From positions 3,038-67,037 of the forward strand of contig JACQLA010000006.1 of the NCBI GenBank assembly GCA_016204255.1: DNA of 64,000 nucleotides, read 5' to 3'. Of this stretch, positions 1 through 64,000 are shown in pieces. The notes under the pieces were generated by a model that did no database searches, had not been told where the DNA came from, and saw nothing but the letters and a program-made list of their open reading frames with translations. Origin of the DNA: Candidatus Microgenomates bacterium. GTDB taxonomy: Bacteria; Patescibacteriota; Microgenomatia; JACQLA01. Both the position numbers and the translations under genes were made by a program. Each line of letters begins with the position of its first letter. Position 1 is the stretch's first letter.

Positions 1-288
1 TAAGTCTTCAAAGAGGTTGCTATCAAAAACGTTTTCGGCCACTGGTCTGTCAGCAGACAAAAACCCCTCTGAAATTTGATGCTCAGCTCCAAACTCAAAA
101 GCCAACTGAAATTCGGCCACAGTTCCAACCTCGGGGACTGTCGTGCTGCCCATTATAGCCATTGGGGTTTCACTGACCGAGCCAACCGCATTCGCCGCCG
201 AACCTGCAGTTTCCGCAGCTACGGCAGTACTACTGGCCATGGCTTCAGTCGCAACTTCAATTGGTGCCGATAAAGCTTCTACTGTCAT
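1..288 (-). CDS. hypothetical protein, N-terminal part (gene continues past the left edge of the window)
   Basis: Absent from the ORF track because it has no stop in the window. My translation of the minus strand from ATG 288-286 stays open to position 1 (MTVEALSAPIEVATEAMASS...FQLAFEFGAEHQISEGF...). A GGAGG-like SD (plus 295-299) lies 6 nt upstream. No family recognised. Confidence 0.35.
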   Translation of the reverse strand, partial: MTVEALSAPIEVATEAMASSTAVAAETAGSAANAVGSVSETPMAIMGSTTVPEVGTVAEFQLAFEFGAEHQISEGFLSADRPVAENVFDSNLFEDL

Positions 289-397
289 CATTCCCCTCCC
301 TTCAGGGCAGCCTCATTTTAACCAGCAAAAGCGATTTAAGCTTGATATTTTCTTTTTAGGAAGCTAACAGAAGGATAACAAGGGGCAAGAAAAAATC

Positions 398-1051
398 TTA
401 TTTGCTCAGCTCGTCATCAATTATGGCTTTAAACTTCTCAAAAGGCTGGGCTCCGGAAAGAAAGCGGCCGTTAATAAAAAACGCGGGCGTGCCGGTAATA
501 TTCAATCTATTACCCTCATTTTTATCGACCTCAATCTGCGTAGCATATTTTTTACTCTCTAAGCAAGCATTAAAATCTTGGGCATTCAGGCTCAGATCAC
601 CTGCATATCTTTTAAGATCTTCTACTGCCAGTGAGCCTTGATTGTTAAAGAGCGTGTCGTGGTATTCCCAAAATTTACCCTGATCCTTAGCACAGAGAAC
701 GGCCAAAGCTGAATCCACGGCATATTGATGCGAAGGTAAGGGAAAATTTTTATAAATCAATTTGACATCATTTGGATAAGTTTCAAGGATTTTCTTTAAG
801 GTAGGCTCAACGCTGGCACAAAAGGGGCATTGAAAATCGGAAAATTCTGCAATTGTGACTTTTGCCTCAGGATTTCCCTTAACCGGATCGTTAGGGTTAA
901 TATTTACTTCAACTTTTGTATCATTTATAGAATCGGCGGGGGCGGTTTGAGGGGAATTCTCTTTTCCCTGATTTGAATTCATCCATAAAGCGCCGCCGAT
1001 AATGACGCCGAAAAGAAGTATACTAATGATGGGGAAAATTTTATTGCTCAA
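398..1051 (-). CDS. DsbA-family thiol:disulfide oxidoreductase, membrane anchored
   Basis: 217 aa with an N-terminal hydrophobic anchor. Thioredoxin-fold CxxC motif in FSDFQCPFCA; DsbA/BdbD-like layout. Confidence 0.85.
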   Translation of the reverse strand: MSNKIFPIISILLFGVIIGGALWMNSNQGKENSPQTAPADSINDTKVEVNINPNDPVKGNPEAKVTIAEFSDFQCPFCASVEPTLKKILETYPNDVKLIYKNFPLPSHQYAVDSALAVLCAKDQGKFWEYHDTLFNNQGSLAVEDLKRYAGDLSLNAQDFNACLESKKYATQIEVDKNEGNRLNITGTPAFFINGRFLSGAQPFEKFKAIIDDELSK

Positions 1052-1073
1052 TTTGATTAAATTCGTTAAATAA

Positions 1074-1262
1074 TTACTCGCCCCAAGAGATAGCGGCCAC
1101 CGGGCAAGAATCTATCGCATTTTGAATATCACTTTCCGGGTCGGCCGGAGGGGTTTTTACCTGGGCCTTATAATCACCATTGAGTTCAAAAGTTTTGGCG
1201 CATAAGGCCGTACAGGCACCGCAGCCGATGCATTTTTCCTGATCAATCTTTAGTTTTTTCAT
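1074..1262 (-). CDS. small 4Fe-4S ferredoxin
   Basis: CIGCGACTALC ... CPVAAI cluster-ligand pattern of mini-ferredoxins. The ORF-track start is a TTG at 1274; the ATG at 1262 (MKKLKIDQEKCIGCG) is more plausible. Confidence 0.8.
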   Translation of the reverse strand: MKKLKIDQEKCIGCGACTALCAKTFELNGDYKAQVKTPPADPESDIQNAIDSCPVAAISWGE

Positions 1263-1394
1263 ATTTGTAATCAATTAGTAGCCGTTAGCGAAGCGCGGCG
1301 TCTAATTGAGGAACCAATTTTATAAACTACAGACGGAAATATCCTTTAATCTAACATCTTCCCCGAGACTTTGTCAACCTTAAAAAGTCTTAAG

Positions 1395-2336
1395 TTACCC
1401 TAAAATCTGAGGTGCTTTTTGGCCTTTTAGACACTTGAATGCGGCTGCAGCGGCCGTTGCCCCCTGGGCACAGGCGCTAATTGCCTGTTGTAAAACATAA
1501 GAAGAAGTAGTGAAATCACCAGCAGCAAAAAGACCTGGGATATTTGTTTCCATCCATTCATTAACTTTAACAAAACCGTTTTTATCAATCTCAACTCCCA
1601 AAGGAATAAGTAGCGAAGTTCCGGGCACGCCTCCAATCTCAATAAAAACACCCTCTAAAGACAATTGATCGCTCCCCTGGTAAGGACTGTCTAAAACCAC
1701 GCCGGTTATTTTTACACCATCTCCTTTTATTTCCTTTAAATTAGTCTTTAAAATTTGTACAATTTTCGGATCTTTTTTTGCGTCTTCCAACCATACTGGT
1801 TCAGCCCGCAAAGCCTCCCCCCGATAAATGATATAAACTTTTTGAGCAAATTGCGCCGCATGCACGGCCCCTGAAACCGCCGCGTCTGAACCCCCAACCA
1901 AAGCCACGGTTTTCCCCCGGAAAAAGGGAGCGTCACAAGTGGTGCAATAAGAAACTCCCTTGCCCAAATATTCCTGCTCGCCAGGAACATTTAGCTTTCG
2001 ACGCTCAGTTCCCGTGGCCACAATAAGAGTCTTGGCTTCGTACTCGGTGTTATCTTCGGTAATAACCTTAAAATGGTCATTAAGCTTCTCTACCCTGCCT
2101 ACTGTTTTAGAAACAACCTCTGCTCCTAGATATTTAACCTGCTCAAGCATTTTTTCGCCCAGTTCAAAACCGGAAATAGAATTGAAGCCGGGAAAATTTT
2201 CCACGTTTGAGGCCAAAGTAATTGCTCCGCCTAATTTCTGTCCGATAACAAGGTGGCTAAGCTTATAACGAGAGGCATAAATAGAAGCCGTTAGTCCGGC
2301 CGGGCCAATACCGATGATGATAAGATCGTAAATCAT
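1395..2336 (-). CDS. trxB: thioredoxin-disulfide reductase
   Basis: 313 aa. FAD GxGxxG motif IIGIGPAGLTA, redox-active CTTCDA, second Rossmann motif VALVGGSDAAVSGA, C-terminal GDFT motif. Confidence 0.9.
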   Translation of the reverse strand: MIYDLIIIGIGPAGLTASIYASRYKLSHLVIGQKLGGAITLASNVENFPGFNSISGFELGEKMLEQVKYLGAEVVSKTVGRVEKLNDHFKVITEDNTEYEAKTLIVATGTERRKLNVPGEQEYLGKGVSYCTTCDAPFFRGKTVALVGGSDAAVSGAVHAAQFAQKVYIIYRGEALRAEPVWLEDAKKDPKIVQILKTNLKEIKGDGVKITGVVLDSPYQGSDQLSLEGVFIEIGGVPGTSLLIPLGVEIDKNGFVKVNEWMETNIPGLFAAGDFTTSSYVLQQAISACAQGATAAAAAFKCLKGQKAPQILG

Positions 2337-2364
2337 ATAGGATTAATAAAATTGGGGTTAAGGC

Positions 2365-2700
2365 TTATTCTTCGCTATCTGAACTTAGAACTTCATCAAT
2401 TTGTTGTTTAAATCTTTCTTTACTTTGAGCACCAATAATCGATTTAGCAATCTTTCCGTTTTTAAAAATTAAAAGAGTGGGTATGCTCATAATGTTGTAT
2501 TGAGAAGCGGTTTTACTATTTTCATCAACATTCAATTTTCCCACTTTCATCTTGCCCTCATAGTCTTTGGCTAACTCATCAACAATCGGACCAACCATTC
2601 GGCAGGGTGCACACCACTCAGCCCAAAAATCCACCAAAACTGGTAAGTTTGACTTGAGAACCTCAGTCTCAAAAGTTTCGTCCTTTAAAGTTATTTCCAT
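2365..2700 (-). CDS. trxA: thioredoxin
   Basis: 111 aa. WAEWCAPCR active site (WCxPC) and typical thioredoxin length. Confidence 0.9.
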   Translation of the reverse strand: MEITLKDETFETEVLKSNLPVLVDFWAEWCAPCRMVGPIVDELAKDYEGKMKVGKLNVDENSKTASQYNIMSIPTLLIFKNGKIAKSIIGAQSKERFKQQIDEVLSSDSEE

Positions 2701-2853
2701 TCATTCCTCCTTAACAATCGGGATTAAAATATTTTATCATAAAAATAACTCGATGACTACAACTATCTACAGGTTCTTGCTATTAGAATTTGCTATCATG
2801 AGATATAATATGTCAATTACATAAGCGCGGTTATTAACTAAATCGCGCTTGTT

Positions 2854-4266
2854 TTGTGTAATTTTATGGTGATGGTTGTTGAGGCCGCAAATCCCCGACT
2901 GAAGGAACGCGGCGGTTTAATTTTAAAAGAACCGGCTAATTTAGCCTATCTAAACGAAGCAATCGATGGGCTGCAGAATTTTATTGGCTGGGATGGCCGA
3001 ATTAAAGCTTCGACCATAGACGGTCAGTACCCTGCTGATTTTGGCCGCGACACGGCGACATTTATTCTTTTATGTAGCGAGGCTATGGCTGCCTTTCCTT
3101 TTGCCCGCTATAAAATTGCGCCCCTACTTCCCGCTTTTAAAGAAAGTCTGCGCTTTTTAGCCAAGCATCAAGGGCAAAGAGATGACCCGTTAACGGGCGA
3201 GAGAAAAGGGAAAATCCCCCACGAAATCCGCTTTGGCCCGGAAAATCAAATAAAACTTAAGGAATTGAAAGCCCATCGCTGGCCGGTAAAAGGGGACGAA
3301 GAAAATTTGAGTATGGTTAATTACTATAATATCGAAGCAACGGCCCTCTGGCTGATTGCCTTAAACCGTTTTTGTGAAGTGACTGAAGATTCTGATCTTT
3401 TAAAAGATTTACACCCTCAAATTGAAAACGCCTGCGAATATCTTCTAAATAAAGAGCATCCCGAAACGGGCTTGGTGCTTTTTCAGGGCAGAAGTAGTGA
3501 AGTAGGCTTAACTCACCAAAATTGGAAAGATTCCGGAGATTCCGCTCCCCCCGCCCCAATTTATTACACTGAAGTCCAGGGATATTATTATCAGGCCAAC
3601 CTCGTTGCAGCCAAAATTCTAAAAAACGAAGATCCGGAATCTAAATTGGCGAATGAGCTTCTGGAAAGAGCGGATAAACTGAAAAAAAGTTTTAATAAAT
3701 ACTTTTACTGGCCAGAACAGGGATATTATTATCAGGCTCTTTTACCTGGTGAAAATGGCGGTTTTATTCCCGTGAGAGAAGTGACTTCTAACCCTGGTCA
3801 CTGCCTTTATCTGGGAATTATTCAAGATGAAGAAAAGAAAAAATCTCTTGCGGAAAGATTAGTCCAGGAAGATATGCTATCGACAACCGGAATAAGAACT
3901 CTTTCATCTGATTCTTCCTGCTTTAACTTAAAAAGATACCAAATAGGGACTTCATGGCCACACGATAATGCAATGTGTGTTTTGGGTTTAAGGAAAATGG
4001 GTCACCATAAAAAGGCCAATACCGTTTCTTGCCGCAATCTTGATATTCTTTTAAGGCTTGGGTCGGCTTATGAATTTACCATTGCCGGAGAAGATGGTTC
4101 CGCCTGGATGGCAGAAGAATTGGCAAAAGTAAAAACCCCTCCTAATAAAAATCAAGCTTGGACTCAAGCAGCCATGGTTTATCTTCTGGCCACCACTCCT
4201 TCCTACAAATTCGAACAGGATGAGCTTGAGGAAGCTTTTTCTCAGTGGGAAAAAGTTGCCGCCTAA
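2854..4266 (+). CDS. glycogen-debranching-enzyme-like (amylo-alpha-1,6-glucosidase, GDE_C type) alpha/alpha-barrel glycoside hydrolase
   Basis: 470 aa. Motifs GRDTATF, HEIRFG and TSWPHDNAMCVLGL match my recollection of GDE_C family proteins. The ORF-track start is a TTG; the ATG at 2866 is an alternative. Confidence 0.65.
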   Translation: MCNFMVMVVEAANPRLKERGGLILKEPANLAYLNEAIDGLQNFIGWDGRIKASTIDGQYPADFGRDTATFILLCSEAMAAFPFARYKIAPLLPAFKESLRFLAKHQGQRDDPLTGERKGKIPHEIRFGPENQIKLKELKAHRWPVKGDEENLSMVNYYNIEATALWLIALNRFCEVTEDSDLLKDLHPQIENACEYLLNKEHPETGLVLFQGRSSEVGLTHQNWKDSGDSAPPAPIYYTEVQGYYYQANLVAAKILKNEDPESKLANELLERADKLKKSFNKYFYWPEQGYYYQALLPGENGGFIPVREVTSNPGHCLYLGIIQDEEKKKSLAERLVQEDMLSTTGIRTLSSDSSCFNLKRYQIGTSWPHDNAMCVLGLRKMGHHKKANTVSCRNLDILLRLGSAYEFTIAGEDGSAWMAEELAKVKTPPNKNQAWTQAAMVYLLATTPSYKFEQDELEEAFSQWEKVAA

Positions 4267-4269
4267 AAA

Positions 4270-5196
4270 TTAAGCGGCCTGAGGAAATTGTTCAAGCGTT
4301 TCTCTTAAAACTTCCGCCGCTTGCTGTGGAGGGACAATATTAATAATTCTACCTGTGGCCTGCTCAAAGCCAGCGGGTATTGTTAATCGAGGATTAAAGC
4401 GTATACACCACCCATCTCCATCAGGATAACGGGATTTTTTAATATAAAAATTATACGGGACTCCATCTTCTCTATGAGTTTTACTAGAAATAATTTGGGC
4501 AAAACGGTTATTTTCTAAAGCCCAAGTCGCTTTTCTGAATAAAGTTGCCACAGGCTTCAACTCCTCGTCATAAAGGTCGCCGAAAGTCCCGATTGGTCTT
4601 CGCGATTGGATAACCATCTCGAACGGAAATTCAGATTCTTCGGGACAATAGAGAACAAAATCTCCCTCCGTTGCCACAATAGTCCGCTCATCCAGTGGCA
4701 TCTCGTGATTATCCGGTTCGATCTCACCTGGATTTAGAGTTACAAGTTGAGTATGTAAGTGATCTTGAGAGGCTCCGGATGGTCTTTTTACATTTGCGAA
4801 AACCACAACGTCCTTCTTGTTTTGTTGATGCGCTTTAATTCTCTCTCGGTGGGCAAAAAGAACTATCTCAATTTGTCTTTCAGACATATTGGAGAAAGAA
4901 CCCGCATGATCGGGAGTTACAATTATTACTTCGTGATCCTCTACTCCCACCAAAGGGAATTTATTAGGGACTACACGAACTTCCCATCCCCCGGCTGAAT
5001 CCCGATCGCGAAAATAATTCCCCTCATTATTGTAAGTCCAAACTTCGGGAGGAGTTAAAATTTCGTTTCCAGGACAAAAAACGCAGGAAGGAGTTTTTTC
5101 GGGCGAAGAAGTAGCTTGATTTTCTTCTTGACGAAGTCTGTCAATCCGTCCAGGAGCGTAATAAACTTGCGATCCTCGCTCAGCTATTACTGGCAT
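4270..5196 (-). CDS. galactose-1-phosphate uridylyltransferase-like (GalT / HIT branch III) nucleotidyltransferase
   Basis: N-terminal zinc CxxC (SCVFCPGNE) and the HxHxQ active-site motif (QDHLHTQL) typical of the GalT / ADP-glucose phosphorylase family. Confidence 0.75.
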   Translation of the reverse strand: MPVIAERGSQVYYAPGRIDRLRQEENQATSSPEKTPSCVFCPGNEILTPPEVWTYNNEGNYFRDRDSAGGWEVRVVPNKFPLVGVEDHEVIIVTPDHAGSFSNMSERQIEIVLFAHRERIKAHQQNKKDVVVFANVKRPSGASQDHLHTQLVTLNPGEIEPDNHEMPLDERTIVATEGDFVLYCPEESEFPFEMVIQSRRPIGTFGDLYDEELKPVATLFRKATWALENNRFAQIISSKTHREDGVPYNFYIKKSRYPDGDGWCIRFNPRLTIPAGFEQATGRIINIVPPQQAAEVLRETLEQFPQAA

Positions 5197-5294
5197 TAAT
5201 CTTAAAAGATTTCTGTTTTCATGCAGAAATCTTTAGCCTTTCTTAAGTTTTTAAAACTTATAATTAGGCAGCCTATATCAAGATAACAAATAAA

Positions 5295-5323
5295 ATTTTA
5301 GTCGCTGGATTTAACCTTGTCAA
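5295..5323 (-). promoter_or_regulatory. sigma70-type promoter TTGACA-17-TAAAAT for the GalT-like gene
   Basis: On the minus strand: TTGACA (5323-5318), a 17-nt spacer, TAAAAT (5300-5295). Confidence 0.5.
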
Positions 5324-5352
5324 GACACCAAATTAACTTATAAAAAACACTA

Positions 5353-7632
5353 TTATTTCATTCTAAAGCGCTTTAAAAGAAGGGAGTTGGAGACAACTGA
5401 AATTGAAGAAAAAGCCATTGCGGCTGAGGCAATAATTGGCGAAAGTAAAACTCCGGCCAACGGATAAAGAACTCCCGCGGCTATAGGGATTCCCAGGGCA
5501 TTATAAATGTAGGCCCAGAATAAATTCATTTTGATCGTCCGCATGGTGGCCTTGGAAAGTTTAATCGCCCTCACCACCCCCCAAAGATCACCCGACATTA
5601 AAGTAATCCCGGCTGATTCCATAGCCACGTCAGTTCCAGTCCCCATGGCAATACCAATATCCGCTGCGGCTAAAGCCGGCGCGTCATTTATCCCATCCCC
5701 CACCATTGCAACAATTTTGCCTTTACCTTTAAGCTCTTGTACTTTTCGAGCCTTATCCACTGGAGCAACTTCAGCTAGCACCTCCTCAATCCCCACCTTT
5801 TTAGCAATTGCCTGGGCAGTTCTTTGATTATCACCGGTAATCATTATTGGTACAATTCCTATCTTTTTAAGCTCTTTCACTGCCTCAATCGTGGTCTCCT
5901 TTAAGGTATCTGCCACAGCAATAATGCCGGCTATTTCCAATTTGATTTTTCCTAAAGCTACCAGCATCGCTGTTTTTCCTTCATTCTCCAACCTCAACAT
6001 CTCTTTTTCCACTTCATCCGAGATCTTCACTCCACTGTTTTTCATCAAAAGTCTATTTCCTTTAACTATTTGCCATACGCTATCCGCCACACGCAGTTTA
6101 ACTTCTATCCCTTGTCCCTCAATAGCTTTGAATTCTTCGGGTTTTATAGGCTCTAGCTTTTCCTCGTTCGCCTTCTTAACTACCGCCTGACCCAAAGGGT
6201 GCTCACTGCGAGATTCCGCACTGGCAGCTAATTTCAGTAAATCTTTCCTATCTTTAATAGTTGATTTTTCAGTGATTATAGTATCCGTTACTTCCGGTTG
6301 ACCCTTGGTAAGGGTTCCGGTTTTATCAAAGATAACAGTTGTGATTTTATGAGCCAATTCTAGATTTGCGGCGTCTTTAATCAAAACTCCGTGCTCTGCT
6401 CCAATTCCGGTACCGACCATAATCGCCGTTGGTGTCGCCAGGCCTAAAGCACAGGGACAGGCAATAATTAAAACGGCAATGAAATTTAAAAAGGCAAAAG
6501 TAAAAGCCGGCTCTGGTCCAAAAACAAACCAGATTATAAAAGTTAAAATCGCTAAAGACATGACAATGGGGACAAAATATCCGGTTACGATATCAGCCAG
6601 TCTTTGGATTGGTGCCTTGGAGCCTTGAGCGGCGGCCACCAAATTTATAATTTGAGATAAAACTGTATCTTTCCCCACTTTCTCGGCTTTAAAAGTAAAA
6701 GAACCGGATTTATTAATTGTCGCTCCAATCACCTTGTCACCCTTTTTCTTATCTACCGGCACCGACTCACCAGTCACCATTGATTCATCAATTGATGAGC
6801 TTCCTTCCATAATCACGCCGTCCACGGGAATTTTTTCTCCGGGCCGCACGATGATCAAATCGCCCACCTTAACTTCGCTTATGGGAATGTCCACTTCTTT
6901 ATTATCGCGTAAAACGCGCGCGGTTTTGGGCGCTAAACCCATAAGCTTTTTAATGGCGGCCGACGTTCCGGCTTTAGCTTTGGCTTCTAGATAACGACCT
7001 AAAATAATCAATGTGCTAATAACGGCCGAGGCCTCAAAATAGGTGTCAACCGGAATCCCACCAATCTCAAATAGTTGTGGTGTAAATGTTGCTAAAACTG
7101 AATAAAAAAAGGCTGCCGAGGTGCCAATGGCAATTAAAGAATCCATATTGGCCGCTCGGTGTTTAAGTCCTCGCCAAAAACCCAGATAAAATTGTCCACC
7201 AACCCAGAATTGGACCGGGATGGTAAGAAAAAACATAATTAAGAACCGAGGAAATTGCGGGATTTGGGCCACAAAAGAAATCCATTGAGGGTAGGATAAA
7301 ATCATCACGGGGACTGAAAACAAAACGCCGAGCCAAAGTTTATTTCTTAAACCAACTACTTCTTTTTTTCGCTCATTATCCTCCCGATCTCCTTCGTTCT
7401 CTTCGTCCCCGACTGGGTCTTTTTTTTCAATAACCTCATACCCAACATCTCTGACGGCTTGAACCAGATCTTCACGCCTGACATTGTCGGATTCAACATT
7501 AACATTGGCTGTTTCCGTAGCAAAATTTACTCTTACACTTTTAACGCCCGCGACGCGGGAAAGCGCATGCTCAATATGAAGCGCGCAAGAAACACAATGC
7601 ATTCCTTTAATTGGTAACTCTATTTTTTCCAT
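5353..7632 (-). CDS. copA: copper-translocating P1B-type ATPase
   Basis: 759 aa. HMA domain [17 protein letters not shown] motif ([12 protein letters not shown]), DKTGTLT phosphorylation site, GDGINDAP hinge. Confidence 0.95.
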
Positions 7633-7663
7633 CTTTTTAAAGATAATTTAATTATGTCATTTC

Positions 7664-8083
7664 CTATTCCTTTACAATCATCTTTCCATGCAGCATTCCC
7701 ATTCCACAAGTAAAGGGAAACTCTCCCGCCTTCATTGGTGTAAACTCAACCTTTGTTTTGGCAAACGGTTCAAGCCGCGCTTTTATTTCTTTTTCTATTT
7801 TGCCACCTGCTACCCGCCACCTGCTATTTCCAAATATCACCCATTCGGAACAATCGCCGCTTTCGCGCCGATCAAAAGTTATTCTAACCGGCAATCCCTT
7901 TTTAACTAAAATTTCATTGGGTGAATAAGCTCCTTCTACCACAATGGTTGTTTCCTGAATCTTATCTCCATCGCCGGCGGAAACTTTGGCTTCACCCGTA
8001 TCTTTTTTTCCCAGAAAAAACCAGAGAATAAAAATAATTAACGCCGTCCCGCCAACTAAAACTAAAAGCTCTTGTCCGCTCAT
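7664..8083 (-). CDS. membrane-anchored cupredoxin-like domain protein
   Basis: 139 aa. N-terminal TM helix and C-terminal FTCGMGMLHGKMIV, reminiscent of Cupredoxin_1 proteins that accompany copA. Confidence 0.6.
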   Translation of the reverse strand: MSGQELLVLVGGTALIIFILWFFLGKKDTGEAKVSAGDGDKIQETTIVVEGAYSPNEILVKKGLPVRITFDRRESGDCSEWVIFGNSRWRVAGGKIEKEIKARLEPFAKTKVEFTPMKAGEFPFTCGMGMLHGKMIVKE

Positions 8084-8823
8084 TCGCCTTTGCTCCTTAT
8101 AAATTCCCGAGGTAAATCTTTTTGGAAAACCACACCTTTGGCTAGAAGATCTTTTTTTTCACCCTCATCCAAAAAATTCAGGGCAGTAATAGGGTGTAAG
8201 CCACTTTTTTCAATTAAAAAACGCAAAGAATTCTCTGGTGGCCAATCCCAGCTAATGAGTTTTAGACCAACACATTCGGCGTAGACCCGGGCATCGGTTG
8301 TGGCTTTGGTATTGGTTACAAGCCATCCCTGATTGAAAGATTCCTGGACATCCAAAAATCGCGCGTAGACATAGAGAGCGGTTTTGATATCAGTTTTGGC
8401 TCCGGGTTGATTATGGTATTTACATTCAATCATTAATCTCTCGTTGTCTTTTTGAGCGGCAACATCAATTTCATGGGCAACGCATTTACCCCTAACAATC
8501 TTCCCCACCTCGCAGCTATATCCGGAAAATCCTAAAATACCGGCAACGAACTTTTCAAAGGGAAAACCGGTGGGACCCAACTGCATAATGGCTTCCTTTA
8601 AATTATATCTTGAGCTCAATCTTGATTTTTCTTTTCTTAAAAGATCAAAGATATGGGAGTAAATTACTTTTGTGGGAATACCATTATAAAGTTCGCCTTT
8701 AACATGAGAAACTAATTGTGAGGTCAAATTATTATCTGCCCCGGCGCGCCGAAGCGATGCCCGAACCTTCTCTTCCGAGAAAGGCTCAATCTCTCCTGAG
8801 GCTTTAACAACATTTATTGACAT
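8080..8823 (-). CDS. ATP-cone domain fused to a PD-(D/E)xK (Mrr/restriction-endonuclease-like) nuclease domain
   Basis: The N-terminus (MSINVVKASGEIEPFSEEKVRASLRRAGA) resembles an ATP-cone. The C-terminal half carries HEIDVAAQ...LMIECKYH, a D...ExK nuclease motif. ATGA overlap with the downstream cupredoxin gene. Confidence 0.65.
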   Translation of the reverse strand: MSINVVKASGEIEPFSEEKVRASLRRAGADNNLTSQLVSHVKGELYNGIPTKVIYSHIFDLLRKEKSRLSSRYNLKEAIMQLGPTGFPFEKFVAGILGFSGYSCEVGKIVRGKCVAHEIDVAAQKDNERLMIECKYHNQPGAKTDIKTALYVYARFLDVQESFNQGWLVTNTKATTDARVYAECVGLKLISWDWPPENSLRFLIEKSGLHPITALNFLDEGEKKDLLAKGVVFQKDLPREFIRSKGE

Positions 8824-8827
8824 ATAC

Positions 8828-9286
8828 TCATCTTAAATCCCAACTAAACGATCTTTCAACCCCACCAATCTGAAAAATAAAAAGAGTTAAGGTTTTAACC
8901 CCACTTTTAACTTTCGGAAAACTTATCTGGCCTGAAAGATGATGTCCTCCGCGGCCACCAGTCCACCCAATCGCCCGATAGTCATTACCCAGGTTATCTT
9001 TTAAAATAATTATTTGCTGAAAATCAAAATCTAGGTTGACCGTGTGAGTGTCAAAAGTAACCAAAAAAATGTTCTCATTTTCGCCTCCTAATTTTTGTGG
9101 CACTACCTCAACCGTAACCTCAGCCTGACTATCTATTTTTGTTTCAAAGTTTTCTTTTATTGTATCAATAAACGTGTTTTGCGCCTCTTGGGGCGCTTTA
9201 CGATTCACAAACGTAAGAATTCCAATTAGCAGGGCCAACGCGGCCATAACTACTAAAGCTATTTTTTGATAGATACCGGTTTTCAT
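8828..9286 (-). CDS. hypothetical membrane-anchored protein (beta-rich, GGRGGHH motif)
   Basis: 152 aa with a single N-terminal TM helix. Tight spacing inside the copA operon. No family recognised. Confidence 0.5.
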   Translation of the reverse strand: MKTGIYQKIALVVMAALALLIGILTFVNRKAPQEAQNTFIDTIKENFETKIDSQAEVTVEVVPQKLGGENENIFLVTFDTHTVNLDFDFQQIIILKDNLGNDYRAIGWTGGRGGHHLSGQISFPKVKSGVKTLTLFIFQIGGVERSFSWDLR

Positions 9287-9288
9287 AC

Positions 9289-9768
9289 CTATTTTGCCAA
9301 CTTCTGGAAACGGAATGGATTTAAACTACACGATCTTTTTTTAATCATTAGAGTCATTAAAGAAATACCTGCTAGGTTAGCAAATATACCTAAGACAAAA
9401 ATTGGAACCTGATACTTTGTCACAAAAAGGCTGGCGCCGGAAAAACCCAGGAAAGGAATAATCTCCAAGCCGTGATGGGCGCAACAAGCAATCATCGCCG
9501 CACCAGAAACGCCTGCACTGGCTCCGGCGGTTACTTTAGATTGACTAGCGGCCAAATGTTTGCCGGAGCGAATAAATTGAAAAAGCCCTGCCTGAACCCC
9601 AAAGCCTAAAATTAGAGCACTCATCCAATATTTATAAAGTAGGAATTGCTCCCAGGGGTGACGCCAATCTTTTGTGATTGCGGTCAAAATCAAAAAGTAA
9701 ATAAAAATTAAAAAAAGACTGCCGGCAATACTAGCTATCACCGGATTTACATTAGTAATTTTTCTCAT
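9289..9768 (-). CDS. hypothetical polytopic membrane protein with intramembrane CCAHH motif
   Basis: 159 aa with 4-5 predicted TM segments and MIACCAHHGLE within a hydrophobic stretch. First gene of the packed string ending in copA. Confidence 0.5.
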   Translation of the reverse strand: MRKITNVNPVIASIAGSLFLIFIYFLILTAITKDWRHPWEQFLLYKYWMSALILGFGVQAGLFQFIRSGKHLAASQSKVTAGASAGVSGAAMIACCAHHGLEIIPFLGFSGASLFVTKYQVPIFVLGIFANLAGISLMTLMIKKRSCSLNPFRFQKLAK

Positions 9769-9849
9769 TTGTGTAACACGGTTTCGTACTTTACTTGCTC
9801 AACCGATTATACTGCGCCCGACAAAGCCGGACTTGTATAATAAATTCGC

Positions 9850-10107
9850 TTACTTGCTCAATTTATTATACGTCCAGGCCCAGATGTAACCAAAAACCCA
9901 ACTTATCGCTGTAAGCGAAATTAAACCAAGGATGAAGTTACTGAGGCTTCTTTGGGTGGTCGCCAATGATACAACGTTAATCCCATGAAACCAGGATTGA
10001 AATATGGCCAATAAAAAATCCGGTATTAGGACGGCAAGTAATGCGCAAGCAATATAAAAAACGGTAGTTGCCAAAGTTAAAGAATTGGCAAAAGGCAGCT
10101 CCTTCAT
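9850..10107 (-). CDS. small two/three-TM membrane protein
   Basis: 85 aa, hydrophobic. Possibly DUF5676-like, recalled only weakly. Confidence 0.45.
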   Translation of the reverse strand: MKELPFANSLTLATTVFYIACALLAVLIPDFLLAIFQSWFHGINVVSLATTQRSLSNFILGLISLTAISWVFGYIWAWTYNKLSK

Positions 10108-10161
10108 TATTTTTTCACCTCCTTACTAAGAAGAGAGTCAAAATTAGTCAGGTTAAGAATT

Positions 10162-10773
10162 CTATTTACTTTTCTTATCCCCCTCTTTCCACATCCAGCG
10201 GATAAAGGCGATTAAGGCCACCACAACCAGAATCCAAGTTAACCAGGAAAGAATGCTCCAGATCCAAAAATTACCGCCGGCCTGACTCATCATGCCCCCT
10301 TGACCCCAACTCATCATTCCGGGACCCATCATATTTTGTTCACCTCCCTTCTGGGATAAGTTTTTCATCATCCCCATCATTCCAAAACCCATCATTCCAT
10401 CCCAACCGTTTAGGGTCGCCCCAACATCACAACCGCTCATTCGTTTACCCATTACAATGTGCATTTTTTCTAAGTTTTCTTTCCCCATCCTTTGCTCCAT
10501 CTGCTTATCCATCACCTCATGATTGGCGGTGGATCCAGCCATACGCTCCATAAAAAACTCACCTAAAGATTCAAGCTCGCCATCGCTGAGATTTTCGCAT
10601 TTCACCTGATCTGTGGAAAGTTTCTGCCAAATTTCCTGCCCCTGTACTATCTCTTCTTCACTGGCTAGTACGCTGATTGAACCAGCTGTTAAAAGGAAAA
10701 TAAAACCTAGTAAAATGAGGTTGATTAAGATCCCCTTGATTCTTAATTCATGATTCATAATTTCTGCTTTCAC
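10162..10773 (-). CDS. Met/Gly-rich membrane protein, putative Cu(I)-binding
   Basis: 203 aa. N-terminal signal/anchor, Met/His-rich helical part (HEVMDKQMEQRMG...MHIVMGKRMSGC), MMGFGMMGMMKN...MMGPGMMSWGQGGMM tract, C-terminal TM helix. 4-nt overlap with csoR. Confidence 0.6.
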   Translation of the reverse strand: MKAEIMNHELRIKGILINLILLGFIFLLTAGSISVLASEEEIVQGQEIWQKLSTDQVKCENLSDGELESLGEFFMERMAGSTANHEVMDKQMEQRMGKENLEKMHIVMGKRMSGCDVGATLNGWDGMMGFGMMGMMKNLSQKGGEQNMMGPGMMSWGQGGMMSQAGGNFWIWSILSWLTWILVVVALIAFIRWMWKEGDKKSK

Positions 10774-11042
10774 CCCCTTTTTTTATCCAAGATTGCTAGA
10801 ATTTCCCTTATTGCTTTTTCTTTGGTTTCGCCACCATCCTTAACGGCCTGGGAAAGGCAAGTATGAAGATGATTGTCAATGATAAACTGATCCGCGGATT
10901 TGAGGGCGTTTTGAACAGCCAATGATTGTTGAAGAATATCAATACAGTAGCGGTCATCCTCAAGCATTTTTTCAACGCTTTTTAAATGACCAACTGCTCG
11001 CCTTATACGGTTAATCGCTTTTTTCTTAAAAGCATCCTGCAT
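10770..11042 (-). CDS. csoR: CsoR/RcnR-family metal-sensing transcriptional repressor
   Basis: 90 aa. DRYCIDILQQSLAVQNALK ... HLHTC gives the C-H-C ligand fingerprint of copper-sensing CsoR (DUF156). Confidence 0.85.
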   Translation of the reverse strand: MQDAFKKKAINRIRRAVGHLKSVEKMLEDDRYCIDILQQSLAVQNALKSADQFIIDNHLHTCLSQAVKDGGETKEKAIREILAILDKKRG

Positions 11043-11048
11043 AAACTA

Positions 11049-11098
11049 ATCATAGAATACTTTTAAACCGATGTCAATATCCCCCCAGGGAGGATATT
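11049..11098 (-). promoter_or_regulatory. csoR promoter (TTGACA-17-TATGAT) with abutting CsoR-type operator AATATCCCCCCAGGGAGGATATT
   Basis: 23-bp palindrome at 11076-11098 (10 of 11 arm positions pair). On the minus strand the -35 is at 11077-11072 and the -10 at 11054-11049. Only 6 nt separate the -10 from the ATG at 11042. Confidence 0.6.
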
Positions 11099-11136
11099 GA
11101 GGATTCCTAAAAACTTGTTTGAAGGGATTTGGATTT

Positions 11137-12126
11137 TTAAGCGCCGCAGCTGCCGCCACCTTGTTGAACCGGCGGCAAAGATTTAATTTGAGGCCGAATC
11201 TGATTATAACCTTTAGCACTGGAATAGTTAAAACCCAAGACTTCCTGTGGATTAACTTTGTCCCAGGTCGTTCCCCTTTCAGCAAAATAAGCAGCTAATT
11301 CAACATAGGTTTGAGGGAACCAGTAAGAATTGACTGCCAGGGCATTTTTAAACATCTCTTGCTCGGTGGCTCCCTGAGCGGCCATTAGTTCCAAAAGCCC
11401 CAACATCGCCATCCCGTGATTACAATCCGGGAAATGAGTTGAATTCCCACAACAAGGTCTGTAAACCCCTTGGGAGACTTTTTCCACTAGTGCTTGCTGT
11501 TCGGGCTTCAACGTCACAAGCGGCAGGCTGCTGTAATAATCGGTGGCTTTGCCTTTAGCCAATGTCCAGCCGCCGGTTGAAGCAAAGTTTCCGACCTGTT
11601 TTGGATCACGCATCATTTCCCCCTTTTCCAAAACATCGTTTTTATTGGCCAAACCAAAAGCCCACAAAAGATCAAGAATCACTTGGGAGTTTTGTTTAGT
11701 CATTTTTAGTTTTCCGTTTCCACTGCCAGAGATAAGCTTGCGATCATCATCGCTTAAGGTTCTCCCCCCTTGAGTGAAAATCTGCTCGAATTTTGTCTGA
11801 TCGATTACACCGGCATCAATTAGTTTTTTTCCAAAATCACCCCAGACAACAGGTAGTTCCACCCCTCGCTCGGGCAAAACAATTTTTTCCAGCTGCGTTA
11901 TATCAACGTTACCGGCACCATTAGTGTTGGAGGCAGAAGGAGCAGCTGAGCCGCTCTTTTTTAAACTCTGTATTCTTGGCGAAATTTTTAAATCGATTTG
12001 AAAAAGAAAATTAGCGGCGAGAGTGGCGAGAAGAAAAAAGGCAACAATCATCCAGGGATTAATATTTTTAAGAGGGGCGGATTCGTTTGTCATTTTTAAC
12101 TCCTTTTTAAAATAAAAGTATAACAA
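11137..12126 (-). CDS. secreted/anchored Cys-rich hypothetical protein (CCGNSTHFPDCNHG motif)
   Basis: 329 aa ORF; the likely start is MTNESAP at about 12093. One N-terminal TM helix, a conserved-looking RPCCGNSTHFPDCNHGMAMLG block, and a C-terminal GGGSCGA. No family recognised. Confidence 0.5.
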   Translation of the reverse strand: MLYFYFKKELKMTNESAPLKNINPWMIVAFFLLATLAANFLFQIDLKISPRIQSLKKSGSAAPSASNTNGAGNVDITQLEKIVLPERGVELPVVWGDFGKKLIDAGVIDQTKFEQIFTQGGRTLSDDDRKLISGSGNGKLKMTKQNSQVILDLLWAFGLANKNDVLEKGEMMRDPKQVGNFASTGGWTLAKGKATDYYSSLPLVTLKPEQQALVEKVSQGVYRPCCGNSTHFPDCNHGMAMLGLLELMAAQGATEQEMFKNALAVNSYWFPQTYVELAAYFAERGTTWDKVNPQEVLGFNYSSAKGYNQIRPQIKSLPPVQQGGGSCGA

Positions 12127-12181
12127 AAATCCATATCAAATAAAATATAACAAAATTATGCCACGCCTTTGGCTTGTATAA

Positions 12182-13417
12182 TTATATAAAATAGAACAGG
12201 ATTATAACTCCTATACCAATCATTGTAAGGCCATAAATCAATCTCATCCGGGGTTCATTTTGTTCTTCAAAATTAGTCATCTTTTCGACAATAATGCGAT
12301 TTCCGGTTGCTCCCAAGATTAGAACTAAAGGCAAAATAAACATTAGATTATAAATTAGAAGATAAATAAGACCTAATGAGGCTGTTGTCTTGGCGGCCAA
12401 AAGAGTGACAATCGCAACATAAATTCCGCCCGAGCAAGGAAAAGTGCAAAGGCCAACAAAAATCCCCAAAAGAAGAGTGGTTGGCAGAGTTCCCTTATGC
12501 ATTAAATCCAAGATTTTTTGTTTCCCTGGCATGGGAATCCGTAAAGAGATGGGAAAACGGGGAAAAAAGAAATTCAACAAATTCACAAAACCCAAAACTA
12601 TTACCAATATCGCTCCTATTTTAGCCATAAGATGAGGAGTGCTGGTAAAAATAACTGCTTTCCAAATTCCCAGACCGATTAAAAGATAGGTTAAATAAAT
12701 TGCCGTGATATAAACCCCGCCGTATTTAAAAACTGAAAGCCGGGATTTTTTAAGCATAAAAATAAAGGCAATTAAAAACAGTAAAATAGCGAAGGCACAA
12801 GGGTTTAATCCATCTAAAAATCCAGAAATTAGCACGGTGGGAAGAAGAAATTGTTCCCCCGCTTTAGCAACTTGTTGACCTTGAAAATCCTTTAAAGCCT
12901 CACTTATCGGGGTGTTGATGTCATAAGTTTTTACCTCGCCACCTGTCCAAACGCGATAATTTTTAATTGTTCCGTGCATTTCATCCTGCCAGATAAGCAC
13001 CTGTCCGGTGGTCTGACTTGACAATCTTGCGGTTAAAGCATCGGTGATAATTTTATCTGGAACATGACCTGCTAAGATTACCGCCGATTTTTGATCATCT
13101 GAAGACCGTTTAATAAAAGTCATCATGTGGCCGATTATGTCCTGGGGAATTTTTTCCTGTTCAATTCTTGAGGAAAGTTCAACACGAAAATTGGGGTTGC
13201 CAATATAATCCTTAACGGCTACCTCAATACCATAATCCTTTAATGCCGGCAAAAGGGTTTTGTTTAAATAGGGACCACAGTCAGAACAGGCCTCGCTGTA
13301 AAAAATCTCTGCCGTTGTCTCCGAAGCTGTCTTTTCTTGAGCAAAAGTTGAATGAGTATTAAAAAGGGTAAAAACTGCAAGAAACAAAAGAAGCAGTTTC
13401 GTTTTTAGAAGGGACAT
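12182..13417 (-). CDS. CcdA/DsbD-family thiol-disulfide electron-transfer membrane protein with N-terminal extracytoplasmic CxxC domain
   Basis: 411 aa. Signal peptide, soluble domain with YSEACSDCGPY, then a DsbD_2-type TM core with LDGLNPCAFAILLF and FPCSGGIYVAIV. Confidence 0.75.
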   Translation of the reverse strand: MSLLKTKLLLLFLAVFTLFNTHSTFAQEKTASETTAEIFYSEACSDCGPYLNKTLLPALKDYGIEVAVKDYIGNPNFRVELSSRIEQEKIPQDIIGHMMTFIKRSSDDQKSAVILAGHVPDKIITDALTARLSSQTTGQVLIWQDEMHGTIKNYRVWTGGEVKTYDINTPISEALKDFQGQQVAKAGEQFLLPTVLISGFLDGLNPCAFAILLFLIAFIFMLKKSRLSVFKYGGVYITAIYLTYLLIGLGIWKAVIFTSTPHLMAKIGAILVIVLGFVNLLNFFFPRFPISLRIPMPGKQKILDLMHKGTLPTTLLLGIFVGLCTFPCSGGIYVAIVTLLAAKTTASLGLIYLLIYNLMFILPLVLILGATGNRIIVEKMTNFEEQNEPRMRLIYGLTMIGIGVIILFYFI

Positions 13418-13419
13418 TT

Positions 13420-13974
13420 TTACTTAATAACGTTGGCGGAAAAATTAATATCCAGATAACTGTTTTGGGGATCGGAAAAGAAAATGCGAACCACCCGCTT
13501 AGCAAAACCGACACCCGATGGGCCATGTGCATTCGGATCAAATTTAGCTGTTACAAAGGCCTCGCCATTCTTTAAGATATCGGTTTGCCAGCTTGGATTA
13601 GACGTATGACCCGGCATTCCAAAATAAGGACTCTCTTTATCCCCTACTTTGATTGAGGCCTCAGTACACATACATGAAGTTTCAACCTTCGCTACTTTTA
13701 AATCACGATCGGTTTTGTTTTTAAGGATAAAGGTTTTTGTAACTACTCCATTTTTCATGGAAACATCACCGAACTCAAAGGACTGGGGAGAAACCTCCAC
13801 ACCGGAAATCGGCTGCAGCTGGGCGTTATTTACTGCCGGCGTACTAGTCATGGAGGTAGAATTTGAACTTTGCGACACAGATTGGCTGCCGTTGAAAACA
13901 AAAATGGTAAGGCCTAAAATTACCAACAAAGCAAAGGACATTAAAAACCAAGGGTTTTTGGGAAAGTTCGACAT
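13420..13974 (-). CDS. DUF1573-domain protein, membrane anchored
   Basis: 184 aa. FEFGDVSMKNGVVTKTFILKNKTDRDLKVAKVETSCMCTEA matches the DUF1573 pattern (F.FG...N.G...L.I..v..sC.Ct). Confidence 0.65.
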   Translation of the reverse strand: MSNFPKNPWFLMSFALLVILGLTIFVFNGSQSVSQSSNSTSMTSTPAVNNAQLQPISGVEVSPQSFEFGDVSMKNGVVTKTFILKNKTDRDLKVAKVETSCMCTEASIKVGDKESPYFGMPGHTSNPSWQTDILKNGEAFVTAKFDPNAHGPSGVGFAKRVVRIFFSDPQNSYLDINFSANVIK

Positions 13975-13980
13975 ATTTTT

Positions 13981-14003
13981 GATATCCCCCCTGAGGGGAT
14001 ATT
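13981..14003 (-). promoter_or_regulatory. second CsoR-type operator GATATCCCCCCTGAGGGGATATT
   Basis: Near-perfect palindrome that shares ATATCCCCCC...GGATATT with the csoR operator. It lies between a TTGACA-17-TAAACT promoter (minus strand, about 14010-14038) and the ATG at 13974. Confidence 0.6.
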
Positions 14004-14051
14004 AGAAAGTTTATCCGCCCTGTACTTTTTTGTCAAGGACTAATCTTATTT

Positions 14052-14594
14052 TTAGATCAGCAGCATTGTCTCGACAATAAAAATAACAAAAACTGTGCCC
14101 AAATAGATTCTCTGCTCCCTATCGCTGATTTCTCTATGAATATTCCAGAAAAGTCTTTGCTTTAAAAAAGCTTTATTGCTTCTTAGATCAAACTCTTCCT
14201 TGATTAGATGCAATATCATTCCCGAAACCAAACCACTTACAAAAAGACTACCGCCGGAAGTAATAACATAAAAGCCTAAAATCATTAGCGCGATTTGAAA
14301 GAGAGCAGAATGCAAAATTGGTTGCTCCAGGCTCTGGTGACGATTAAAGGAAGAAAAAATTGCTTCCCTCCAGTTGCCGGATTTTAGTTGATCCGTAGTT
14401 ATTGTCGCATCGGGAAGATGATTATCGGAAAGAAAAGAGGAAAAGATTGGATCGAAAAACAAAACAATTAAACCAATCACTCCCCCAAAAATAAACAAGA
14501 TAAATGCCAAAGAAAAATATCGACCAGCCAGAAAAACTATTAAAGCATAAATTAAAAAGGTCAAAAGATGGCGAGTGATTTCTGCTTTATTCAC
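14052..14594 (-). CDS. hypothetical polytopic membrane protein
   Basis: 180 aa, multiple hydrophobic segments. 8-nt overlap with the upstream ZIP gene. Confidence 0.45.
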   Translation of the reverse strand: MNKAEITRHLLTFLIYALIVFLAGRYFSLAFILFIFGGVIGLIVLFFDPIFSSFLSDNHLPDATITTDQLKSGNWREAIFSSFNRHQSLEQPILHSALFQIALMILGFYVITSGGSLFVSGLVSGMILHLIKEEFDLRSNKAFLKQRLFWNIHREISDREQRIYLGTVFVIFIVETMLLI

Positions 14595-15336
14595 TTAGAG
14601 TTAATCTGGTTAAAACTGGCAATAGGGCCCCTAAAATTACAAAAAGAATGTTTAAAATCTTATAGTCTCTATGAACTTCGGGAATAAGATCTGATGCGGC
14701 CACATAAAGAAAAGATCCGGCAGAAAAGGCTAAACCTGCTCCGAGGAACGCTTCATTCACTTCTTTTATCCAAACGAGGGCAACTAAAGCTCCGAGAGGA
14801 GTAGCTAGCGCCACGATATAAGAATAAAATATCGACTGGGCTTTCGAATAACCACTGTGTAAAAGAATGGAGATCGATGATATCCCCTCGGGAACTTCAT
14901 GTAAAATTACAGAAAGCGTTGCCAAAATCCCCAAACCAAATGAAACCTCAAAACCTAAAGCAATGACTATCCCGTCAATTAGGGAATGAAGTGTAATTCC
15001 GAAAATAGCCATCGCCCCCAAGTGGTGATGAGGACTGGAATCTATCTCCTCGCACTGCCCACCCCGGCATCGATGAAGAATTAAACTGTGCTCCAAAAGA
15101 TAAAAGAAGATGAAGGTAATAAGAATTAATGGCAACGCCATCGAAGAAAGTTCTTGGGCCTCGGGGATCAAATCAAGGAAAGCAAACGAAAGTAAAACGC
15201 CAGAGGCAAAAGAAATCAAATAAATAACGTTTTTTTCTACCCACTTCTTACTCCAAACAACAAGGTAAATACCAAGTATCGTGGCCAGTCCGGCAAAAAC
15301 GCTAAAAAGTAAGGTATTAGAAAATTGAGGGCTCAT
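14587..15336 (-). CDS. zupT: ZIP-family divalent metal transporter
   Basis: 249 aa. ZIP signature HEVPEG (VILHEVPEGISS), a His-rich loop (SSPHHHLG), about 8 TM segments. Confidence 0.85.
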   Translation of the reverse strand: MSPQFSNTLLFSVFAGLATILGIYLVVWSKKWVEKNVIYLISFASGVLLSFAFLDLIPEAQELSSMALPLILITFIFFYLLEHSLILHRCRGGQCEEIDSSPHHHLGAMAIFGITLHSLIDGIVIALGFEVSFGLGILATLSVILHEVPEGISSISILLHSGYSKAQSIFYSYIVALATPLGALVALVWIKEVNEAFLGAGLAFSAGSFLYVAASDLIPEVHRDYKILNILFVILGALLPVLTRLTLSE

Positions 15337-15719
15337 TGCTTTTTATTGCGATAATCAGCGATTGCGGCACGAATAGCATCGGCTGCCAAATTTGAGCAAT
15401 GCATTTTCACCGGCGGTAATCCCCCTAAAGCCTCGGCTACATCCTGGTTGGTAACAACCTCTGCCTCTTTAAGACTTTTGCCTTTAACCATTTCTGTTGC
15501 CATAGAAGAAGTGGCCACCGCCGCTCCACAACCCAAAGTTTGAAACTTTACTTCTTCAATAACCTCTTCGCCTTTTTTACTCTTACTAATTTTAAGATAC
15601 ATTTTCATCACATCGCCGCAGACAGGATTCCCCACCTGCCCCACGCCATCAGCATCAGGAATTTCTCCCATATTTCTGGGATTTCTAAAATGGTCCATTA
15701 CTAAATCTGAGTACATCAT
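15333..15719 (-). CDS. iscU: Fe-S cluster assembly scaffold IscU/NifU-like
   Basis: 128 aa with three conserved Cys contexts: GNPVCGDVM, LGCGAAVATSS and MHCSNLA. Confidence 0.9.
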   Translation of the reverse strand: MMYSDLVMDHFRNPRNMGEIPDADGVGQVGNPVCGDVMKMYLKISKSKKGEEVIEEVKFQTLGCGAAVATSSMATEMVKGKSLKEAEVVTNQDVAEALGGLPPVKMHCSNLAADAIRAAIADYRNKKQ

Positions 15720-15733
15720 AGTTCAAATAAAAA

Positions 15734-16456
15734 TCAATCTTCAATTAATGCCGTGAGTTCTTGGGCATTTTTTACGGCATATCCATAAACATCATTGTTA
15801 AAAAAACCATAAACGTCGATTTTTTTATGCCAACTATTTATTTTTTCGGCCAAACTTCTAAGAACTCTTTTATTATAACATGAGCCGTATAAGCTGTCGC
15901 GGCCATGAAAACGTAAATAAGTGAAGTCGGCAGTTATTTCTTCAGTTGATGGCCATCGAGAAGAATCTTGAATAACCAAAGCACAATTGTGCTTTTTTAA
16001 AAGTGTGTAAACTTTATCATTAAACCAAGATCTGTCCCGAAATTCAAACGCGCATCGAGCCTTAGGTAGAATGTCTAAAAACTCCGCCAGTCTCTGTTCA
16101 TTAAAACCCCATTGTGGCGGTAACTGCCATAAAATTGGACCCAATTTCGCGCCCAAACCGGAGGCTTGACTAAAAAATCGCTCAATTGGTTCCCGACAAT
16201 CTTTTAGTCTTTTAATATGAGTAATAAATCTTGAGCCTTTAACCGCAAAAATAAAGTTTTCAGGCGTTATTTTAACCCAATTTTGGTAAGTCTTTTTAAG
16301 TATTTGGTGATAAAAAGAGGCATTTATTTCGACTATTGGAAACCGTTGAGCATAAAATTTTAGCCAATCTCTCTGCGGCAGATTCTGAGGATAAAAAACT
16401 TCCCGCCAATGTTGATAGGTAAAACCTGAGGTACCAATTAATATTTTACCGGCCAT
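15734..16456 (-). CDS. DUF72 (YecE-like) family protein
   Basis: 240 aa. IGTSGFTYQHWREVFYP at the N-terminus and FEFRDRSW are typical of DUF72. Confidence 0.8.
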   Translation of the reverse strand: MAGKILIGTSGFTYQHWREVFYPQNLPQRDWLKFYAQRFPIVEINASFYHQILKKTYQNWVKITPENFIFAVKGSRFITHIKRLKDCREPIERFFSQASGLGAKLGPILWQLPPQWGFNEQRLAEFLDILPKARCAFEFRDRSWFNDKVYTLLKKHNCALVIQDSSRWPSTEEITADFTYLRFHGRDSLYGSCYNKRVLRSLAEKINSWHKKIDVYGFFNNDVYGYAVKNAQELTALIED

Positions 16457-16463
16457 TTGGTTG

Positions 16464-16742
16464 CTAAATTATCTCAAAAGTTTTAAATTCACCCGTGGCC
16501 TCTTCCCAGATAATACTGACGTGATTCACCACCGCCCCCTCTGGTCCTTTAGAACAAGACTTAAGTATTTCTTCGAGCTTATCTTTTGGTCCCTCAAAAA
16601 TCGCTTCCACCCGCCCATCGGCAAGATTTTTCACCCATCCCGTTAATAATTCGCCTTCAGCTTTATGCTGAATCCAACCCCGGAAAGAAACACCCTGAAC
16701 CCTTCCGGAAATATAGACATGTAACCGCCGAATATCGATCAC
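16464..16742 (-). CDS. acyP: acylphosphatase
   Basis: 92 aa with acylphosphatase signatures VYISGRVQGVSFRGW and GWVKNLADGRVE. Confidence 0.85.
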   Translation of the reverse strand: MIDIRRLHVYISGRVQGVSFRGWIQHKAEGELLTGWVKNLADGRVEAIFEGPKDKLEEILKSCSKGPEGAVVNHVSIIWEEATGEFKTFEII

Positions 16743-17371
16743 CCTCCTTCGTTTATCGCCCTATTGAAAGCTTTTGTGTAAAAATATCTAACAAGAAGAA
16801 TAAGTAAAAGAATAATAAAGGGATAAGTTAGGAAGGGGTGTTCACGAAAGAGAAATTTAAACATGATGACAAAATTTTTTCCTAAAAAGCTCCCTAAATA
16901 AAAATAGATTGAAACCCAGATAACTGTGGCAATTACAGTATAAAAAATAAACACGTGGTAGGAAATTGCAAAAAAACCCGCTACAAGCGAAATAACAATT
17001 CTCAGCCCAGGAGTTAATCTGCCAACAACAATAACTATCCCCCCGCGCCGTTGAAACCACCCTTCAACTTTTTTCAATCTCTCCTGAGAGATATGAAGGA
17101 ACTTTAGGTGCTTTAAAACTAACTTCCTTCCCAACCTCCGGGCAATCCAATAAAGAACGGAGGAACCTACTATCGTCGCTACCAGCACAACGCCCAAGAC
17201 GCGCAAAAAATTTCCTCCGCCGCCATGCGAACGCCAGCCGGCATTCATGATAAAAATATCGCCTGGCGCGGGCAAAGGAACCCCTGCTTCTTCCAGTAAA
17301 ATAAGGATAAATAAACTTGTTAATTCAAATCGATTGATCAACTCCCAAATTTTTAAGACTGGGTCAATCAT
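16739..17371 (-). CDS. DedA-family (SNARE-associated) membrane protein
   Basis: 210 aa. EEAGVPLPAPGD and VGRLTPGLR motifs with DedA topology. Confidence 0.8.
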   Translation of the reverse strand: MIDPVLKIWELINRFELTSLFILILLEEAGVPLPAPGDIFIMNAGWRSHGGGGNFLRVLGVVLVATIVGSSVLYWIARRLGRKLVLKHLKFLHISQERLKKVEGWFQRRGGIVIVVGRLTPGLRIVISLVAGFFAISYHVFIFYTVIATVIWVSIYFYLGSFLGKNFVIMFKFLFREHPFLTYPFIILLLILLVRYFYTKAFNRAINEGG

Positions 17372-19055
17372 TTAAATGCCCCCATAAATGCTCTTTGAGA
17401 TTAATTCTGTTTTTAATTATCTTCACCCCTTCGCTCTTTAAAAGTTTTTCTTTGGCCTTCAGGCCTTTGGCAAAGCCGGTTAAATGCCCGTCTGAACCTA
17501 CAACCCGATGACAGGGCACAATCGGCGCAAATGGATTTTTGTTTAGGGTCCGACCGACCGCTCGCGCGGCCCCCGGATTTCCGACAATTTTTGCAATTTG
17601 ACCATAGGTGGCCACCTTGCCTTTAGGAATTCTTTTAATCGCCTGATAAACTTGTGTGGCAAAGTTTTTCCTTTTTCCGGACCCGGAAAACATTGATTGC
17701 TTTCTTAAAATCTCTCCCCTGGGATACCAAAGATCTCGCACTTCACCAACTAAATAAAGTGATCCTGTTACTAAAACTAGATCTTGGCTATGAGCGATTT
17801 TTAAGGCTTTTCTCACCGCGTTTTTAGCTTTCGCCTCAATCATTATTTCTTTTGAGGTAATATTTTTGGTCAACTCTTGAGGGTCGGTAGCAGCCAAACC
17901 TGCTTGTAAAGTATCGGTTTCTACCTGAAATGTTGTTAGAATAAACTGCTGACTGATTTTATTTAAATGCTTTAAAGTGTTTTGTAAATTTTTTCCCTTT
18001 TTAATGGCAACCACACTAATAATCTTTTTTCGGGGGAAAATTATTTTTAAAGCTTTTGTTAAAGACTGCATTTTGGACGGATTATGCGCTCCGTCTAAAA
18101 AAACCAAAGGACTAGCCTGCACCTTTTCTAACCTACCGGGGAATTGAGCCTGAGAAAGGGTTTTTCTAAGAATCTTTTCAGGTAGACGGAAGTCAAACTT
18201 TTGTAGTTCTTCTGCCGCCACTATCGCCAACGTGGCATTTTTAACCTGATGCCCTCCCAGTAGGGATAGGGAAAGATTTTTATATAAATTTCGTGGTGTT
18301 TGTAAATCAAAAATTTCGCCATTCTCATTAATTTTTTTAATTTTAAAATTGAAGTCTTTCGTACTTAATAAAAGCCTGGCATGTTTTTGGCGACTTATTT
18401 TCTCAAAAAGACTGCAAACCTCCTTCTGTGTCACCCCGCTAACTACAATTCTTCCCTCTTTAATAATCCCAGCTTTATCTTTGGCGATTTCAAGAATTTT
18501 GTTTCCTAAAATCTCTGTGTGGTCTTTTTGAATATTGGTAATAACCGAAATTAAAGGATCAACGACATTGGTCCCATCAAGCGTTCCTCCCAATCCTACT
18601 TCAACAACGGCTAAATCCACTTTCTCTTGAGCAAAATAAAGAAAAGTCGCCGCTACTGTGAATTCGAAATAAGAAGGCTTACCCAATTTTCTGTCCTGAC
18701 CCATTCTTTCAGCCAAAGGTTTGATTTTTTCTACGAGATCGACTAAGCGCCGAGGAGAAATCGGCTGATTGTTGATTTGCAATCTCTCTCCCACGTACTG
18801 CAAGTGGGGTGAAAGATGTAAACCGACCTTATAACCGGCAGCCGAAAATAATGATGCAATTAAAAAAGCCGTCGACCCTTTCCCGGCCGTCCCTCCGACA
18901 TGAACTACGGGAAATTTTTTTTCCGGATTCCCTAAGAGATTTAAAAGATGTTTAATTCTTGTCAACCTCATTCCGACCGATTTAATAGGAATTAGGGATG
19001 AAAGATATTTCTCTGTTTCTTGAAAATCACTTTTTATCATTTTCTGCCTTTTCAA
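17364..19055 (-). CDS. fusion: folylpolyglutamate synthase/dihydrofolate synthase (FolC, Mur-ligase fold) + C-terminal MGMT/Ogt alkyltransferase domain
   Basis: Residues 1 to about 460 carry the Mur-ligase P-loop VGGTAGKGST and FolC-like blocks. The last ~90 aa are YGQIAKIVGNPGAARAVGRTLNKNPFAPIVPCHRVVGSDGHLTGF, with the PCHR active-site Cys of O6-alkylguanine transferases. The start may be the internal Met (MIKSDF). Confidence 0.8.
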   Translation of the reverse strand: MKRQKMIKSDFQETEKYLSSLIPIKSVGMRLTRIKHLLNLLGNPEKKFPVVHVGGTAGKGSTAFLIASLFSAAGYKVGLHLSPHLQYVGERLQINNQPISPRRLVDLVEKIKPLAERMGQDRKLGKPSYFEFTVAATFLYFAQEKVDLAVVEVGLGGTLDGTNVVDPLISVITNIQKDHTEILGNKILEIAKDKAGIIKEGRIVVSGVTQKEVCSLFEKISRQKHARLLLSTKDFNFKIKKINENGEIFDLQTPRNLYKNLSLSLLGGHQVKNATLAIVAAEELQKFDFRLPEKILRKTLSQAQFPGRLEKVQASPLVFLDGAHNPSKMQSLTKALKIIFPRKKIISVVAIKKGKNLQNTLKHLNKISQQFILTTFQVETDTLQAGLAATDPQELTKNITSKEIMIEAKAKNAVRKALKIAHSQDLVLVTGSLYLVGEVRDLWYPRGEILRKQSMFSGSGKRKNFATQVYQAIKRIPKGKVATYGQIAKIVGNPGAARAVGRTLNKNPFAPIVPCHRVVGSDGHLTGFAKGLKAKEKLLKSEGVKIIKNRINLKEHLWGHLND

Positions 19056-19314
19056 GCTCCTTTTTCAGTTGGCCTAATTTCCACATAAAGAGCCTGCCCC
19101 TGCTTTTAGCGTTTGCGTCTTTTACAAAATTGCGAGCTGATTCAAGAAGTATACGTGGCGAAGATTTGGCTAGCTTAATGTACAAAGCTTTATGCTTCAT
19201 GTCACCCAATTCCTCAGCTAAATCATAGCCATATTTTTGAAACTCTCGGGAAATATACTTGTCTTCCAAGGGATTAAATTTATTTAAAATTTGTTTAACG
19301 GACTGCATTTTCAA
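19027..19314 (-). CDS. hypothetical small basic helical protein
   Basis: 95 aa, packed between pth and the folC fusion. No family recognised. Confidence 0.45.
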   Translation of the reverse strand: MKMQSVKQILNKFNPLEDKYISREFQKYGYDLAEELGDMKHKALYIKLAKSSPRILLESARNFVKDANAKSRGRLFMWKLGQLKKELEKAENDKK

Positions 19315-19317
19315 TAA

Positions 19318-19908
19318 TTAATTATAACGATTCATCGCTTCTTCAATACCTTTTTCCAATGAAAGTCGAATTGCTTCACCCACTTTCTTGATCATGGTTT
19401 TGACCTCTTTTTCCTCTTTTGAGCCGAATTCAGATAAAACGTATCTTTCAATCTCTCTTCTTTTAACATTGGTTTTCTCCCATTCTCCATGCCCTTGGGG
19501 TCGACCAATTCCCAATCGAAAACGAATAAACTCTAATGTTTTTAAACTTTCGGCAATGGATTCAAGACCATGGTGTCCGGCTGTCCCCCCACCTTTTCTT
19601 ATTTTAATTTTCCCTGGGGATAGATCTAAATCATCATGAATTACCCAAACATCATCCGGCCCGATATGAAAAAAGTCAACTAATCTTTTAACCGCCCAAC
19701 CGCTCTCATTCATAAAAGTTTGTGGTTTAGCTAAAATTACTCCCCCGACTTTGGCAATTTCCGATTTATTTTTTTTATCCTTTTGCCAGACCGATTTATC
19801 AATCGGAGCTAAATCTTTTAATAATCTGTCCACTGCCATAAACCCGATATTATGTCGGGTATTTGCATATTTTTCGCCTGGATTACCCAAACCTATAATT
19901 AGCTTCAT
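19318..19908 (-). CDS. pth: peptidyl-tRNA hydrolase
   Basis: 196 aa. N-terminal LIIGLGNPGEKYANTRHNIGF and the HDDLDL block. Confidence 0.9.
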   Translation of the reverse strand: MKLIIGLGNPGEKYANTRHNIGFMAVDRLLKDLAPIDKSVWQKDKKNKSEIAKVGGVILAKPQTFMNESGWAVKRLVDFFHIGPDDVWVIHDDLDLSPGKIKIRKGGGTAGHHGLESIAESLKTLEFIRFRLGIGRPQGHGEWEKTNVKRREIERYVLSEFGSKEEKEVKTMIKKVGEAIRLSLEKGIEEAMNRYN

Positions 19909-20549
19909 AATGTTAAATTATCTTTTGCTCTTTTAAGTAATTCAAGAGTATTTTCATCACTAACCTGATTGAATTCTTCGTAAAACTGACCCACGGCCCG
20001 AAATTCCGGCTCAACTTTTAAGCAAATTAATTCGTCAACCCGTGTTTTTAATTTCGCAATTACATCCGTCGGCGCTATCGGCACTCCCAAAATAATTTTG
20101 TCAGGAGTTTGAGTTTTTATCCAATTGATGGCAACTTCAACGGTAGTCCCCGTGGCAATCCCATCGTCAACCAAGATAACTATTTTTCCATTTAAGTCTC
20201 TGGCCGGTCGTCCTTGACGAAAAAAATTTTCCTTCTCATCGCGCTCTTTTGCCTTTACCTTCAAAGCCTCATCTTTATATTTTTGATCGACATTAAGCTT
20301 TAAGCAAAGATCTTCATTCCAAATCGTAATCCCATTCGGCCCCACGGCTCCGATCGCAAGTTCGGGATTTTGGGGAGCGCCAATTTTTTTAATCACCAGC
20401 GGCTCAAGCGGAATCTCTAACCCCCGGGCAACTTCCAAAGCCGTTACAACACCTCCCCTTGTCAGACCCAAGACAATTGCCTGCTCACTTTTTAAATGAG
20501 GTAGTCTTTGAGTAAGTAACTGACCAGCTAATTGTCGATTTTTAAACAT
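19905..20549 (-). CDS. phosphoribosyltransferase-family protein
   Basis: 214 aa with PRPP-binding motif VILVDDGIATGTT. Confidence 0.75.
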   Translation of the reverse strand: MFKNRQLAGQLLTQRLPHLKSEQAIVLGLTRGGVVTALEVARGLEIPLEPLVIKKIGAPQNPELAIGAVGPNGITIWNEDLCLKLNVDQKYKDEALKVKAKERDEKENFFRQGRPARDLNGKIVILVDDGIATGTTVEVAINWIKTQTPDKIILGVPIAPTDVIAKLKTRVDELICLKVEPEFRAVGQFYEEFNQVSDENTLELLKRAKDNLTL

Positions 20550-20647
20550 AGCCCTGACTTTAATCTAAGGAAACAACCTTACTGCATGGTCCGCCTAACT
20601 ACTGAATCAATTATACTACAACATATTTCTGTAATTACCCATCAACT

Positions 20648-20680
20648 AAACCAAAAGGTCACCCTTTAATAAGGATGACC
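20648..20680 (-). terminator. rho-independent terminator after the DUF4870-like gene
   Basis: Minus strand GGUCAUCCUUAUUAAAGGGUGACC hairpin (20680-20657), followed by UUUUGGUUU. Confidence 0.6.
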
Positions 20681-20734
20681 ATTGTTGATTATTAAAGCAT
20701 TAACTATTTAGTTTTATCCTTTACTAAAATCTTG

Positions 20735-21046
20735 TTAAACCTGCCTCTCAGCTATTTCACCAATATAGGGAAGCTTGTATTTTTCTCCGCTATAAGCCTT
20801 GTACATCAGGAATACCCAAAGAATAAGGCCGACCGGAACAACAAAAATACTTAAAAGCGGTACAAAATTGAGAACGGATAAAACGCCGAATACAATCGTT
20901 GACTGCATGGCATGGAACCGAACGAATTTATCTTTTTCACTTAAAAGGAAAAAAATGCCGGTAAAGAAAAATCCCAAATAAGTAAGAGCAGCTTTTAAAT
21001 TCTGGTCTTCATTTGTCTTAACAGTGCGAGCCATCAATCTCTTCAC
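20735..21046 (-). CDS. DUF4870-like small membrane protein
   Basis: 103 aa. LTYLGFFFTGIFFLLSEKDKFVRFHAMQS pattern with 3 TM segments. Confidence 0.55.
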   Translation of the reverse strand: MKRLMARTVKTNEDQNLKAALTYLGFFFTGIFFLLSEKDKFVRFHAMQSTIVFGVLSVLNFVPLLSIFVVPVGLILWVFLMYKAYSGEKYKLPYIGEIAERQV

Positions 21047-21119
21047 CCCCTTTCGAACTTCGTCTAAAACGAGTGCTTATTTCATTCTGACATGATCTCT
21101 CAATTCTTGTCAATGAATC

Positions 21120-21821
21120 TTAAGAAATTCCGGCAAAAAGATCATTGCCGGATTCTTCCAATTGGTCTGTCCGACTGTGGGCTAAATTAAAATATTCGAT
21201 TTTAGGGAAATTTTTCCTCTTCAGATATCTTTCCCAATCCGCCTTTTGGGTTTGATGGGCTTTAAGAGCTTTTACCTTCTCCGACCAGTATTCAGAGACG
21301 TCCAACTTAGCAGTTATTTTTTCATCAGGAAAACCCAGGAAAAGGCGGTTAAATTTTTGGGCCAAAGATCGGGGAAAAACAACATAATAAAGCTTTTTAA
21401 GTTCTTTTACCTTGAGAAAAGCGCGGGTGGTTGCCAATGAAACGGCAATATGATCCAGGTGTCCCGAGATGCCGCTTGGATCAAAAGTCACGACAACCTG
21501 GGGTTTAATTTTTTTCATCTTGAGACTAATTTTTTCTTCCAGCCCAAGGATTTGGTTATTATTGATTTGACCATCTTTAAAGCCTAAGAATTCTACTTTT
21601 TTTACTCCTAAAATTTTAGCTGCCGTCAAGAGTTCCGTTTGGCGAACATCAGCAAGTTTTCGTGCCGAAGGACTAACATCGGACCACTGTCCACTTTGAC
21701 CACGAGTAGCACAAACAAGATAGATTTCCACCTTTTGGGCGGCGTATTTTGCTAATGTTCCGCCGATGGAAAACGATTCGTCGTCAGGATGGGCAAAAAC
21801 CCCCAAAATTCTCTGTTTCAT
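21120..21821 (-). CDS. PIG-L/LmbE-family N-acetylglucosaminyl deacetylase
   Basis: 233 aa. AHPDDE motif (VFAHPDDESFSIGG) and the HLDH zinc-ligand block. Confidence 0.85.
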   Translation of the reverse strand: MKQRILGVFAHPDDESFSIGGTLAKYAAQKVEIYLVCATRGQSGQWSDVSPSARKLADVRQTELLTAAKILGVKKVEFLGFKDGQINNNQILGLEEKISLKMKKIKPQVVVTFDPSGISGHLDHIAVSLATTRAFLKVKELKKLYYVVFPRSLAQKFNRLFLGFPDEKITAKLDVSEYWSEKVKALKAHQTQKADWERYLKRKNFPKIEYFNLAHSRTDQLEESGNDLFAGIS

Positions 21822-22798
21822 TTTTTACCTTTAAAAGTTACGTGGTATAAATTTTGATCCTGGGCTCCCAAGTCATATTTATAACGTTCATTACCTCTTA
21901 AAAAATCAAATTTCGATTTCCTCTTAGAAATTGCTGCTTTGATCAAAAAGGCTTTTAGTAAAAACCCGGGAGCCAGGTAAGAAAAAGCGGGATCAAAACC
22001 AGAATTATAGAGAAGAATTTCGTTTTTACAAACAAAGGAAAGGGTGGCGGCAATCCGCTGGCCTTCAAAATCCAAAAAGCAAAGATCAATCATTTTTTCA
22101 GTAGTCAAAAGGCAGGCGAATTCTTCAAAAAATCTTTCGATTTCTGGTTTTAAAAAATTTCTTTTTTGGTCATTCGACAACCGCATTAAACGAAAAAAAT
22201 CCCTCATCCCCTCGCGTAAATTTTCCGGTTTACAAATTTCAAAAGCACCTAAAGATTCCAGTCTTCGAATCTTTCTTCGTAATTCCTGTCTTTCTTTCCT
22301 CTTAAGACCGGCAAGATAATCTTCCCAAGCCGAAGGTAATCTTATAAAAGGAGCTACATCTTCTATTTCTATTTCTAAATTCAACCCGGAATAGCTTTTT
22401 AAAAATCGCAGACTGGGTGATTCTTCACGCAGGAAGTGCAAATCAAGATTTGCTCCAAGTTGGTCAAAATGATTTAAGATAACTGGCCAGACAACCTCTT
22501 CTTGATCTTTAATGGCAATAATATCCCCATAATCAGTTACTAACTCCCCACCTAAAATTTCTTCAGTCCCCCAAAAAGAAAAGTCCGATCCGTTTTTTAA
22601 AAAGGGAGCAATGGCCAAAAGTTGACTGGCCTTCCGAACCGTTAAGATGTAAGGAATATTTTTGGAGAAATGCTTAAACCAGACCTGGGCCCAATCAAAG
22701 CTTTGGAAAAAGGTGGCGGTTGAGCTTTGTAAAGGGAGCTCGCGCCATTCCCTCTCGACACCCAAAGGATTGTCTTTAACTTCTATGGTGATCATCAT
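21818..22798 (-). CDS. GNAT-fold acyl/aminoacyl-transferase-like protein (BioF2/CelD/FemAB-like)
   Basis: 326 aa. Recognised only by overall resemblance of the C-terminal half to Acetyltransf_6-type proteins. ATGA overlaps on both sides. Confidence 0.5.
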   Translation of the reverse strand: MMITIEVKDNPLGVEREWRELPLQSSTATFFQSFDWAQVWFKHFSKNIPYILTVRKASQLLAIAPFLKNGSDFSFWGTEEILGGELVTDYGDIIAIKDQEEVVWPVILNHFDQLGANLDLHFLREESPSLRFLKSYSGLNLEIEIEDVAPFIRLPSAWEDYLAGLKRKERQELRRKIRRLESLGAFEICKPENLREGMRDFFRLMRLSNDQKRNFLKPEIERFFEEFACLLTTEKMIDLCFLDFEGQRIAATLSFVCKNEILLYNSGFDPAFSYLAPGFLLKAFLIKAAISKRKSKFDFLRGNERYKYDLGAQDQNLYHVTFKGKK

Positions 22799-24114
22799 TT
22801 AAAAAGACTCAATTGATTGTTCTGTACAGGTGCTTCCGCCAGAATTAGCTCCTCTGACCAGATTTTAACCTTCCCAAAAATTCCATCGTAACCCGGCTCA
22901 ACCACAATTTGCCCTTTTCTTACCTTCACTACCCCCTCCGCAATTTTTACTCCCGCAATGTTATCAAGCTCCTTGTAGGGGGTTTTTAAAAGAACATTAA
23001 ATTCTGAGCCAAAATTTTCAGTTAATTTAATGTACTCATTTATCACCTTTTGGCTTGCTGGTAATGAACCTATAGCTTCGGCTAAAATCTCTAAAAGAGG
23101 CACCATTCTCACATAAGGCGGTTTTTTACTTACCGGATTAGTATTCCATAAAAGATCTGTTTTCCCATTCTCAGCCCGAATCTTCTCTTCACGATTAGCG
23201 AGTTTTTCCACCCGGTGCATCACTCCCACAGTTAGACCTCTCCCGCATACAGGACATACGGAGCCTAATGTTTTAGTTTCCTGAGGGCTTTGCCGAATAT
23301 TACAGTTGCGATGGCCAGTATAATGATATTTTCCTTCTTCAGGATAAAATTCAATTGTATAAACAATACGAGAAGCGGCTTCTCCCTTTACCGCTTTTCG
23401 AATATCTTCGTAAGTTAGTTTGCGAGCATCCTCTACTTCGAAAACTGTAGCCTCCCGACCTAGTTTTGCCGGTGAATGTGCATCGGAAAAAGACAGGATG
23501 GCTCGTGAATCAAGTTCGGCAATTCTCCAGTTCATAGCCGGATCCGAAGAAAGACCCGTCTCAACCCCAAAGATGCTGGAAGTTAATTCACCGAAACATT
23601 CCTCAATTGAATCAAATCCCGATTCTGAACCATAGAGTGAAAACCAAGGAGTCCAAATGTGCGCGGGAATAATTAAGCAATGATCCTCAATGCTTAAAAT
23701 TAGTTCGGTCAAATCGTGTGCAGAAAGGCCCACGATGGGTCGGCCATCCGACATCAGATTGGCCCCCTTTTTTAACAGTTCATTATTTATCTTTTCCACC
23801 GCCTCAAGCGAAGGGGCAAAAATTACAGTATGAATCCGACGTAGCCGACCGCCTTGCGAATAAATGCTTGAAATTTCCGTTGAGAGAAGAAAATGGGTCT
23901 TTTCTTTAGAGTCCTTTAATTTGTATAAACCTTTGCTTGTCTCTTCGAGCTGACTTTTAAGCTCCCGGAACCACAAAGGATGCGTGAAATCCCCTGTTCC
24001 TAAAAGATCAATTCCCTTTCTTTGACCCCACTTAGCCATCTCAGGTAGTGTCATTTGTTGGGAAACCGCCCGGGAATATTTACTGTGTAAGTGGAGATCG
24101 GCGATAACCTGCAT
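22795..24114 (-). CDS. PHP-domain nuclease, endonuclease Q-like (TIGR00375 family)
   Basis: 439 aa. N-terminal DLHLHSKYSRAVS...GTGDFTHP, later PAHIWTPW and DAHSP metal-ligand blocks, and a CPVCG zinc finger. This matches my recollection of archaeal/Bacillus EndoQ. Confidence 0.6.
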   Translation of the reverse strand: MQVIADLHLHSKYSRAVSQQMTLPEMAKWGQRKGIDLLGTGDFTHPLWFRELKSQLEETSKGLYKLKDSKEKTHFLLSTEISSIYSQGGRLRRIHTVIFAPSLEAVEKINNELLKKGANLMSDGRPIVGLSAHDLTELILSIEDHCLIIPAHIWTPWFSLYGSESGFDSIEECFGELTSSIFGVETGLSSDPAMNWRIAELDSRAILSFSDAHSPAKLGREATVFEVEDARKLTYEDIRKAVKGEAASRIVYTIEFYPEEGKYHYTGHRNCNIRQSPQETKTLGSVCPVCGRGLTVGVMHRVEKLANREEKIRAENGKTDLLWNTNPVSKKPPYVRMVPLLEILAEAIGSLPASQKVINEYIKLTENFGSEFNVLLKTPYKELDNIAGVKIAEGVVKVRKGQIVVEPGYDGIFGKVKIWSEELILAEAPVQNNQLSLFK

Positions 24115-24140
24115 CGAGGATTATTTTAACATATCACTGT

Positions 24141-25922
24141 CTATTGGGCGGACCTTGTTCGATGAGCTCCCTGCGCTTTGAACATGCCTTCAATTTCCTT
24201 TAAAGTTGTGGCATCTTCCGGCAATTTATCGGAGCGAAATTCTACAAGGCGGGGAAAGCGCAGGGCAAAACCCGGCGTCTCTACCTCCCAAGCCTCACCA
24301 GATTTGGATTTCCTTAAGATTCTGCCAGCGGTATGAACTGGTGAGCGCGTTATTTCATCAGCACGGATAACAACTACCTTTTGAGGCTCAACCCAAACAT
24401 CACAATTCATTAGTTTATCAATATCGTACCTTGCGGGTTTATGATTAGCCTTAACTTCATCGCATTCTTTTTTCATCCTCCGCCACTCTTCATCAGTTAA
24501 TCCTGTTCCTATTTTGGCGATTGTCTTAAATAAATCTTGGCTTTGATCATAAATCCCGATTAAAAAATCGCCAATTCCAAAAGAATTGCGCTTCCCCTGA
24601 CCAAAATCATATCCCATTACTACCGCATCGATTGTATCCTCAAGTTTTCCGGAATATGATCTTTTATATTTAATCCAATTCCATCCACGGGCGCCAGCCT
24701 GATAGCTGCCATCCAATCGCTTTGCCATTACCCCTTCAAGCCCTCGCGAAATCGCATCCTGGAAGATTTTTTCTAAATCATCTGCTTTTTCTACAATTGT
24801 TTCCTCGGAAAGAAGCAGGGTTTCCCCTTTTCCAATCAGTTTTTCCAAATTCTTCCTTCTAACCTCATAGGGTTGGTGAATAAGGTTTTTCCCTTCCAAA
24901 TAAAGAAGATCAAAACAAATCAGCTTCAGAGGAATTTCGGCAGCCTTTTTTTCAATATCGTATTTTCTCTTGCGCTGAACCGTCTCTTGAAAGGGCAGGT
25001 ACTCTCCTGTTTGGGGATTATAGGCAATCGCCTCGCCTTCAAAAATTACTTCTTTTGCTTTGATCTGTTTTAATACGCCGGCAACTAAATCCGGATACAT
25101 AAAGGTAACATTCTCCATGTTGCGCGTAAACATTTGAACTTCCTTATTTTTGTGTACTGCCAGTCTAAAACCGTCAATCTTTGGTTCAATAGCACAGCGT
25201 CCAATTTTATCAATAATTTCTTTAGCGGAGGAAAGACGTTCAGAACGCGCCATTAAAATCGGCGTACCCACAGATGGAACCACCGAGTCAAACCCGGCAA
25301 TCCCCTTCTCTTTAACCGTCTTGACGATAAAACCAAGGTCGGGCCGAACATTGTAAGCTTTTTCAATTGAGGGGCGGGCAGATTTGGTCTTATCAAGCAT
25401 CCAAGACAGGGCATCCAAAACGGTCATATCGGAAAAGCCCAGTCTCAATTTACCAATGGGAATTCGAACAATATACCGCGCCGAGAGAGCATCAAGGTCC
25501 TTTAAAAGATGTGCTAAAACACCAATTTTCAACTCAACCGATCCCGCTCCTGAATTGTTGACAATCCTGCAGAGCTGTTCATAGACTTCATTCACACTTA
25601 GTGTTTTTACTGAACCGTGCTTTTCTTTTTTAAGAGCCTCGGCAACAACTCCCAGGTCTCCCCGTTGACCGAATCTCTGACTCACTTCTGTTGCAGAAAC
25701 ATCATGGGCCTGGGCAATCGCCCGGATAATCATCCTGTCGGCCATCCCAAACTCAAGCGGCTCAAAAAGCGGGGCCACTCTTCCCTGAGAAAGGTAAGCA
25801 ATTTTATCGACTTCACTTTTATCTGCTTCTGCAAACAGCTCTGCCAAGATCTCAATCATCTGATTTCTTGAAGATGTGGATTCGAGTTTTTGAAAATAAT
25901 TGGCCAGCTCATGAAATTTCAT
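24141..25922 (-). CDS. lig: ATP-dependent DNA ligase (archaeal/eukaryotic Lig1-like, three-domain)
   Basis: 593 aa. Motif I EPKIDGFR (KxDG), FEGEAIA, EGVMAK, WIKYK. An N-terminal DNA-binding domain and a C-terminal OB domain are implied by length. Confidence 0.9.
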   Translation of the reverse strand: MKFHELANYFQKLESTSSRNQMIEILAELFAEADKSEVDKIAYLSQGRVAPLFEPLEFGMADRMIIRAIAQAHDVSATEVSQRFGQRGDLGVVAEALKKEKHGSVKTLSVNEVYEQLCRIVNNSGAGSVELKIGVLAHLLKDLDALSARYIVRIPIGKLRLGFSDMTVLDALSWMLDKTKSARPSIEKAYNVRPDLGFIVKTVKEKGIAGFDSVVPSVGTPILMARSERLSSAKEIIDKIGRCAIEPKIDGFRLAVHKNKEVQMFTRNMENVTFMYPDLVAGVLKQIKAKEVIFEGEAIAYNPQTGEYLPFQETVQRKRKYDIEKKAAEIPLKLICFDLLYLEGKNLIHQPYEVRRKNLEKLIGKGETLLLSEETIVEKADDLEKIFQDAISRGLEGVMAKRLDGSYQAGARGWNWIKYKRSYSGKLEDTIDAVVMGYDFGQGKRNSFGIGDFLIGIYDQSQDLFKTIAKIGTGLTDEEWRRMKKECDEVKANHKPARYDIDKLMNCDVWVEPQKVVVIRADEITRSPVHTAGRILRKSKSGEAWEVETPGFALRFPRLVEFRSDKLPEDATTLKEIEGMFKAQGAHRTRSAQ

Positions 25923-26974
25923 AGCGTCGTTTTTAAAACATATTTTGAAGCTTTAGTAACTCCGGTCTTTTTAAGAATTCCCTTTTTGATCAAATCTTGC
26001 AAATCTCTTAAAACTGAATCTTCGGATATCATCGGGAAAAGATCTTTAAAGGCTTTGTTTTGTAAGAAACCCGCCCCTTGAATATATTCAAGGATCTTAA
26101 TTTGCCTGGAAGTCAAAGCCACCTGTCTGCCGCCCATTTTTTCTTTAAGTTTCAGATCGACAGAAAGATTCTGGACTTTTTCCTTAATTTTTGCCAACTC
26201 TTGAGCCAAACCCTCAATAAAATATTCCAACCACAGAGTCAGATCTCCGCTTTCCGCACTTTTTAGGGCTCCATAATAGCCAATTGCATCACGGTCATAA
26301 TGTTCCTCTAGAGAAAAGAAGCGTTTTACATCATAGCCTTCCCTAAACAGCGCCATAATGGCGGCTGCACGAGCCACCCGACCATTGCCATCCAGAAAAG
26401 GGTGAACTCTCGCAAGCTCATAATGAATGATTCCGGCTTTCAAAACGGGGTGCAAATCTTTAGCGGGTGGCCCTCCCAACCAGTTAATAAAACTTTCCAA
26501 AAGATATGGAACCTCAATAAAAGGTGGAGGAGCAAAAGTTATCTCTCCGGTTTGAGAATTTTTAATTACTACTTTTTTTGTTCGGTATTCTCCACATTCT
26601 TCTTTTGGTAAAATTTTTTCAACTGTTAATTTATGAAGATGCTTAATAATACTTTCAGTAATTTTAAAATCCTTATCCTTTTTTTGCAGGCCATCGATAT
26701 AGTTTAAAACATTGCGATAATTGATTACTTCCTGGATATCACGCTCACGGGCTAAAACGGCTTTTCCCTCCATCACTCGCACGGCCTGAGTCAGATTGAG
26801 CTCATTACCCTCAATATGCGTCCCGTAATGAACCGTTCGGATAATTGCTTCCTCCCGAAATTTAGCCTCCCAGGCCGGTACCAGCGGAGCATTAATGATT
26901 ACTTCACGACAGGCTTCAATTAAGCCGATGTTTTTAAGGATTTTGTTGGTGATTGTAAAATTGGGAAAATACAT
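25919..26974 (-). CDS. Fic-family protein (AMPylase-type) with C-terminal winged-helix domain
   Basis: 351 aa with Fic motif HPFLDGNGRVARA. ATGA overlap with the ligase gene. Confidence 0.9.
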   Translation of the reverse strand: MYFPNFTITNKILKNIGLIEACREVIINAPLVPAWEAKFREEAIIRTVHYGTHIEGNELNLTQAVRVMEGKAVLARERDIQEVINYRNVLNYIDGLQKKDKDFKITESIIKHLHKLTVEKILPKEECGEYRTKKVVIKNSQTGEITFAPPPFIEVPYLLESFINWLGGPPAKDLHPVLKAGIIHYELARVHPFLDGNGRVARAAAIMALFREGYDVKRFFSLEEHYDRDAIGYYGALKSAESGDLTLWLEYFIEGLAQELAKIKEKVQNLSVDLKLKEKMGGRQVALTSRQIKILEYIQGAGFLQNKAFKDLFPMISEDSVLRDLQDLIKKGILKKTGVTKASKYVLKTTL

Positions 26975-27043
26975 ATCAATAGTATTATACTGCAGTCACG
27001 TTGCCTCCTCTGTTCAATTAATGCTACAATTATACCAGTTATC

Positions 27044-27316
27044 ATGGGAAAAGCTCAAAAGAAAACCGCATCAAAACGTCTCCATACCGAAGTTATCCGC
27101 CAAATGCTGACTTTAGCTACTTCAGGGTTTGGTTTAGTAGCGGCGTTGGCCTGGAATAGTGTTATTCAGGAATTCGTGAATAATTACATTAAAAACTGGC
27201 TTCCTCAAGGAAGTGGTGTTATCTCTCTTCTAATTTACGCGATTGCTATTACCGCCTTGGCTGTCTTTGTCACCTTTCAACTCTCCAGGCTACTTGAAAA
27301 ATTAGAAAAAAAATAA
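27044..27316 (+). CDS. small membrane protein (DUF5654-like)
   Basis: 90 aa, two TM helices, LVAALAWNSVIQ block. A TGCTACAAT extended -10 lies upstream. Confidence 0.5.
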   Translation: MGKAQKKTASKRLHTEVIRQMLTLATSGFGLVAALAWNSVIQEFVNNYIKNWLPQGSGVISLLIYAIAITALAVFVTFQLSRLLEKLEKK

Positions 27317-27378
27317 TTACCCTCCTGTCTGGAAATCCTCCGTCTTCATTTACCAGTTTTCTTGTGATATAACTTTCT

Positions 27379-28521
27379 TTGTCGCAAAATATGGGCATCC
27401 AGGAAAGATACTCTTTATCCAAAACACAAGAAGATCTAAGTCAAGTTGATAACCCAGCCAGACGGGAATTTTTGGGACAGTTAGTTAAATTTTTAGGTAC
27501 AGTCGCTCTTACCTCATCTTCGGCTACTATCGGCTCTAAGATCTCAGAATTTTTTGAAAGAGTCAGGGACAAAGAGGTACTTAAATCCTCCACTCCGCAA
27601 TTTGGTGTAAATATAAGACCGGAGGCTCTTCATTGGTTTGGTCTCGACCAAAAAGATGCCCTGGAAACACTTTTTACTCTGCCGGCGACGGAACGCTTAC
27701 GTATTGCCGTTCCGTTTGATCAAGTTGCTAAAACCGATGGCGGTTGGGACGTTAAAGTTCGGGAAAAGTTGATTGAAGAAACACTTGCCCAAGGGAAAGG
27801 AATCGATTTACAACTCGGGATTAAAACTATTGGCTGGCCAGAAGCACATCTCCCCGATTGGTTGGTTAATTATTTTCCTTATCTGGTGCAACGTGGAGAA
27901 ATACTAGATAAAGATCCACGTGTTCAGGAACTTTTTTTAGAGTACGTTGATCGCACAGCAGACTTTTACCTTCGATACCAAGGAATAAAGTCAGTTCAAG
28001 TTGAAAACGAAGTCGGTTCTAAACGTTTACCTATCACTAAGTATCGCCGTATTTCCATCGATTTTAATGAACGGGAGGTTACCGCCGTACGTAAATATAT
28101 ACAAAAACATCGGCAAGGGCAGATTCCTATTCTACAAAATTTTCCCTTCGATACACCGGAGGCCTGGCTGTATGTTTTAAGAAATAGCGATATCATCGGT
28201 CTTAATATTTATAACCAACAAGAAGGCGAGTCTGTCCCTGAGAATTTTCTGTGGGGGGCAGCGGATGTCGCATCAAGAATTAGTAGAATTTTAAAAAAAC
28301 AGGTTTTTATAACCGAGTTTCAGTCAGCCGCCTGGATTGATGAGAATAAAAAACCGGTTTATCCCTTTACCCCAGAAAAACGACAAGAGGGGCTACAAAA
28401 GATCGTCAAACTTAAACCCGATGCTATCTTGCTCTGGGATGTGGAACAACTGCTTTGGCGGACAAAAAATGGCGAGAAAGAGCATTTGGAATTTTTAAAT
28501 TCACTGCCGGAGGCGGCATAA
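27379..28521 (+). CDS. putative secreted clan GH-A (beta/alpha)8 glycoside hydrolase
   Basis: 380 aa. Tat-like RREFLGQLVKFLG signal, candidate acid/base QVENEVG and nucleophile VFITEFQ motifs. Family not assigned. Confidence 0.45.
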   Translation: MSQNMGIQERYSLSKTQEDLSQVDNPARREFLGQLVKFLGTVALTSSSATIGSKISEFFERVRDKEVLKSSTPQFGVNIRPEALHWFGLDQKDALETLFTLPATERLRIAVPFDQVAKTDGGWDVKVREKLIEETLAQGKGIDLQLGIKTIGWPEAHLPDWLVNYFPYLVQRGEILDKDPRVQELFLEYVDRTADFYLRYQGIKSVQVENEVGSKRLPITKYRRISIDFNEREVTAVRKYIQKHRQGQIPILQNFPFDTPEAWLYVLRNSDIIGLNIYNQQEGESVPENFLWGAADVASRISRILKKQVFITEFQSAAWIDENKKPVYPFTPEKRQEGLQKIVKLKPDAILLWDVEQLLWRTKNGEKEHLEFLNSLPEAA

Positions 28522-28528
28522 AATTGGT

Positions 28529-29356
28529 CTAAAGGAGCAACTGTTTCATCAATTTTGGTATTTCGTCTGCTAAATCTGAGGCATTAAAGTAATAACCGAC
28601 CCTTTTATAAAGCTCATCGCCGGCTTTTTTATTGATGTAAGAGGCCGAACAGGCCGCTAAAAATAAATCATTCTTACAGGCCAAAGCTGCGGCTAATCCT
28701 GCTAAGACATCTCCCGTACCACCCTTGGTCATTCCCGCATTGCCGCCCTCTATCAAGCGACAGGTTTGAGAATTGCAAACAACATCTACTTCTCCTTTTA
28801 AAAGGATTGTACAATCATATTTTTGCGCTATGACACTCACATTACTCTCTGTTGCCTCTATTTTGAAAAGAGTCTCAAACTCTTTTAAATGCGGGGTGAT
28901 TATGACGTTCCCGCCCAACTCTTTTAGCCGCTCCGGTTCAATAGTTTGCAAACTACCGGCATCAATTACCCATTTCTTCTCAGAAAAGCGTTTAAGAAGT
29001 CTTTCAGTTAGCTCCCGGGTTGGCTCTTCATTTCCCACCCTCCCCTCCTCTCGGGGCAAGCCGGGACCGATTAAAATTACATCTGACTCTTCAATATAAT
29101 CTTCCATCTTTTCGCGCGGCACGGCGATAAAATCGTAAAGATCGCTTTTTAACTTTTGCGTTAGTTCATTATTTTCGGGAGTTGAGGCGTAAAAAACCAT
29201 GTCACAAATTCGTGAAGCCACCTTTAGGGCCCAAAGAGAGGCCCCATGAAAAAGATGCGAGCCGCCAATAATCGTTAATTTCCCGTTTTGGCCTTTATGA
29301 GATTCTTTTATTGGTAAATAAAGCTTTTTAAGATCTTTAGAGTCAAATTTTTCCAT
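28529..29356 (-). CDS. nnrD: ADP-dependent NAD(P)H-hydrate dehydratase (YjeF C-terminal type)
   Basis: GGSHLFHGA, IGPGL and GGTGDVLAG motifs. The ORF-track start (29404) overlaps the upstream gene, so MEKFDSK at 29356 is preferred. Confidence 0.8.
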   Translation of the reverse strand: MEKFDSKDLKKLYLPIKESHKGQNGKLTIIGGSHLFHGASLWALKVASRICDMVFYASTPENNELTQKLKSDLYDFIAVPREKMEDYIEESDVILIGPGLPREEGRVGNEEPTRELTERLLKRFSEKKWVIDAGSLQTIEPERLKELGGNVIITPHLKEFETLFKIEATESNVSVIAQKYDCTILLKGEVDVVCNSQTCRLIEGGNAGMTKGGTGDVLAGLAAALACKNDLFLAACSASYINKKAGDELYKRVGYYFNASDLADEIPKLMKQLLL

Positions 29357-29900
29357 CACTGATTTTTGGAGTTTTAAGTAAAAGTATTGAACTAAGAAAG
29401 GCAAAGACTGACAAAAGAAACATGCACCATAAAAGAATTTGAAAGCCTAAAAATTGGGCGATTAAGCCGCCAGCAAAGGCGCTTAAACCCAAAGTCAAAT
29501 AATCAACTGCCTCCCATTCTCCCCAAGCTAAAGCTAAATGTCTTTTCCCGGCTAAAGAGAAAAGGGCATCGTAGGCCGGATCTTTTAAAGCCACTGCCAA
29601 GCCTAAAACAATCTGAACTATAAATAAAGATCGCGGTGAGTCAACAAAAAGATACCCAGCAGTTCCGATCATAGAGACTCCGTACCCCGCGATAATAAAT
29701 ACTTTCGGATATTTGATTTTATCTTCCCAAAATGCCAGAAGGAAAACTGCCGCCCCGGCTGCTAGCATGAAGAAAGCAAAGGCGCCTGAAGCATCGAGCA
29801 GATCACCTCCAATTTTACCAACAAAAAGCGCGTAAATTGGGCCTAAAAGTCCACCGGAAAGCAAAAAGAGGGCATCGCTGAGTAAAAGTATCTTTCTCAC
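29343..29900 (-). CDS. hypothetical 6-TM membrane protein (half-MFS-like)
   Basis: 185 aa, uniformly hydrophobic. ATGA-type overlap with recF. Confidence 0.45.
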   Translation of the reverse strand: MRKILLLSDALFLLSGGLLGPIYALFVGKIGGDLLDASGAFAFFMLAAGAAVFLLAFWEDKIKYPKVFIIAGYGVSMIGTAGYLFVDSPRSLFIVQIVLGLAVALKDPAYDALFSLAGKRHLALAWGEWEAVDYLTLGLSAFAGGLIAQFLGFQILLWCMFLLSVFAFLSSILLLKTPKISDGKI

Positions 29901-30934
29901 CTTAACCTCAATTCTATCATCTTTGCTTTTTGTTGGTAATCTTGCTCGATCAAATGTAAATCGGTAGCGGTAATAATTGTCTGCTGTTGAGGAATGATAT
30001 CAAAAACATATCGGCGATGCTTATGATCAAGTTCTGAAAATATATCATCCAACAGTAAAATTGGCCGCTCCCCGCATTTGCTGACCATAAATTCCAGCTC
30101 TCCCAATTTCAGCCATAAAACAGCTAAACGCTGTTCTCCTCTTGAGCCGTAAATTGCCAAATTTCGATTTTCAAACTCAAAAGAAAAGTCATCTCTTTGC
30201 GGACCAACTAGAGTCATTCCTGCCGCCACTTCTTCTTCGGCGTATTGAACTAGTCTTGCGGACGACATTAAGCTTTTATCATAAACAATTTTCCGTCCCG
30301 AATCACCATGATTATTTAAAAAATCTATAAACTCTTCTCTTTTTTGGGCCAAAACCGGCCCATTTTCCAAAAGAAGATCATCCCAATAAGCCATTTCCTC
30401 GGGCAAAACCCGCTCCCCTTCTTTTCTTTTAACTAAAAGCTTATTGCGCGTTCTTAGGGCCTTGGTGTAAGTTAAACTTGCTCGCCGGTATTCTTTATCA
30501 ATTTGTTCCAATACCGCATCTAAATAACCGCGGCGCGATGAGGGAGAACCGCCAATAAGTTCTAAGTCCTCGGGACTAAAAACTACCGCTTTTAAATTGC
30601 CAACAAAATCCAATCGCCGCCGGCCAATATTATTTAAAAGAAGTCGTTTTCCGATTACTTTCTCCCCGCCCAATTCACCCCGAGTTAAAGTTATCGCCAG
30701 AATCGCCTCTTCTGTTTTACCGGTTAAATGGGCCGTCTCGCAGAACCAGTTAACCATTTCTTTTTCTTTTTGGGCGCGGAAGCTTTTGGCTGAGGATAAA
30801 AGATAGATTGCCTCTAAAAGATTGGTTTTGCCGGCGGTGTTGGGACCAATAATAAGGTTTATTTCTGGAGAAAAATCAAAATGGGAGTTTTTATAACTGC
30901 GAAAGCCCGCAAGAGTAAGCGTTTTTAAGATCAT
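29897..30934 (-). CDS. recF: DNA replication and repair protein RecF
   Basis: 345 aa. Walker A GPNTAGKTNLLEAI, signature SRGEQR, Walker B LLLDDIFSELD. Confidence 0.85.
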   Translation of the reverse strand: MILKTLTLAGFRSYKNSHFDFSPEINLIIGPNTAGKTNLLEAIYLLSSAKSFRAQKEKEMVNWFCETAHLTGKTEEAILAITLTRGELGGEKVIGKRLLLNNIGRRRLDFVGNLKAVVFSPEDLELIGGSPSSRRGYLDAVLEQIDKEYRRASLTYTKALRTRNKLLVKRKEGERVLPEEMAYWDDLLLENGPVLAQKREEFIDFLNNHGDSGRKIVYDKSLMSSARLVQYAEEEVAAGMTLVGPQRDDFSFEFENRNLAIYGSRGEQRLAVLWLKLGELEFMVSKCGERPILLLDDIFSELDHKHRRYVFDIIPQQQTIITATDLHLIEQDYQQKAKMIELRLR

Positions 30935-31638
30935 TCATCATTATCTTCATTTATGACGGTTCCGATAAACTTCTTTCCCTTAAAAAAACTGTCTAGATTT
31001 TCAAAATTATCGCCTTTTAGAATTATAACCTTCAGTCCAATCTCATGCGCCAATTTTGTTGCCACCGGGTCAAAGGGAACATTTAACCCCGGGTCCCATT
31101 TATCACCAACAATTTGGTGAAAGTAGCGCCAACTCAGTTTCTCAATTGGTTTGGCTTCCGGATGCTTTTTAGGATCTTTTTCATAAACCATCGGTACGTC
31201 CGACATATTAACTAGAGTATTAATCTTATATTCTTTGGCCAAAACTGTAGCAATGTAATCTGTTGACCATCCTGGCTTCCAGCCAGCGGCCACCACCACC
31301 GGCTCGGTAGTAATTTCAACGTCGGAGGGGTCTTTAATGACCCGGATGTGGGCAATATCGCGGAAAATCGTTCGGATCAGATGAGCATTAAGGCGGGTCG
31401 CGTGAATCCCTAACCAGTCAATATCATCCCTGACTAAATTGCCGCCTATTTCTTGAGCGGCATTTTGATAAAAACGGGCAATTGATCCACCGCCAGTGAC
31501 AATAAAAAACCGCCAACCGGCGGTGACTTTTTGACGAATAAATTCATTAAACTTCTTAAGAAATTGAGTATTGATTCCTCCATTAGGGGCAATAAGAGAT
31601 CCTCCCAAAGATAAAACAACTGTTTCTTTTACAGACAT
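30931..31638 (-). CDS. pyrH: archaeal-type UMP kinase (amino-acid-kinase fold)
   Basis: 235 aa. LSLGGSLIAP, IVTGGGSIAR and GWKPGWSTD blocks resemble the short archaeal PyrH type. Confidence 0.7.
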   Translation of the reverse strand: MSVKETVVLSLGGSLIAPNGGINTQFLKKFNEFIRQKVTAGWRFFIVTGGGSIARFYQNAAQEIGGNLVRDDIDWLGIHATRLNAHLIRTIFRDIAHIRVIKDPSDVEITTEPVVVAAGWKPGWSTDYIATVLAKEYKINTLVNMSDVPMVYEKDPKKHPEAKPIEKLSWRYFHQIVGDKWDPGLNVPFDPVATKLAHEIGLKVIILKGDNFENLDSFFKGKKFIGTVINEDNDE

Positions 31639-31646
31639 GTTTACTT

Positions 31647-31673
31647 AAAAAACTGCTAGCCCCTACGGCTAGC
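31647..31673 (-). terminator. terminator-like hairpin plus U6 in the pyrH leader (candidate attenuator)
   Basis: Minus strand GCUAGCC-GUAGG-GGCUAGC (31673-31655), then AG UUUUUU (31652-31647). It ends 8 nt before the pyrH ATG (31638). Confidence 0.45.
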
Positions 31674-31839
31674 TTTAATGCGCAGCATTATACAAGCTGT
31701 AAACGAAGTATAATTCTCGCTTAACTATTTTAACACTTATTTCTATTCTGTCAAATATTTTTCCTAGAGAGGTCGGACCTCTTAAGGGAATTTGTTTTTT
31801 AAGGAGATCCGCTCCTAGGGCTTCTTTTAAAGCCTCTTT

Positions 31840-31932
31840 GTCATTTCGAAGGAGCGCTTAGCGACTGAGAAATCTAGCGAAGCGCACTGTCGTGCTAGAT
31901 TTCTCGCCCCGCTAAGCGGGGCTCGAAATGAC
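31840..31932 (+). repeat. nested-hairpin palindromic element, payload-less copy of the GIY-YIG cassette arms
   Basis: Layout: GTCATTTCGA - GGAGCGCTTAGCGACT - GAGAAATCT(AGC) - loop - (GCT)AGATTTCTC - GCCCCGC TAA GCGGGGC - TCGAAATGAC. Same architecture as 50039-50418. Confidence 0.65.
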
Positions 31933-31972
31933 GGACGAAATTATGGTCTTTGCTACCAGCTTTAGATATGTG

Positions 31973-32827
31973 TTACCTTTGGCACTTGGGACAGAAAAAG
32001 GTTCCGCGGCCGCCTAGGGAAATTCTTTTAACCACCCCGCCGCAACGATTAAAACAGACTTTACCAGTTTGCGCATAAACGCGGAAATGTTCCTGCATTG
32101 TCCCTTTCCCGCCCAAGGCGTTGACATAGGCGTTTTCGGATGAACCGCCGTATTTTATTCCCTCTTTTAAAACCAAAAGCAAACTTTCATAAAGTTTTTT
32201 AATTTGATCCTCATTAAGTTGATTTGCTAGTTTCTGCGGATGAATCCGGGATAAAAACAGCGCTTCATTGGCGTAAATATTCCCCACCCCGGCAATTTGA
32301 GATTGATCCATCAAAACAAGTTTCACCGGTTTTTTCTTTTTCAAAAGAATGCTTTTAAATTTTTCTAAAGTAAACTCTTTAGTAAACGGCTCGGGACCAA
32401 ACTCGGCCATAACTTTCAGTTTTTCAACTTCGTTAGTTTGAACAACCTTGATATAACCGAATTTCCGTACATCATTATAGAAAAGTTTTGATCCATTATT
32501 GAAGGTAAAAATAACATGAGTAGTACTGGCAGGAAGGGTTGCACCAGCAAAGGGTATTGGGTGACCAAAAGTTGCCAAATCACCATTTTTATGGAAAACC
32601 AGCTGCCCGGTGAGCTTTAAATGAACGATTAAACTTTTCCCGTTATCCAAGTCAAAGATCAAAATCTTGGCCCGGCGACGCAGATCTTTGATCTTTGTTC
32701 CTACAACATCCTTTTTCTCTCCCTGAAAAATCTTTGTTACTCTCACCTCCATATCGTCGATTTTTAAACCGGCGATTTTATTCTGCAAACCTAATCTTAT
32801 GGTTTCAACTTCCGGCAATTCAGGCAT
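31973..32827 (-). CDS. mutM: formamidopyrimidine-DNA glycosylase
   Basis: 284 aa. N-terminal MPELPEVE, H2TH region, C-terminal zinc finger CxxC...CPKCQ. Confidence 0.9.
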   Translation of the reverse strand: MPELPEVETIRLGLQNKIAGLKIDDMEVRVTKIFQGEKKDVVGTKIKDLRRRAKILIFDLDNGKSLIVHLKLTGQLVFHKNGDLATFGHPIPFAGATLPASTTHVIFTFNNGSKLFYNDVRKFGYIKVVQTNEVEKLKVMAEFGPEPFTKEFTLEKFKSILLKKKKPVKLVLMDQSQIAGVGNIYANEALFLSRIHPQKLANQLNEDQIKKLYESLLLVLKEGIKYGGSSENAYVNALGGKGTMQEHFRVYAQTGKVCFNRCGGVVKRISLGGRGTFFCPKCQR

Positions 32828-33011
32828 CGACCATCCCCTCCCCTACATCGGAACTAACTCTTGCGCTTAATGCCTGAGAGAAAGAAACAATTTCTAACTT
32901 TGCATCCGCCGGCCAACCACTACTTTCATCGCCGATCCAAAGTGTTCCATCCGCTAAATGGAGTTCACCACTATATTCAGATCTTCTTAGTCTATCTAAG
33001 TCTTTTTCCAT
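32820..33011 (-). CDS. possible small hypothetical protein
   Basis: 63-aa ORF that exactly fills the gap between the GT4 and mutM genes and overlaps both ends. Locally GC-richer. No family recognised. Confidence 0.3.
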   Translation of the reverse strand: MEKDLDRLRRSEYSGELHLADGTLWIGDESSGWPADAKLEIVSFSQALSARVSSDVGEGMVDA

Positions 33012-34102
33012 TCGTCCTCTATAAATTCTTTAATTTCTTTTTTAAATCTTTCCTTGGAAAATTTTTGGGCTTGAGCAATACAATCTTCGGGTTCAAAACT
33101 TAGTTGGTTGAACCGCTTTATAGCTTCAATCAAGCTTTCAACTTCTGGTTTATCAAAAAAAGTCCCTGTCTTTCCTTCCATCACCGATTCTACTACTCCG
33201 CCGGAACGTAAAGCAATCACGGGCTTTCCAAAAGACATGGCTTCAACCGGCGCAATGCCAAAATCTTCCTCCTCAGCGGGAAAAATAAAGGCCCGGCAAT
33301 TGGCTAAAAGTTCATTTTTCTCCTCATCGTTCACCTCACCTAAAAATTCTATTGTCGGACCGGCAAGTTTTTTTAACTCCTCACCATAACCAGCAAACAT
33401 CCGACCGAAAACCTTTAAGGGTAAACCCAATTTTGTACATGCAGCCACCGCTAAATCGATCCTTTTGGCTCTTGCCAACCGCCCACCGGTTAAAAAGTAA
33501 TTACCATTTGAACTTTTGATATGTTTCTCTTGTAATTCTACTGGCGGATAAATGACTTCAGCCTCTCGACGATAAAACTTTTTTATCCTTTGAGCGGTAT
33601 TTTGGGAATTAGCGATAAAACAATCAACCCTTTGGGCTGATTTAAAATCGACAAGGCGCAACAAATGATTGGCAATCTCCGCCGGAACCCTTATCCACCA
33701 ATGCCGTTTCCACTCCCTGGCCGTCGGTAAGCCGTAAAGATACCGTGGCGGCGTATGGCAATAACAAAAATGGCTCCCGGGTTTGGTTTTTACGAAATTA
33801 GGAGTGTATGCTCCGGTGGCAGAAACAATAACTAAATCGTATTCCGAAAGACTTAATCTTGCGAACATAATTGGAGCAATTAAACGCAGAAAACTCGTAA
33901 TTTTGGATAAAAATGGTGTCCAGTGAGGGAAAAGAGGTCTGATATCCCATTTTTCTATTCTTCCCCGATGTGGACCGAGGAATTCCGGCAGATAGAACAA
34001 AGCATAAATTGGAGCCTGCGGATAAATCTCGTGCAAGGCCTCTAAAACTCTTTCCGCTCCCCCATACTCTTTTAAATAATCATGGACTAATGCTGCTTTC
34101 AT
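32996..34102 (-). CDS. GT4-family (GT-B) glycosyltransferase
   Basis: 368 aa with the E-x7-E region EEDFGIAPVEAMSFGKPVIA typical of Glycos_transf_1. Confidence 0.85.
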   Translation of the reverse strand: MKAALVHDYLKEYGGAERVLEALHEIYPQAPIYALFYLPEFLGPHRGRIEKWDIRPLFPHWTPFLSKITSFLRLIAPIMFARLSLSEYDLVIVSATGAYTPNFVKTKPGSHFCYCHTPPRYLYGLPTAREWKRHWWIRVPAEIANHLLRLVDFKSAQRVDCFIANSQNTAQRIKKFYRREAEVIYPPVELQEKHIKSSNGNYFLTGGRLARAKRIDLAVAACTKLGLPLKVFGRMFAGYGEELKKLAGPTIEFLGEVNDEEKNELLANCRAFIFPAEEEDFGIAPVEAMSFGKPVIALRSGGVVESVMEGKTGTFFDKPEVESLIEAIKRFNQLSFEPEDCIAQAQKFSKERFKKEIKEFIEDEWKKT

Positions 34103-34815
34103 AGCTCTTCTATTTTCTTCAAAGTAACCTCCCGAAGTGATTCTACGATTAAATTTGCGCTTCTAATGAATTTTCGCACCCTTGGATTGGAATTAACCCC
34201 AATTACCTTCATTCCGGCTCGCTTGGCGGCGATTACCCCATTTTCGGCGTCCTCCAAAACTAGACATTCCGAAGGTAACACCTCCAGTCTTTGGGCACAA
34301 GCTAAAAAAATATCCGGATAAGGCTTACTATGTTTAACGTCCAAGCCGGAAACGATTACCTTAAAAAATTTCCTTAAAGTAAGTCGTGTTAAAAACTCTT
34401 CGACTTTCCTTTTCTGATGGCCTCCGGTGGCAATGGCTAAAATAAAACCGGATTGGTAAAATTTTTTCACTAAACTTTCGGCACCCGGCATAAGTTGTAG
34501 ATTTCTATCTAAAAGCGGATAAAGAGACTCCCAGCGTTTTTTGACAAAACCATCAATACTTTCCTTCAAACGAAACTGTTTGATAATAATTTCCGCTGTT
34601 TCCTGTTGCCCCCTACCTCTAATTTTTTCCCTTAAATGATTAGTATAGCTTATCCCCCAACGCGACATTAAAATTTTATCAGCCTGGACCCAAATTGGTT
34701 CAGAGTCAATCAAGAGACCATCAAGATCAAAAATTATGGCTTTAAATCGTCCATTTTCTCTCTGTTTCCCGCTTTTATTTAAACCAGACTGAAAAACAAC
34801 TGTTTCGCTCTTCAT
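34099..34815 (-). CDS. HAD-superfamily hydrolase (beta-phosphoglucomutase/phosphatase-like, subfamily IA)
   Basis: 238 aa. Motif I IFDLDGLLIDSE, a motif III Lys and a DAENG-type motif IV (LEDAENGVIAA). Confidence 0.8.
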   Translation of the reverse strand: MKSETVVFQSGLNKSGKQRENGRFKAIIFDLDGLLIDSEPIWVQADKILMSRWGISYTNHLREKIRGRGQQETAEIIIKQFRLKESIDGFVKKRWESLYPLLDRNLQLMPGAESLVKKFYQSGFILAIATGGHQKRKVEEFLTRLTLRKFFKVIVSGLDVKHSKPYPDIFLACAQRLEVLPSECLVLEDAENGVIAAKRAGMKVIGVNSNPRVRKFIRSANLIVESLREVTLKKIEEL

Positions 34816-35738
34816 CAGATTAATTTTAATTGATTGTCTTCGTTGGCCTTTTTTAATTTTTCTCTTGGTAAGACTTCTCCCTTTAGACGACCAATCAAAC
34901 TTTTAAACTCCAACCGTGTGAAAAGACCAATTACTTCTGGCCGATCAAATGGCTTTAATCGACAGTCTTCCAAATTAAATTTTACCTCCACATTGCACAC
35001 AATTTCGGCCAATTTTTTAGCCATCTCTACCTGCTTTTCATCCCGAGATAAGATTTTGGCCTGTCCTGCCGGCAGTTTATCTAAGTTTTTATAAAGATTC
35101 TCGATGCTTTCGTATTTTTGGAGCAAATCGCAGGCGGTTTTTGGCCCGATTCCCGAAACTCCGGGATAATTATCCGAAGGATCACCCACTAAGGCCTTAA
35201 AATCTACCCACTGCTTTGGTTTTAACCCATATTTTTCTTTAACCTGGCTTTCATCATAAAGAATCATCTGAGTAATTCCTTTAACAGGAGCCAATAACTT
35301 GACATGATTATTTACCAACTGCAGCATATCCCGATCCCCTGTTACGATAATTACTTCAACCTGATTTTTTACTTTTTTACTTAGGGTACCAATTAAATCA
35401 TCTGCCTCAAAGCCGGCCATTTCAAAAATCGGAATTTCCATCTCTTGTAAAACTTGCTGCAGGGTGCCAATTTGAGAAGAAAGCTCATCGGCCATTTGGG
35501 GCCTTTGAGATTGATAATCGGAATAGAGTTTTTGACGAAAAGTCGGTGCGGGCAAATCAAAAGTAACAGCAAGATATTTTGGTTTTAGATCCTGAACTAT
35601 ACGCAGAAGCATCGAACAAAAGCCAAAAACCGCTCCCGATTGTTCACCGCGGGAATTAGTTAATGGAGGAAGGGCATGAAAAGCCCGATGTAAAATAGCA
35701 TGGCCATCAATGAGGACTAACCGATTTTCCGTTTCCAT
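34815..35738 (-). CDS. stand-alone 5'-3' exonuclease / flap endonuclease (Pol I N-terminal-domain type)
   Basis: 307 aa. LIDGHAILHRAFHA, IVTGDRDMLQL and GVSGIGPKTA (H3TH) blocks. No polymerase domain attached. Confidence 0.9.
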   Translation of the reverse strand: METENRLVLIDGHAILHRAFHALPPLTNSRGEQSGAVFGFCSMLLRIVQDLKPKYLAVTFDLPAPTFRQKLYSDYQSQRPQMADELSSQIGTLQQVLQEMEIPIFEMAGFEADDLIGTLSKKVKNQVEVIIVTGDRDMLQLVNNHVKLLAPVKGITQMILYDESQVKEKYGLKPKQWVDFKALVGDPSDNYPGVSGIGPKTACDLLQKYESIENLYKNLDKLPAGQAKILSRDEKQVEMAKKLAEIVCNVEVKFNLEDCRLKPFDRPEVIGLFTRLEFKSLIGRLKGEVLPREKLKKANEDNQLKLI

Positions 35739-37035
35739 TCTTAACTGATTTTAACATATCACAATAAAGGGCCGGCGCCCATGTAAAGCCATTGGCACCA
35801 TAGCCTCGACCATTAAAAGGGTTGTGATACTCACGCGTAGCTTTTCCAAGATATCCGGCTCGAGCGGAAAGAACATCCGCCTCAATATTGCGACCATGCA
35901 TTCGAAGGCCCTCATGAAGCGCCCAAATAGTTGGTGCCCAAGAGCTTCCTCCCCACATAGTACCATCTCCTGTTCTAAAAGCAGCATCACTTACAGCTAC
36001 TGAGGGCACAGGATAAGGAGTCCAAAACTTATTCGGGTCAAAAATATCGCTAATCAGATTATCTACATCCTCTTCCTTTATCTTTCTTAAGAGCAGGGGG
36101 ATTAAAGAAGTAAAAGTTAGCGCTTCGGACATCACCTCTTCTCCTCTTCGGTCAGTATAAAGAGAATAAAAACCTCCATCCTTACCTCGACATTTAGCTA
36201 AAATCGCTTCTTCGGTTTTCTCAGCCAATTTTCCAAATTTTTGGCTTTCTTCTAATTCTTCGTTCTCAAGACAGAGTTGAGAAAGCGCTCGAAGACTTTG
36301 TGCTAGAAATGTGTTAACCAGCACATCTTCTACATTAAAATAATTTTTGGAAAAAATTTTTTCTAAATCGTATCCTGCAATCCGATTCCTCAATTCCACC
36401 CCAAAAGCGGCCTGAGCCATTTCCCGGCTGGCGGCGGTTTTTTTAAGACCTAAGGGGGGAGCATAAGCTGGGCTTAGGTCCAAACCCGTCTCATAGGGAG
36501 AGATATTAGAAATGAGCCCATCGTCATCAGGATCGCGATTTTCCAAAAGCCAAAGATAATATTTTTTAAGCTTCGGTAGCATTTCGTCTAGAAATTCCGG
36601 ATCTTTATCATTTTCGTAAACTCTTAAAGTTGCATAAGCTAAGATTGGCGGCTGAATCAATGCTGTGTGAGTAGGTGGATAAATTGTTTTACTTTGTACT
36701 GCTGCCCAAGCCGCGCTTCTCAAATCAACGCCTTCCCAAAAAATCACATGGGGTATGAAACCGTCTTCTTCTTAAACCGAAACTAACGTATGTAATTCTT
36801 TTTTAGCATGTTCTAGATTCAAATGAGAAAGGGCTATAGCGTGAAAACAGGAGTCCCAGAACCATTGAAAGTGGTATTTCTCAGGAGAAGGACACGTGTA
36901 GGCATATGGTAGTTTAAGCCGAGATGAGTATCCTTCGCGCCAATTCTCCGCAAAACGCCTTTCGGCATTCTGCATTACTCCTTCAATCTCATTTTCAAAA
37001 GGATATTTGAACCCATCAATTGCTTCTAGAAACAT
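35707..37035 (-). pseudogene. GH63/MGH1-like alpha/alpha-barrel glycoside hydrolase interrupted by one in-frame TAA
   Basis: ORFs 36772-37035 (..QWFWDSCFHAIALSHLN..HTLVSV*) and 35707-36747 are in the same frame. Reading through the TAA at 36774-36772 gives ..LVSV*EEDGFIPHVIFWEG.. with no other interruption. Confidence 0.7.
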
Positions 37036-37078
37036 GGGGAAATTTTATCACAAGAGTCAAAGGATTATCCTGCGGGGA

Positions 37079-39058
37079 TCAGATTTTAACCTTGGCGAAG
37101 GCCAGTTTTTCTTCGTCTAATTTTTTCTCCACTGGCGCGGATTCCTCTAATTCACCGTCTTTCATCAATTTTTCAAACTCATCACCTTCTAAAGTCTCTT
37201 TTTCCAAAAGCTCCCTGGAAACCATATCCAGTTTAGTCTTAAGATGTTTTAGGATTTTCTCGGCCCTCTCATAAGCATCGTCGAGAATCTTTTTAACCTC
37301 AGAGTCCACTTTCGAGGCCATTTCTGGCGAAACCTGCGAAGGCTCCATCCACATCTTCCCACTTTCTCCTGCCCCATATTGAGGTCCTAAGCTAACTGGG
37401 CCAAGATCAGACATTCCGTATTCAATCACCATCGCCCGGGCAATATCAGTGGCTTTTTGAATATCAGAGGCCGCACCGGCAGTTAATTCATTAAACTCTA
37501 ATTTTTCCGCCGCCCGCCCTCCTAATAAAGAAGCGATCTGTTCTAAAAGTCGCGAGCGAGTTTCGGTATAACGATCCTGGGTTGGTGGAATTAAAGTAAA
37601 TCCTAAAGCAAACCCCCGGGAAACAATCGAAATGCGATGAACCGGATCCATATGGGGTAATTCGTGGGTAACAATTGCGTGTCCCGCCTCATGATAGGCC
37701 GTCATCTTTTTATCTAAATCAGACTGAATACGCTTCTTCTGAGGTCCAAGTTTGACTTTTGTTGCCGCCTCCTCAAGATCCGACATGTCGATAGCGGTTT
37801 TATTTAAGCTGGCCGCTAAAATGGCTGCCTCATTGAGCATATTTTCCAGATCGGCGCCGGAGAACCCAACTGTTCTTTTAGCAACCTTTTCCCAGTCAAC
37901 GGCCGACTCCATCGGTTTCCCTCTTTGATGAATTTTTAAAATTGCTTTTCTTCCCTCGATATCGGGTAAATCCAATGTAATCCGTCTGTCAAAACGCCCG
38001 GGGCGTAACAGGGCCGAATCTAAAAGATCGGGTCGATTGGTAGCCGCGGCCACAATTATCTGAGTATTTGGTTCAAAACCGTCCATCTCTACCAGAATCT
38101 GGTTTAAAGTTTGTTCTCTTTCATCATGAGACGTGATTCCTCCGGGGGAACGAGCCCGCCCAATCGACTCAATTTCATCAATAAAAATAATTGCCGGGGC
38201 ATTCTTTTTGGCGGTGGAAAAAAGGTCGCGGACACGGGAAGCCCCCACACCCACTAGCATTTCCATAAATTCCGATCCGGCCATAGAGAAAAACGGCACC
38301 CCTGCCTCTCCCGCCAAAGCCCGAGCCAAAAGGGTCTTCCCTACTCCAGGTGGTCCCAAAAGCAAAAGTCCTTTAGGAGTCCGCGCGCCCAGGGCCCGAT
38401 ATTTTCCCGGATTTTTCAAGAAATCGACCACTTCGGTTAACTCTTTTTTGGCCTCATCAACTCCAGCCACATCAGCAAATGTTGTCCGAGGAGTATCCTT
38501 GGAAAATAGTTTGGCACGCGACTGGCCGAAAGAAAAAATTGATTCCTGGGCGCCGCGGGCTTGTCGAAAAAGGAAAAGAAAGAAAAGGACCATTAGTAAA
38601 AGGGGCAGAAAATTACCCAAAATCGAAAACCAGATCCGGCCGCTTGAGGTGTCTTTAACCTCAATTTCCACCTTTTTAGGATCAACATCAGCGGCTTTAA
38701 AGGCTTCAAAAACGCTGGAGCCTTCCTCTTTTCGTGAAGTAAAGATCTGCTCGTCCTTATACTTAACCGTCAGCTTGGCTTCCTCAACCTCGATTTTTTG
38801 TACCTTGTCATTTTTAACATCGGATAAAACCTGACTAAAAGGAATTTCTTTCCTCTCATCTTGTACCCGGGCGAAAGAAAAAAAGAAAGAAATACCTAAA
38901 AAGATTAGAAGAAGATAGAGAAGGATTCGTTTAAAATCGAGGCGAACCTGATATTTCTTAATGATTTTCTTACGATTAATTTTTGGAAAAATTTTTTCCT
39001 CATTGGGCATTTTTTCTTTATTATACCGACTATAGGCAAAGCATAATTGATAAACCAA
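37079..39058 (-). CDS. ftsH: ATP-dependent zinc metalloprotease FtsH
   Basis: Walker A GPPGVGKT, Walker [12 protein letters not shown] region, HEAGHA zinc motif, two N-terminal TM helices. The true start is probably MPNEEK at about 39007. Confidence 0.95.
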
Positions 39059-39153
39059 TTACACAAGCTAAAGTGTATAATCTCCGCTTTTTCTATCTCA
39101 AGTATAGCATAACTAAGCTGGGGAAACAAGAAAAACAGAGGCTAGAAACTGCT

Positions 39154-39863
39154 CTAGAAAAAACCAGATGCGGTGGTGTTTAAAATTGACTCATCCTCAA
39201 GTTTTTTACTGTTTTTTACTAAAATTAGCTGACCGCGGCGCGAAATAATCCCCTTCTTTTCCAGCTTTTTCATTTCCAGACTAACCGTTTCTCTGGTAAA
39301 CCCTATAAGGGCGGCTATATCCTTATGAGTTAAGGGGACGCTAATTTTAGTTTTCCCTCCCTCCTGTCTACCGAAACGCTGTGCGCAAATTGCCAGGATT
39401 GAGGCCACTTTTTGATGAGCGTTACCGAAAACTAAATACTCCATTCGCTCTAAAAGCCCACCCAAACGAACCGTAATCCGACTGGTTAACTCAAACAGAA
39501 TATCCGGATTCGCTTTAATAAAATCGAGGAATTGGTTTCGGGAAACTCGCCAGAGTTCAACCGCAGTCATCGCCTCCAAATAATAAGGTGTGCGGGTTTC
39601 ATTTATGGCCCACATTATAGGAAAAAAGTCCCCTGCCTTAAAAATAATGAGGGTTAACTCTTCACCTTCTTGAGAAAAAGAGCATAAAGACGAACGTAAC
39701 CTTTATGAAGATAAAAAATACCCTGGGGAGAATCTTCGGGACGACGGATAATCGCCTTCTCTTTATAATGGAGAAGTTGAAATTGGGAAAAAAAGTCGGC
39801 CAGTTTTTGACGTGATCCCTTATCCATCACCCGAATAATATCACGACTGTCAAATGTAATCAA
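39154..39863 (-). pseudogene. Crp/Fnr-family transcription regulator, frameshifted in a T5 run
   Basis: ORF 39654-39863 carries the start of a cNMP-binding barrel (..GIFYLHKGYVRLYAL). The next frame continues ..SQEGEELTLIIFKAGDFFPIMWAINE.. into ORF 39154-39615, which carries the HTH TRETVSLEMKKLEKKGII. The switch point is the homopolymer at plus 39675-39679. Confidence 0.7.
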
Positions 39864-39890
39864 TCTAACAATTCCATTGTAATCTAGGCC

Positions 39891-39929
39891 TGTAATATTT
39901 ATTACACTTCAAAAGTAATTTCCATTACT
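39891..39929. promoter_or_regulatory. two palindromes upstream of the Crp/Fnr gene: TGTAATATTTATTACA and AGTAATTTCCATTACT
   Basis: 39891-39906 has TGTAA-N6-TTACA symmetry, like CRP-type sites. 39914-39929 has 6-bp arms. The centres are 23 bp apart, 28-66 bp upstream of the regulator start. Confidence 0.4.
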
Positions 39930-40176
39930 GCAAGGGCCAACAAATATGGAATATAGTGGGATCTATGCAAATCGCTTTTATTGAAGAAAAAATTGAAAAC
40001 GAAACAACCCTAGCCACCTGTACTTCTCCGGTAGAAGAGAAAGAAGGAAACTTACAATACATCAGTGTGGGAACAAAAATCTTTGAAGTGTGGAAAGAAC
40101 CGTTTTCGAGTCAGATACATATTTTACTCTAAAACTATGCGTTCTTTTTCGCGATCTCCCTAGAAGTTTGCCTTTC

Positions 40177-41175
40177 TTACTGAGAAACCAGACCCATGGC
40201 CCGGCGGGCAAGTTTAAGAGTTTCACAAGCTTGGAGTCGGGCTTTTTGGGTTCCTTCTTTTAAAATTTGTTCAAGTATCTGTGGATCTTTTTCAAATTCT
40301 GCCCGTTTTTTGCGAATCGGATCTAAAAACTCATTTAAGGCAACAGCAAGTTTTTGTTTAACTTCAATATCTCCCACTTTCCCCTCTTGATATCGCTTTT
40401 TTAAATCTTCCACTTCTGCTTTATTTTGATTAAAAACTTCGTGATAGATAAAAACCGGGTTCTCCTCTACATGACCTGGGTCTGTCGGATGAATACGGGT
40501 TGGGTCGGTATACATTTTTCCTACTTTTTCTTCAACGGTTTTTGAATCATCGGATAAGTAAATACAGTTCCCCACGGATTTAGACATCTTGGCTTTCCCG
40601 TCTGTTCCAGGCAAAGTTGGTACTTCACCGATTAAGGTTTCAGGGATGGGAAAAGTCTCGCCATAAAGTTCGTTAAAGCGTTTGGCAATTTCCCGCGTTA
40701 CCTCAAGGTGGGATGATTGATCTTTCCCTACCGGAACAAGATTGGCCCTAACCATTAAAATATCCGCGGCCTGCAGAACCGGATAGGATAAAAGTCCCAA
40801 AGAAGCGTTTTCAATTTTCAAATCCCGCATCACCTCTTTTAACGTCGGCACTCGTTGTAACCGAGAAACAGAGATGAGCATCGAAAATAGTAGTGCCAAT
40901 TCCGCAACTTCTGGCACACCTGATTGGAGGTAAATGACCGCTTTTTGAGGATCGATTCCAACCGAAAGATAGTCCAAAACTAAATCGCGGATATTTTGCT
41001 CAAGACCCTGGATTTTTTCTTTTTCCGGAGCGGTGGTTAACGTATGATAATCGGCAATGATAAAAAAACACTCATAATCATCCTGCAGCTTCACCCGATT
41101 TTTGAGTGAACCTACATAATGACCTAAATGGAGCTTTCCCGTTGGTCGATCCCCAGTGAGAATCTTTTTTTTCAT
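40177..41175 (-). CDS. trpS: tryptophan--tRNA ligase
   Basis: 332 aa with class I motifs HLGHYVG (HIGH) and KMSKS; TrpRS length. Confidence 0.95.
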
Positions 41176-41201
41176 ACTTTCTATTCTAGCATAGTAAAAG
41201 T

Positions 41202-41978
41202 TTATCTTCCTCCCGCTGCTTGCCTCGATCTCAATGTGGAAACGACTTTATTATACCGGATTCCCCTCATCAATTTTTCAAGACCCGGACGCATAAATAA
41301 GTGCCTAGCTGAAACATCAAAACCGGCCTTTTTGCCCATATATTCATAATACATGGCTAGCGTGTCGTCTGAACTTCGCATTCCTGGATTTCCGAAGTAA
41401 ATTAAATCAAAACGGCCCTTTTTAACGCGGTCACTGACCATTAACTTAAAGACCTTCTCGGCCTGCTTGGCTTTTAGTCTTTCAAGACTCATTTCTTTCC
41501 TTACATCTCCGTTTTCAATCGTCACACTAATTGCAGCCTGAATTTCGTTAATTTCGGAAATCAACCTACGAGCCCTAAAATGCGGCTCCTCCGCCTGAGT
41601 CCGATCGGGCTTACCAATTAGCATCAACATATTGCCTTCGTAATTGGCCCGCAAAGCTTTTAGATGAGTTCGCGTGGTGTAATTTATCCGTTTGAAAGTA
41701 ATGAGCACTTGTGCTTGTGAATAATCATGCAGTTCGTCTTGGGGATCACCGGAAAGAACTATCGTTACACCTATTGAATGGTCACCATTACCTCTTAATT
41801 CTAGCGCCCGAATTATACGGCTTGCTTTATCTAAATGAATTTGGTCCAAACGATCTTTTGGACGAAGACCGCGTTTTGTGGTAGCAACCTCTCGATCTAA
41901 AAGATCGATTTCAGCACCCAATTTTACACTGGCGGGGATAGCTTTTTCTTGTCTTTCCATAGAGGGGTATTTTAACAC
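41202..41978 (-). CDS. hypothetical protein
   Basis: 258 aa, no TM segment, no domain recognised. The likely start is MERQEK at about 41960. Lies between the atypical tRNA and trpS on the same strand. Confidence 0.5.
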
Positions 41979-42027
41979 AAAGGGGACTCAAAAAACGAAT
42001 CTAAAGTTCTCTTTTACTCCAATAGTG

Positions 42028-42097
42028 TTGCGGGGCTAGGAGTCGCACCTAGTCTACGAGATTATGAGCCTCGTGTGCAGCTATACACTACCCCGCG
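42028..42097 (-). tRNA. atypical tRNA with CAU anticodon, initiator-like C1/A72 mismatch
   Basis: Hand-folded 70-nt cloverleaf. Acceptor CGCGGGG/CCCCGCA, D arm GUGU-AUAGCU-GCAC, anticodon arm CGAGG-CUCAUAA-UCUCG, variable loop UAGA, T arm CUAGG-UGCGACU-CCUAG, discriminator A. Promoter TTGATT-17-TATACT at 42146-42118. Confidence 0.55.
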
Positions 42098-42117
42098 CAA
42101 CAAATTTTGCGCTTAAA

Positions 42118-42161
42118 AGTATACCAAAATTATTGAAAACAATCAATTATTCTGGTAAGAT
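42118..42161. promoter_or_regulatory. overlapping divergent promoters for the two CAU tRNAs
   Basis: Minus strand: TTGATT (42146-42141)-17-TATACT (42123-42118). Plus strand: TTGAAA (42133-42138)-17-TAAGAT (42156-42161). Confidence 0.45.
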
Positions 42162-42168
42162 TGGCGAT

Positions 42169-42242
42169 GGCAGGGTAGCTCAGTTGGTTAGAGCGGAGGA
42201 ATCATAACCCTCAGGTCGTGGGTTCGATCCCCACCCCTGCTA
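42169..42242 (+). tRNA. tRNA with CAU anticodon (elongator Met, or Ile2 if lysidinylated)
   Basis: Canonical 74-nt cloverleaf. GGCAGGG, D arm GCUC-AGUUGGUUA-GAGC, anticodon loop AUCAUAA, T arm GUGGG-UUCGAUC-CCCAC, acceptor 3' strand CCCUGCU, discriminator A. No encoded CCA. Confidence 0.85.
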
Positions 42243-42300
42243 CGAATGGGACGAAATCTTTTCAAAAAAAGAGTTGCCATCCTTCGATTCTACTCAGGGG

Positions 42301-42633
42301 CTAAAAGAAAAGTCTTAGCCATTTTTTCCAGTTAGGTAAAGCGACTTCGGAGGCTGAGGTTGTTGATTCAAACGGGGGTAAAATTATCATTGTTTCTCCC
42401 GGTTTTCCCAAATTGAGTTTTTCCCTGGCTTCTTTTTCAACAAATTCCGGTGTCTGACTGAATTCTAATTGCTTTTTAAGTTCTTCACCCCGTTGCTCCT
42501 GGGCCACTCTTTTTCTTTCAGCCTCTTTAACCATTTCGGTTTTTTGCCACAGACTATAAGTACTTTTGGTTAAACTAGAGATAAGGTAGAGACCGACTAG
42601 CAGAATTATTCCAGTTAGAAGGCGATTTTTCAT
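42301..42633 (-). CDS. septum formation initiator FtsB/DivIC-like protein
   Basis: 110 aa. N-terminal TM helix, coiled coil, and AREKLNLGKPGETMIIL, typical of DivIC/FtsB. Confidence 0.65.
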   Translation of the reverse strand: MKNRLLTGIILLVGLYLISSLTKSTYSLWQKTEMVKEAERKRVAQEQRGEELKKQLEFSQTPEFVEKEAREKLNLGKPGETMIILPPFESTTSASEVALPNWKKWLRLFF

Positions 42634-42735
42634 TTTTTAGCACCTTTATCCTGATTGACATTTAACCTTTTATTTGTTATTATAGGATCCACTTAAAAGG
42701 GTTTTTTATACCTTTAAGCTACTGAAAGAACTTTT

Positions 42736-43599
42736 ATGGCAGACAATTTAAGCCTTGAGGAAGCTCATAAACGTTTCCTCGCTTTTTTAAAAGAGAATCG
42801 ACGCGCCAATGCCACCATTTTAGCATATGGTAAGGATATCGAACAATTAACTACTTTCCTCACCGCCCAAGGAAAAAAAGATATTGTAGAAATCACTCGT
42901 CAGGATCTGGAAGCCTTTTTGGATAAAATCCGTAAAGAAGGATATACTCTTAAATCAGTTTCCCGAAAGCTGAATTCTCTTAAAACTTTTTACCGCTTTT
43001 TAAGGGGCGCTAATTTAATTGCCGAAGACCCCTCTCTTTTAATTGCCCATCCTAAATACGAAGTTAAACCTCCGCGTATTCTTTCAAGAATGGAGTATCG
43101 GGCGTTAAGAGATGCCTGCCGGGACGACATCCGAATTTCAGCTGTAGTTGAATTGCTTTTGCAAACCGGGATGAGAATCGGAGAGCTTGCTAATTTAGAA
43201 CTAGAGGATGTTAAGGGAAACGAACTTTATATCAAACCTTATGAAAGCCATGAAGGCCGAACTGTTCCCTTGAATAAAGCGGCCAAGCAGGCGTTGGATA
43301 GATATTTGACCGCCAGGCCCAAAGGAAGCAATAACACGTTGTTTGTTACAAAAACGGGTCGCCCCCTTCTTATTCGGAATATTCGTACCGCAATTGATCG
43401 TTACTTCCGACTAGCCGGAATTAAGGATGCCAAAGTCAATGACTTGCGCCACACTTTTATTGCTCAACACCTAATAGCAGGGACACCGCTTACCACAATT
43501 TCCAAACTCGTTGGACACAAAAGACTTTCTACCACCGAAAAATACCTCGATCTAATCAAGGAAAAAGGTGAAGAAAGCGTTAAGTTAGAAGAGCTTTAA
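42736..43599 (+). CDS. tyrosine recombinase XerC/XerD-like
   Basis: 287 aa. N-terminal SAM-like domain and catalytic residues in TGMRIGELANLE, NDLRHTFIAQHL and GHKRLSTTEKY. Confidence 0.85.
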   Translation: MADNLSLEEAHKRFLAFLKENRRANATILAYGKDIEQLTTFLTAQGKKDIVEITRQDLEAFLDKIRKEGYTLKSVSRKLNSLKTFYRFLRGANLIAEDPSLLIAHPKYEVKPPRILSRMEYRALRDACRDDIRISAVVELLLQTGMRIGELANLELEDVKGNELYIKPYESHEGRTVPLNKAAKQALDRYLTARPKGSNNTLFVTKTGRPLLIRNIRTAIDRYFRLAGIKDAKVNDLRHTFIAQHLIAGTPLTTISKLVGHKRLSTTEKYLDLIKEKGEESVKLEEL

Positions 43600-43684
43600 A
43601 ACCAACTCACCTCAAGTAATTTCCTAAATTTCCAGCTTTGCTATCCTAAGATATCTTTGGTAAAATTCGGGTGTGGATTTTATT

Positions 43685-43756
43685 GCGTCCGTAGCTCAGT
43701 GGTAGAGCGCTACTCTTATAAAGTAGATGTCCTTGGTTCGAACCCAAGCGGACGCA
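43685..43756 (+). tRNA. tRNA-Ile with UAU anticodon
   Basis: 72-nt cloverleaf. GCGUCCG, D arm GCUC-AGUGGUA-GAGC, anticodon arm CUACU-CUUAUAA-AGUAG (34-36 = UAU), variable loop AUGUC, T arm CUUGG-UUCGAAC-CCAAG, acceptor 3' strand CGGACGC, discriminator A. Promoter TTGCTA-17-TAAAAT at 43638-43666. Confidence 0.85.
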
Positions 43757-46096
43757 CTAAAGTTTTGCTCTTTGAGTGATTTCGGCCTCTACCAATTGTG
43801 CATCGCGACCATATTTTAGAGCCGAAAGCCGTCGAATCGCCTCTGACAACTTGGGGTTCCTTCGTTTTTCTTCCTCAACCAGATTTTTAGTCAAGTCCAA
43901 AGAAAATGGTGTTACCGGCTCATTATCAACAATGGTTTTAATATAGGCATTAAAGCGTTCAACGTTGATCAAATCCGTTTCGGAAAAAACTGGCTGAAAC
44001 TCGTGCTGAAGATAATTAGCATCGGTTACTCCAACCCGGAAAGTGATTAGGGTTCCCACATTACCAAAAACAGCATTTTTTACCTCTTCTTCCATTTGCC
44101 CGATAAACTGGTTGGCCACCGTAATATTAAGGTGATATTTTCGGGCCTCAGAAAGCATGGTGGCAAAATCAGGAGTGGCAAAATTTTGAAACTCATCAAC
44201 ATAAAGATAGAAGTCGCTTCTTTGCGCCTCCGGCACATCCTGACGAGACATGGCCGCCACTAAAAGTTTGGGGACCAAAACCAAACCAAGAAATGATGAG
44301 TTCTCTTCGCCGATTTTGCCTTTAGCCAAATTAATCAAAAGGATTTTCCTCTCATCCATAACTTTACGGAAATTAAAGGCCGATTTTGATTGGCCGATAA
44401 TATTTCTCATCATTTTATTGGTCACAAAGCGGCCGAATTTGGAAACGATGTAGTCCAAAACTTCGGATTTATGAAAATCAGCGGTCTGAGCAATTTGGTC
44501 TGTCCAGTAGCGGCGAATAATCGGGTCCTGAATCTTGGGCAAAAGCTCCTGAACGTAAGTGGAGTCCGTTAAACAACGAACAACTTCAACAAAAGTGCTC
44601 CCCGGCTCGTACATGACGGTTAACATCGCGTTGCGGATAGCGTGCTCAAAGCGGGGACCGATAATCCCGGTTTTATAGGGATCGTAAAGTTTATACATTA
44701 GCCCCACGATTGAGGAAACCACATAGTGTTTCTGTTCCTCAGTTTCGGCCTCAAGCATGTTTAAACCCATCGGTCGTTGAGTATCAGATGGATCAAAATA
44801 GATAACATCCTCTGCTCTTTCCGGCGGAATAAGCTCCAGGAGTTTCTCGATCGTATCATGCGGGTCAATAAAACAAACGCCATCGCCATTTTTAATATCC
44901 TGTAGAATCATTTCTTTTAAAAGTTCTGATTTCCCGACACCGGTTTTTCCGATGATATAAAGATGCCTGCGGCGATCATCAGTATCGATATAAACCGGAC
45001 GGGTGATTCCCCGATAAGTGCTTTTACCCAAATAAAGACCTTTTTCCGGAATTTGAGACGGAGCCGGAGCGCGTTTAGCATTGAGCCAGAAAATATGGGG
45101 GGTTTCAATAGCCTTATTGGGAAAATGAAAAATCGTTGCCAACTCTTCCGTGTTTAAGATTGATTCTTTATTGAAAAAAGAAAAACTGGGCAGGTAGCGA
45201 TAAATAAAATCGATCATGAAGGCCTTTTTAAAAAGATTGCGTTTTTTCTTAAGGCTATTCAGATCGCTTGAAAATTGGCTGAAAGTGCTGGACAAATTAG
45301 ACAAATGGCTTTTGGCTGCTTCCATCGAGGAGGACGAAACAACTAAACGAATTTCAGTTATAAACCCGGGTTTTTGGCACTTTTCGTCAATCGCTTCCAA
45401 AACCTTGGGATCCACGGAAAATTTTGCTTTTTCCGGATCGGCCTCTTGTTTTTTGGTTTTAGAAACATAAGCCTTGCCGGCAGCCCGCCACTTACTGGAA
45501 GCCGGAGTTATAAGAATCTGTATTACCGCTCCCTCCCCCTGGCCCATTTTGGCCAAAACGCTGGTAACCGCTGAAAGAGGATCAGTCGGAATATTTTTGT
45601 AAACTTTTAGCGGATAATAATTAGACGAGCCTAGGGCAAATGAAGCAAAGGCCACTTGACCATCTTCTGAGAAGATATTATACTCGTCCACTTCTTGGAT
45701 ATCCGCGCCCGGATAAGCACCGTGAATCTGCTTTTCTACTAAATCTTTCAAGTGTATCGGGCAGTTAATATAGAAACGGATGTCCTGGGGTCGGCCAACG
45801 ATCTCAAAAGATAGTGAATCAGAGGGTGAAAGAAAAGAAAAAAATCCTCCTTTTTTGATCGAAGAGAAAGCACCAAACATCTGTTCAGCGGCATCAATCT
45901 TAACCTCGTTTTCCCGGGGAACAGCAATTTGAAGCAAAACAGAATCCAAAGATTTTTCTTCGCGCGTCCGGTTTCTCCACCATAGAAAAAACAGATAAAG
46001 AAACCCCCCCGAAATCAATAATGTAAAAATTATAATGAGGGAAACTATTAAAAAAACCGTGGCCGCATAAGTCAAATCATTAAAAACTGTGCTCAT
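43757..46096 (-). CDS. VirD4/TraG/TraD-like P-loop coupling ATPase with N-terminal membrane anchor
   Basis: 779 aa. TM segment, about 300 aa of an unknown domain, then GKTGVGKS (Walker A), FIDPHD, LYVDEFQNF (Walker B) and TVANQF. Confidence 0.6.
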   Translation of the reverse strand: MSTVFNDLTYAATVFLIVSLIIIFTLLISGGFLYLFFLWWRNRTREEKSLDSVLLQIAVPRENEVKIDAAEQMFGAFSSIKKGGFFSFLSPSDSLSFEIVGRPQDIRFYINCPIHLKDLVEKQIHGAYPGADIQEVDEYNIFSEDGQVAFASFALGSSNYYPLKVYKNIPTDPLSAVTSVLAKMGQGEGAVIQILITPASSKWRAAGKAYVSKTKKQEADPEKAKFSVDPKVLEAIDEKCQKPGFITEIRLVVSSSSMEAAKSHLSNLSSTFSQFSSDLNSLKKKRNLFKKAFMIDFIYRYLPSFSFFNKESILNTEELATIFHFPNKAIETPHIFWLNAKRAPAPSQIPEKGLYLGKSTYRGITRPVYIDTDDRRRHLYIIGKTGVGKSELLKEMILQDIKNGDGVCFIDPHDTIEKLLELIPPERAEDVIYFDPSDTQRPMGLNMLEAETEEQKHYVVSSIVGLMYKLYDPYKTGIIGPRFEHAIRNAMLTVMYEPGSTFVEVVRCLTDSTYVQELLPKIQDPIIRRYWTDQIAQTADFHKSEVLDYIVSKFGRFVTNKMMRNIIGQSKSAFNFRKVMDERKILLINLAKGKIGEENSSFLGLVLVPKLLVAAMSRQDVPEAQRSDFYLYVDEFQNFATPDFATMLSEARKYHLNITVANQFIGQMEEEVKNAVFGNVGTLITFRVGVTDANYLQHEFQPVFSETDLINVERFNAYIKTIVDNEPVTPFSLDLTKNLVEEEKRRNPKLSEAIRRLSALKYGRDAQLVEAEITQRAKL

Positions 46097-46527
46097 TAAG
46101 CTTTAATCCTGTGATGAAAAATTTTAATTTGTCTAAAACACCATGTCGCCAACCAGGTAACAGAGTCTATTATTTTATGATGAAGGGCTTTTTTAATCTG
46201 ATCTTCTGTTAATGGTAGACTAACCAAACCCGTAGGTTCAGTTGTTACCGGCACGGCCTCAGCAGCCTCAATCATCCCCGCTTCTTTATCCTGAGGCGAT
46301 AACTCAACCTCCTCATGCAAATGTTCAACCCCCGCTTCTTGCAGTTCGGAAGTAATTTCCGGCCGCTCTTCCGTTCTTTTAAGATAAGGTGTAGGAGGCT
46401 GCATCTCTTTTTCCCGGCCCATGCTTAACGCCGAAGGTTGAGAGGGCTGATTTTTGTCCGTTGATTGCTGATCTAAAGGCAGGTCGTCCATTGAGCTAAT
46501 TTTACAACTTGCAGAGAGCCTTTTCAA
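46096..46527 (-). CDS. hypothetical acidic protein with C-terminal hydrophobic helix
   Basis: 143-aa ORF; the real start is probably MDDLPLDQ. Its stop overlaps the ATPase start (TAATG). Confidence 0.4.
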   Translation of the reverse strand: MKRLSASCKISSMDDLPLDQQSTDKNQPSQPSALSMGREKEMQPPTPYLKRTEERPEITSELQEAGVEHLHEEVELSPQDKEAGMIEAAEAVPVTTEPTGLVSLPLTEDQIKKALHHKIIDSVTWLATWCFRQIKIFHHRIKA

Positions 46528-47359
46528 TTAAATTTTTCTCAGTCGAAATCTCATCTTCAGTCACCTCTCCTGAATGTTCCAAAATAATAAGGGGTTCTTC
46601 TTTCAATTTTTTAATATGGGAAAACAGATCCAACAAATTAAGACTTTCGGTAATTGACCAGTGATCCCGGCCATTTTTAATGCCCGATAAATGCATCTCA
46701 TAGATTTTCCCGCCCAAAGAAAAAAAATCATTCGGTTCGGGATAATTTAAGGTCGCATGACTATAATCTAAAAGAATTCCAAGACCAGGAATTTCGCTTA
46801 AGAAATCTTTAAAATCAGCCGGGGTCTTTAAAAGCGGCGTTTCGCCGGTCTTACACCACATATTTTCTACCGCCACTCTTATTCCCTTTTCTTTTGCCCT
46901 TTTTACGACCTCGAGGAAAAAATCTTTAAGATTGTTTTTTGCCTCAGCTAAAGGTATTTCTTCAGCGGGTGCAAATTTTTTAAATCCCTTGATGTCTTTA
47001 AACTCTCCCTTAAATACATATTTCCGGTTGGTACCGCAATGAAAGGAACAGTTTTGCGGTTTTATGATTTTTGCCGCTGTAAACATTCCCTCGATAACTT
47101 TTTTATTCTTATCGGTTAATCCTTCTCCGGCATTGGAGGCAAAAGGTTGTCGAAATGGCGGAGGAAAATAACAATGCTGAGTAAAAATTGTTTCGGGAAA
47201 ATCTTGACGGATTCTCTTTAATGTCTCCCCGATGTTCTCTTCAAAATCGTGATTTGCACCAAGTTCAACAAGAGGAAAACCCAAATCGTGAGCTTTTTTA
47301 ACGCTTTCGTAAATTGAAAACCTCCGGGCGGCAAAATAGGAGGTGGAAATTCCCAGCAT
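46502..47359 (-). CDS. xylose-isomerase-like TIM-barrel protein (sugar phosphate isomerase/epimerase, AP_endonuc_2 fold)
   Basis: 285 aa. VELG.., VENM.. and ILLDYSHA, LEH-type metal-ligand blocks typical of the family. Confidence 0.6.
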   Translation of the reverse strand: MLGISTSYFAARRFSIYESVKKAHDLGFPLVELGANHDFEENIGETLKRIRQDFPETIFTQHCYFPPPFRQPFASNAGEGLTDKNKKVIEGMFTAAKIIKPQNCSFHCGTNRKYVFKGEFKDIKGFKKFAPAEEIPLAEAKNNLKDFFLEVVKRAKEKGIRVAVENMWCKTGETPLLKTPADFKDFLSEIPGLGILLDYSHATLNYPEPNDFFSLGGKIYEMHLSGIKNGRDHWSITESLNLLDLFSHIKKLKEEPLIILEHSGEVTEDEISTEKNLIEKALCKL

Positions 47360-47423
47360 TTATTAATTCTACGCCCAATTTCAATGGTTTTCAAGAAAAA
47401 TAACGGGAAATAGCAGACTATTA

Positions 47424-47432
47424 TGCTATAAT
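47424..47432 (+). promoter_or_regulatory. extended -10 promoter TGCTATAAT for paralog A
   Basis: Exact TGnTATAAT 28 nt upstream of the ATG at 47460, with SD AAGGAGA at 47442-47448. Confidence 0.5.
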
Positions 47433-47459
47433 ACCCAATCTAAGGAGACAATTTTTAGA

Positions 47460-47876
47460 ATGGTTATCGAAGCACCAAAAAGACATTTTAGGGAGTCTGC
47501 TCCCCGAGAAGAGCTGCGACAGCTCGATCGTCTTATTGGTCTTCAAGTTGCCCTCTTTAAACTTGAGTTCGAATACGGAGCCAGAGGAATTTTGCAAAAT
47601 AACCTGGCGCAGTTAGAATTTAAGCGGTTAAAAACCGCCCTGGTAAAATCTACTTTTGGGGTTTTTGGAGAAATCAAGGATCATGGCACACCCAGGATGA
47701 AAAAGCGGGCGCGGAAAAAAATAAGAAATTTTACTAGATACTTAAGCGGCGAAACAGAAATTGGCCGATTAAAAACCCATAATCTCCCCTTACTAAAGGA
47801 TGAGTTAGATACTTATATTAGCGCCCAAATCAATCCTGAAGATTACAGCTGGCTGGAAGACCGCGGTGGCGATTAG
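47460..47876 (+). CDS. hypothetical helical protein, paralog A
   Basis: 138 aa. Shares blocks with the next ORF: QLDRLIGLQVALFKL vs QFNRLMEFQVAFAQL, and STFGVFGEIKDHGTPRMKK..NFTRYLSGE vs STFRFFTDILEYGTEGMKE..NLTKYLEGK. Confidence 0.5.
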   Translation: MVIEAPKRHFRESAPREELRQLDRLIGLQVALFKLEFEYGARGILQNNLAQLEFKRLKTALVKSTFGVFGEIKDHGTPRMKKRARKKIRNFTRYLSGETEIGRLKTHNLPLLKDELDTYISAQINPEDYSWLEDRGGD

Positions 47877-47907
47877 TAAGCTTTATCAGCATGATATCAA
47901 ATCTATG

Positions 47908-47916
47908 TGCTATAAT
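47908..47916 (+). promoter_or_regulatory. extended -10 promoter TGCTATAAT for paralog B
   Basis: The same 9-mer as upstream of paralog A, 35 nt before the ATG at 47951. Confidence 0.5.
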
Positions 47917-47950
47917 AATTTTTATTAAGTTATTGAGAGGAATTTAAAGC

Positions 47951-48373
47951 ATGGCTGTTGAAGTCTACAGGTTAACTCCTCAAGAAAGAGCAGTAAACCA
48001 ATTTAATCGCCTCATGGAATTCCAGGTTGCCTTTGCCCAGCTTACCTCGAATAATGTTATCAGAAGATTGCTGGAAGACGAGAAAGGTAAACAGCAATTT
48101 GAGGCAACGCATACTCTTTTGACCTACTCCACTTTCAGATTTTTTACAGATATTTTAGAGTATGGAACTGAAGGAATGAAAGAAGATGCTCATAAAAAAT
48201 CAGAAAATTTAACTAAGTATCTTGAAGGGAAATTAAAACTGGAGGCTTTGGGTATAGACCGGGGCATAATTTCAAAAAGAGAAGAAGAATTGATAGACTT
48301 TATACAGTGTCAGATGGGCTTAGATTATCAGAGAGATTGGGTTGATCCCTTTACAAAGCCGCCCTTAAAATAA
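47951..48373 (+). CDS. hypothetical helical protein, paralog B
   Basis: 140 aa, tandem paralog of 47460-47876. Confidence 0.5.
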   Translation: MAVEVYRLTPQERAVNQFNRLMEFQVAFAQLTSNNVIRRLLEDEKGKQQFEATHTLLTYSTFRFFTDILEYGTEGMKEDAHKKSENLTKYLEGKLKLEALGIDRGIISKREEELIDFIQCQMGLDYQRDWVDPFTKPPLK

Positions 48374-48388
48374 GACTATTTCCGCGGA

Positions 48389-49747
48389 TTAACACTTATA
48401 CTCCGCTGAATTTTCACAGTTTGGACAATGAATTCTTCCGTCTTTAATGACCGCTTTTACTTTCTGATGGCAAAAGGGACACTCACACTCCAGTGTTTTT
48501 TCTGAAGAGTCTAGGGTTTCTGTATGTCTTGGAGTGATAGAATCTGTTAATTTCTTCCCACCACCCCCGGCGCAGCCAGGTAATTCGCTAACATGATCTA
48601 AAACCATTCCGTAAGAAACCGTTGAATCATAATCCAAATCATTTTCCCCCATACCATTTGATTCCTTTACTTTAATTAGCTTCTCCCCTCTTAGAAATTT
48701 AGCAATTTTCAAAATAGTCACAGCCAATGCCTGTTTTACTTCTTTTCTAGACCGCCTACTGGATAAAACATAATCCTCAAACTCTTCTACCATCTTCCCC
48801 GTCTGTTTATTGAATTGCCACAACTCCTCACGTCGATCTAAATCTTTATAAACCTCATCCCAACCGCGGTTTTTGTAGGCAAGATTAGAACCAGTAAGAT
48901 CATGACGGGTTTTTTCCATAACCTTTACCACTTCTCTTATTCCGAATCGCTCTTCAATGGGAATCACTCCAACAATTGATTCAACATAATCACAAACTGA
49001 AGCATCTTTCTCAAGATCAGTTCCTCCAAATGAAAGGCGTTTCAACATCTCCCGGTGCTCATTCTTTTTAAAATCCGTTCGGACAGTAAAACCAAAAACA
49101 TCGTCTCCTTTTTTTTGCCAAATATGAGTCTGGGAGTCGGGATAATTGATTAGTTCCCCATCGGTCCCTCTCATTCCGGTCCAACCATCGGGGCTAGTCA
49201 TAATCCAAACAGAATTATCGGGTTGGGAAATTAAAGCCGGCTCCACTTTTTCTTCAAGCGCTCTTTTAACCGAACCGTTTCTTTCTTCTGCAGAAACCGT
49301 ATCCACAACCAATTTATCGTAAAGAGGATCGACTAACCGCTTTCTCCCATTTACCAATTGAATTTTGTAATGGATTGGAAAAACTAAACCCTCAGCTAAA
49401 TATTCCAGGATAAAACCTTTAATATCGGTCTCCGTTCTTACCAAAGCCTTTTTCATTTTTTCCCGGCGTTGATCCTCACCGTCAGTTTTTTTTATATCTG
49501 AAAAAATTAATTTAATCTGGGTTTCGTTTTGGAACCCGGTTCCAGGAAGCTCATCCCAGTTATAAGGTAAACCTTCCTTGCGCCAATTTTTGCGGAAATA
49601 GTCGATCTCATGATCTAAGGGATTTTTATAAATTTCCTCTGCTTCAACCGAAGAAGTAACCGGTCTTGTAGCTCCATCTTTGGAACCATTAGGAATTCTT
49701 GTTGCTTGTTTTGAATAATCAGTTCTTTCTAAAAGAACGGGAGACAC
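48389..49747 (-). CDS. orphan protein with C-terminal 4-Cys zinc ribbon, riboswitch-controlled
   Basis: The ORF-track start is the ATG at 49771, but the strong SD GAGGAGG (49761-49755) lies downstream of it and 7 nt upstream of the GTG at 49747. Ends in CECPFC-x14-CPNC. No TM segment or known domain recognised. Confidence 0.55.
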   Translation of the reverse strand: MSPVLLERTDYSKQATRIPNGSKDGATRPVTSSVEAEEIYKNPLDHEIDYFRKNWRKEGLPYNWDELPGTGFQNETQIKLIFSDIKKTDGEDQRREKMKKALVRTETDIKGFILEYLAEGLVFPIHYKIQLVNGRKRLVDPLYDKLVVDTVSAEERNGSVKRALEEKVEPALISQPDNSVWIMTSPDGWTGMRGTDGELINYPDSQTHIWQKKGDDVFGFTVRTDFKKNEHREMLKRLSFGGTDLEKDASVCDYVESIVGVIPIEERFGIREVVKVMEKTRHDLTGSNLAYKNRGWDEVYKDLDRREELWQFNKQTGKMVEEFEDYVLSSRRSRKEVKQALAVTILKIAKFLRGEKLIKVKESNGMGENDLDYDSTVSYGMVLDHVSELPGCAGGGGKKLTDSITPRHTETLDSSEKTLECECPFCHQKVKAVIKDGRIHCPNCENSAEYKC

Positions 49748-49831
49748 TAAAAAACCTCCTCTTTGTCTCATCGAGAAGCGAGAAGGTTAAAAGTCCACAA
49801 AAAAACTTTTCACTTGCTCGAGAGACTTTAA

Positions 49832-49956
49832 CCTTAAGGATGGTTCCGGGCTTTCCGTCGTCTGGCGGATTTACCGTTGCGGCACAGCCTCCGATTTCCT
49901 CGCCTCGCCGAAGACTTTGGCGAAGGCGGGTCACGGAGTTCCCATAAACCTCAAGG
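49832..49956 (-). promoter_or_regulatory. candidate cobalamin riboswitch aptamer (expression platform extends to about 49748)
   Basis: Minus strand, in order: CCUUGAGG..AUGGGAA-CUCCG-UGAC[GC hairpin]AGGAAAU-CGGAG-GCUGUGCCGCAACGGUAAA-UCCG CCAGACGA CGGA-AAGCCCGGAACCAUCC-UUAAGG. The order and content resemble the cobalamin riboswitch core and B12 box as I recall them. Not verified with a covariance model. Confidence 0.6.
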
Positions 49957-49974
49957 ATATTTAAATTTAAATAA

Positions 49975-50003
49975 ATACTAAAGCTTCTATCCTATTTCGT
50001 CAA
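49975..50003 (-). promoter_or_regulatory. promoter TTGACG-17-TAGTAT upstream of the riboswitch leader
   Basis: On the minus strand the -35 is at 50003-49998 and the -10 at 49980-49975. Confidence 0.4.
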
Positions 50004-50038
50004 GATGGTAATAATACTTCCTGAGTTAACAAAGAATC

Positions 50039-50418
50039 GTCATTGCGATCCTCCGATTTAATCGGGGGAGAAGCAATCATGATAGGAATATTAAATTATC
50101 TGCGGGTATAAATCTTCAAATTCGGGATTAGTTTTCTCTATTAACCTTAATTTTTTATCTCTTGATCCTGCCTTAATTTGTTTTTCCCTTTTAATAGCCT
50201 CGCAAATATCATTAAAGATCTCATAATAAACAAGCTTGTTTAAGTGGTATTTTGCAGAAAATCCCTTTATCAATTTATTCTTGTGCTGATAAATCCGTTT
50301 CACTAAATCATTTGTAACGCCAACGTAAAGAACTCTATTAGTTATATTGGTTAATATATAAACATAGGAGTGTATAGCCATCACAAGATTGCTTCGTCGC
50401 TACGCTCCTCGCAATGAC
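50039..50418 (-). mobile_element. GIY-YIG gene cassette bounded by nested inverted repeats (putative small mobile/selfish element)
   Basis: Outer arms GTCATTGCGA (50039-48) and TCGCAATGAC (50409-18). Inner arms GAAGCAATC (50070-78) and GATTGCTTC (50387-95). All are perfect inverted repeats, and the ORF occupies the loop. Confidence 0.45.
50091..50384 (-). CDS. GIY-YIG nuclease-family protein (COG2827/URI type)
   Basis: 97 aa. YVYILTNITNRVLYVGVTNDLVKRIYQH is the GIY-x10-YIG module, with a downstream conserved Arg and Glu (REKQIK). Confidence 0.85.
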   Translation of the reverse strand: MMAIHSYVYILTNITNRVLYVGVTNDLVKRIYQHKNKLIKGFSAKYHLNKLVYYEIFNDICEAIKREKQIKAGSRDKKLRLIEKTNPEFEDLYPQII

Positions 50419-50437
50419 GCAGATAGTGCAAAAATCT

Positions 50438-50956
50438 TCACGGCCAGATTTTTTCTTCAAAACCTTCATTTTTATTAACCCAACGAGCTAAGGCAAATAA
50501 AAAATCGGAGAGGCGATTGAGATAGATAATTATTTCCGGGGCGATTTTTTCTTTTTGGGATAGAATTACAGCCTCTCTTTCGGCTCGGCGGCAGATCGAT
50601 CTTGAGAAGTGAAGCAAACTGCCCACCTTTCCGCCCTGAGGTAAAATAAAATTAACCAGAGGCGGTAAATCTTCCCAGATTTGATCGATTTCCTTTTCTA
50701 AAATTATCACCCGCTGTTCTAATTTCCCACCGACATTTCTATCTCCCAAGGCAATCTCTGAGCCGATTTCCATCAGATCTTCCTGAATTTCAGATAGAAT
50801 TTTTAGCTCGGAGGAAAAGGCAAGAACTACACCCAGACTGCTGCTTAGTTCATCCAAAACACCTAAAACAACGAGTCGAGGATGATTTTTCTCCACCTCC
50901 ATCCCGCAAACTGTCGTTTTCCCCTTATCTCCTTTTTTGGTATAAATTTTTGTCAT
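50438..50956 (-). CDS. pduO: ATP:cob(I)alamin adenosyltransferase, PduO type
   Basis: 172 aa. N-terminal IYTKKGDKGKTT and the helical bundle typical of the PduO/MMAB family. Confidence 0.9.
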   Translation of the reverse strand: MTKIYTKKGDKGKTTVCGMEVEKNHPRLVVLGVLDELSSSLGVVLAFSSELKILSEIQEDLMEIGSEIALGDRNVGGKLEQRVIILEKEIDQIWEDLPPLVNFILPQGGKVGSLLHFSRSICRRAEREAVILSQKEKIAPEIIIYLNRLSDFLFALARWVNKNEGFEEKIWP

Positions 50957-52812
50957 GATTTACAATAAGAGTATCCGCAATTTGGGCAGGTAAAGCAACC
51001 CTCTTTTTCCTCCATTTCCCCGCCGCATTCCGGACAAATCCCCCGCTCCTCCTCCACGATCTTTCGGCCATTTAAGGCGCCGACTGATAAAACTTGTTCT
51101 TTTCGACTTTTATCACGGTAAATGGTAATTCCCTTGCAGTTCGTTCTCCAAGCCAAAAGAAAAGCCTGTTTAACATCGTCAACAGTTGCCGAGGAAGGAA
51201 AATTAATAGTCTTAGAAACGGAGTTATCACAGTATTTTTGGCAGGCCGCCTGCATTTTAACATGATACTTCCAGGAAATATCATGTGCGGTAACAAAAAT
51301 GCGCTTAAACTCAGCCGGCAATTCTTTAACATTTTTAACCGTTCCTTCCTGGGCCACCTGCTCTAAAACCTTTTCCTTATTAATACTTCTTAAACCACTT
51401 AAGGCCTCTTCAAAAACCGAATCGACAATGGTCAAAGTCTGGCCACCTTTTTTATTGCGGGTTTCTTCAAAAAGCACCTGGCGTCGGGTCACCAAAGAAA
51501 AAACCGGTTCAATGCCTGAAGAGGTAGAAGCTAACATGGAAATGGTACCAGTCGGAGCGATGGTTAACATAGTTGCATTCCTTAATTGAGACCCATCTTT
51601 ATGGATTGATATGTCAAAATTAGGAAATACTCCTCGCTCTTTGGCTAAATTTGTCGAGGCCTGGCGGGCTTCCTTTTGGATAAAAGCCATTATTTTTTCT
51701 AAAAGTTTGACGGCTTCCTCCGAATCATAAGGAAGACCCATTTTATAAAGCAGATGGGCAAATCCCATAATCCCCAAGCCTATTTTGCGATTGCCGAATT
51801 TGACTATTTTTTCAATCTTTTCCAGGGGAAAAAGATTAACATCAATCATATTGTCCAGAAAATGGACGGTTATATGCACAGTTTTGCGTAATTTCGGCCA
51901 ATCAATTGTTTTTCCTTTTAAGTGGGTTGAAAGAATAATTGATCCCAAATTACAGGATTCATAAGGCAGAAGAGGCTGCTCGCCGCAAGGATTGGTAGCA
52001 TCCAAACGGCCCAAGGTCGGAGTGGGATTATCTTTTTCTAAGCGGTCCAAAAAAACCACGCCCGGATCAGCCGCTTCGTGGGCTTTTTTGGCAATAAGAT
52101 CAAGAATTTTGCGTGCCGAAATCTTTTGAACCACTTCCCCATTGCGGGGATTAATCAACTGCCAGCCCTTCCCTTTCTCCGCTGCCTCCATAAATTCATC
52201 TGTTACCCCCACTGAAATATTAAAATTTCTAATAACGCCGTCCTCACCTTTAAGATCTATGAAATCTAAGATATCGGGGTGATCACAATTTAAAATCGCC
52301 ATATTTCCTCCATGGCGCTTTGAACCTTGCAAAATCGCACCCAATGCACCATCATAAGCTCTTAAAAAATCAACCGGACCGGAGGCGGCTTCAGGAACAT
52401 TTTTGACCCGGTCGCCATGGGGGCGGATTTTGGAAAAGTTAAAACCCGTTCCCCCGTTATTTTTTTGAATTACGGCGGCTTCTCCCAAGGTGCCAAAGAT
52501 TGAGGCAATATTGTCTTCAATTGGTAACACAAAGCAAGAGGAGAGTTGCCCCAGACCATCGTTCCCCGCTTCAAAAAGAGCCCGGCCGGCAGGTAGAAAT
52601 AGAAGATTAATCATCAACTCGTAAAACTGACGAGCGGTTTTCTCCAGATTTAAATTATCGTAGACAGCATCTGCTTTGGCGACAGCTTTGGAAACGCGCC
52701 AAAACATTTCCCCGGGCGTCTCACACGGTTTACCTTTATGATCAAGTCGCAAATAGCGTTTTTGAACGATTTTTTGCGCATGAGAAGAAAGTTTTGGTTC
52801 AATTATTTTCAT
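50953..52812 (-). CDS. nrdJ: adenosylcobalamin-dependent (class II) ribonucleotide reductase, short paralog
   Basis: 619 aa. SSCFVLP, thiyl-radical loop NPCGEQPL, ESCNLGSI, and a C-terminal CPEC...CPNC ribbon. Confidence 0.9.
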   Translation of the reverse strand: MKIIEPKLSSHAQKIVQKRYLRLDHKGKPCETPGEMFWRVSKAVAKADAVYDNLNLEKTARQFYELMINLLFLPAGRALFEAGNDGLGQLSSCFVLPIEDNIASIFGTLGEAAVIQKNNGGTGFNFSKIRPHGDRVKNVPEAASGPVDFLRAYDGALGAILQGSKRHGGNMAILNCDHPDILDFIDLKGEDGVIRNFNISVGVTDEFMEAAEKGKGWQLINPRNGEVVQKISARKILDLIAKKAHEAADPGVVFLDRLEKDNPTPTLGRLDATNPCGEQPLLPYESCNLGSIILSTHLKGKTIDWPKLRKTVHITVHFLDNMIDVNLFPLEKIEKIVKFGNRKIGLGIMGFAHLLYKMGLPYDSEEAVKLLEKIMAFIQKEARQASTNLAKERGVFPNFDISIHKDGSQLRNATMLTIAPTGTISMLASTSSGIEPVFSLVTRRQVLFEETRNKKGGQTLTIVDSVFEEALSGLRSINKEKVLEQVAQEGTVKNVKELPAEFKRIFVTAHDISWKYHVKMQAACQKYCDNSVSKTINFPSSATVDDVKQAFLLAWRTNCKGITIYRDKSRKEQVLSVGALNGRKIVEEERGICPECGGEMEEKEGCFTCPNCGYSYCKS

Positions 52813-52956
52813 AGAATTTAAAATTCTAAACCCTAAACACTAAATTTTAAACAAATTCCAAATTCAAATGTTCCAAATTCTAAACTATTTTGAATTTTTG
52901 GATTTTAATCATTCAGGTTTATTTAGGATTTCGGATTTCGAATTTAGGATTTATTC

Positions 52957-55158
52957 TCAACACTCAGTGAATCCACAAAGGTGACACTTGCGGCAGCCTT
53001 CTTCATAAACTAAAGAGGCCTGGCCGCATTTGGGGCAAAGGTCAAAACCATCGCCATTTTCTTCAACAACCTCGCCAATTTTCTCCACCCCGTTACCATT
53101 CCCATTTTTCATTTTAATCCCGAAGTGAATCGAAATAGCTTTGGCAATCGCATCCGGCAAAGAACGGATTCTTTTTTGGCCAAAACCCAAAGATTTTGAG
53201 CCGCCGATACCATGAAGCTGATCGGTAACCTGTGAGGCACGATCTATCACCGGTAAAGGCGAGGCGACCCTTAAGACCATCGAAACAAGCCGGCCTAAAC
53301 CCTCAGCCATGGCGGCAATATCCGATCCCGCTTTGCCGACATTGACAAAAACTTCAAGCGGCTCACCCTGATGATTCTGATTGACAGTGACAAAGGCCGT
53401 CCCCACTGGGGTTTCCAGTCGGTAAGTTGCGCCGACAACTTTTTCCGGACGAGGTCGAACTTCAACCAACTTCCCTTTTTCTTTTTTCCCTTCATTAATT
53501 CGCTCTAAAGCCGCCTCCCGCGAACCTTCGCGCATATAAGTAATTCCCTTGCAGCCTAATTCATAAGCCATATTATAAAGTTTTTTAACTTCTTCCAAAC
53601 TATGCTCGTTGGGAGCATTAACAGTTTTCGAGATTGAAGCGTCAGTATATTTTTGAATCAAGGCCTGGGTCTTAACATGCTCTTCAGGCGTTAAGTCCAT
53701 CGCCGTCACAAAATAATCCGGTTTTTCTTCTTTAGGATGATCTTTTTGCCACCCCTCAAATAAAGGATGGTAAATCAGGTGTTCACCCAGCCGATCCTTC
53801 TGTTTATAGGAAAAAGAAAAAACCGGTTCAATGCCTGAGGAAACGCCGGCGATAAGAGAGGTTTTACCTGTGGGAGCCTGAGTCAGTAAAACAGAATTGC
53901 GCATCCCATTTTGAGCAATCTTTTTCTGCAGAGGAACGGGTAAGGCCTTAATAAATTTCCCCTTCATATGTTTTTCTTTATTAAAGGCTGGGAAAGTTCC
54001 TTTTTCTTTAGCAAGCTCCACCGAAGCCTCATAAGCGCTGTCTCTAATTATCTGGTATATTTTTTCAATGAGGGCCAAGGCCTCCTTTGAACCGTAACGA
54101 ACTTTTAACTTAATTAGAGCATCGGCCAGGCCCATGGTGCCCAAACCTACACGCCTGGCTTTTTTTTGATTCTCCTCCATTTCAGGATAAAGATAGTGTT
54201 CAGCGTCAATGACGTTGTCAAGGAAACGAACGGCCGTGGATGTTAAAATGGCCAACTCTTTGAAATCTATCTTTCCGTTTTTTACCATGGCCGAAAGATT
54301 TATCGCTCCCAAGTTGCAAGTTCCCCAGGCCGGCAATGGTTGTTCCCCGCAAACATTAACTCCCACAATTTTTTCAAAGTAGTGAGTGTTAGAAACTTTA
54401 TCAGCTCTGTCTAGAAAAACCACTCCCGGCTCAGCTGATGACCAGGCAGATTGGCAAATCAGATTCCAAAGTTCGCGGGCTTTTAAGGTCTTATAAGTTT
54501 TTCCGCCCCAGACCAAATCCCACTTCTTATCCTTCTCAACCGCCTCCATAAACCGGTCGGAGATCCCAACGGACAAATTAGCATATTGTAGTTTGCCCGG
54601 AGTTTTTTTAGCGGTGATAAACTCTTCAATATCCGGATGATCGTCATTAAGCATTAGCATTAAAGCCCCTCTTCTTGAGCCACCCTGCTGGATAATCTCA
54701 CCGGTTGCCACCGAATAAAGTCCCGCCCAGGAAATCGGACCCGTTGAAGTACCATTCACTGTCCGGATGTAAGATCCTCGAGGCCGTAAGCTTGAAAGAT
54801 TAAGACCAACCCCGGCACCATGAGCCATCAACTCCGTCATAATCTCCAATAGTTTAATAATCCCCATGCGCGAATCCTGGGGCGAAGGAAGAACAAAACA
54901 GTTAAAATAGGTTACCTGATAACCCGTCCCTGCTCCGGTTAAAATTCTGCCACCGGGAACAAACTTAAAATCTTCCAAAGCCGCATAAAACTTTTTAGCC
55001 CATTCTTTCTTGAGTTTGTCATTTTTCTCCACTTGTGCAATTCCCCTTGCCACCCGCCGCCACATCTTATCCGGGGTCTGCTCCACCGAACGACCCTTTT
55101 TATCTTTTAAAGAGTAGCGGTCCAAAAAGACCTCTTGTGCAAGACCTGAAAGCTTCAT
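52957..55158 (-). CDS. nrdJ: adenosylcobalamin-dependent (class II) ribonucleotide reductase, long paralog
   Basis: 733 aa. FNCFVLP, NVCGEQPL, GTCNLGAI, and a C-terminal CPKC...CHLC ribbon. Confidence 0.9.
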   Translation of the reverse strand: MKLSGLAQEVFLDRYSLKDKKGRSVEQTPDKMWRRVARGIAQVEKNDKLKKEWAKKFYAALEDFKFVPGGRILTGAGTGYQVTYFNCFVLPSPQDSRMGIIKLLEIMTELMAHGAGVGLNLSSLRPRGSYIRTVNGTSTGPISWAGLYSVATGEIIQQGGSRRGALMLMLNDDHPDIEEFITAKKTPGKLQYANLSVGISDRFMEAVEKDKKWDLVWGGKTYKTLKARELWNLICQSAWSSAEPGVVFLDRADKVSNTHYFEKIVGVNVCGEQPLPAWGTCNLGAINLSAMVKNGKIDFKELAILTSTAVRFLDNVIDAEHYLYPEMEENQKKARRVGLGTMGLADALIKLKVRYGSKEALALIEKIYQIIRDSAYEASVELAKEKGTFPAFNKEKHMKGKFIKALPVPLQKKIAQNGMRNSVLLTQAPTGKTSLIAGVSSGIEPVFSFSYKQKDRLGEHLIYHPLFEGWQKDHPKEEKPDYFVTAMDLTPEEHVKTQALIQKYTDASISKTVNAPNEHSLEEVKKLYNMAYELGCKGITYMREGSREAALERINEGKKEKGKLVEVRPRPEKVVGATYRLETPVGTAFVTVNQNHQGEPLEVFVNVGKAGSDIAAMAEGLGRLVSMVLRVASPLPVIDRASQVTDQLHGIGGSKSLGFGQKRIRSLPDAIAKAISIHFGIKMKNGNGNGVEKIGEVVEENGDGFDLCPKCGQASLVYEEGCRKCHLCGFTEC

Positions 55159-55198
55159 ACTTCGAATTCCTCAGTATAACCCTGAATTTGTCGAAAGG

Positions 55199-55645
55199 TC
55201 ATAATAGTTTTTTAACCTCTTTCTCAAAGTCCTCTAAATCATCAAATTTGCGATAAACGGAAGCAAAGCGAATATAGGCAATTTTATTGATTAGTTTAAG
55301 TTTTCTCATTACCAGCTGTCCGATATTTTTGGACGAAATTTCAATGCCTTGTAAATTACGCAGCTCTCTTTCTACTTCATCAACCAATTTTTTCACATCC
55401 TCCATCGCCGTCATTGTTTTCTCAGCGGCTTTTATAACTCCCATTTCCAGTTTATCGCGGCTAAATTGCTCTCGCCGTCCGTCTTTTTTGATCACAATTA
55501 AAGGAGCGCTTTCTACTCGTTCGTAAGTTGTAAACCGCTTTTGACATTTTATGCACTCTCTTCGCCGTCTAATAGCGGTTAGATCTTCACTATCCCGAGT
55601 TTCCATAACTTCAGATTGACTGTGATGACAATATGGGCATTTCAT
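55199..55645 (-). CDS. nrdR: transcriptional repressor NrdR
   Basis: 148 aa. N-terminal zinc ribbon MKCPYCHH...CIKCQKRFTTYE followed by an ATP-cone. Confidence 0.95.
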   Translation of the reverse strand: MKCPYCHHSQSEVMETRDSEDLTAIRRRRECIKCQKRFTTYERVESAPLIVIKKDGRREQFSRDKLEMGVIKAAEKTMTAMEDVKKLVDEVERELRNLQGIEISSKNIGQLVMRKLKLINKIAYIRFASVYRKFDDLEDFEKEVKKLL

Positions 55646-55673
55646 AGCTTAAAAAGCACTTTTAAACAAAAAA

Positions 55674-55689
55674 ACACTATTTATAGTGC
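55674..55689. promoter_or_regulatory. NrdR box ACACTATTTATAGTGC
   Basis: A 16-bp palindrome that fits the NrdR-box consensus (acaCwAtATaTwGtgt), 29 bp upstream of the nrdR start. A weaker half-match GCACCATATCTGGG is centred 31 bp further upstream (55706-55719). Confidence 0.6.
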
Positions 55690-55833
55690 CAAAAGGCATG
55701 GTAGAGCACCATATCTGGGACTGTCAACTATTAATTTCTATATCAGATGGTCTCAATTTTCTCATTCAGCTTCAGAATTGAAAAAGACCCTCTTTTGCTT
55801 TTTCCCTAAATGGGGGTCTTAACTTCTCGCGAG

Positions 55834-55870
55834 TAAAAAAGATCGTCAAAAAGTAAGTTTTTGGCGATCT
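55834..55870 (-). terminator. rho-independent terminator after the SDR gene
   Basis: Minus strand 13-bp stem AGAUCGCCAAAAA-CUUAC-UUUUUGACGAUCU, followed by UUUUU. Confidence 0.65.
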
Positions 55871-55890
55871 ATATTAGCTTATATTTCTAC

Positions 55891-56664
55891 CTATTCCGCC
55901 AACCAACCACCATCAACAACCCAGAGTGCCCCGGAAACATACTCCGATTCTTTGGAGGCAAGAAATACTACAACATTTGCAATCTCTTCCGGTTTTCCGG
56001 CACGCCCCTTTGGCACTCTTTTAATCATCCCCTGAAGAGTGGATGGATCACTCTCAATTTGCACCGTCATCTCAGTCGAAATAAGGCCGGGAGCAATGGC
56101 ATTAACATTAATTCCCTGGGGGGTTAACTCCGTTGTTAAGGCCTCGGTCATTGCCACCACTCCCCCCTTCGAAGCGCAGTAGTGAGCAATACTGGGGAAA
56201 CCTATTCCAATTTGACCTGCGGCAACCGAGGCGATATTAATTATTCTACCGTAGTGATTTTTAATCATCTCTTTTGCTGCGGCTTGGGCTACCAGAAATT
56301 GGCCTTTCAGATTTATATCTAAAGTTTCATTCCATTGATCTTCAGTCATTTCTAAAAAAGAAGCAAAATGAGCAATTCCGGCATTATTAAGCAAAATGTC
56401 GACTTTCCCCCATTTTCCAACCGTTTGACTCACCATTGCTTCAACCTGATCTTTGTGCGAAACATCAGTACAGACGGTTAAAACTTCACCTCCAAAATCC
56501 GTAATTTCTTTGGCAACTTGATTGAGTTTATCTTCTCGGCGGGCAGCCAAAGCGACTTTTGCTCCTTGCTTGGCGAGGATTTTAGCTGAAGCCGCTCCAA
56601 TCCCTGAGGATGCACCGGTTATAATCGCTATTTGGTTAGAAAGGTCGCAAAATTTATTTTCCAT
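55891..56664 (-). CDS. short-chain dehydrogenase/reductase (FabG-like)
   Basis: 257 aa. TGASSGIGAA cofactor motif, NNAG, catalytic YCASKGG. Confidence 0.85.
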   Translation of the reverse strand: MENKFCDLSNQIAIITGASSGIGAASAKILAKQGAKVALAARREDKLNQVAKEITDFGGEVLTVCTDVSHKDQVEAMVSQTVGKWGKVDILLNNAGIAHFASFLEMTEDQWNETLDINLKGQFLVAQAAAKEMIKNHYGRIINIASVAAGQIGIGFPSIAHYCASKGGVVAMTEALTTELTPQGINVNAIAPGLISTEMTVQIESDPSTLQGMIKRVPKGRAGKPEEIANVVVFLASKESEYVSGALWVVDGGWLAE

Positions 56665-56720
56665 CTCTATTTTTGTCTTCCTAAAATTCGGTATTTATGC
56701 CAGGGGATACAGTTTGAATT

Positions 56721-56766
56721 AAAACAAAAAGACGGGGACCGCGGACTTTAGTCCGTTGGAAACGTC
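56721..56766 (-). terminator. rho-independent terminator after the DUF5667-like gene
   Basis: Minus strand GACG..CGGAC-UAAA-GUCCG..CGUC, followed by UUUUUGUUUU. It starts at the stop codon. Confidence 0.55.
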
Positions 56767-57409
56767 ATCTTTCCCGGGCCTCAACTCCAATTCTACTGGT
56801 TCTTACCCTGCTGATCATTCTTTCTTGAATTATTTTTTCTAATTTTTTCTTTTGCAAATCACGGATATTCTCCAGTCCCCGCTGAGATTTAGTAATCGCT
56901 TCCTGAATTCCCTTCCTCCCTGCCTCCGGCACTTTATTTAAAACATCTGTAAGCACTTCATTGTGCTTTAGTATTGCCAACGAAAGCCGACCGGTTAAAG
57001 TGTCAGTATTTTTACCGGCCTCTTTAGCCGCCTGAATGCTTTTGAATGATTTATCAAGATAGCTTTCCGCCCGGGTAAATGCCGACTGAGCTAAATCGGG
57101 TTTACCTTTTTCCAGCAAAAAAAGTCCCGTGTTTAACTCTTTATCGGCCATTAGAAGATTAAATTCCGCTTTTTTAAGAGGATCGCTGATAAACCAACCT
57201 AAAACACGATCTCTTATTTCTTTTAGAAAAAATAAAGGATGGTCGGGTAAAATTCCCGGATAAGGCAAACTATACTCTACCTTCTGACCGGGAGTAGGCG
57301 TAGGCATCGGGATTTTATTTTGAGCTGAACTAAAACCAAAAGAGGAAACCACAATAAAAAGGAAGGAAAAGGTTAAAAAAGAAATAAAAAGACGCTTAAA
57401 AGAAATCAT
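56765..57409 (-). CDS. secreted helical protein, DUF5667-like
   Basis: 214 aa. Signal peptide and HPLFFLKEIRDRVLGWFISDPLKKAEFNLLMADKEL, reminiscent of DUF5667. Confidence 0.5.
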   Translation of the reverse strand: MISFKRLFISFLTFSFLFIVVSSFGFSSAQNKIPMPTPTPGQKVEYSLPYPGILPDHPLFFLKEIRDRVLGWFISDPLKKAEFNLLMADKELNTGLFLLEKGKPDLAQSAFTRAESYLDKSFKSIQAAKEAGKNTDTLTGRLSLAILKHNEVLTDVLNKVPEAGRKGIQEAITKSQRGLENIRDLQKKKLEKIIQERMISRVRTSRIGVEARER

Positions 57410-57452
57410 AATCTCCTTCTTTTATCCATTAGACCACTTCTTTTCCCAAAAA

Positions 57453-57968
57453 TCAAGCCTTGGCAAGGTAGATTTTTATCGCTTTCTTTGTAAAAGGATC
57501 TGTTTTAATTTTTAATGCTTTTTCGGGTGGGAGCCAAATAAATTTCTCGACCTCTCTTTCATCCGGCACTACGCTACTTTCCCCTACAACCTCACAAAGA
57601 TAATCAAAAAAAATAAAATGTCTTTTTTTGTAGAAAAGAGGTGAAAAAATGGCCTCCTGGAAACAAAGAAAATCAATAATCTTAACCCTTAACCCGACTT
57701 CTTCAAAAATTTCTCTTTTTAGGGCTTGTTCAATTCTCTCCCCACTCTCTACATGCCCACCGGGGAGGAAAAATCTTCCTGGCCATTTAAAGGAACTAAT
57801 AAGAAGTAGCTCCTTTTTGTTATTTAAAATGACGTCCTCCGCGGATTTCAGTCCTCGGATTCCGTCTTTTACTGGAGATTTTTGACGTATCCCACGATCT
57901 GAAGATCGTGGCTTTATCTCTCGCAAAATAAAAGCCCCGGCAATAACTCGGGGCCGGTCATTTTCCAT
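57453..57968 (-). CDS. Nudix hydrolase carrying a ~31-aa in-frame insertion near the N-terminus
   Basis: Nudix box GGHVESGERIEQALKREIFEEVGL. The preferred start is MENDRPRV (ATG 57968-57966); the ORF-track start at 57995 overlaps the upstream gene. Confidence 0.8.
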   Translation of the reverse strand: MENDRPRVIAGAFILREIKPRSSDRGIRQKSPVKDGIRGLKSAEDVILNNKKELLLISSFKWPGRFFLPGGHVESGERIEQALKREIFEEVGLRVKIIDFLCFQEAIFSPLFYKKRHFIFFDYLCEVVGESSVVPDEREVEKFIWLPPEKALKIKTDPFTKKAIKIYLAKA

Positions 57969-58365
57969 TTTTAATCCCTTCCAAATAATCATCAACTATA
58001 TTTTTATGATCAAAAGCCAAAGGTGGTAAACAATCCAAAGGAAACCAGCCAATATCACTTGATTCTTCGCTTTTTTGGATCTCGCCACTTAAAATCTTTA
58101 AAAGATACCCAATGGAGATAGTATGATGAGGCGATCGGGATGGAGCGGAGTAAACACCAATTATATTTTTAACCTGAGTCGCCAGTTGGGTCTCTTCGCT
58201 TATTTCGCGTACCACTGCTTCCTCGCAGGTTTCATGCCATTCAACATAACCCCCCGGGAGGGCCCAAAATCCTTGATACGGCTCCTTTCCCCTTTTGACT
58301 AAAAGAAGTTTATTATCCTTAATTATTAAGCCATCAACAGTTGCCGCACGAGTTTTCCTTTTCAT
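57958..58365 (-). CDS. Nudix hydrolase
   Basis: 135 aa with Nudix box GGYVEWHETCEEAVVREISEETQL. Confidence 0.85.
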   Translation of the reverse strand: MKRKTRAATVDGLIIKDNKLLLVKRGKEPYQGFWALPGGYVEWHETCEEAVVREISEETQLATQVKNIIGVYSAPSRSPHHTISIGYLLKILSGEIQKSEESSDIGWFPLDCLPPLAFDHKNIVDDYLEGIKNGK

Positions 58366-58368
58366 AAG

Positions 58369-58893
58369 TTAGTTTAGACTTTTTAAAACTTTTTCCAAAA
58401 CTTCGTTTGGTTTTAGTTGCGTAGTATCAATTGCCAAATCATAAAAATCTGGTTTGAAAAAATCATTACGACTATAAACTTTTCTCCATTTTGCAAAAAG
58501 ACTTGCTTCCCTTTTTGAAATCTCCGCTTTTGCCTGATCCAAAGAAACATTCTCCCGCTGAGCAAACCGCTTTATTCGTTCCGCATCCTCACAAACCAAA
58601 AGAATTTTAAAAACACCGGGGATTCCCTGAGTCATAAAGCCAGCTAGCCAACCTTCAACAATTATATTTCCGTCCCGTTCAATTTCGTGCCGCATCTGCT
58701 GATCAATTTTTTTTGTCAGTTCAACCGGTCGTAACTCAGCCGCAAAAAGCGGAACATTGTGCTCTTGACACCATTTGCGGAAAAAATCGCTGGCGGAATA
58801 AGACTTCCAATTTAATTCTTGTCTTAAGGCGTTAAAAAGAGAGGATTTTCCTGAGCAAATTAGGCCGGAGATGGTTATTGCATGATATTTCAC
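58369..58893 (-). CDS. archaeal-type cytidylate kinase-like P-loop kinase, paralog 1
   Basis: 174 aa. P-loop ITISGLICSGKSS, a LID-like region, YDLAIDT tail. Cytidylate_kin2-like by pattern. Confidence 0.6.
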   Translation of the reverse strand: MKYHAITISGLICSGKSSLFNALRQELNWKSYSASDFFRKWCQEHNVPLFAAELRPVELTKKIDQQMRHEIERDGNIIVEGWLAGFMTQGIPGVFKILLVCEDAERIKRFAQRENVSLDQAKAEISKREASLFAKWRKVYSRNDFFKPDFYDLAIDTTQLKPNEVLEKVLKSLN

Positions 58894-59468
58894 TTCTTAA
58901 ACCCTAAACTCTCAAGGGCAAGCCGTAAAGTTTCTTCCTGATTGTGGTTAAAGGTATTAATCACTAAATCAAAATAATCGGGATTAAAGGGAGTCCAGTC
59001 CGGATCGCCTTGGCTGTAAAGTCTTCGCCATTTTTCCAAATCCTTTTTTTCGCGGCTCTCGATATGTTCTTTCGCCTCCTCCACTGTGGTTCCGTTACGA
59101 TTAACAATTCTGTCAATCCGAATTGCTACCTGATCCTTTCCCGCATCCTCACAAACCAAAAGAATTTTAAAAACACCGGGGATTCCCTGAGCATCAAATC
59201 CGGCCAAATGTGTTTCGACAATTAAGTGATCTTCTTTATTTAATCTTTCTTTTAAGGCCTGGTCAAATTTTAAATCTTCTTCATCAGGCCGGCGATCCGT
59301 TTCATTTTCACTTAAGTTTAATTTCTTTCTTAGGGGCTCCCAAAAAATCTCTCCTCCCTCAAGTCGTTTCCAACCCAAAGCTTGTTCTAAATGTCTGGCT
59401 AATGTCGTTTTTCCCGTGCCGATTTTACTGGAAATGGCAATATTGCGATATTTGAGTTGGGCAATCAT
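58890..59468 (-). CDS. archaeal-type cytidylate kinase-like P-loop kinase, paralog 2
   Basis: 192 aa. P-loop IAISSKIGTGKTT and FDLVINT tail. Shares the QGIPGVFKILLVCEDA block with paralog 1. Confidence 0.6.
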   Translation of the reverse strand: MIAQLKYRNIAISSKIGTGKTTLARHLEQALGWKRLEGGEIFWEPLRKKLNLSENETDRRPDEEDLKFDQALKERLNKEDHLIVETHLAGFDAQGIPGVFKILLVCEDAGKDQVAIRIDRIVNRNGTTVEEAKEHIESREKKDLEKWRRLYSQGDPDWTPFNPDYFDLVINTFNHNQEETLRLALESLGFKK

Positions 59469-59522
59469 AGAGAGATTCTAACAGATGCTTGACGCCACTT
59501 TCAAGATAGTGTACAAATAGTT

Positions 59523-61061
59523 ATGGCAAGCACAGATATTATAATTTTGGATTTTGGCTCCCAGACAACCCATCTTATTGCCCGCCGAATAAAAGAGGCC
59601 GGAGTTTCTGTCAAAATCCTACCCCCCGACACGTCCCTAGATCAACTTTTAACTGAAAACCCCCGCGGATTTATTCTTTCGGGTGGGCCAGCTTCTGTTT
59701 ATAATAAGAGGGCTCCACAATGTAACCCCCAAATTTTTCAAAGTGGAATTCCAATTTTAGGAATCTGCTATGGTCTCCAGCTTTTAACTTACCTACTTGA
59801 GGGCCGCGTTGAGAAGGGTTTGAAAAAAGAGTACGGTCCGGCCAATTTGCAAATAGCCAGTGGCAAATGGCAAATAGCTGATGGGTTACCTGAAAATATG
59901 CACGTCTGGATGAGTCATGGAGATAAGGTAGTTAAATTACCTAAGGATTTTGAAATAATTGGCTCAACTAAACATTCGCCTTTTACCTTTGTGGGGGATG
60001 AACAAAGAAAAATTTATGGGGTTCAGTTTCATCCCGAAGTCTCCCATACCCCGCAAGGCGACATGATCTTTAAAAATTTTGTGTTTAATATCTGTCACTG
60101 CCAGAAAAAGAAGAAGAAAACAATTTCCATTAAAAATTTAGTTTTAGATATCAATAATCAGATCGGAGGAAAAAAAGCTATTTGTGCTCTCTCAGGTGGA
60201 ATTGATTCGGCAGTGGCTGCGGTTTTAGTTAATCGAACTATCGGAAAAAACCTGATTTGCTTTTATGTTGATACAGGTTTAATGCGGCAAAGTGAAACCG
60301 AACAAATTATAACCACATTTAAAAAATACTTTCATCTCAATCTTAAAATTATTAAAGCTGAGAAGATCTTTCTACAAAAGCTGAAAGGGCTTTCGGATCC
60401 GGAGAAAAAAAGAAAAATCATTGGCGAAACTTTTATTCGGATTTTTGAGAACGAAGCGCAAAAACTAGGCAAGGTCTCTTTTTTGGTTCAGGGTACGATT
60501 TATCCTGACATTATTGAAAGCCAGGGCACACCCGGGGCAGATAAAATTAAGTCGCATCATAATGTTGGTGGCTTACCAAAAAAACATGGATTTAAGCTTA
60601 TCGAACCCTTAAGATCTTTTTATAAGGATGAGGTAAGGATTTTGGCACAAAAATTGGGTTTTCCTAAGGATTTAATTTGGCGACAGCCCTTCCCCGGACC
60701 GGGATTGGCGATCAGAATTATGGGAGAAGTTACCGCGCAAAAACTTAAAATCTTGAAAAGCGCTGATCTCATTGTTTGTCAGGAAATTGAAAAAGCCGGG
60801 CTTGTGCAAAAACTCTGGATGTTTTTTGCGATCCTGACAGGCGTCAGAACCACCGCGGTTATGGGCGATGCCCGGGCCTACGGCGAAACAATTGCTTTGC
60901 GAATTATCGAAAGTAAAGATGCAATGACGGCAAATTTTGCTCGCCTTCCCTATCCCTTTTTGGAAAAAATCTCAGCAAGAATTATTAACGAAGTTCCAGG
61001 TGTCTCCCGGATTGTTTACGACATCACTACCAAGCCCCCCGCCACCATGGAGTGGGAGTAA
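59523..61061 (+). CDS. guaA: GMP synthase (glutamine-hydrolysing)
   Basis: 512 aa. GATase Cys in ILGICYGLQ, HPEV, ATP-PPase loop SGGIDSAV, C-terminal dimerisation domain ending PPATMEWE. Confidence 0.95.
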   Translation: MASTDIIILDFGSQTTHLIARRIKEAGVSVKILPPDTSLDQLLTENPRGFILSGGPASVYNKRAPQCNPQIFQSGIPILGICYGLQLLTYLLEGRVEKGLKKEYGPANLQIASGKWQIADGLPENMHVWMSHGDKVVKLPKDFEIIGSTKHSPFTFVGDEQRKIYGVQFHPEVSHTPQGDMIFKNFVFNICHCQKKKKKTISIKNLVLDINNQIGGKKAICALSGGIDSAVAAVLVNRTIGKNLICFYVDTGLMRQSETEQIITTFKKYFHLNLKIIKAEKIFLQKLKGLSDPEKKRKIIGETFIRIFENEAQKLGKVSFLVQGTIYPDIIESQGTPGADKIKSHHNVGGLPKKHGFKLIEPLRSFYKDEVRILAQKLGFPKDLIWRQPFPGPGLAIRIMGEVTAQKLKILKSADLIVCQEIEKAGLVQKLWMFFAILTGVRTTAVMGDARAYGETIALRIIESKDAMTANFARLPYPFLEKISARIINEVPGVSRIVYDITTKPPATMEWE

Positions 61062-61063
61062 AT

Positions 61064-62533
61064 CTATCGGGTATTAACCACAATTGTTTTAATTCTCGTC
61101 ATTTCGGAGAGTAAATATTTAGCCCCTTGAACCATGCCTAGACCCGAACGCTTAACCCCGATAAAAGGGAAGTGGTCTGGGCCGCGGGCGTCTTTACCGT
61201 TGACTTGCACTGTCCCCACCTCAAGTTCGCGGGCAACGGCAAAAGCCTTATCAATATCCTGGGTAAAGACTGAGGACTGTAAACCATACTCGGATTGATT
61301 GGCGATCTCTACCGCTTCTTTCCAATCTTTAACCTCAATGATTGGCAAAACCGGACCAAAAGGTTCTTCCCAGGCAATCCGCATATTGGGGGCAACTTTG
61401 ATTAAAATTGTCGCCTCAAGATACCGACCATCACGCTTGCCACCGCAAAAAATCGTTGCCCCTTTAAGCAGGGCATCGTCAATTAGCTCCTGAACGTAAT
61501 CGGCAGTCTGGTCATTAATCATAGGTCCCAATGTAACATTTTCTTTACGCGGATCGTCTAAAATGAATTTTTCTTTAACAATTTCCCCGAGTCTCCAGGC
61601 AAATTCTGTAGCTACTTTTGCTTCAACCAGAACTCTTTTAATACCCGTGCACCTTTGCCCGGCATAAGAGAAAGAACCGGCGGCAATTTCTTTGGCGGCC
61701 AAGTCCAAATTGGCATCGGCCAAAACAATTGAAGCATCCTTACCCGAAAGACCAAAAATTAATTTTTTAACTCCCGCCAGTTGAGCCACATGAGACGCGG
61801 TTTTATAAGAACCGGTTAGATTAATGGCATTAACCTGAGGGTGGGAAACCAGAAAATCACCAATCTCCTCTCCCCGCCCGGTAACCAAGTTCAAAACTCC
61901 AGGCGGCAGTCCTGCCTTTTGGAATACATAGGCTAAATGTAAGGTTGAAATCCCGCCCTGCGTCGGCGCTTTAACAACCAAAGAATTACCCACTACTAAA
62001 GCGGCACAAATTTTAGGCGCGCCTTCATTAATCGGATAATTAAATGGCGGAATGGCCAGAACCACCCCTAAAGGCACCCGCTCAGCAATAGCCAGTTTTA
62101 CTTTCTTATAACCGGGGAAGGCATCAGAAGAAAGAGTTTCACCAGTCAGTCTTCTTCCCTCCTCTGCGTAATAGTTAATTAAGTCAACCGTACGCAAAAC
62201 CTCATCTTCGGCCTCTTTGCGGGGTTTGCCGATTTCCGAAATTAAAAGATCAGTTAAATAATCTTTCTGCTCTCCCAGAATTTTGGCGGCCCGAAGAATA
62301 ATTTCGACTCTTTCGTGGATTAAAGTATTTTCCCACCCTTTTTGGGCATCGCGGGCGGCAACAATAGCTAGCTCCGCTTCTTCCTGGCTTACACTGGGAA
62401 TTTGGCCGAGTTCATTACCATCAATCGGTGAACGGATTTCAGTTGATTTACCGCTTTTGGAAAATTGCCACTGGCCATTAACCAAAAATTTATAGTTTTT
62501 TCCTTCTTTAATTTCACTGAAAAAATCCGCCAT
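61064..62533 (-). CDS. gapN: non-phosphorylating NADP-dependent glyceraldehyde-3-phosphate dehydrogenase (GapN) / aldehyde dehydrogenase
   Basis: 489 aa. Catalytic Cys context AGQRCTGIKRVLV (GapN-like) and EEPFGPVLP. Confidence 0.8.
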   Translation of the reverse strand: MADFFSEIKEGKNYKFLVNGQWQFSKSGKSTEIRSPIDGNELGQIPSVSQEEAELAIVAARDAQKGWENTLIHERVEIILRAAKILGEQKDYLTDLLISEIGKPRKEAEDEVLRTVDLINYYAEEGRRLTGETLSSDAFPGYKKVKLAIAERVPLGVVLAIPPFNYPINEGAPKICAALVVGNSLVVKAPTQGGISTLHLAYVFQKAGLPPGVLNLVTGRGEEIGDFLVSHPQVNAINLTGSYKTASHVAQLAGVKKLIFGLSGKDASIVLADANLDLAAKEIAAGSFSYAGQRCTGIKRVLVEAKVATEFAWRLGEIVKEKFILDDPRKENVTLGPMINDQTADYVQELIDDALLKGATIFCGGKRDGRYLEATILIKVAPNMRIAWEEPFGPVLPIIEVKDWKEAVEIANQSEYGLQSSVFTQDIDKAFAVARELEVGTVQVNGKDARGPDHFPFIGVKRSGLGMVQGAKYLLSEMTRIKTIVVNTR

Positions 62534-62581
62534 GAGACCATCTTACAAAAGGGGTGTCAAAAAGACAAGTCAGAATTAATC

Positions 62582-63565
62582 TTAGTTGGTGAAATTTTGA
62601 GTGAACATCTTTCCGTAGATTCCGCCGTCGATAACTCCAATCCCGACCCGGCCAAAATCCGGCGAAAGGATATTGGCCCGATGTCCCGGGCTTTTCATTA
62701 ATCCTTCATGGGCCAAATTCACATCCGGGGCCAAAGCCAGATTTTCGCCAGCGGCTTTGAAGGTTATTCCTGCCTGACTTAAACGATCAAAAGGCGAAAG
62801 CCCCTCGGGATTATAGTGAGAAAAATAGCCACGCTCAAACATATCCTTTGAATGAGCCCGGGCAACCACTTGCACTCTTTCATCAAAAATTAAAGGATTT
62901 AGCCCGAAATTAACTCTTTCTTCGTTGACTTTCCCAAACATAATCCTTTCTGAATCAACATCGACGGATAAGTCTTTTTGAACAAAACGAAGATCAACTT
63001 TTTCCTGACTACGCGGTTCAATGGTGAAAAAATTAAGAGCTTCTGACGCGGCCTCACCAAAAACCCCACGCAACTCCCCCTCCAGTCCAGAGGTTTGGGC
63101 AACAAGATAGCTGCCGATTTTTGATTTTAAAATATCCGCTTTTATAATGCCGGCAACGGGTAGAGCTAAAGTTAAAACCAAAATGAAGGCAAAGAAGATT
63201 AGCGTCTCACCGATGGCCGGAATAAAACCTAAAATTCGATTAATGCTGGATTGCGAGAACTTTGGCGAAACATGATTGTAAACTGACCCTAAAAGCCAAA
63301 ATATCACCGTTTCGGCAACAATCCCGATAATCAGGAAGCTTAAGGCGTTAGCAATGCCAATTGGTAAGGAAAAATTAGCCTCAAGAACAATCGCTAAAAG
63401 GGCATAAAATTTTAAAGCAAGAAGAAAAGATAAAATAAAACTGCTTAAATCTAAAAGTCCGATTAAAAAACCTCTCTGCCAACCTTCAAAAAGCGCCAGA
63501 ATTAAAAAGAAAATAATAATTAAATCGACCCAGTTGCCGTTTAAAACCGGAAGATTTAGATTCAT
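62582..63565 (-). CDS. fusion of a CvpA-family membrane domain and an extracytoplasmic CAP/SCP (YkwD-like) domain
   Basis: The N-terminal ~150 aa form 4 TM helices of CvpA type. The C-terminal part carries AHSKDMFERGYFSH, GENLA and SPGHRANIL, which are CAP-domain motifs. Confidence 0.7.
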   Translation of the reverse strand: MNLNLPVLNGNWVDLIIIFFLILALFEGWQRGFLIGLLDLSSFILSFLLALKFYALLAIVLEANFSLPIGIANALSFLIIGIVAETVIFWLLGSVYNHVSPKFSQSSINRILGFIPAIGETLIFFAFILVLTLALPVAGIIKADILKSKIGSYLVAQTSGLEGELRGVFGEAASEALNFFTIEPRSQEKVDLRFVQKDLSVDVDSERIMFGKVNEERVNFGLNPLIFDERVQVVARAHSKDMFERGYFSHYNPEGLSPFDRLSQAGITFKAAGENLALAPDVNLAHEGLMKSPGHRANILSPDFGRVGIGVIDGGIYGKMFTQNFTN

Positions 63566-63763
63566 ACAATAAAATTATACTACTCTGGTCTATTTTTGCT
63601 ATTTGATATAATTGGAAAATTACACAAGACCGCAAAACGTATTGCAGTATAGCTAACGATATTAATTACATAAATTGCACAGGCAGCATCAGGGCGGCGC
63701 GGTATAATTGCGAAAGCAATTAGCAGTGAGCGTCTAATAAAAAACATTGCAAAGACTAAAAGC

Positions 63764-64000
63764 ATGGTAAAAGCTAAAAAAACAAACAAAAAAACCTCTT
63801 TAAAGAAAAGGCAGCCAAAAAGCGTAGTTATTTTTCCAAAGAAAGGAAAAATTCCGTCTTTAAAAGAACAGTTTGGTCGGATTTTAAAAATCAGGTCTCG
63901 GCGAAAAATGGCGGCTGTTTTAATGCTGTTTATTTTAATTGCCGGGGGAATATTTTTTCTTTTCCGCGACCTTCCCTCCCCAACCAAACTCGCCAGTCGG
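63764..64000 (+). CDS. probable penicillin-binding protein / transglycosylase, N-terminal fragment (runs off the right edge)
   Basis: My translation from ATG 63764 is MVKAKKTNKKTSLKKRQPKS...MAAVLMLFILIAGGIFFLFRDLPSPTKLASR. A basic tail, a TM helix and a DLPS..L junction are typical of class A PBPs. The frame is open to the window end. Confidence 0.45.
   Translation, partial: MVKAKKTNKKTSLKKRQPKSVVIFPKKGKIPSLKEQFGRILKIRSRRKMAAVLMLFILIAGGIFFLFRDLPSPTKLASR

Follow-up and report, generated by a model that had tools for sequence, protein, structure and literature searches.

Why should a gene for a predicted nucleotide sensor fused to a nuclease lie in the middle of a copper operon? The question is raised by a 247-aa reading frame in the window, by which we mean the whole 64,000-nt stretch of Candidatus Microgenomates DNA that was analysed. 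An earlier note made from the letters alone had suggested either a defence or abortive-infection effector or a stress-induced nuclease hitch-hiking on a stress operon. The gene, its parts and the second ATP-cone gene of the window are as follows.

8080..8823, minus strand: target gene, an ATP-cone / PD-(D/E)xK nuclease / AF1548-like C-terminal domain protein of 247 aa (ORF list, sequence, Pfam), with its stop codon at 8080..8082
8578..8817, minus strand: ATP-cone domain, residues about 3-82 (PF03477, Foldseek, alignment to E. coli NrdR, conservation)
8254..8568, minus strand: Mrr_cat-type PD-(D/E)xK nuclease domain, residues 86-190 (PF04471, hmmsearch to 1Y88, conservation)
8083..8253, minus strand: AF1548-like C-terminal domain, residues 191-247 (profile of family C-termini against 1Y88, PF22357)
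55199..55645, minus strand: canonical NrdR (Zn_ribbon_NrdR and ATP-cone)

The N-terminal 90 or so residues had been read as an ATP-cone and the remainder as a nuclease with an intact D...ExK core, and both assignments hold, as Pfam placed both domains above their curated cut-offs. For the cone, PF03477 matched residues 3-62 with 31.1 bits (cut-off 25.8, E 3.4e-7), a match that spans only 67 of the 88 profile positions. The AlphaFold model of the protein is confident (mean pLDDT 91.3, pTM 0.83) and gives the cone a beta-hairpin at 4-14 (strands 4-6 and 12-14) followed by helices 17-26, 31-42, 51-64 and 69-80, and in Foldseek this domain superposes on the NrdR cones of 9fvr, 9gex and 7p37 (probability 1.0, rmsd 1.9-2.2 A over 81-84 columns). 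In the model, the fold of a beta-hairpin and four helices is thus superposable on that of known ATP-cones. The putative adenine-nucleotide contacts are V5, K7, E13, F15 and K19, of which K7, E13, F15 and K19 align with K53, E59, F61 and K65 of E. coli NrdR. The same five residues correspond in the alignment to V48, K50, E56, F58 and K62 of an NrdR whose nucleotide binding is impaired by mutation of V48, K50, E56 or K62, and whose contacts to the adenine are made by E56 and F58 (PMC9110341). Across 150 diverse family members chosen to represent 50%-identity clusters, K7 occurs in 148, K19 in 147 and F or Y at position 15 in all 150, while E13 is present in 113 and substituted in 37. From these residues the cone is predicted to bind ATP and/or dATP, like the cones of NrdR and the ribonucleotide reductases (RNRs).

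The window also holds a canonical NrdR, as the note had stated, and the target is not a second one, since it has no Zn-ribbon and scores 13.8 bits with TIGR00244 against a cut-off of 124.65. The two RNR large-subunit ORFs adjacent to NrdR contain no ATP-cone. BLASTP did not align the target cone with the window's NrdR, and the kinship of the target cone to NrdR is visible by profile and structure only. What the target shares with NrdR and RNR cones is the fold and the identical spacing of the inner-site K, E, F and K. It differs from them in its output domain, which is a nuclease where they have a Zn-ribbon for DNA binding or a reductase, and its cone is only weakly similar in sequence to that of NrdR (E about 0.007-0.02) and shorter than that of E. 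coli NrdR through two 4-residue loop deletions.

With regard to the nuclease domain, PF04471 (Mrr_cat) matched residues 86-190 with 31.8 bits (cut-off 21, E 1.7e-7). The motif HEIDVAAQ carries D120 and LMIECKYH carries E133-x-K135, and with E90 these form the core (codons 8554..8556 for E90, 8464..8466 for D120, 8425..8427 for E133 and 8419..8421 for K135), to which E118, R155 and D158 also belong. Conservation of the catalytic residues, which the note had made a test of its reading, is nearly complete, with E90, E118, D120, K135, R155 and D158 in 150/150 representatives and E133 in 149/150, and C114, H117, H137 and C184 are near-invariant (134-144 of 150). The note overlooked a third domain at the C-terminus and an existing crystal structure, 1Y88, of protein AF1548 from Archaeoglobus fulgidus. 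A profile of family C-termini matches residues 121-174 of 1Y88 (E 2.6e-10), W192, P195, L200, P211 and T213 being conserved in this part of the target. PF22357 (AF1548-like_C) matched 15 of 26 members, and the window's own segment scanned alone gave no match. A helix-hairpin-helix was considered for the conserved 'GLHPITAL' segment and rejected, as a PDB profile search and per-member Pfam scans returned only 1Y88 and PF22357.

Outside the cone the likeness to AF1548 is extensive, as 1Y88 (Mrr_cat and PF22357) has both the nuclease and the C-terminal domain; it was found by hmmsearch with E 2.4e-53 over profile positions 93-251, and by Foldseek with E 8.8e-16, 42% identity and a TM-score of 0.75 on the target. 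Residues D38, E51 and K53 of AF1548, predicted to be catalytic (PMC1821046, PMC1874628), are equivalent to the D...ExK residues of the target. AF1548 differs in having a Q where the target has H117, and in its length, since the deposited chain is of 199 aa and the match starts at residue 22, which leaves no space for an ATP-cone. It is a 'hypothetical protein' of structural genomics and a restriction endonuclease by prediction only, and our literature search found no published assay for any family member, AF1548 included. The target is accordingly a predicted metal-dependent nuclease, with cleavage activity suggested by its conserved residues. The database entry 100% identical to it (P0001) is labelled 'restriction endonuclease [Candidatus Microgenomates bacterium]', a name that is misleading for the ATP-cone nuclease family.

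The target lies among the following features, listed from the copA end of the unit.

5353..7632, minus strand: CopA-type P1B ATPase, final gene of the unit (HMA, CPC and DKTG motifs, annotation of the homolog in locus L001)
7664..8083, minus strand: Cupredoxin_1 gene, its ATG overlapping the target stop as ATGA (ORF list, Pfam)
8828..9768, minus strand: two small membrane-protein ORFs, 8828..9286 (152 aa) and 9289..9768 (159 aa, CCAHH) (ORFs, Pfam)
9850..10107, minus strand: DUF5676 gene, with the next two at the head of the transcription unit (Pfam)
10162..10773, minus strand: Met/Gly-rich protein gene, at the head of the transcription unit
10770..11042, minus strand: csoR, head of the transcription unit (Pfam)
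11077..11049, minus strand: sigma-70-like promoter TTGACA-17-TATGAT, the best of the region (promoter scan)
11077..11097, minus strand: 21-bp palindrome ATATCCTCCC-T-GGGGGGATAT, CsoR-type operator-like, overlapping the promoter -35 (read from the sequence)
13982..14002, minus strand: second operator-like copy of the palindrome, with 1 mismatch, upstream of a DUF1573 / DsbD-like / 329-aa unit (13974..11137)
14036..14008, minus strand: promoter-like site near the second palindrome copy
14052..14594, minus strand: small protein, c24 homolog (tblastn, locus maps)

The placement of the target inside the copA operon and its packing in a tight string, both described in the note, are borne out by the ORF coordinates: the target stop overlaps the cupredoxin start, 4 nt separate the end of ORF 8828..9286 from the target ATG, and 2 nt separate ORF 9289..9768 from ORF 8828..9286. 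The whole string is co-directional and stands behind a promoter with a GC-tract palindrome of CsoR type. This palindrome was spotted in the promoter region first and then used as the search pattern, and the resulting 2 copies compare with 0.01 expected by chance. The generic CsoR box TACCCCN4GGGGTA had 0 matches. No convincing terminator was found between csoR and copA, and no regulatory RNA near the target gene in Rfam. The promoter, the palindrome, the close packing of the genes and this absence of a terminator signal of any conviction together support one csoR-to-copA unit. The closest relative, L001, has the same csoR-to-copA layout, an equivalent box upstream of csoR and the same 4-nt overlap between the target and cupredoxin genes. 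We infer that the target is co-transcribed with csoR, although the upstream gaps of 54 and 81 nt could hold internal promoters, and on this layout the target would probably be transcribed when copper de-represses CsoR.

The two small ORFs directly upstream of the target are unique to the window's genome, missing from the locus of a 71%-identical relative and without cluster partners in 85 other loci. They had been candidates for the conserved upstream partners c24 and c48, and were rejected because neither falls into a cluster with other proteins, and 14052..14594 holds the homolog of c24. In the relatives L002, L004, L005 and L007 c24 is directly upstream of the target gene, and its homolog in the window is the mark of an ancestral neighbour, now 5.2 kb from the target. 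The copper genes around the target seem to be insertions made in the window's lineage, and the copper-operon embedding appears to be a lineage-specific arrangement. The base composition gives no sign of a recent foreign origin of the cassette.

The family extends well beyond this lineage. There are 2086 homologs at E<=1e-3, which puts the fusion far beyond chance, and 603 family clusters at E<=1e-30, from at least 598 species of Patescibacteria, Bacteroidota and Chlamydiota and one archaeon, with a mean identity between phyla of 42% over the full length. The target gene is an ordinary member of this ATP-cone/AF1548 nuclease family. Neighbourhoods were compared for the 80 best-scoring loci of a capped scan, using crude ORF calls and single-linkage blastp clusters, with partner-gene identities assigned by NCBIfam, and many of these loci are phylogenetically related. 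In Bacteroidota and Chlamydiota the target homolog heads an operon-like string with a co-oriented, tightly spaced beta-CASP RNase; an archaeal-type nucleoside/nucleotide phosphorylase and a PRPP synthetase often come next, and the string is set among genes for universal stress proteins (Usp), Hsp20 and P-type ATPases. In 30 of the 82 loci compared the +1 gene encodes the beta-CASP RNase (gaps -106 to +33 nt), and the Bacteroidota-labelled loci contain Usp in 32/53 and the beta-CASP RNase in 35/53; a stress-type neighbour is absent in 21/82. The string of ATP-cone protein, MBL hydrolase, thymidine-phosphorylase family protein and PRPP synthetase is also found on a Pontibacter plasmid and on a Criblamydia plasmid, where it adjoins a P-type ATPase, phosphoketolase, GlgP and acetate kinase. 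A literature search returned nothing relevant on an ATP-cone with Mrr, restriction endonuclease or universal stress protein, nor on the trio of partner genes.

The Bacteroidota and Chlamydiota neighbourhoods resemble hypoxia/dormancy islands. The known low-oxygen island lxa of Burkholderia cenocepacia is of similar make-up and includes a 30-fold induced 'metal-dependent RNase' (PMC3721108). The features in common with lxa and the Mycobacterium DosR regulon are several Usp, Hsp20/alpha-crystallin, a cation P-type ATPase, Crp/Fnr-type regulators, acetate kinase, a metal-dependent RNase and ribose/nucleotide genes (PMC3721108), a likeness of gene content and not of demonstrated regulation, and no ATP-cone nuclease is reported for lxa or DosR in the text consulted. 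This gene set is missing from the window and the other Patescibacteria loci: no homolog of the beta-CASP RNase, phosphorylase, PRPP synthetase, Usp or Hsp20 was found within the 64 kb, which offer only the copper unit and Trx/TrxR, and the Patescibacteria loci compared likewise lack all five partners. Of the two roles suggested in the note, that of a stress nuclease is the better fit to this stress-linked context, and its hitch-hiking half needs refinement, as a widespread family with recurrent partners is not a stray passenger.

A role in defence, as a Type IV (Mrr-like) restriction enzyme or as an abortive-infection effector released when a phage perturbs the ATP/dATP pool, is what the design of sensor plus nuclease, typical of defence effectors, and the 'restriction endonuclease' label bring to mind. 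The catalytic domain does score as Mrr_cat, above the gathering score, and among its nearest characterised folds in Foldseek are the CARF-gated Can2 and Cdn1 and the modification-dependent REases MspJI and AspBHI. As in Can2, Card1 and Cdn1 of type III CRISPR systems, a small nucleotide-binding sensor is fused to a PD-(D/E)xK nuclease, and there are weak matches to Card1_endonuc and, in PADLOC, to the PD-DExK parts of CARF (CARF_PDDEXK) and ZorD proteins. It is the nuclease halves alone that match the CARF nucleases, and weakly; the sensor of the target is an ATP-cone with ATP/dATP as presumed ligand in place of cyclic oligoadenylate, no cas genes or other CRISPR/defence context are nearby, and Mrr_N or any other N-terminal domain for reading modified DNA is absent. 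Defence genes are usually patchy and fast-evolving, whereas this family is conserved over its full length across phyla in stable synteny with metabolic and stress genes. A tblastn search of 50,697 phage records returned no match and one of 72,556 plasmids just 2, and the viral structure library gave matches to single domains only. The survey for defence islands that the note had called for found no recurrent defence family among 149 neighbouring proteins of 28 loci, the maximum of 3 members being a QueC cross-hit in PADLOC. The defence guess of the note is thus unsupported, and we consider it very unlikely. Still harder to credit is a non-catalytic regulator, a nucleotide-sensing repressor like NrdR which uses the nuclease fold for DNA binding only; PD-(D/E)xK folds are occasionally recruited as DNA-binding modules and the target cone is most similar to those of NrdR, but invariant or nearly invariant catalytic residues in 150 representatives are unexpected for an inactivated fold, the target has no Zn-ribbon or HTH domain, and no conserved target operon is common to all lineages.

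Two further alternatives concern copper stress and DNA repair. A true part in copper or thiol-stress defence, for example as a nuclease switched by metal or disulfide through C114/H117/H137/C184, would agree with the conservation of these residues (134-144/150), with the CsoR-type operator of the unit in the window, and with the heavy-metal P1B ATPases (CPC or CPH) that occur within the retrieved flanks of about 20 of 85 loci in several arrangements in Patescibacteria and Bacteroidota; CsoR occurs in 4 of the 13 Patescibacteria-labelled loci compared, and Trx/TrxR lies downstream in that clade. The copper genes, however, shift position, flanking the target in the window and L001, lying wholly downstream in L002, diverging in L008 and being absent from L004 and L005, a pattern which agrees with insertions made more than once into a permissive stress locus. 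In other loci P2-type (PEGL) ATPases take the P1B position, most loci have no copper gene, and a copper-specific role appears quite improbable. An endonuclease of DNA repair or replication, specific for the structure of damaged or stalled DNA and tied by its cone to the dNTP pool (dATP versus ATP), is unlikely but deserves some weight. ATP-cones elsewhere report the dATP/ATP ratio (PMC9110341), the strict conservation of the catalytic core is as expected of a housekeeping enzyme, some members are labelled 'Holliday junction resolvase' in JGI annotations, and 7-9 Patescibacteria-type loci have a gene for a DinB-type Y-family polymerase no more than a few genes away from the target. This adjacency is confined to one clade and often on the opposite strand, though, no further repair genes recur near the target, and outside that clade the prevailing partner is a beta-CASP nuclease of the RNA type, accompanied by enzymes of nucleotide catabolism.

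Our best reading, held tentatively and at a little short of even confidence, is that of a nuclease gated by adenine nucleotides and serving a turnover of nucleic acids that is linked to stress. ATP-cones are known to switch oligomeric state in response to nucleotides. The N-terminal cone of the target would take up ATP and/or dATP, and its last helix in the model continues directly into the catalytic helix (E90) of the AF1548/Mrr-type nuclease, so that occupancy of the cone might gate cleavage, most likely through an altered oligomeric state, and the small AF1548-like C-terminal domain would probably assist in holding the substrate, DNA or RNA. Such a protein would serve as a housekeeping or stress nuclease and not in defence, and would tie the breakdown of nucleic acid to the nucleotide and energy state of the cell, with the products feeding nucleotide salvage. 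For the window's protein the salvage role would be carried over by analogy from other phyla, because the window and the Patescibacteria loci are without those partners. A more speculative extension, which we regard as possible and somewhat doubtful, makes the cone nuclease the nucleotide-feedback-controlled entry step of an undescribed, conserved pathway for cannibalising nucleic acids under energy or oxygen limitation, in which the cone-gated nuclease would be followed in order by the beta-CASP RNase, the archaeal-type nucleoside/nucleotide phosphorylase and the PRPP synthetase.

To our knowledge, the understanding of ATP-cones is so far confined to dNTP synthesis, for which they act as the master switch in RNR enzymes and in the NrdR repressor. 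If the pathway reading is true, no earlier instance would exist of ATP-cone allostery over an enzyme outside ribonucleotide reduction. A switch of dNTP synthesis wired to a nuclease would carry the same principle of regulation over to the degradation of nucleic acids. The family's association with a beta-CASP RNase, a phosphorylase and a PRPP synthetase in Usp/Hsp20 islands offers a testable model of recycling in dormant or starving cells, and the family includes cultured marine Flavobacteriaceae, which can be grown and mutated; Formosa maritima, Tenacibaculum skagerrakense and Aquimarina sp. SS2-1 are examples of cultured flavobacteria with an ortholog. It also provides a plausible role for 1Y88, an orphan structure for 20 years. 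In the nucleotide-auxotrophic Patescibacteria the lone nuclease would, on the pathway reading, serve the homeostasis of the nucleotide pool, and in these salvage-dependent bacteria the family may point to a step at which the supply of nucleotides is controlled.

The ATP-cone/nuclease gene (the target) lies in a tightly packed string of genes on the minus strand, and the window also holds a second gene for an ATP-cone protein:

7664..8083, minus strand: cupredoxin gene, downstream of the target, its ATG overlapping the target stop codon as ATGA
8080..8823, minus strand: target ORF, 247 aa
8828..9286 and 9289..9768, minus strand: two small membrane-protein ORFs upstream of the target, one with a CCAHH motif
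55199..55645, minus strand: canonical NrdR

The target is separated by 4 nt from 8828..9286, which is in turn separated by 2 nt from 9289..9768. In Pfam, an ATP-cone scores 31.1 bits over residues 3-62 (gathering cut-off 25.8), and residues 86-190 match the Mrr_cat restriction-endonuclease domain at 31.8 bits (cut-off 21). The coordinates, motifs, operon description and ATP-cone plus Mrr_cat architecture proposed in the earlier note are thus borne out by the ORF listing, the ATGA overlap, the two gaps and the Pfam domains, as is its claim of a coexisting NrdR. The NCBIfam scan of the target gave no specific model, and PADLOC only weak matches to the PD-DExK halves of CARF and ZorD proteins. 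Within 50953..55645, NrdR precedes two ribonucleotide reductase (RNR) large-subunit ORFs (one of 733 aa carrying a TSCPD domain, the other of 619 aa), neither with an ATP-cone, which leaves NrdR and the nuclease as the only cones in the window. The barrel domain of the 619-aa ORF was matched in two stretches, and this ORF may be interrupted or divergent.

Given 88 homologs, AlphaFold models the target with confidence (mean pLDDT 91.3, pTM 0.83). The model's top Foldseek match in the PDB is 1Y88, the structure of Archaeoglobus fulgidus AF1548 (E 8.8e-16, 42% identity), followed by NrdR ATP-cones from E. coli and Streptomyces (probability 1.0, rmsd ~2 Å over ~82 residues) and then by the nuclease domains of Can2, Cdn1, MspJI and AspBHI. 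The family profile matches 1Y88 (E 2.4e-53) over the nuclease and the C-terminal ~55 residues; unlike the target, AF1548 has no room for a cone, as its 199-aa chain is matched from residue 22. A helix-hairpin-helix found no support for the C-terminal segment, which was instead matched by Pfam PF22357 ('AF1548-like, C-terminal') in 15 of the 26 members scanned and, as a profile, by 1Y88 (E 2.6e-10). AF1548 has only ever been predicted as a restriction endonuclease, with catalytic residues D38, E51 and K53 (PMC1821046, PMC1874628), and our literature search found no biochemical paper on AF1548 or on any ATP-cone/nuclease fusion.

In Streptomyces coelicolor NrdR, mutants of V48, K50, E56 or K62 are impaired in nucleotide binding; E56 forms a hydrogen bond with the adenine 6-NH2, F58 contributes to adenine selection, and K50 has its E. 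coli counterpart in K53 (PMC9110341). A phmmer alignment with E. coli NrdR places target K7 on K53, E13 on E59, F15 on F61 and K19 on K65. Counted over 150 representatives of 50%-identity clusters, these cone positions are largely kept (K7 in 148, G10 in 144, F/Y15 in 150, K19 in 147, E13 in 113), and the intact nuclease core read from the single sequence holds across these representatives, with E90, E118, D120, K135, R155 and D158 found in 150/150 and only E133 falling short, at 149/150. The most conserved stretch, Y73 to E90, connects the last cone helix with the catalytic helix, and we infer that it would be the obvious path for allosteric coupling. From sequence, structure prediction and conservation, the target quite probably has a cone that senses adenine nucleotides and controls an intact PD-(D/E)xK nuclease. 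Separately, a Cys/His quartet near the active-site end of the sheet (C114, H117, H137 and C184; window 8419..8484 and 8272..8274), kept in 134-144 of the 150 representatives, might serve as a metal or redox site, structural or regulatory.

The architecture is already catalogued in databases, and within its family the window's gene is typical. A word-indexed search yielded 2086 homologs, with 49-100% identity to the query among the top 120, under names as varied as 'restriction endonuclease', 'ATPase', 'ATP cone domain-containing protein' and 'Holliday junction resolvase'. When 1.84 billion cluster representatives were searched exhaustively with a profile, 1806 matched at E<=1e-3 and 603 at E<=1e-30, almost all of them over the full length. 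Among GTDB species, each represented by one genome, at least 598 have the family, including many Patescibacteria, many Bacteroidota (cultured Flavobacteriaceae among them), Balneolaceae and a Hadesarchaeon. Patescibacteria-labelled loci share 50% identity on average and Bacteroidota-labelled loci 55%, against 42% for comparisons across the two groups.

The earlier note had raised the possibility of a defence effector, and a restriction or abortive-infection nuclease would fit the name under which some homologs are deposited. The distribution of the family speaks against this: tblastn of the target matched none of 50,697 phage records and just two of 72,556 plasmids, conservation is strong and synteny stable. 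Among 149 proteins within three genes either side of the target, from 28 loci without obvious stress context, PADLOC detected no recurrent defence family; the top match (three members) was a QueC cross-match to PP-loop enzymes, and a few MADS components were found in one of the 28 loci. Taken together, these results make a restriction or abortive-infection role very unlikely. A viral structure library gave single-domain matches only to the target model.

Neighbourhoods were compared by calling ORFs in 85 loci and the window, clustering them with blastp by single linkage and annotating the clusters; 80 loci were the top scorers among the matches listed and are not independent by descent. Taxa are named after the record titles, and for TPA metagenome bins several of these labels look unreliable. 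The earlier note had proposed a survey for defence islands versus metal operons, and the loci showed stress and metal genes with no recurrent defence neighbours. In Bacteroidota-labelled loci a beta-CASP metallo-beta-lactamase RNase recurs, being the +1 gene in 30/82 loci with gaps of -106 to +33 nt, which are approximate since ORF calling was crude (longest ORF, greedy overlap filter); its closest NCBIfam models, Cas14 and aCPSF1, are both under cut-off. Upstream of the target are tandem-domain universal stress protein (Usp) genes (97 copies in 32 loci), and other recurrent neighbours are Hsp20, REC-cNMP-Crp regulators, SRPBCC proteins, 2-hydroxyacid dehydrogenase, P-type ATPases of CPC, CPH or PEGL type, an archaeal-type 'putative thymidine phosphorylase' (TIGR02645/NF003338; the AMP-phosphorylase model is under its cut-off) and a PRPP synthetase of the PRK07199 subfamily. 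Four further families recur near the target in Bacteroidota loci (L021, L033, L047, L077, L079 and others) and match no Pfam or NCBIfam model: c10 (~133 aa, -1 in 10 loci), c4 (~138 aa, often duplicated around Hsp20), c11 (~222 aa) and c28 (~90 aa, between target and beta-CASP gene). A related string is found in Chlamydiota:

1..14886, Criblamydia sequanensis plasmid NZ_LK031773 (L086), co-directional: CusA, P-type ATPase, phosphoketolase, glycogen phosphorylase, ATP-cone nuclease, MBL hydrolase, thymidine-phosphorylase family, PRPP synthetase, acetate kinase

With an integrase and an AbiE toxin-antitoxin pair beside it, this string looks like an island for energy reserves and nucleotide catabolism, and the run from ATP-cone protein through MBL hydrolase and thymidine-phosphorylase family to PRPP synthetase is also annotated on a Pontibacter plasmid. 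In gene content, the level at which the two were compared, these neighbourhoods are like the low-oxygen-activated lxa locus of Burkholderia cenocepacia: the lxa paper lists USPs, alpha-crystallin, a cation ATPase, CRP/Anr regulators, acetate kinase, ribokinase, a class II RNR and a 'metal-dependent RNase' induced 30-fold, and likens lxa to the DosR regulon, but mentions no ATP-cone nuclease (PMC3721108).

The beta-CASP, phosphorylase, PRPP synthetase, Usp and Hsp20 genes are absent from the window and the Patescibacteria loci examined, where neighbours are clade-specific: DUF2079 membrane proteins, DinB-type polymerases, small proteins of clusters c24 and c48, and thioredoxin/thioredoxin reductase. 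In one relative (L005) the order is c47-c48-c24-target-Trx-TrxR-Fer4-DSBA, and homologs of several of these genes occur in the window:

398..1051: DSBA-like gene
1395..2336: thioredoxin reductase
14052..14594, minus strand: c24 homolog, from a homology search of the window

Genes for CsoR, cupredoxin and CopA occur near Patescibacteria targets in several arrangements, placed as a cassette after the target in L002 and flanking it on both sides in the window and its closest relative, L001 (71% identity). As their positions vary, the target looks like an older resident around which copper genes were repeatedly inserted; the ORFs at 8828..9286 and 9289..9768 have a counterpart in none of the 85 related loci, the L001 operon included. 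Heavy-metal ATPases lie within the fetched flanks of ~20/85 loci in two phyla, which is by informal estimate more than chance would give, and some functional tie to metal or ion stress is possible. In one Patescibacteria-type clade (L010, L015, L016, L023, L029, L031, L043, L070, L074 and L085, several with implausible labels such as 'uncultured Gammaproteobacteria') a ~790-aa DUF2079 membrane protein precedes the target, and a DinB-type Y-family polymerase lies a few genes away, often convergent.

The best σ70-like site in 5000-14800 (TTGACA-17-TATGAT, 11077..11049, minus strand) is just upstream of csoR, and a palindrome occurs there and at one further site:

11077..11097: 21-bp palindrome ATATCCTCCC-T-GGGGGGATAT, overlapping the -35 of the csoR promoter
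13982..14002: second copy, ahead of a DUF1573/DsbD-like unit, overlapping or adjoining a σ70-like promoter

Over both copies, the GC-tract palindrome reads ATATCC[T/C]CCC-N-GGG[G/A]GGATAT. Two matches compare with 0.01 expected by chance, and an equivalent box is present at the csoR promoter of L001. Both window copies look like CsoR operators, bounding a predicted copper regulon of ~8.6 kb (13974 to 5353). There is no convincing terminator-like site between csoR and copA, a hairpin follows 3' of copA (5205..5234), and together with promoter and palindrome this suggests that the target is probably transcribed within a CsoR-controlled csoR-copA unit, although internal promoters could hide in the upstream gaps of 54 and 81 nt. 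Base composition is flat across the region. Overlapping the csoR stop by 4 nt, 10162..10773 encodes a 203-aa protein with Met/Gly-rich repeats (MMGFGMMGMM, MMGPGMM, GGMM) that matches no Pfam family and looks like a methionine-rich copper-binding protein. A ZIP-family metal transporter gene (14587..15336) overlaps the start of the c24 homolog, so that the copper regulon abuts another metal-transport gene. Between copA and a GDE_C/MGH1-like glycoside hydrolase gene lies that of a GalT/Ap4A-phosphorylase-like HIT-family protein (DUF4921, 4270..5196), with its own strong promoter-like site (5323..5295).

Elsewhere in the window, a 563-aa ORF (17364..19055) unusually fuses Mur ligase middle and C domains to a C-terminal 6-O-methylguanine-DNA methyltransferase DNA-binding domain. 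Rfam found nothing but three tRNAs; divergent tRNA-Met genes and tRNA-Ile(TAT) abut a 779-aa TraG/VirD4/HerA-like coupling-ATPase ORF (43757..46096), and the segment 42027..46096 may mark the border of an integrated element, conjugative or for secretion.

For the family, the neighbourhoods in other phyla give moderate support to a physiological reading by analogy, in which stress- or starvation-linked nucleic-acid turnover by the cone-gated nuclease would feed nucleotide salvage, and in the genome of the window a copper-responsive unit would drive expression of the gene; the domain-level and physiological readings combined are advanced tentatively, at a little short of an even chance.

Follow-up and report, generated by a model that had tools for sequence, protein, structure and literature searches.

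The element between mutM and pyrH

The window, namely the whole 64-kb stretch of DNA that was analysed, carries an Fpg/MutM gene (mutM, 31973-32827) and the gene of an archaeal-type UMP kinase (pyrH, 30931-31638), both on the minus strand. The spacer of 334 nt between the two genes contains an element of 93 nt at 31840-31932, where a first-pass annotation had also placed it. On the transcribed strand, the element begins 41 nt beyond the stop of mutM, and it is located upstream of pyrH. It reads GTCATTTCGA-A-GGAGCGCTTAGCGACT-GAGAAATCTAGC-GAAGCGCACTGTCGT-GCTAGATTTCTC-GCCCCGCTAAGCGGGGC-TCGAAATGAC; the modules and coordinates of the earlier layout were right, and one A after the first arm had been omitted. 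On the plus strand the element is preceded by ...CCTCTTT and followed by GGACGAA.... No target-site duplication is visible at these flanks.

As RNA, the element folds with -55.1 kcal/mol (z -6.4 against dinucleotide shuffles); the ssDNA fold of either strand has about -30 kcal/mol (z about -7). When all 93 nt are folded, the minimum-free-energy structure of both strands is four-way: the outer arms pair with each other, and so do the inner arms. The G+C content is 55% compared with 41% in the window, and the sequence is identical in 4 independent assemblies. The element at 31840-31932 is real and far beyond chance. Rfam has no family for it at the gathering thresholds, and permissive thresholds gave chance-level matches only in this region (E 0.6-3). 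Searches with PADLOC and PHROGs revealed no defence or phage family, and a literature search with the literal motif returned nothing relevant.

Two inverted copies of one hairpin unit

The most suitable description of the element is a hairpin unit of 35-38 nt that is present in two inverted copies, separated by a spacer of 17 nt, and not a single long hairpin around an empty loop. Each unit is composed of GTC, a 5-bp basal stem (ATTTC/GAAAT), a tandem G.A step, a variable apical hairpin, and a C followed by a pyrimidine. The units point outward, and therefore one "sense" unit lies on each DNA strand. The outer and inner arms of the first-pass annotation are the halves of each unit's 5-bp basal stem, as they appear when both strands are read.

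The left unit (31840..31877, plus strand) resembles the Ssn-related motifs (SRM) discussed below and reads GTC, ATTTC, GA, AGGAGCGCTTAGCGACT, GA, GAAAT, C, TAG. It matches the covariance model with 31.1 bits (E 6.5e-4), and its apex belongs to a widespread AGGAGCG-N-AGCGACT subclass with conserved tandem G.A. As isolated ssDNA it folds weakly in the nearest-neighbour model (-3.4 kcal/mol, z 0.1); its fold depends on G.A pairs and a GNA-type loop, which are not scored by this model. Mini-hairpins with a GNA loop, such as d(GCGAAGC), are the basis for expecting extra stability of apices with G.A pairs and a short GC stem. The apex of the left unit, with its G.A steps and short GC stem, is probably more stable than the model reports.

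The spacer between the units (31878..31894) is CGAAGCGCACTGTCGTG, or 23 nt when counted from AATC to GATT. Neither end of the ssn gene resident in the window resembles it, and no gene remnant was found in it. The right unit (31895..31932, minus strand) is also SRM-like and reads GTC, ATTTC, GA, GCCCCGC-TTA-GCGGGGC, GA, GAAAT, C, TAG, its minus-strand apex being also written GCCCCGCTTAGCGGGGC. The covariance-model match is 37.1 bits (E 5e-5), for a unit that was itself in the seed alignment. As ssDNA, the right unit forms a local hairpin of -11.7 kcal/mol (z -3.6).

The gene-bearing copy at 50039-50418

The window contains four perfect matches of the motif GTCATTKCGA and no more, arranged as the inverted pairs 31840/31923 and 50039/50409. 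The pattern GTCATT-K-C...G-M-AATC also has exactly four matches there, which form two outward-facing pairs. Moreover, a covariance model built from 57 diverse units detected exactly four units in the window with the filters off (E <= 0.03), and the next match had an E-value of 2.2. The copy density is low, with two doublets (four units) in 64 kb.

The second pair encloses a single-domain GIY-YIG nuclease gene, assigned by its sequence to the Ssn family (50091..50384, minus strand; 96-97 aa; PF01541 at 1.2e-16). The unit 5' of this ssn-like gene (50383..50418, minus strand) reads GTCATTGCGA-GGAGCGTAGCGAC-GAAGCAATC-TTG, has a G:C-type basal stem and matches the model with 34.1 bits; an identical unit flanks an ssn homologue in a Roizmanbacteria genome. 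The unit 3' of the gene (50039..50082, plus strand; GTCATTGCGA-TCCTCCGATTTAATCGGGGGA-GAAGCAATC-ATG) has a covariance-model match of 22 bits and forms a local ssDNA hairpin of -9.6 kcal/mol (z -2.5).

Direct comparison of the short element with 50039-50418 bore out the same module order that had been described for the two. The G to T change in the outer arm, with C to A in its partner, is indeed compensatory. The stem of the cassette units is ATTGC/GCAAT (G:C type) and that of the short element is ATTTC/GAAAT (T:A type). The two changes are therefore one base-pair change, from G:C to T:A, which is seen four times because each element has two units of the same type. The statement that the inner arms differ at several positions holds for ungapped comparison only; when a 1-nt indel is allowed, a single matching substitution is left (GCAAT versus GAAAT). 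The inner arms had also been reported as self-complementary within each copy, and the cross-arm complementarity is perfect in both window elements. BLAST gave no alignment between the short and the long copy, as indels interrupt the similarity.

The GIY-YIG protein and the Ssn family

The protein encoded at 50091-50384 matches PF01541 alone. An ungapped alignment of 90 residues with the ssnA locus of N. gonorrhoeae shows 49% identity (blastp E 9e-31, tblastn 2e-20), and the canonical NTS copies around the gene were confirmed at that locus. The residues Y9, Y20 and E67 are spaced like the catalytic Y6, Y17 and E64 that were mutated in PMC11893778, where E < 1e-10 is the criterion for Ssn homology. 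A search of solved structures gave weak GIY-YIG matches and coiled-coil noise only; for example, the UPF0213 protein BH0048 (PDB 1zg2) matched with an E-value of 0.043. As judged from sequence, the protein is a member of the Ssn family, and this family is the presumptive enzyme class for these hairpins.

The Ssn proteins were described by Chenal et al. (Nat Commun 2025; PMC11893778) as single-domain GIY-YIG nucleases of ~94 aa (CDD cd10448). They bind a hairpin repeat in ssDNA only and cut a few nucleotides 5' of GTC; dsDNA and RNA are not substrates (PMC11893778). Binding and cutting were shown for the enzymes of Neisseria and Wolbachia (PMC11893778). The repeat is called NTS in Neisseria (CGTCATTCCCGCGMAVGCGGGAATCYRG) and SRM elsewhere; cutting depends most on the three bases upstream of the palindrome, and binding depends most on the C directly after it (PMC11893778). 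The ssn genes are often flanked by the repeats, and both cross-reactivity and strict specificity were reported among the homologues (PMC11893778). A later literature search found no follow-up work on Ssn.

The ssn gene nearest to the short element is 18 kb away, inside the outward-facing pair of the same kind. It is the only ssn gene in the 64-kb window and has flanks of the G:C type; none with T:A-type flanks is present there. No second locus of the same Ssn protein was found, since all 10 contigs that carry it represent one locus.

Related loci and their association with ssn

About 2 Mb of related loci were collected. The window protein led to 80 genome loci in CPR groups, Bacteroidota, Ignavibacteriota, Proteobacteria, Planctomycetota, Melainabacteria and others, and most ssn genes of these loci have GTCATTGCGA...GCAATC units against both ends, facing outward as in the window. 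Among the units that adjoin 91 ssn-like genes from many phyla, the outward orientation was counted 89 times and the inward orientation 22 times. Outward units stand on both sides of 31 of the 91 genes (with one stem type in 27 of the 31) and on one side only of 21 more. For example, the Smithella homologue, which is 57% identical, is flanked by exact NTS-type units that also face outward. In the collected loci, units were more numerous than in mononucleotide shuffles (392 versus 48, and 349 versus 66). The family is tied to GIY-YIG genes and is not a generic terminator family, which was an explanation that the first-pass annotation had left room for.

The type of the short element was searched as GTCATTTCGA-N15-21-GAGAAATC, which gave 31 loci in IMG/VR and at least 120 loci in JGI metagenomes. 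Units of the T:A type flank the ssn genes of two of the collected loci (L185 and L156) and adjoin ssn in two others (L174 and L142). The 31 IMG/VR contigs, which are classed as viral (L005-L035), carry up to 7 units of the T:A type per contig, and the stretches examined of these contigs contain no ssn gene.

One record (L036; NZ_CP119142.1, 1881119-1882588) is listed in PLSDB as a "plasmid" of N. gonorrhoeae. Its length of 2.17 Mb shows that it is the chromosome. The nearest ATG upstream of ssnA in this record lies in another reading frame, and the gene may be frameshifted or may start elsewhere; the NTS next to the gene face inward.

Doublets as recurrent units

The gaps of outward-facing pairs in the collected loci are distributed bimodally: gaps of 0-60 nt (most often 22 nt) are gene-less, gaps of 288-506 nt hold an ssn gene, and few lie between. 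In the about 2 Mb of loci, 127 gene-less pairs with a gap of at most 40 nt and 35 ssn-enclosing pairs were found. The short element is indeed a gene-less version of the architecture around the GIY-YIG gene, and this architecture is widespread both with the gene and without it. The window element, with its gap of 23 nt and length of 93 nt, is typical of the gene-less pairs. Identical doublets, including the spacer, recur at several places on one contig and sometimes form arrays (L016, L018/L024, L057 and L096). Three doublets of 87 nt are repeated at a period of 97 nt in L057 (2546-2826), and L016 (13585-14024) has a doublet array with a period of 201 nt. In the right flanks of L016 and L027, the doublets adjoin a 7-nt tandem repeat (CTGCATT). 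The tandem arrays form mosaic intergenic blocks reminiscent of BIMEs and NIMEs.

REPINs and BIMEs are inverted REP doublets that form hairpins and are tied to RAYT transposases. The doublets described here resemble REPINs in that two short hairpin repeats are inverted around a short spacer (about 60-120 nt in total), are intergenic and can fold as one long hairpin in ssDNA; moreover, one enzyme gene per family stands between the repeats, and identical doublets recur within a genome. They differ in that the enzyme is a GIY-YIG nuclease instead of an HUH/Y1 transposase, and in that doublets of mixed type are common. No HUH/Y1 (RAYT) gene was found between the repeats, and the enclosed gene was a GIY-YIG nuclease in every case examined. 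To our knowledge, Ssn has no reported strand-transfer activity. The NIME segments of Neisseria are repeat blocks of 50-150 bp. The likeness to dRS3 and NIME is that repeat pairs bracket short intergenic segments and form mosaics, here in L016 and L057; in contrast to NIMEs, an unconserved spacer of only about 20 nt separates the units here. The dRS3 is the palindromic core of NTS, and the analogy of REP, BIME and IS200-IS605 was also drawn in the same paper (PMC11893778).

Determinants of the SRM and the published pattern

All four window units have GTC directly 5' of the palindrome, which is the cleavage determinant in PMC11893778, and C directly 3' of it; both units of the short element read AAT-C-T at this end. 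Among 659 distinct units, a pyrimidine is present at position -1 in 91% and at position +1 in 95%. The palindrome is also hairpin-forming, as the basal stem ATTTC/GAAAT continues into the apical stem.

The published SRM pattern, HGTCWYN(0-2)YYVSBRHN(0-5)WNVSBRGN(0-2)RNCYNB, had 0 matches in the window. In a positive control, the Neisseria locus gave 6 NTS and the Smithella locus gave 2 matches; of the ~700 units of the longer class found here, the pattern catches only 19. The determinants are present in this class; the pattern misses it because the hairpins exceed the permitted length. Surveys with this pattern would therefore undercount a common longer class, GTCATTGCGA...GCAATC and its stem variants.

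The units share several features with NTS and SRM, including GTC, a palindrome that starts with ATT and ends with AAT, and C plus a pyrimidine, as in the NTS. They are also intergenic, flank a single-domain GIY-YIG gene of ~95 aa, and vary in stem sequence between enzyme/site pairs. However, the hairpin is 32-40 nt long here compared with about 28 nt, and has a tandem G.A step and a separate apical hairpin. Outward is the prevailing orientation of the units around ssn, in contrast to the inward one at the Neisseria locus examined, and the host here is a CPR bacterium (Candidatus Microgenomates). A tight gene-less doublet was not found described in the main text of PMC11893778.

Covariation within the units

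Covariation was analysed with GTCATT and AATC as the only anchors, so that two inner stem positions were left free. Complementarity at these two positions within the single unit was found in 206 of 351 and 267 of 361 distinct units, where 1/16 is expected by chance. Five types of basal stem, each with its own complement, were found (ATTGC, ATTAC, ATTCT, ATTCC and ATTTC). Beyond the basal stem, GA/GA is the most frequent step (319 of 659 units). In 49 of 51 units the two bases that follow the G.A step as the first apical pair are complementary, compared with 21 expected after column shuffling; the composition of this pair is CG in 21, GC in 18, AT in 7 and TA in 3. The alignment A1, in which the basal stem is paired by construction, has a covariation score of 0.325 compared with 0.154 in shuffles, and 0 of 500 shuffles scored as high. 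A fixed symmetric apical structure pairs only partly in A1, and a slide of -1 scores almost as well, because a class with a 1-nt bulge shifts the register.

Mixed stem types were found in 75 of the 127 gene-less pairs (59%), compared with 4 of the 31 gene-bearing cassettes. In such mixed pairs the outer and the inner arms are mismatched, whereas each local hairpin is intact. The earlier suggestion that the folded structure is under selection thus holds for the local hairpin of ~35 nt, which covaries within units, and fails for the long pairing of outer with outer and inner with inner arms. The apparent four-arm covariation arose because both units of each window element are of one type. Selection acts on the local hairpin of each unit. 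The further copies and the structural covariation that had been set as a test were both found, the latter for the local hairpin.

History of the mutM-pyrH spacer

In relatives whose MutM is 75-77% identical, the mutM-pyrH spacer is 69-115 nt long and has no unit. The syntenic relatives L038 and L039/L040 have a TTGACA/TAnAAT promoter directly after the mutM stop. The window keeps the pyrH promoter (TTGACA-16-TAAAAT, 31754-31727, minus strand). About 205 additional nt separate this promoter from the mutM stop in the window, and they consist of the doublet and small hairpins. The small hairpins were observed at 31760-31835, where the minus-strand reading has AGAGGT-CCG-ACCTCT, AGGAG-CGGAT-CTCCT and GGCTT-N6-AAGCC, as part of the ~205 nt absent from the relatives.

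The doublet fits a lineage-specific insertion at mutM-pyrH. The protein collection contained no relative closer than 77% MutM identity and hence no clean empty site for comparison; as the relatives are distant, the insertion boundaries are imprecise and loss in the relatives is possible. In a presence/absence check within the species, all contigs with identical MutM carry the identical element or break inside it.

The leader of pyrH was also compared. A G+C-rich hairpin followed by a T-run is located in the window at 31655-31673 (minus strand), between the pyrH promoter (31727-31754) and the start codon. The same arrangement of promoter, hairpin and T-run, with different hairpin sequences, is present in L038 (2060-2128) and L039 (3380-3494), and looks like a conserved leader terminator (attenuator) of the UMP kinase gene.

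Interpretation and alternative explanations

These observations indicate that the element is very probably a gene-less, REPIN-like inverted doublet of Ssn-related motifs, that is, of SRM or NTS-like hairpin repeats. The locus would become single-stranded during replication, repair or the entry of transforming DNA, and an Ssn enzyme of matching specificity would then bind the hairpin in the exposed ssDNA. Nicks would follow immediately beyond the doublet: the top strand would be cut at the left end and the bottom strand at the right end. Like a REPIN, the doublet probably spreads in one piece, and it probably reached the mutM-pyrH spacer in a lineage-specific expansion. The substrate of the system in a CPR bacterium may be incoming or replicating ssDNA. 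An effect of the 3' hairpin on the mutM transcript would be secondary at most. Cleavage of the mutM-pyrH copy and its mobility are both inferred.

The mutM-pyrH copy is a fairly ordinary instance of a known repeat family, and is neither a new RNA nor a new gene cassette. A conspicuous palindrome in a CPR (Microgenomates) genome can thus be assigned to the Ssn/SRM system described in 2025. Modestly new are the abundant longer hairpin class missed by the published search pattern, and the tight doublets, with or without a gene, as a regular form of these repeats. The gene-less doublets share the architecture of the ssn flanks, and make the idea of a past or present mobile Ssn/SRM system more directly testable. 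A wider proposal is speculative, and we would put it forward only tentatively: the outward-facing SRM doublets might be the non-autonomous units, and the ssn-bearing doublets the autonomous units, of a GIY-YIG-driven, hairpin-directed ssDNA mobile element. Such an element would be spread over many phyla, CPR bacteria among them, and would correspond functionally to REPIN/RAYT; the mutM-pyrH copy would be one recent insertion.

The doublet might also have arisen by deletion, like a MITE, from an ssn cassette that lost its gene and is mobilised in trans. This origin is possible, though we consider it doubtful; the first-pass annotation had also named the empty form of the element, which may apply instead. 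In favour of a deletion, gene-bearing and gene-less pairs have one and the same outward-facing architecture, and their gaps fall into two classes. Moreover, the spacer of one collected doublet (L138, 428-529), TCATAAATGGCTAAAAATTATAA, resembles the fused start-codon and stop regions of a cassette. However, the spacer of 17-23 nt in the window element is not similar to either end of the resident ssn, its T:A stem type differs from the G:C type of the resident cassette, and no target-site duplication is visible, although inverted ends are present. The excess of mixed types among gene-less pairs (59%, compared with 4 of 31 cassettes) is fitted at least equally well by independent assembly of the doublets from single units. 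In the L138 spacer itself, ATGGCT is as in the start of the window ssn and TTATAA is as in the stop region, and this particular doublet may be a deletion derivative.

A role at the RNA level is unlikely, namely that the element terminates the mutM transcript or stabilises its 3' end and insulates it from the pyrH promoter. A start 41 nt past the stop of mutM on the transcribed strand, the energy of -55 kcal/mol as RNA, and the location upstream of a strong promoter-like pyrH site (TTGACA-16-TAAAAT at 31754-31727) would suit such a role. However, the element has no U-tract, the minus strand continuing with AAAGAGGC, and a terminator scan calls other sites and not the element. The relatives manage without it, and Ssn is inactive on RNA (PMC11893778). 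Both orientations of the repeat occur, the unpaired GTC and C are conserved, and the family tracks ssn genes, all of which speak against such a role.

Still less probable is a single folded molecule, such as a long hairpin or cloverleaf in RNA or in an extruded cruciform, in which the outer-outer and inner-inner stems are selected; we regard this as very improbable. The minimum-free-energy fold of the whole 93 nt has exactly this four-way structure on both strands, and the cross-arm complementarity is perfect in both window elements. However, two inverted copies of one unit give this complementarity automatically, mixed stem types with intact local hairpins were seen in 75 of the 127 pairs without a gene and in 4 of the 31 cassettes, and Rfam has no match. 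A chance palindrome or an assembly artefact can practically be dismissed: short-read contigs do tend to break at the element, but it is identical in 4 independent assemblies, has z-scores of about -6 to -7 against shuffles, and belongs to a unit type found at more than 150 loci in public collections.

Two minor observations concern the assemblies and the rest of the window. Among the short-read Logan contigs, L004 ends inside the first unit of the short element, and L243-L246 start about 33 nt before the ssn start, inside the 5' unit; these contig ends indicate that assemblies tend to break at these repeats. The window also has two direct repeats of 64 nt at 58581-58644 and 59141-59204, which are 91% identical, 560 nt apart and unrelated to the element.

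Follow-up and report, generated by a model that had tools for sequence, protein, structure and literature searches.

Ssn proteins are site-specific, single-stranded DNA (ssDNA) endonucleases which were described as a family in 2025 (Chenal et al. 2025, Nat Commun 16:2388; PMC11893778), and whose biochemistry has so far been studied in Neisseria and Wolbachia only. SsnA binds to a single hairpin in ssDNA and is inactive on RNA, with cleavage that is ssDNA-only, strand-specific, and found 5' of that hairpin. The C which follows the hairpin's palindrome is essential for SsnA binding, while the three nucleotides before the palindrome weigh most in cleavage. Most Ssn homologues are flanked by hairpin repeats of 20-50 nt, and the likeness of the NTS-ssnA-NTS arrangement to insertion sequences and to REP/RAYT systems has already been remarked upon (PMC11893778).

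Also relevant are the CGTC-tagged REPs, a repeat superfamily (Di Nocera et al. 2013, BMC Genomics 14:522) which includes dRS3 of Neisseria along with RPE-4 and RPE-6 of Rickettsia, and for which no dedicated transposase has been reported (PMC3733652). Ssn now fills that gap, i.e., that of the missing CGTC-REP enzyme.

The locus considered here lies within a 64,000-nt stretch of DNA from a Candidatus Microgenomates bacterium, the whole of which is referred to as 'the window'. A preliminary description of this DNA knew of no described mobility mechanism for its architecture, a nuclease gene between inverted repeats. That architecture no longer is undescribed, as it matches NTS-ssnA-NTS, the arrangement known from the Ssn family (PMC11893778). 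The locus, that is, very probably belongs to the Ssn system, i.e., a small GIY-YIG endonuclease gene found between cognate hairpin repeats. Those repeats, going by their sequence, appear to be Ssn-related motifs (SRMs), falling within the CGTC-tagged superfamily.

Gene and Flanking Repeats

The cassette consists of a gene and two repeat units, as follows.

50091-50381, minus strand: ssn gene, encoding a 96-aa, single-domain GIY-YIG nuclease (stop codon, 50091-50093, counted in)
50387-50419, minus strand: upstream Ssn-related hairpin repeat, 5'-CGTC-ATTGC-GAG-GAGCGTAGCGAC-GAA-GCAAT-C-3' (exact pattern match)
50038-50078, plus strand: downstream Ssn-related hairpin repeat, 5'-CGTC-ATTGC-GA-TCCTCCGAT-TTA-ATCGGGGGA-GAA-GCAAT-C-3' (exact pattern match)

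The gene had been described as a 97-aa GIY-YIG ORF, 50091-50384. Its GIY-YIG assignment stands, with a match to Pfam GIY-YIG (PF01541; E=1.2e-16, residues 6-78) and to no other domain, while its GTG start does not. The start, that is, almost certainly is the ATG at 50381 (MAIHSYVYIL…) rather than the GTG at 50384, as judged both from register with homologues and from the 96-aa product being 100% identical to an NCBI protein, 'GIY-YIG nuclease family protein [Candidatus Microgenomates bacterium]' (P0001). Searches against PDB, NCBIfam, and PADLOC returned nothing beyond marginal matches to generic GIY-YIG entries, and no defence system was assigned.

Predicted as catalytic are Y8, Y19, and E66, which are invariant among 19 homologues (alignment A1), with R29 nearly invariant as well. 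Their spacing, of 11 and then 47 residues, is the same as that of Y6, Y17, and E64 of SsnA. A 94-aa N. gonorrhoeae protein (L094, 1489-1773) is 49% identical to the window protein over 90 residues, gaplessly (E=9e-31), and its gene is flanked by canonical NTS repeats, CGTCATTCCCGCG…GGGAATC. From its matching length, and from its possession of Y6, Y17, and E64 at the positions which were mutated in PMC11893778, we infer that this gonococcal protein is the orthologue of N. meningitidis SsnA.

Around the gene are two pairs of perfect inverted repeats, with sequences and positions as previously claimed. The outer arms are GTCATTGCGA (50039-50048) and TCGCAATGAC (50409-50418), which lengthen to 11 nt, i.e., to CGTCATTGCGA (50038-50048) and TCGCAATGACG (50409-50419), and the inner arms are GAAGCAATC (50070-50078) and GATTGCTTC (50387-50395). 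These are not, as had been supposed, two independent, nested layers. Rather, an outer arm together with an inner arm make up the 5' and 3' ends of one unit, 32-40 nt in length, which is present as one copy per side of the gene in inverted orientation, and in each unit an ATTGC is able to pair locally with a GCAAT. The pattern GTCATTGCGA-N(5-35)-GAAGCAATC has exactly two matches in the 64 kb, one per strand and both at the cassette, and has none in 100 dinucleotide shuffles, which excludes a chance origin of the arms.

The (C)GTC head of the upstream unit faces away from the gene, and its tail C is separated by 5 nt from the ATG (by 2 nt, if counted from the GTG). The downstream unit's head faces away from the gene as well, its tail lying 12 nt past the stop, and the spacings first reported therefore hold. 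Between the ends of the downstream unit the 9-bp hairpin previously noted, TCCTCCGAT/ATCGGGGGA, is indeed present. It is not perfect, however, as one of its pairs is a G·T wobble on the plus strand and, on the minus strand, a C·A mismatch. As ssDNA this downstream unit folds at -9.6 kcal/mol (z=-3.0, plus strand), while the upstream unit folds weakly when alone (z=+0.7 to +1.0).

These two are the only cognate, ATTGC-type units in the window. There is in addition one ATTTC-type doublet, consisting of two units without a gene and with heads out, for a total of four repeat units in all:

31840-31874, plus strand: left unit of gene-less, heads-out doublet, GTC-ATTTC-GA…GAG-GAAAT-C
31875-31897, no strand: spacer of doublet, 23 nt, the ends of which, TAGC…GCTA, lengthen the inner palindrome to 12 bp
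31898-31932, minus strand: right unit of doublet, GTC-ATTTC-GA-GCCCCGC-TTA-GCGGGGC-GAG-GAAAT-C

Relative to ATTGC/GCAAT, the ATTTC/GAAAT stem is changed on both sides in a compensatory manner, and this ATTTC subtype also flanks an Ssn homologue that possesses a KWRR loop (locus L075). The whole doublet, as ssDNA, folds at -31 kcal/mol (z=-7). The 64-kb window holds no second ssn gene that might serve as the doublet's partner.

Setting of the Cassette

Upstream of the cassette are genes for a PduO-type adenosyltransferase and two class II RNRs. A cobalamin riboswitch is found at 49821-49968, minus strand (33.2 bits versus a gathering score of 31.5), with a promoter-like site at 50003-49975. The placement initially given for the cassette, between a pduO/nrdJ operon and a riboswitch promoter, is thus borne out, with genes, riboswitch, and promoter-like site all found. 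A comparison of synteny, as had been suggested, shows that the same intergenic site lacks the cassette in three syntenic relatives. Without its 382-nt cassette the spacer would be 308 nt, versus 279-312 nt in two relatives of the same gene order. The cassette thus appears to have been gained at the pduO–riboswitch spacer or, less parsimoniously, to have been lost from there in relatives. For the window itself this is ordinary, i.e., one accessory gene inserted into an intergenic spacer.

Conservation among Homologues

Arms confined to this locus, and not conserved with the gene's homologues, would have refuted the proposal first made. They clearly are not so confined. Among 60 homologous genes with complete flanks, from many phyla, 52 possess at least one adjacent heads-out unit, i.e., with the GTC head facing away from the gene, and 30 of the 60 do so on both sides. 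Matching arms flank homologues in CPR bacteria, Cyanobacteria, Omnitrophota, Dehalococcoidia, Proteobacteria, Bacteroidota, and other phyla. In these the upstream unit is found about 1-46 nt from the start, with an equivalent unit directly past the stop. Rhizobium, Aeromonas, and Sphingobium display the heads-out arrangement too, with other stem types. That the nuclease gene and its structured ends represent one conserved unit, as originally proposed, is upheld by this retention of arms with homologues across phyla. The Ssn family and its gene-between-two-repeats layout thus reach CPR bacteria and many other phyla.

Within the 425 kb surrounding homologues are 250 ATTGC-type units (205 distinct), ranging in length from 24 to 89 nt. 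The base of this subtype is conserved, GTC-ATTGC-GAG…GAA-GCAAT-C, while its apical hairpin varies in sequence and length. Of the 205 distinct units, 146 are predicted to fold, as ssDNA, with ATT and AAT paired at the base of the stem, and 59% of the 205 have a T directly before GTC. Heads-out dimers are the commonest class in the loci examined.

A forward-strand bias in folding was considered as well, as independent evidence of single-stranded function, and was rejected. For 162 of 181 whole units, the forward strand gave the better fold. With the constant ends removed, however, this becomes 40 versus 58 (p=0.46), with G·T pairs at 10 versus 9. As the bias vanishes without those conserved ends, it reflects conserved sequence rather than supplying independent evidence of single-strandedness.

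Repeat Subtype and Protein Loop

The published SRM motif, HGTCWYN(0-2)YYVSBRHN(0-5)WNVSBRGN(0-2)RNCYNB, has no matches in the window and eight in 80 loci (L001-L080), in a run which recovers the NTS control. That motif is a search tool rather than a definition, and the window unit keeps the plan of head, palindrome, and C despite its mismatch to the motif. As the published motif misses the ATTGC subtype, the 71% of homologue loci reported to possess a nearby repeat (PMC11893778) may be an underestimate.

A loop in the protein co-varies with the repeat's stem. Particularly, [AGS]GSR is found with ATTGC, and W-containing loops are found with ATTCC, ATCCT, or ATTTC. The ATTGC subtype, that is, seems to go with a K-[AGS]-G-S-R loop, making the loop a candidate specificity determinant for the hairpin stem. 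A loop which tracks stem sequence is also a candidate handle for the engineering of ssDNA cutters.

Possible Mechanism

By homology to SsnA of N. meningitidis, the window's Ssn protein would bind to one repeat once that repeat has become single stranded and folded as a hairpin. What it presumably would then read is the palindrome plus the sequence directly bordering it, i.e., the GTC head on the 5' side and the C on the 3' side. The same strand would be cut, at a point lying 5' of the head by a few nucleotides, with duplex DNA, RNA, and the complementary strand spared. Cuts are predicted near 50034/50035 (plus strand) and near 50422/50423 (minus strand). As both heads face outwards, these predicted cuts would bracket the whole cassette, but on opposite strands. 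Candidate cellular roles are a processing of incoming or replicative ssDNA or, instead, a spreading by Ssn of its own repeats.

Alternative Readings

Can the arms be viewed instead as an RNA-level element, i.e., as pairing the ends of ssn mRNA, or acting as a terminator or stabilizer, and thereby controlling expression? This is very improbable. A minimum-energy fold of the whole 398-nt strand does use long-range pairing of outer with outer and inner with inner arms, and a stable hairpin, formed by the downstream unit, lies just past the stop. That whole-cassette fold, however, is only marginally better than those of shuffles (z=-1.8, 4/100), the middles of the two arms are variable and without mutual complementarity, and no promoter-like or terminator-like site, nor T-run, was found in the arms. 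Rfam scans (gathering scan of the window; sensitive scan of 49600-50600) recovered no family in the arms, only tRNAs and the neighbouring cobalamin riboswitch. Units exist as well as gene-less doublets and as singletons, and SsnA neither interacts with nor is active on RNA (PMC11893778). The earlier suggestion that the mRNA might zip its 5' and 3' ends together is, for these reasons, set aside. Less credible still is a free-standing GIY-YIG homing endonuclease, or instead chance repeats found around a repair nuclease (UPF0213/YhbQ or Slx1-like). The I-TevI catalytic domain, group I intron endonuclease models, UPF0213 BH0048, and Slx1 do return matches, but weak ones, e.g., TIGR01453 at 22 bits versus a cut-off of 56, and 1ZG2, the UPF0213 (cd10456) representative, at E=0.044 only. 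The 96-aa protein has no DNA-binding domain, and its context is a chromosomal intergenic spacer rather than an intron or phage. The shuffles, the arms being kept with the gene across phyla in 52 of 60 cases, and the 49%, SsnA-type identity effectively refute this reading.

What, then, might an Ssn system be doing here? It is possible, if rather less than probable, that the cassette is an autonomous mobile element, part of a REPIN/RAYT-like system in which Ssn, acting in the manner of a transposase, would mobilise both repeat-gene-repeat units and gene-less, heads-out doublets via ssDNA intermediates. This reading is compatible with Ssn identity and adds to it a claim concerning the nuclease's purpose. 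Consistent with mobility are the three relatives whose orthologous spacer lacks the cassette, along with homologues, 60-73% identical, that are found in unrelated phyla and gene contexts. In addition, heads-out pairs show two modes of spacer length, 4-92 nt where no gene is present and ~300-330 nt where one is, with the window's own at 23 and 308 nt, and these size classes resemble autonomous elements and their MITE-like derivatives. Cassette mobility thus is a question on which both the comparison of sites, one occupied versus three empty, and the two size classes bear. At one locus (L108) the upstream host gene ends within a unit, many loci are found at contig ends, and short-read (Logan) contigs of this organism break within the upstream unit, which hints at more copies in samples. 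The same analogy was raised by the authors of PMC11893778. Against mobility, no Ssn is known to transpose, no abutting direct repeat (target-site duplication) is found in 85 of 99 heads-out pairs, both window pairs included, and the window holds one gene copy. Identical homologue proteins P0079 and P0058 are each found in a single conserved context across 23-24 contigs, and only three relatives occur in 2.9 million viral contigs. As heads face outwards, there would be one cleavable site per strand, and simple single-strand excision, as with IS200/IS605, therefore is not predicted. A single, stable context across samples is more like that of a single-copy, RAYT-like resident than of an active insertion sequence. 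Of the compact selfish unit first envisaged, the nuclease and its ends forming one unit stands, while selfishness, given no target-site duplication, one copy, and stable contexts, is plausible but unproven.

The alternative of a domesticated host function is somewhat unlikely, i.e., ssDNA trimming at repeats would modulate natural transformation, and those repeats which flank the gene would be leftovers or autoregulatory. It draws on transformation data from N. meningitidis, involving both SsnA knockout and repeat mutation (PMC11893778). The genes, in addition, are single copy and stable in context. In Daviesbacteria the gene is found within a type IV pilus cluster, pilC-pilin-pilD-ssn-pilins, and type IV pili of such clusters serve DNA uptake. 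With four units in the 64-kb window, however, there would be few genomic targets here, the gene's absence from close relatives implies dispensability, and no link to competence genes was seen at the locus. Returning to the Ssn system as a possible mobile element, a broader proposal, offered tentatively and with considerable doubt, is of a second REPIN-like class, driven by a GIY-YIG enzyme and moving via ssDNA, whose autonomous form would be the Ssn-repeat cassettes. Gene-less, heads-out doublets, such as 31840-31932, would be its non-autonomous derivatives, and cassettes of the ATTGC type would make up a lineage that spans phyla, with the four-residue loop (K-[AGS]-G-S-R versus K-W-N/R-R or G-W-x-R) setting which stem is recognised.

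Comparison with Known Systems

Like Ssn/SsnA, the window protein is a single-domain GIY-YIG nuclease of approximately 95 aa, with the same spacing of catalytic Y, Y, and E, and with its gene found between inverted hairpin repeats. As with NTS/SRM, those repeats possess an HGTC head, a palindrome which starts with AT and ends with AT, and then a C, and gene-less repeat copies are found elsewhere. The window units differ from Neisseria NTS, however, in their ATTGC/GCAAT stem and GAG…GAA internal loop, versus an 8-9-bp ATTCCCGC stem and 4-5-nt loop, and following EKQIK the protein loop is AGSR versus KWNR in SsnA. The host here is a CPR bacterium (Microgenomates), with few repeats visible in the window versus hundreds in Neisseria. 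The units nearest to the gene are heads-out here versus heads-in at the gonococcal locus, and heads-out orientation thus is not universal.

As with CGTC-tagged REPs, there is an unpaired CGTC/TGTC head, a stem beginning with AT, a short tail, and frequent inverted dimers. CGTC-tagged REPs, though, have an uninterrupted 8-9-bp stem with a 4-5-nt loop and are mostly proteobacterial (PMC3733652), whereas the window units are bipartite, i.e., an internal loop separates a basal stem of 5 bp from a freely varying apical hairpin. Heads-out dimers are commonest here versus a predominance of head-to-head, as that paper words orientation (PMC3733652).

REP/REPIN-RAYT REPtrons similarly consist of a single-copy nuclease gene that is flanked by inverted copies of a recognised hairpin repeat, along with dispersed, gene-less inverted doublets, no target-site duplication, and presumed folded-ssDNA recognition. 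RAYT (TnpA-REP) nevertheless is an HUH/Y1 enzyme with covalent intermediates and can rejoin DNA, whereas Ssn is a hydrolytic GIY-YIG enzyme with no known strand transfer. With a REP head of GTAG versus CGTC here, the likeness to REPtrons is one of layout only. IS200/IS605 elements too have subterminal hairpins which are recognised as ssDNA, and they lack target-site duplication, but these employ an HUH transposase with both cuts made to the same strand, whereas each strand of the present cassette has one forward-reading repeat. Relative to classical IS/MITE, inverted ends are present and target-site duplication is absent. What is shared with I-TevI, Seg proteins, UPF0213/YhbQ, and Slx1 is the GIY-YIG catalytic fold. 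Homing enzymes, by contrast to the present, single-domain protein in its intergenic spacer, have large domains for DNA binding, make their cuts in duplex DNA, and are found in an intron or phage setting.

The cassette and its repeats

A GIY-YIG nuclease gene (ssn) lying between inverted repeats, as noted in a preliminary description of this DNA, is a real feature and was seen correctly. The outer arms are perfect and 11 nt long (CGTCATTGCGA and TCGCAATGACG), the inner arms (GAAGCAATC and GATTGCTTC) are perfect as well, and the sequence over 50038-50419 is as described. In the 64-kb window the pattern GTCATTGCGA-N(5-35)-GAAGCAATC has just two matches, one per strand and both at the arms, whereas 100 dinucleotide-preserving shuffles have none. 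What lies between the arms is indeed an ORF for a protein with the GIY-YIG domain (PF01541, E=1.2e-16), though one of 96 rather than 97 aa, i.e., with its start at the ATG at 50381 and thereby in register with homologues; this product is a 100% match to an NCBI protein of a Candidatus Microgenomates bacterium. The 9-bp ‘GC hairpin’ likewise is present, though on the + strand one of its pairs is a G·T wobble.

What had been taken for two ‘layers’ of repeat are instead the two ends of one unit, (C)GTC-ATTGC-GA-[variable]-GAA-GCAAT-C. One copy of this unit lies to either side of the gene, in inverted orientation, with its GTC ‘head’ facing away from that gene (‘heads-out’), and local pairing of ATTGC with GCAAT is possible inside each unit. 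The features concerned are as follows.

Features of the window
50038-50419: ssn cassette, 382 nt, with a 308-nt spacer between its two heads-out units
50953-52812, minus strand: class II-type ribonucleotide reductase (RNR) paralogue, 619 aa
52957-55158, minus strand: class II-type RNR paralogue, 733 aa, TSCPD domain
50003-49975: promoter-like site, downstream of the cassette
49821-49968, minus strand: cobalamin riboswitch
31840-31932: gene-less heads-out pair of units (doublet), ATTTC subtype, 23-nt spacer
31973-32827, minus strand: Fpg gene, one neighbour of that doublet
30931-31638, minus strand: amino-acid-kinase-family gene, its other neighbour

Membership in the Ssn family

Repeats of this general form were defined by Di Nocera et al. 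(2013) as “CGTC-tagged REPs”, whose head, CGTC or TGTC, is unpaired and whose stem begins with AT; these are mostly inverted dimers, include Neisseria dRS3 and Rickettsia RPE-4 and RPE-6, and were stressed by those authors to lack a dedicated transposase (PMC3733652). Chenal et al. (2025) describe SsnA of Neisseria meningitidis, which has 94 aa and a single GIY-YIG domain and falls in CDD family cd10448 (PMC11893778). Its target, the hairpin repeat NTS (CGTCATTCCCGCGMAVGCGGGAATCYRG), is bound in ssDNA form only, and cleavage occurs a few nt 5' of the repeat, whereas duplex DNA, RNA, and the reverse strand are left uncut (PMC11893778). Binding depends above all on the C that directly follows the palindrome and cleavage on the three bases that precede it, and cutting is abolished by Y6A, Y17A, or E64A (PMC11893778). 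The gene order is NTS-ssnA-NTS, 20-50-nt hairpin repeats (SRM) flank most homologues, and SsnA modulates natural transformation (PMC11893778).

The presumed gonococcal orthologue (L094 1489-1773, 94 aa) was taken from two N. gonorrhoeae chromosomes that PLSDB lists among its plasmids; its Y6, Y17, and E64 are at the published positions, and canonical NTS repeats surround its gene. (The two records, NZ_CP119140.1 and NZ_CP119142.1, are 2.17-Mb chromosomes, and other multi-megabase PLSDB ‘plasmids’ are similar in look, e.g., Aeromonas caviae, 4.9 Mb, and Shinella, 4.6 Mb.) The window protein is 49% identical to this orthologue over 90 residues, gaplessly (E=9e-31), and its Y8, Y19, and E66, which are invariant in 19 homologues, are spaced as are Y6, Y17, and E64 of SsnA. 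The window units also retain the SsnA-type plan of head, AT…AT palindrome, and then C. The cassette belongs to a kind already described in 2025 and is not a new one. For the UPF0213 family, the match of structure 1ZG2 to the window protein is only marginal (E=0.044).

Conservation of gene with repeats

The ssn protein family is very large, with 7,959 of 8,000 scored candidates at E <= 0.001. A scan of one genome per species yielded at least 591 relatives, of which the best 80 loci (52-73% identity) were kept; their hosts include CPR groups, Cyanobacteria, Omnitrophota, Dehalococcoidia, Gamma- and Alphaproteobacteria (Rickettsia among them), Bacteroidota, Nitrospirota, and Elusimicrobiota. Recurrent across these loci is a layout in which GTCATTGCGAG…GAAGCAATC precedes the start by anything from a few nt to several tens of them and GATTGC…CTCGCAATGAC directly follows the stop. 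As judged with a generic unit detector (GTC followed by the first 5 nt of a stem, then by the reverse complement of those 5 nt and a C), at least one heads-out unit adjoins 52 of the 60 homologue genes with complete flanks, and 30 of the 60 have such units on both sides. The arms thus recur beside homologues in many groups, and therefore are a trait of the ssn family rather than ordinary UTR sequence, a possibility which the preliminary description had allowed for.

L003, from an uncultured bacterium, carries two tandem cassettes (3001-3294 and 3427-3720, ~130 nt apart) with identical flanking repeats, which is a local duplication of the whole ssn unit. At L108 (~2470-2530, pyrC-ssn-pgi) the cassette is wedged in with almost no spacer, the host gene's end falling in the upstream repeat and the ssn start overlapping the repeat's tail, so that repeat sequence is translated as the host protein's C-terminus. 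The identical homologues designated P0058 (Candidatus Daviesbacteria and related metagenome contigs, L111-L120) lie in every sample inside a type IV pilus cluster, among pilC-like, pilin, and prepilin peptidase genes, then ssn, then several pilins; this context fits with the DNA-uptake link proposed for Neisseria.

Repeat subtypes, doublets, and a candidate specificity loop

The published degenerate SRM motif has no match in the window and eight in the 80 loci, with the NTS control found, whereas ATTGC-type units number 250 in those 80 loci (205 distinct ones). The window therefore has a distinct subtype of repeat. Its consensus is (T/C)GTCATTGCGAG … (C)GAAGCAATC(T), with lengths of 24-89 nt (median 36) and a variable middle that in most cases is a hairpin; ATT/AAT pairing closes the base of the predicted ssDNA structure in 146 of the 205 distinct units.

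Heads-out units flank the gene also where the stems differ greatly, in Rhizobium (ATCCCAGGG), Aeromonas (ATTCCCGCG), and Sphingobium, and this appears to be the usual layout. Spacers between adjoining heads-out units fall into two classes, 4-92 nt (55 gene-less doublets) and mostly ~300-330 nt (those with the gene). The doublet at 31840-31932 folds as ssDNA at -31 kcal/mol (z=-7), and the G-to-T change on one side of its ATTTC stem is matched by C-to-A on the other. Its subtype is that around the KWRR-loop Ssn of L075 rather than that paired with the window's AGSR loop and, as no second ssn gene was found in the 64-kb window, it is an orphan here.

Residues following the conserved EKQIK co-vary with the stem 5-mer of adjoining repeats (L001-L080 and L094-L104, in which W-type loops are few and loci are phylogenetically non-independent). 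This loop may be a determinant of repeat specificity, the co-variation being a lead rather than a result.

Loop after EKQIK and stem of adjoining units
[AGS]GSR: almost always ATTGC, in a few units ATTAC
GW[LVT]R: ATTCT or ATCCT
KWRR (L075): ATTTC
KWNR, KWRR (proteobacterial): ATTCC or ATCCC

An occupied site among empty ones

Upstream of the cassette, on the minus strand, lie the two class II RNR genes and a PduO-type cobalamin adenosyltransferase gene, and downstream lie the promoter-like site and the riboswitch (33.2 bits against a gathering score of 31.5, as detected by a sensitive local scan only, the whole-window gathering scan having missed it). The cassette therefore occupies, as had been proposed, the spacer between the operon's end and the next promoter. 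The gene after the riboswitch (452/460 aa) has no Pfam match.

Identity to the closest PduO relatives available is 65-74%. A synteny comparison of the sort that had been recommended finds the order RNR-RNR-pduO-(riboswitch)-gene in three of them (L089, L090, and L093, the last with an extra NUDIX gene), without ssn in between. With alignment anchored on the pduO end, the TTGACA promoter box, and the riboswitch, the cassette stands out as one block, in the window only. From pduO to the next gene the window genome has a spacer of 690 nt, or 308 nt minus the 382-nt cassette, versus 312 nt in L089 and 279 nt in L090. This comparison of sequences, too diverged to fix junctions, supports a probable insertion of the cassette or, less parsimoniously, repeated loss.

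Adjacent RNR paralogues followed by the adenosyltransferase are kept across relatives L089-L093, where the corresponding downstream position is held by a Pfam-less gene of 389-434 aa. The window's riboswitch has an extra ~33 nt (ACCCGCCTTCGCCAAAGTCTTCGGCGAGGCGAGG) versus three relatives (alignment A2). Short-read (Logan) contigs of the same organism (L082-L085, L087, and L088) begin or end inside the 32-nt upstream repeat, those with GIY-YIG starting 33-35 nt before the ATG and those with pduO ending 49 nt after the stop, which suggests that this unit's 31-mers recur elsewhere in those metagenomes.

Function of the arms and comparison with known systems

By homology with SsnA, the protein would bind the units where they are folded into hairpins in ssDNA, and would cut the forward strand ~3 nt 5' of CGTC, i.e., near 50034/50035 (+) and near 50422/50423 (-), so that the predicted cuts would bracket the cassette. 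Such cutting may serve the spread of repeats, the control of incoming ssDNA, or both. The arms had been suggested instead to zip together the ends of the ssn mRNA. A fold of the whole 398-nt strand does employ long-range outer and inner pairing, but is barely better than shuffles (z=-1.8); the middles of the two arms, moreover, are not complementary to each other, gene-less units exist, and SsnA ignores RNA (PMC11893778). No terminator, promoter, or Rfam family was found in the arms. The mRNA zipper consequently is not upheld. Strand bias in unit folding was set aside as an argument: forward strands fold better than reverse ones because of the constant ends, yet the variable middles display no bias.

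Against viewing the cassette as an actively selfish element, target-site duplication is absent in 85 of 99 heads-out pairs, both window pairs included, and the 64 kb contain a single copy of the gene. Two homologues, each on 23-24 contigs, keep a single conserved context (pyrC-ssn-pgi and, in Daviesbacteria, the type IV pilus cluster), and viral contigs carry almost no ssn, with 3 relatives. Nor would a heads-out cassette be predicted to excise as one strand in the manner of IS200/IS605, since each strand has just one forward-reading, cleavable repeat.

Established here are the cassette's architecture, its SsnA homology with catalytic residues kept, family-wide linkage of gene and repeats, a distinct subtype, and presence versus absence among relatives. 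The value added to what was known is modest: a CPR host, a bipartite ATTGC-type repeat missed by the published motif, a candidate specificity loop, and one occupied versus three empty sites. Whereas the window cassette is heads-out, the units nearest the gene at the gonococcal locus are heads-in, with many other copies around. Likeness to insertion sequences and to REP/RAYT systems was pointed out by the SsnA authors themselves (PMC11893778); of these, the profile of the cassette is closer to single-copy RAYTs with REPINs than to an insertion sequence.
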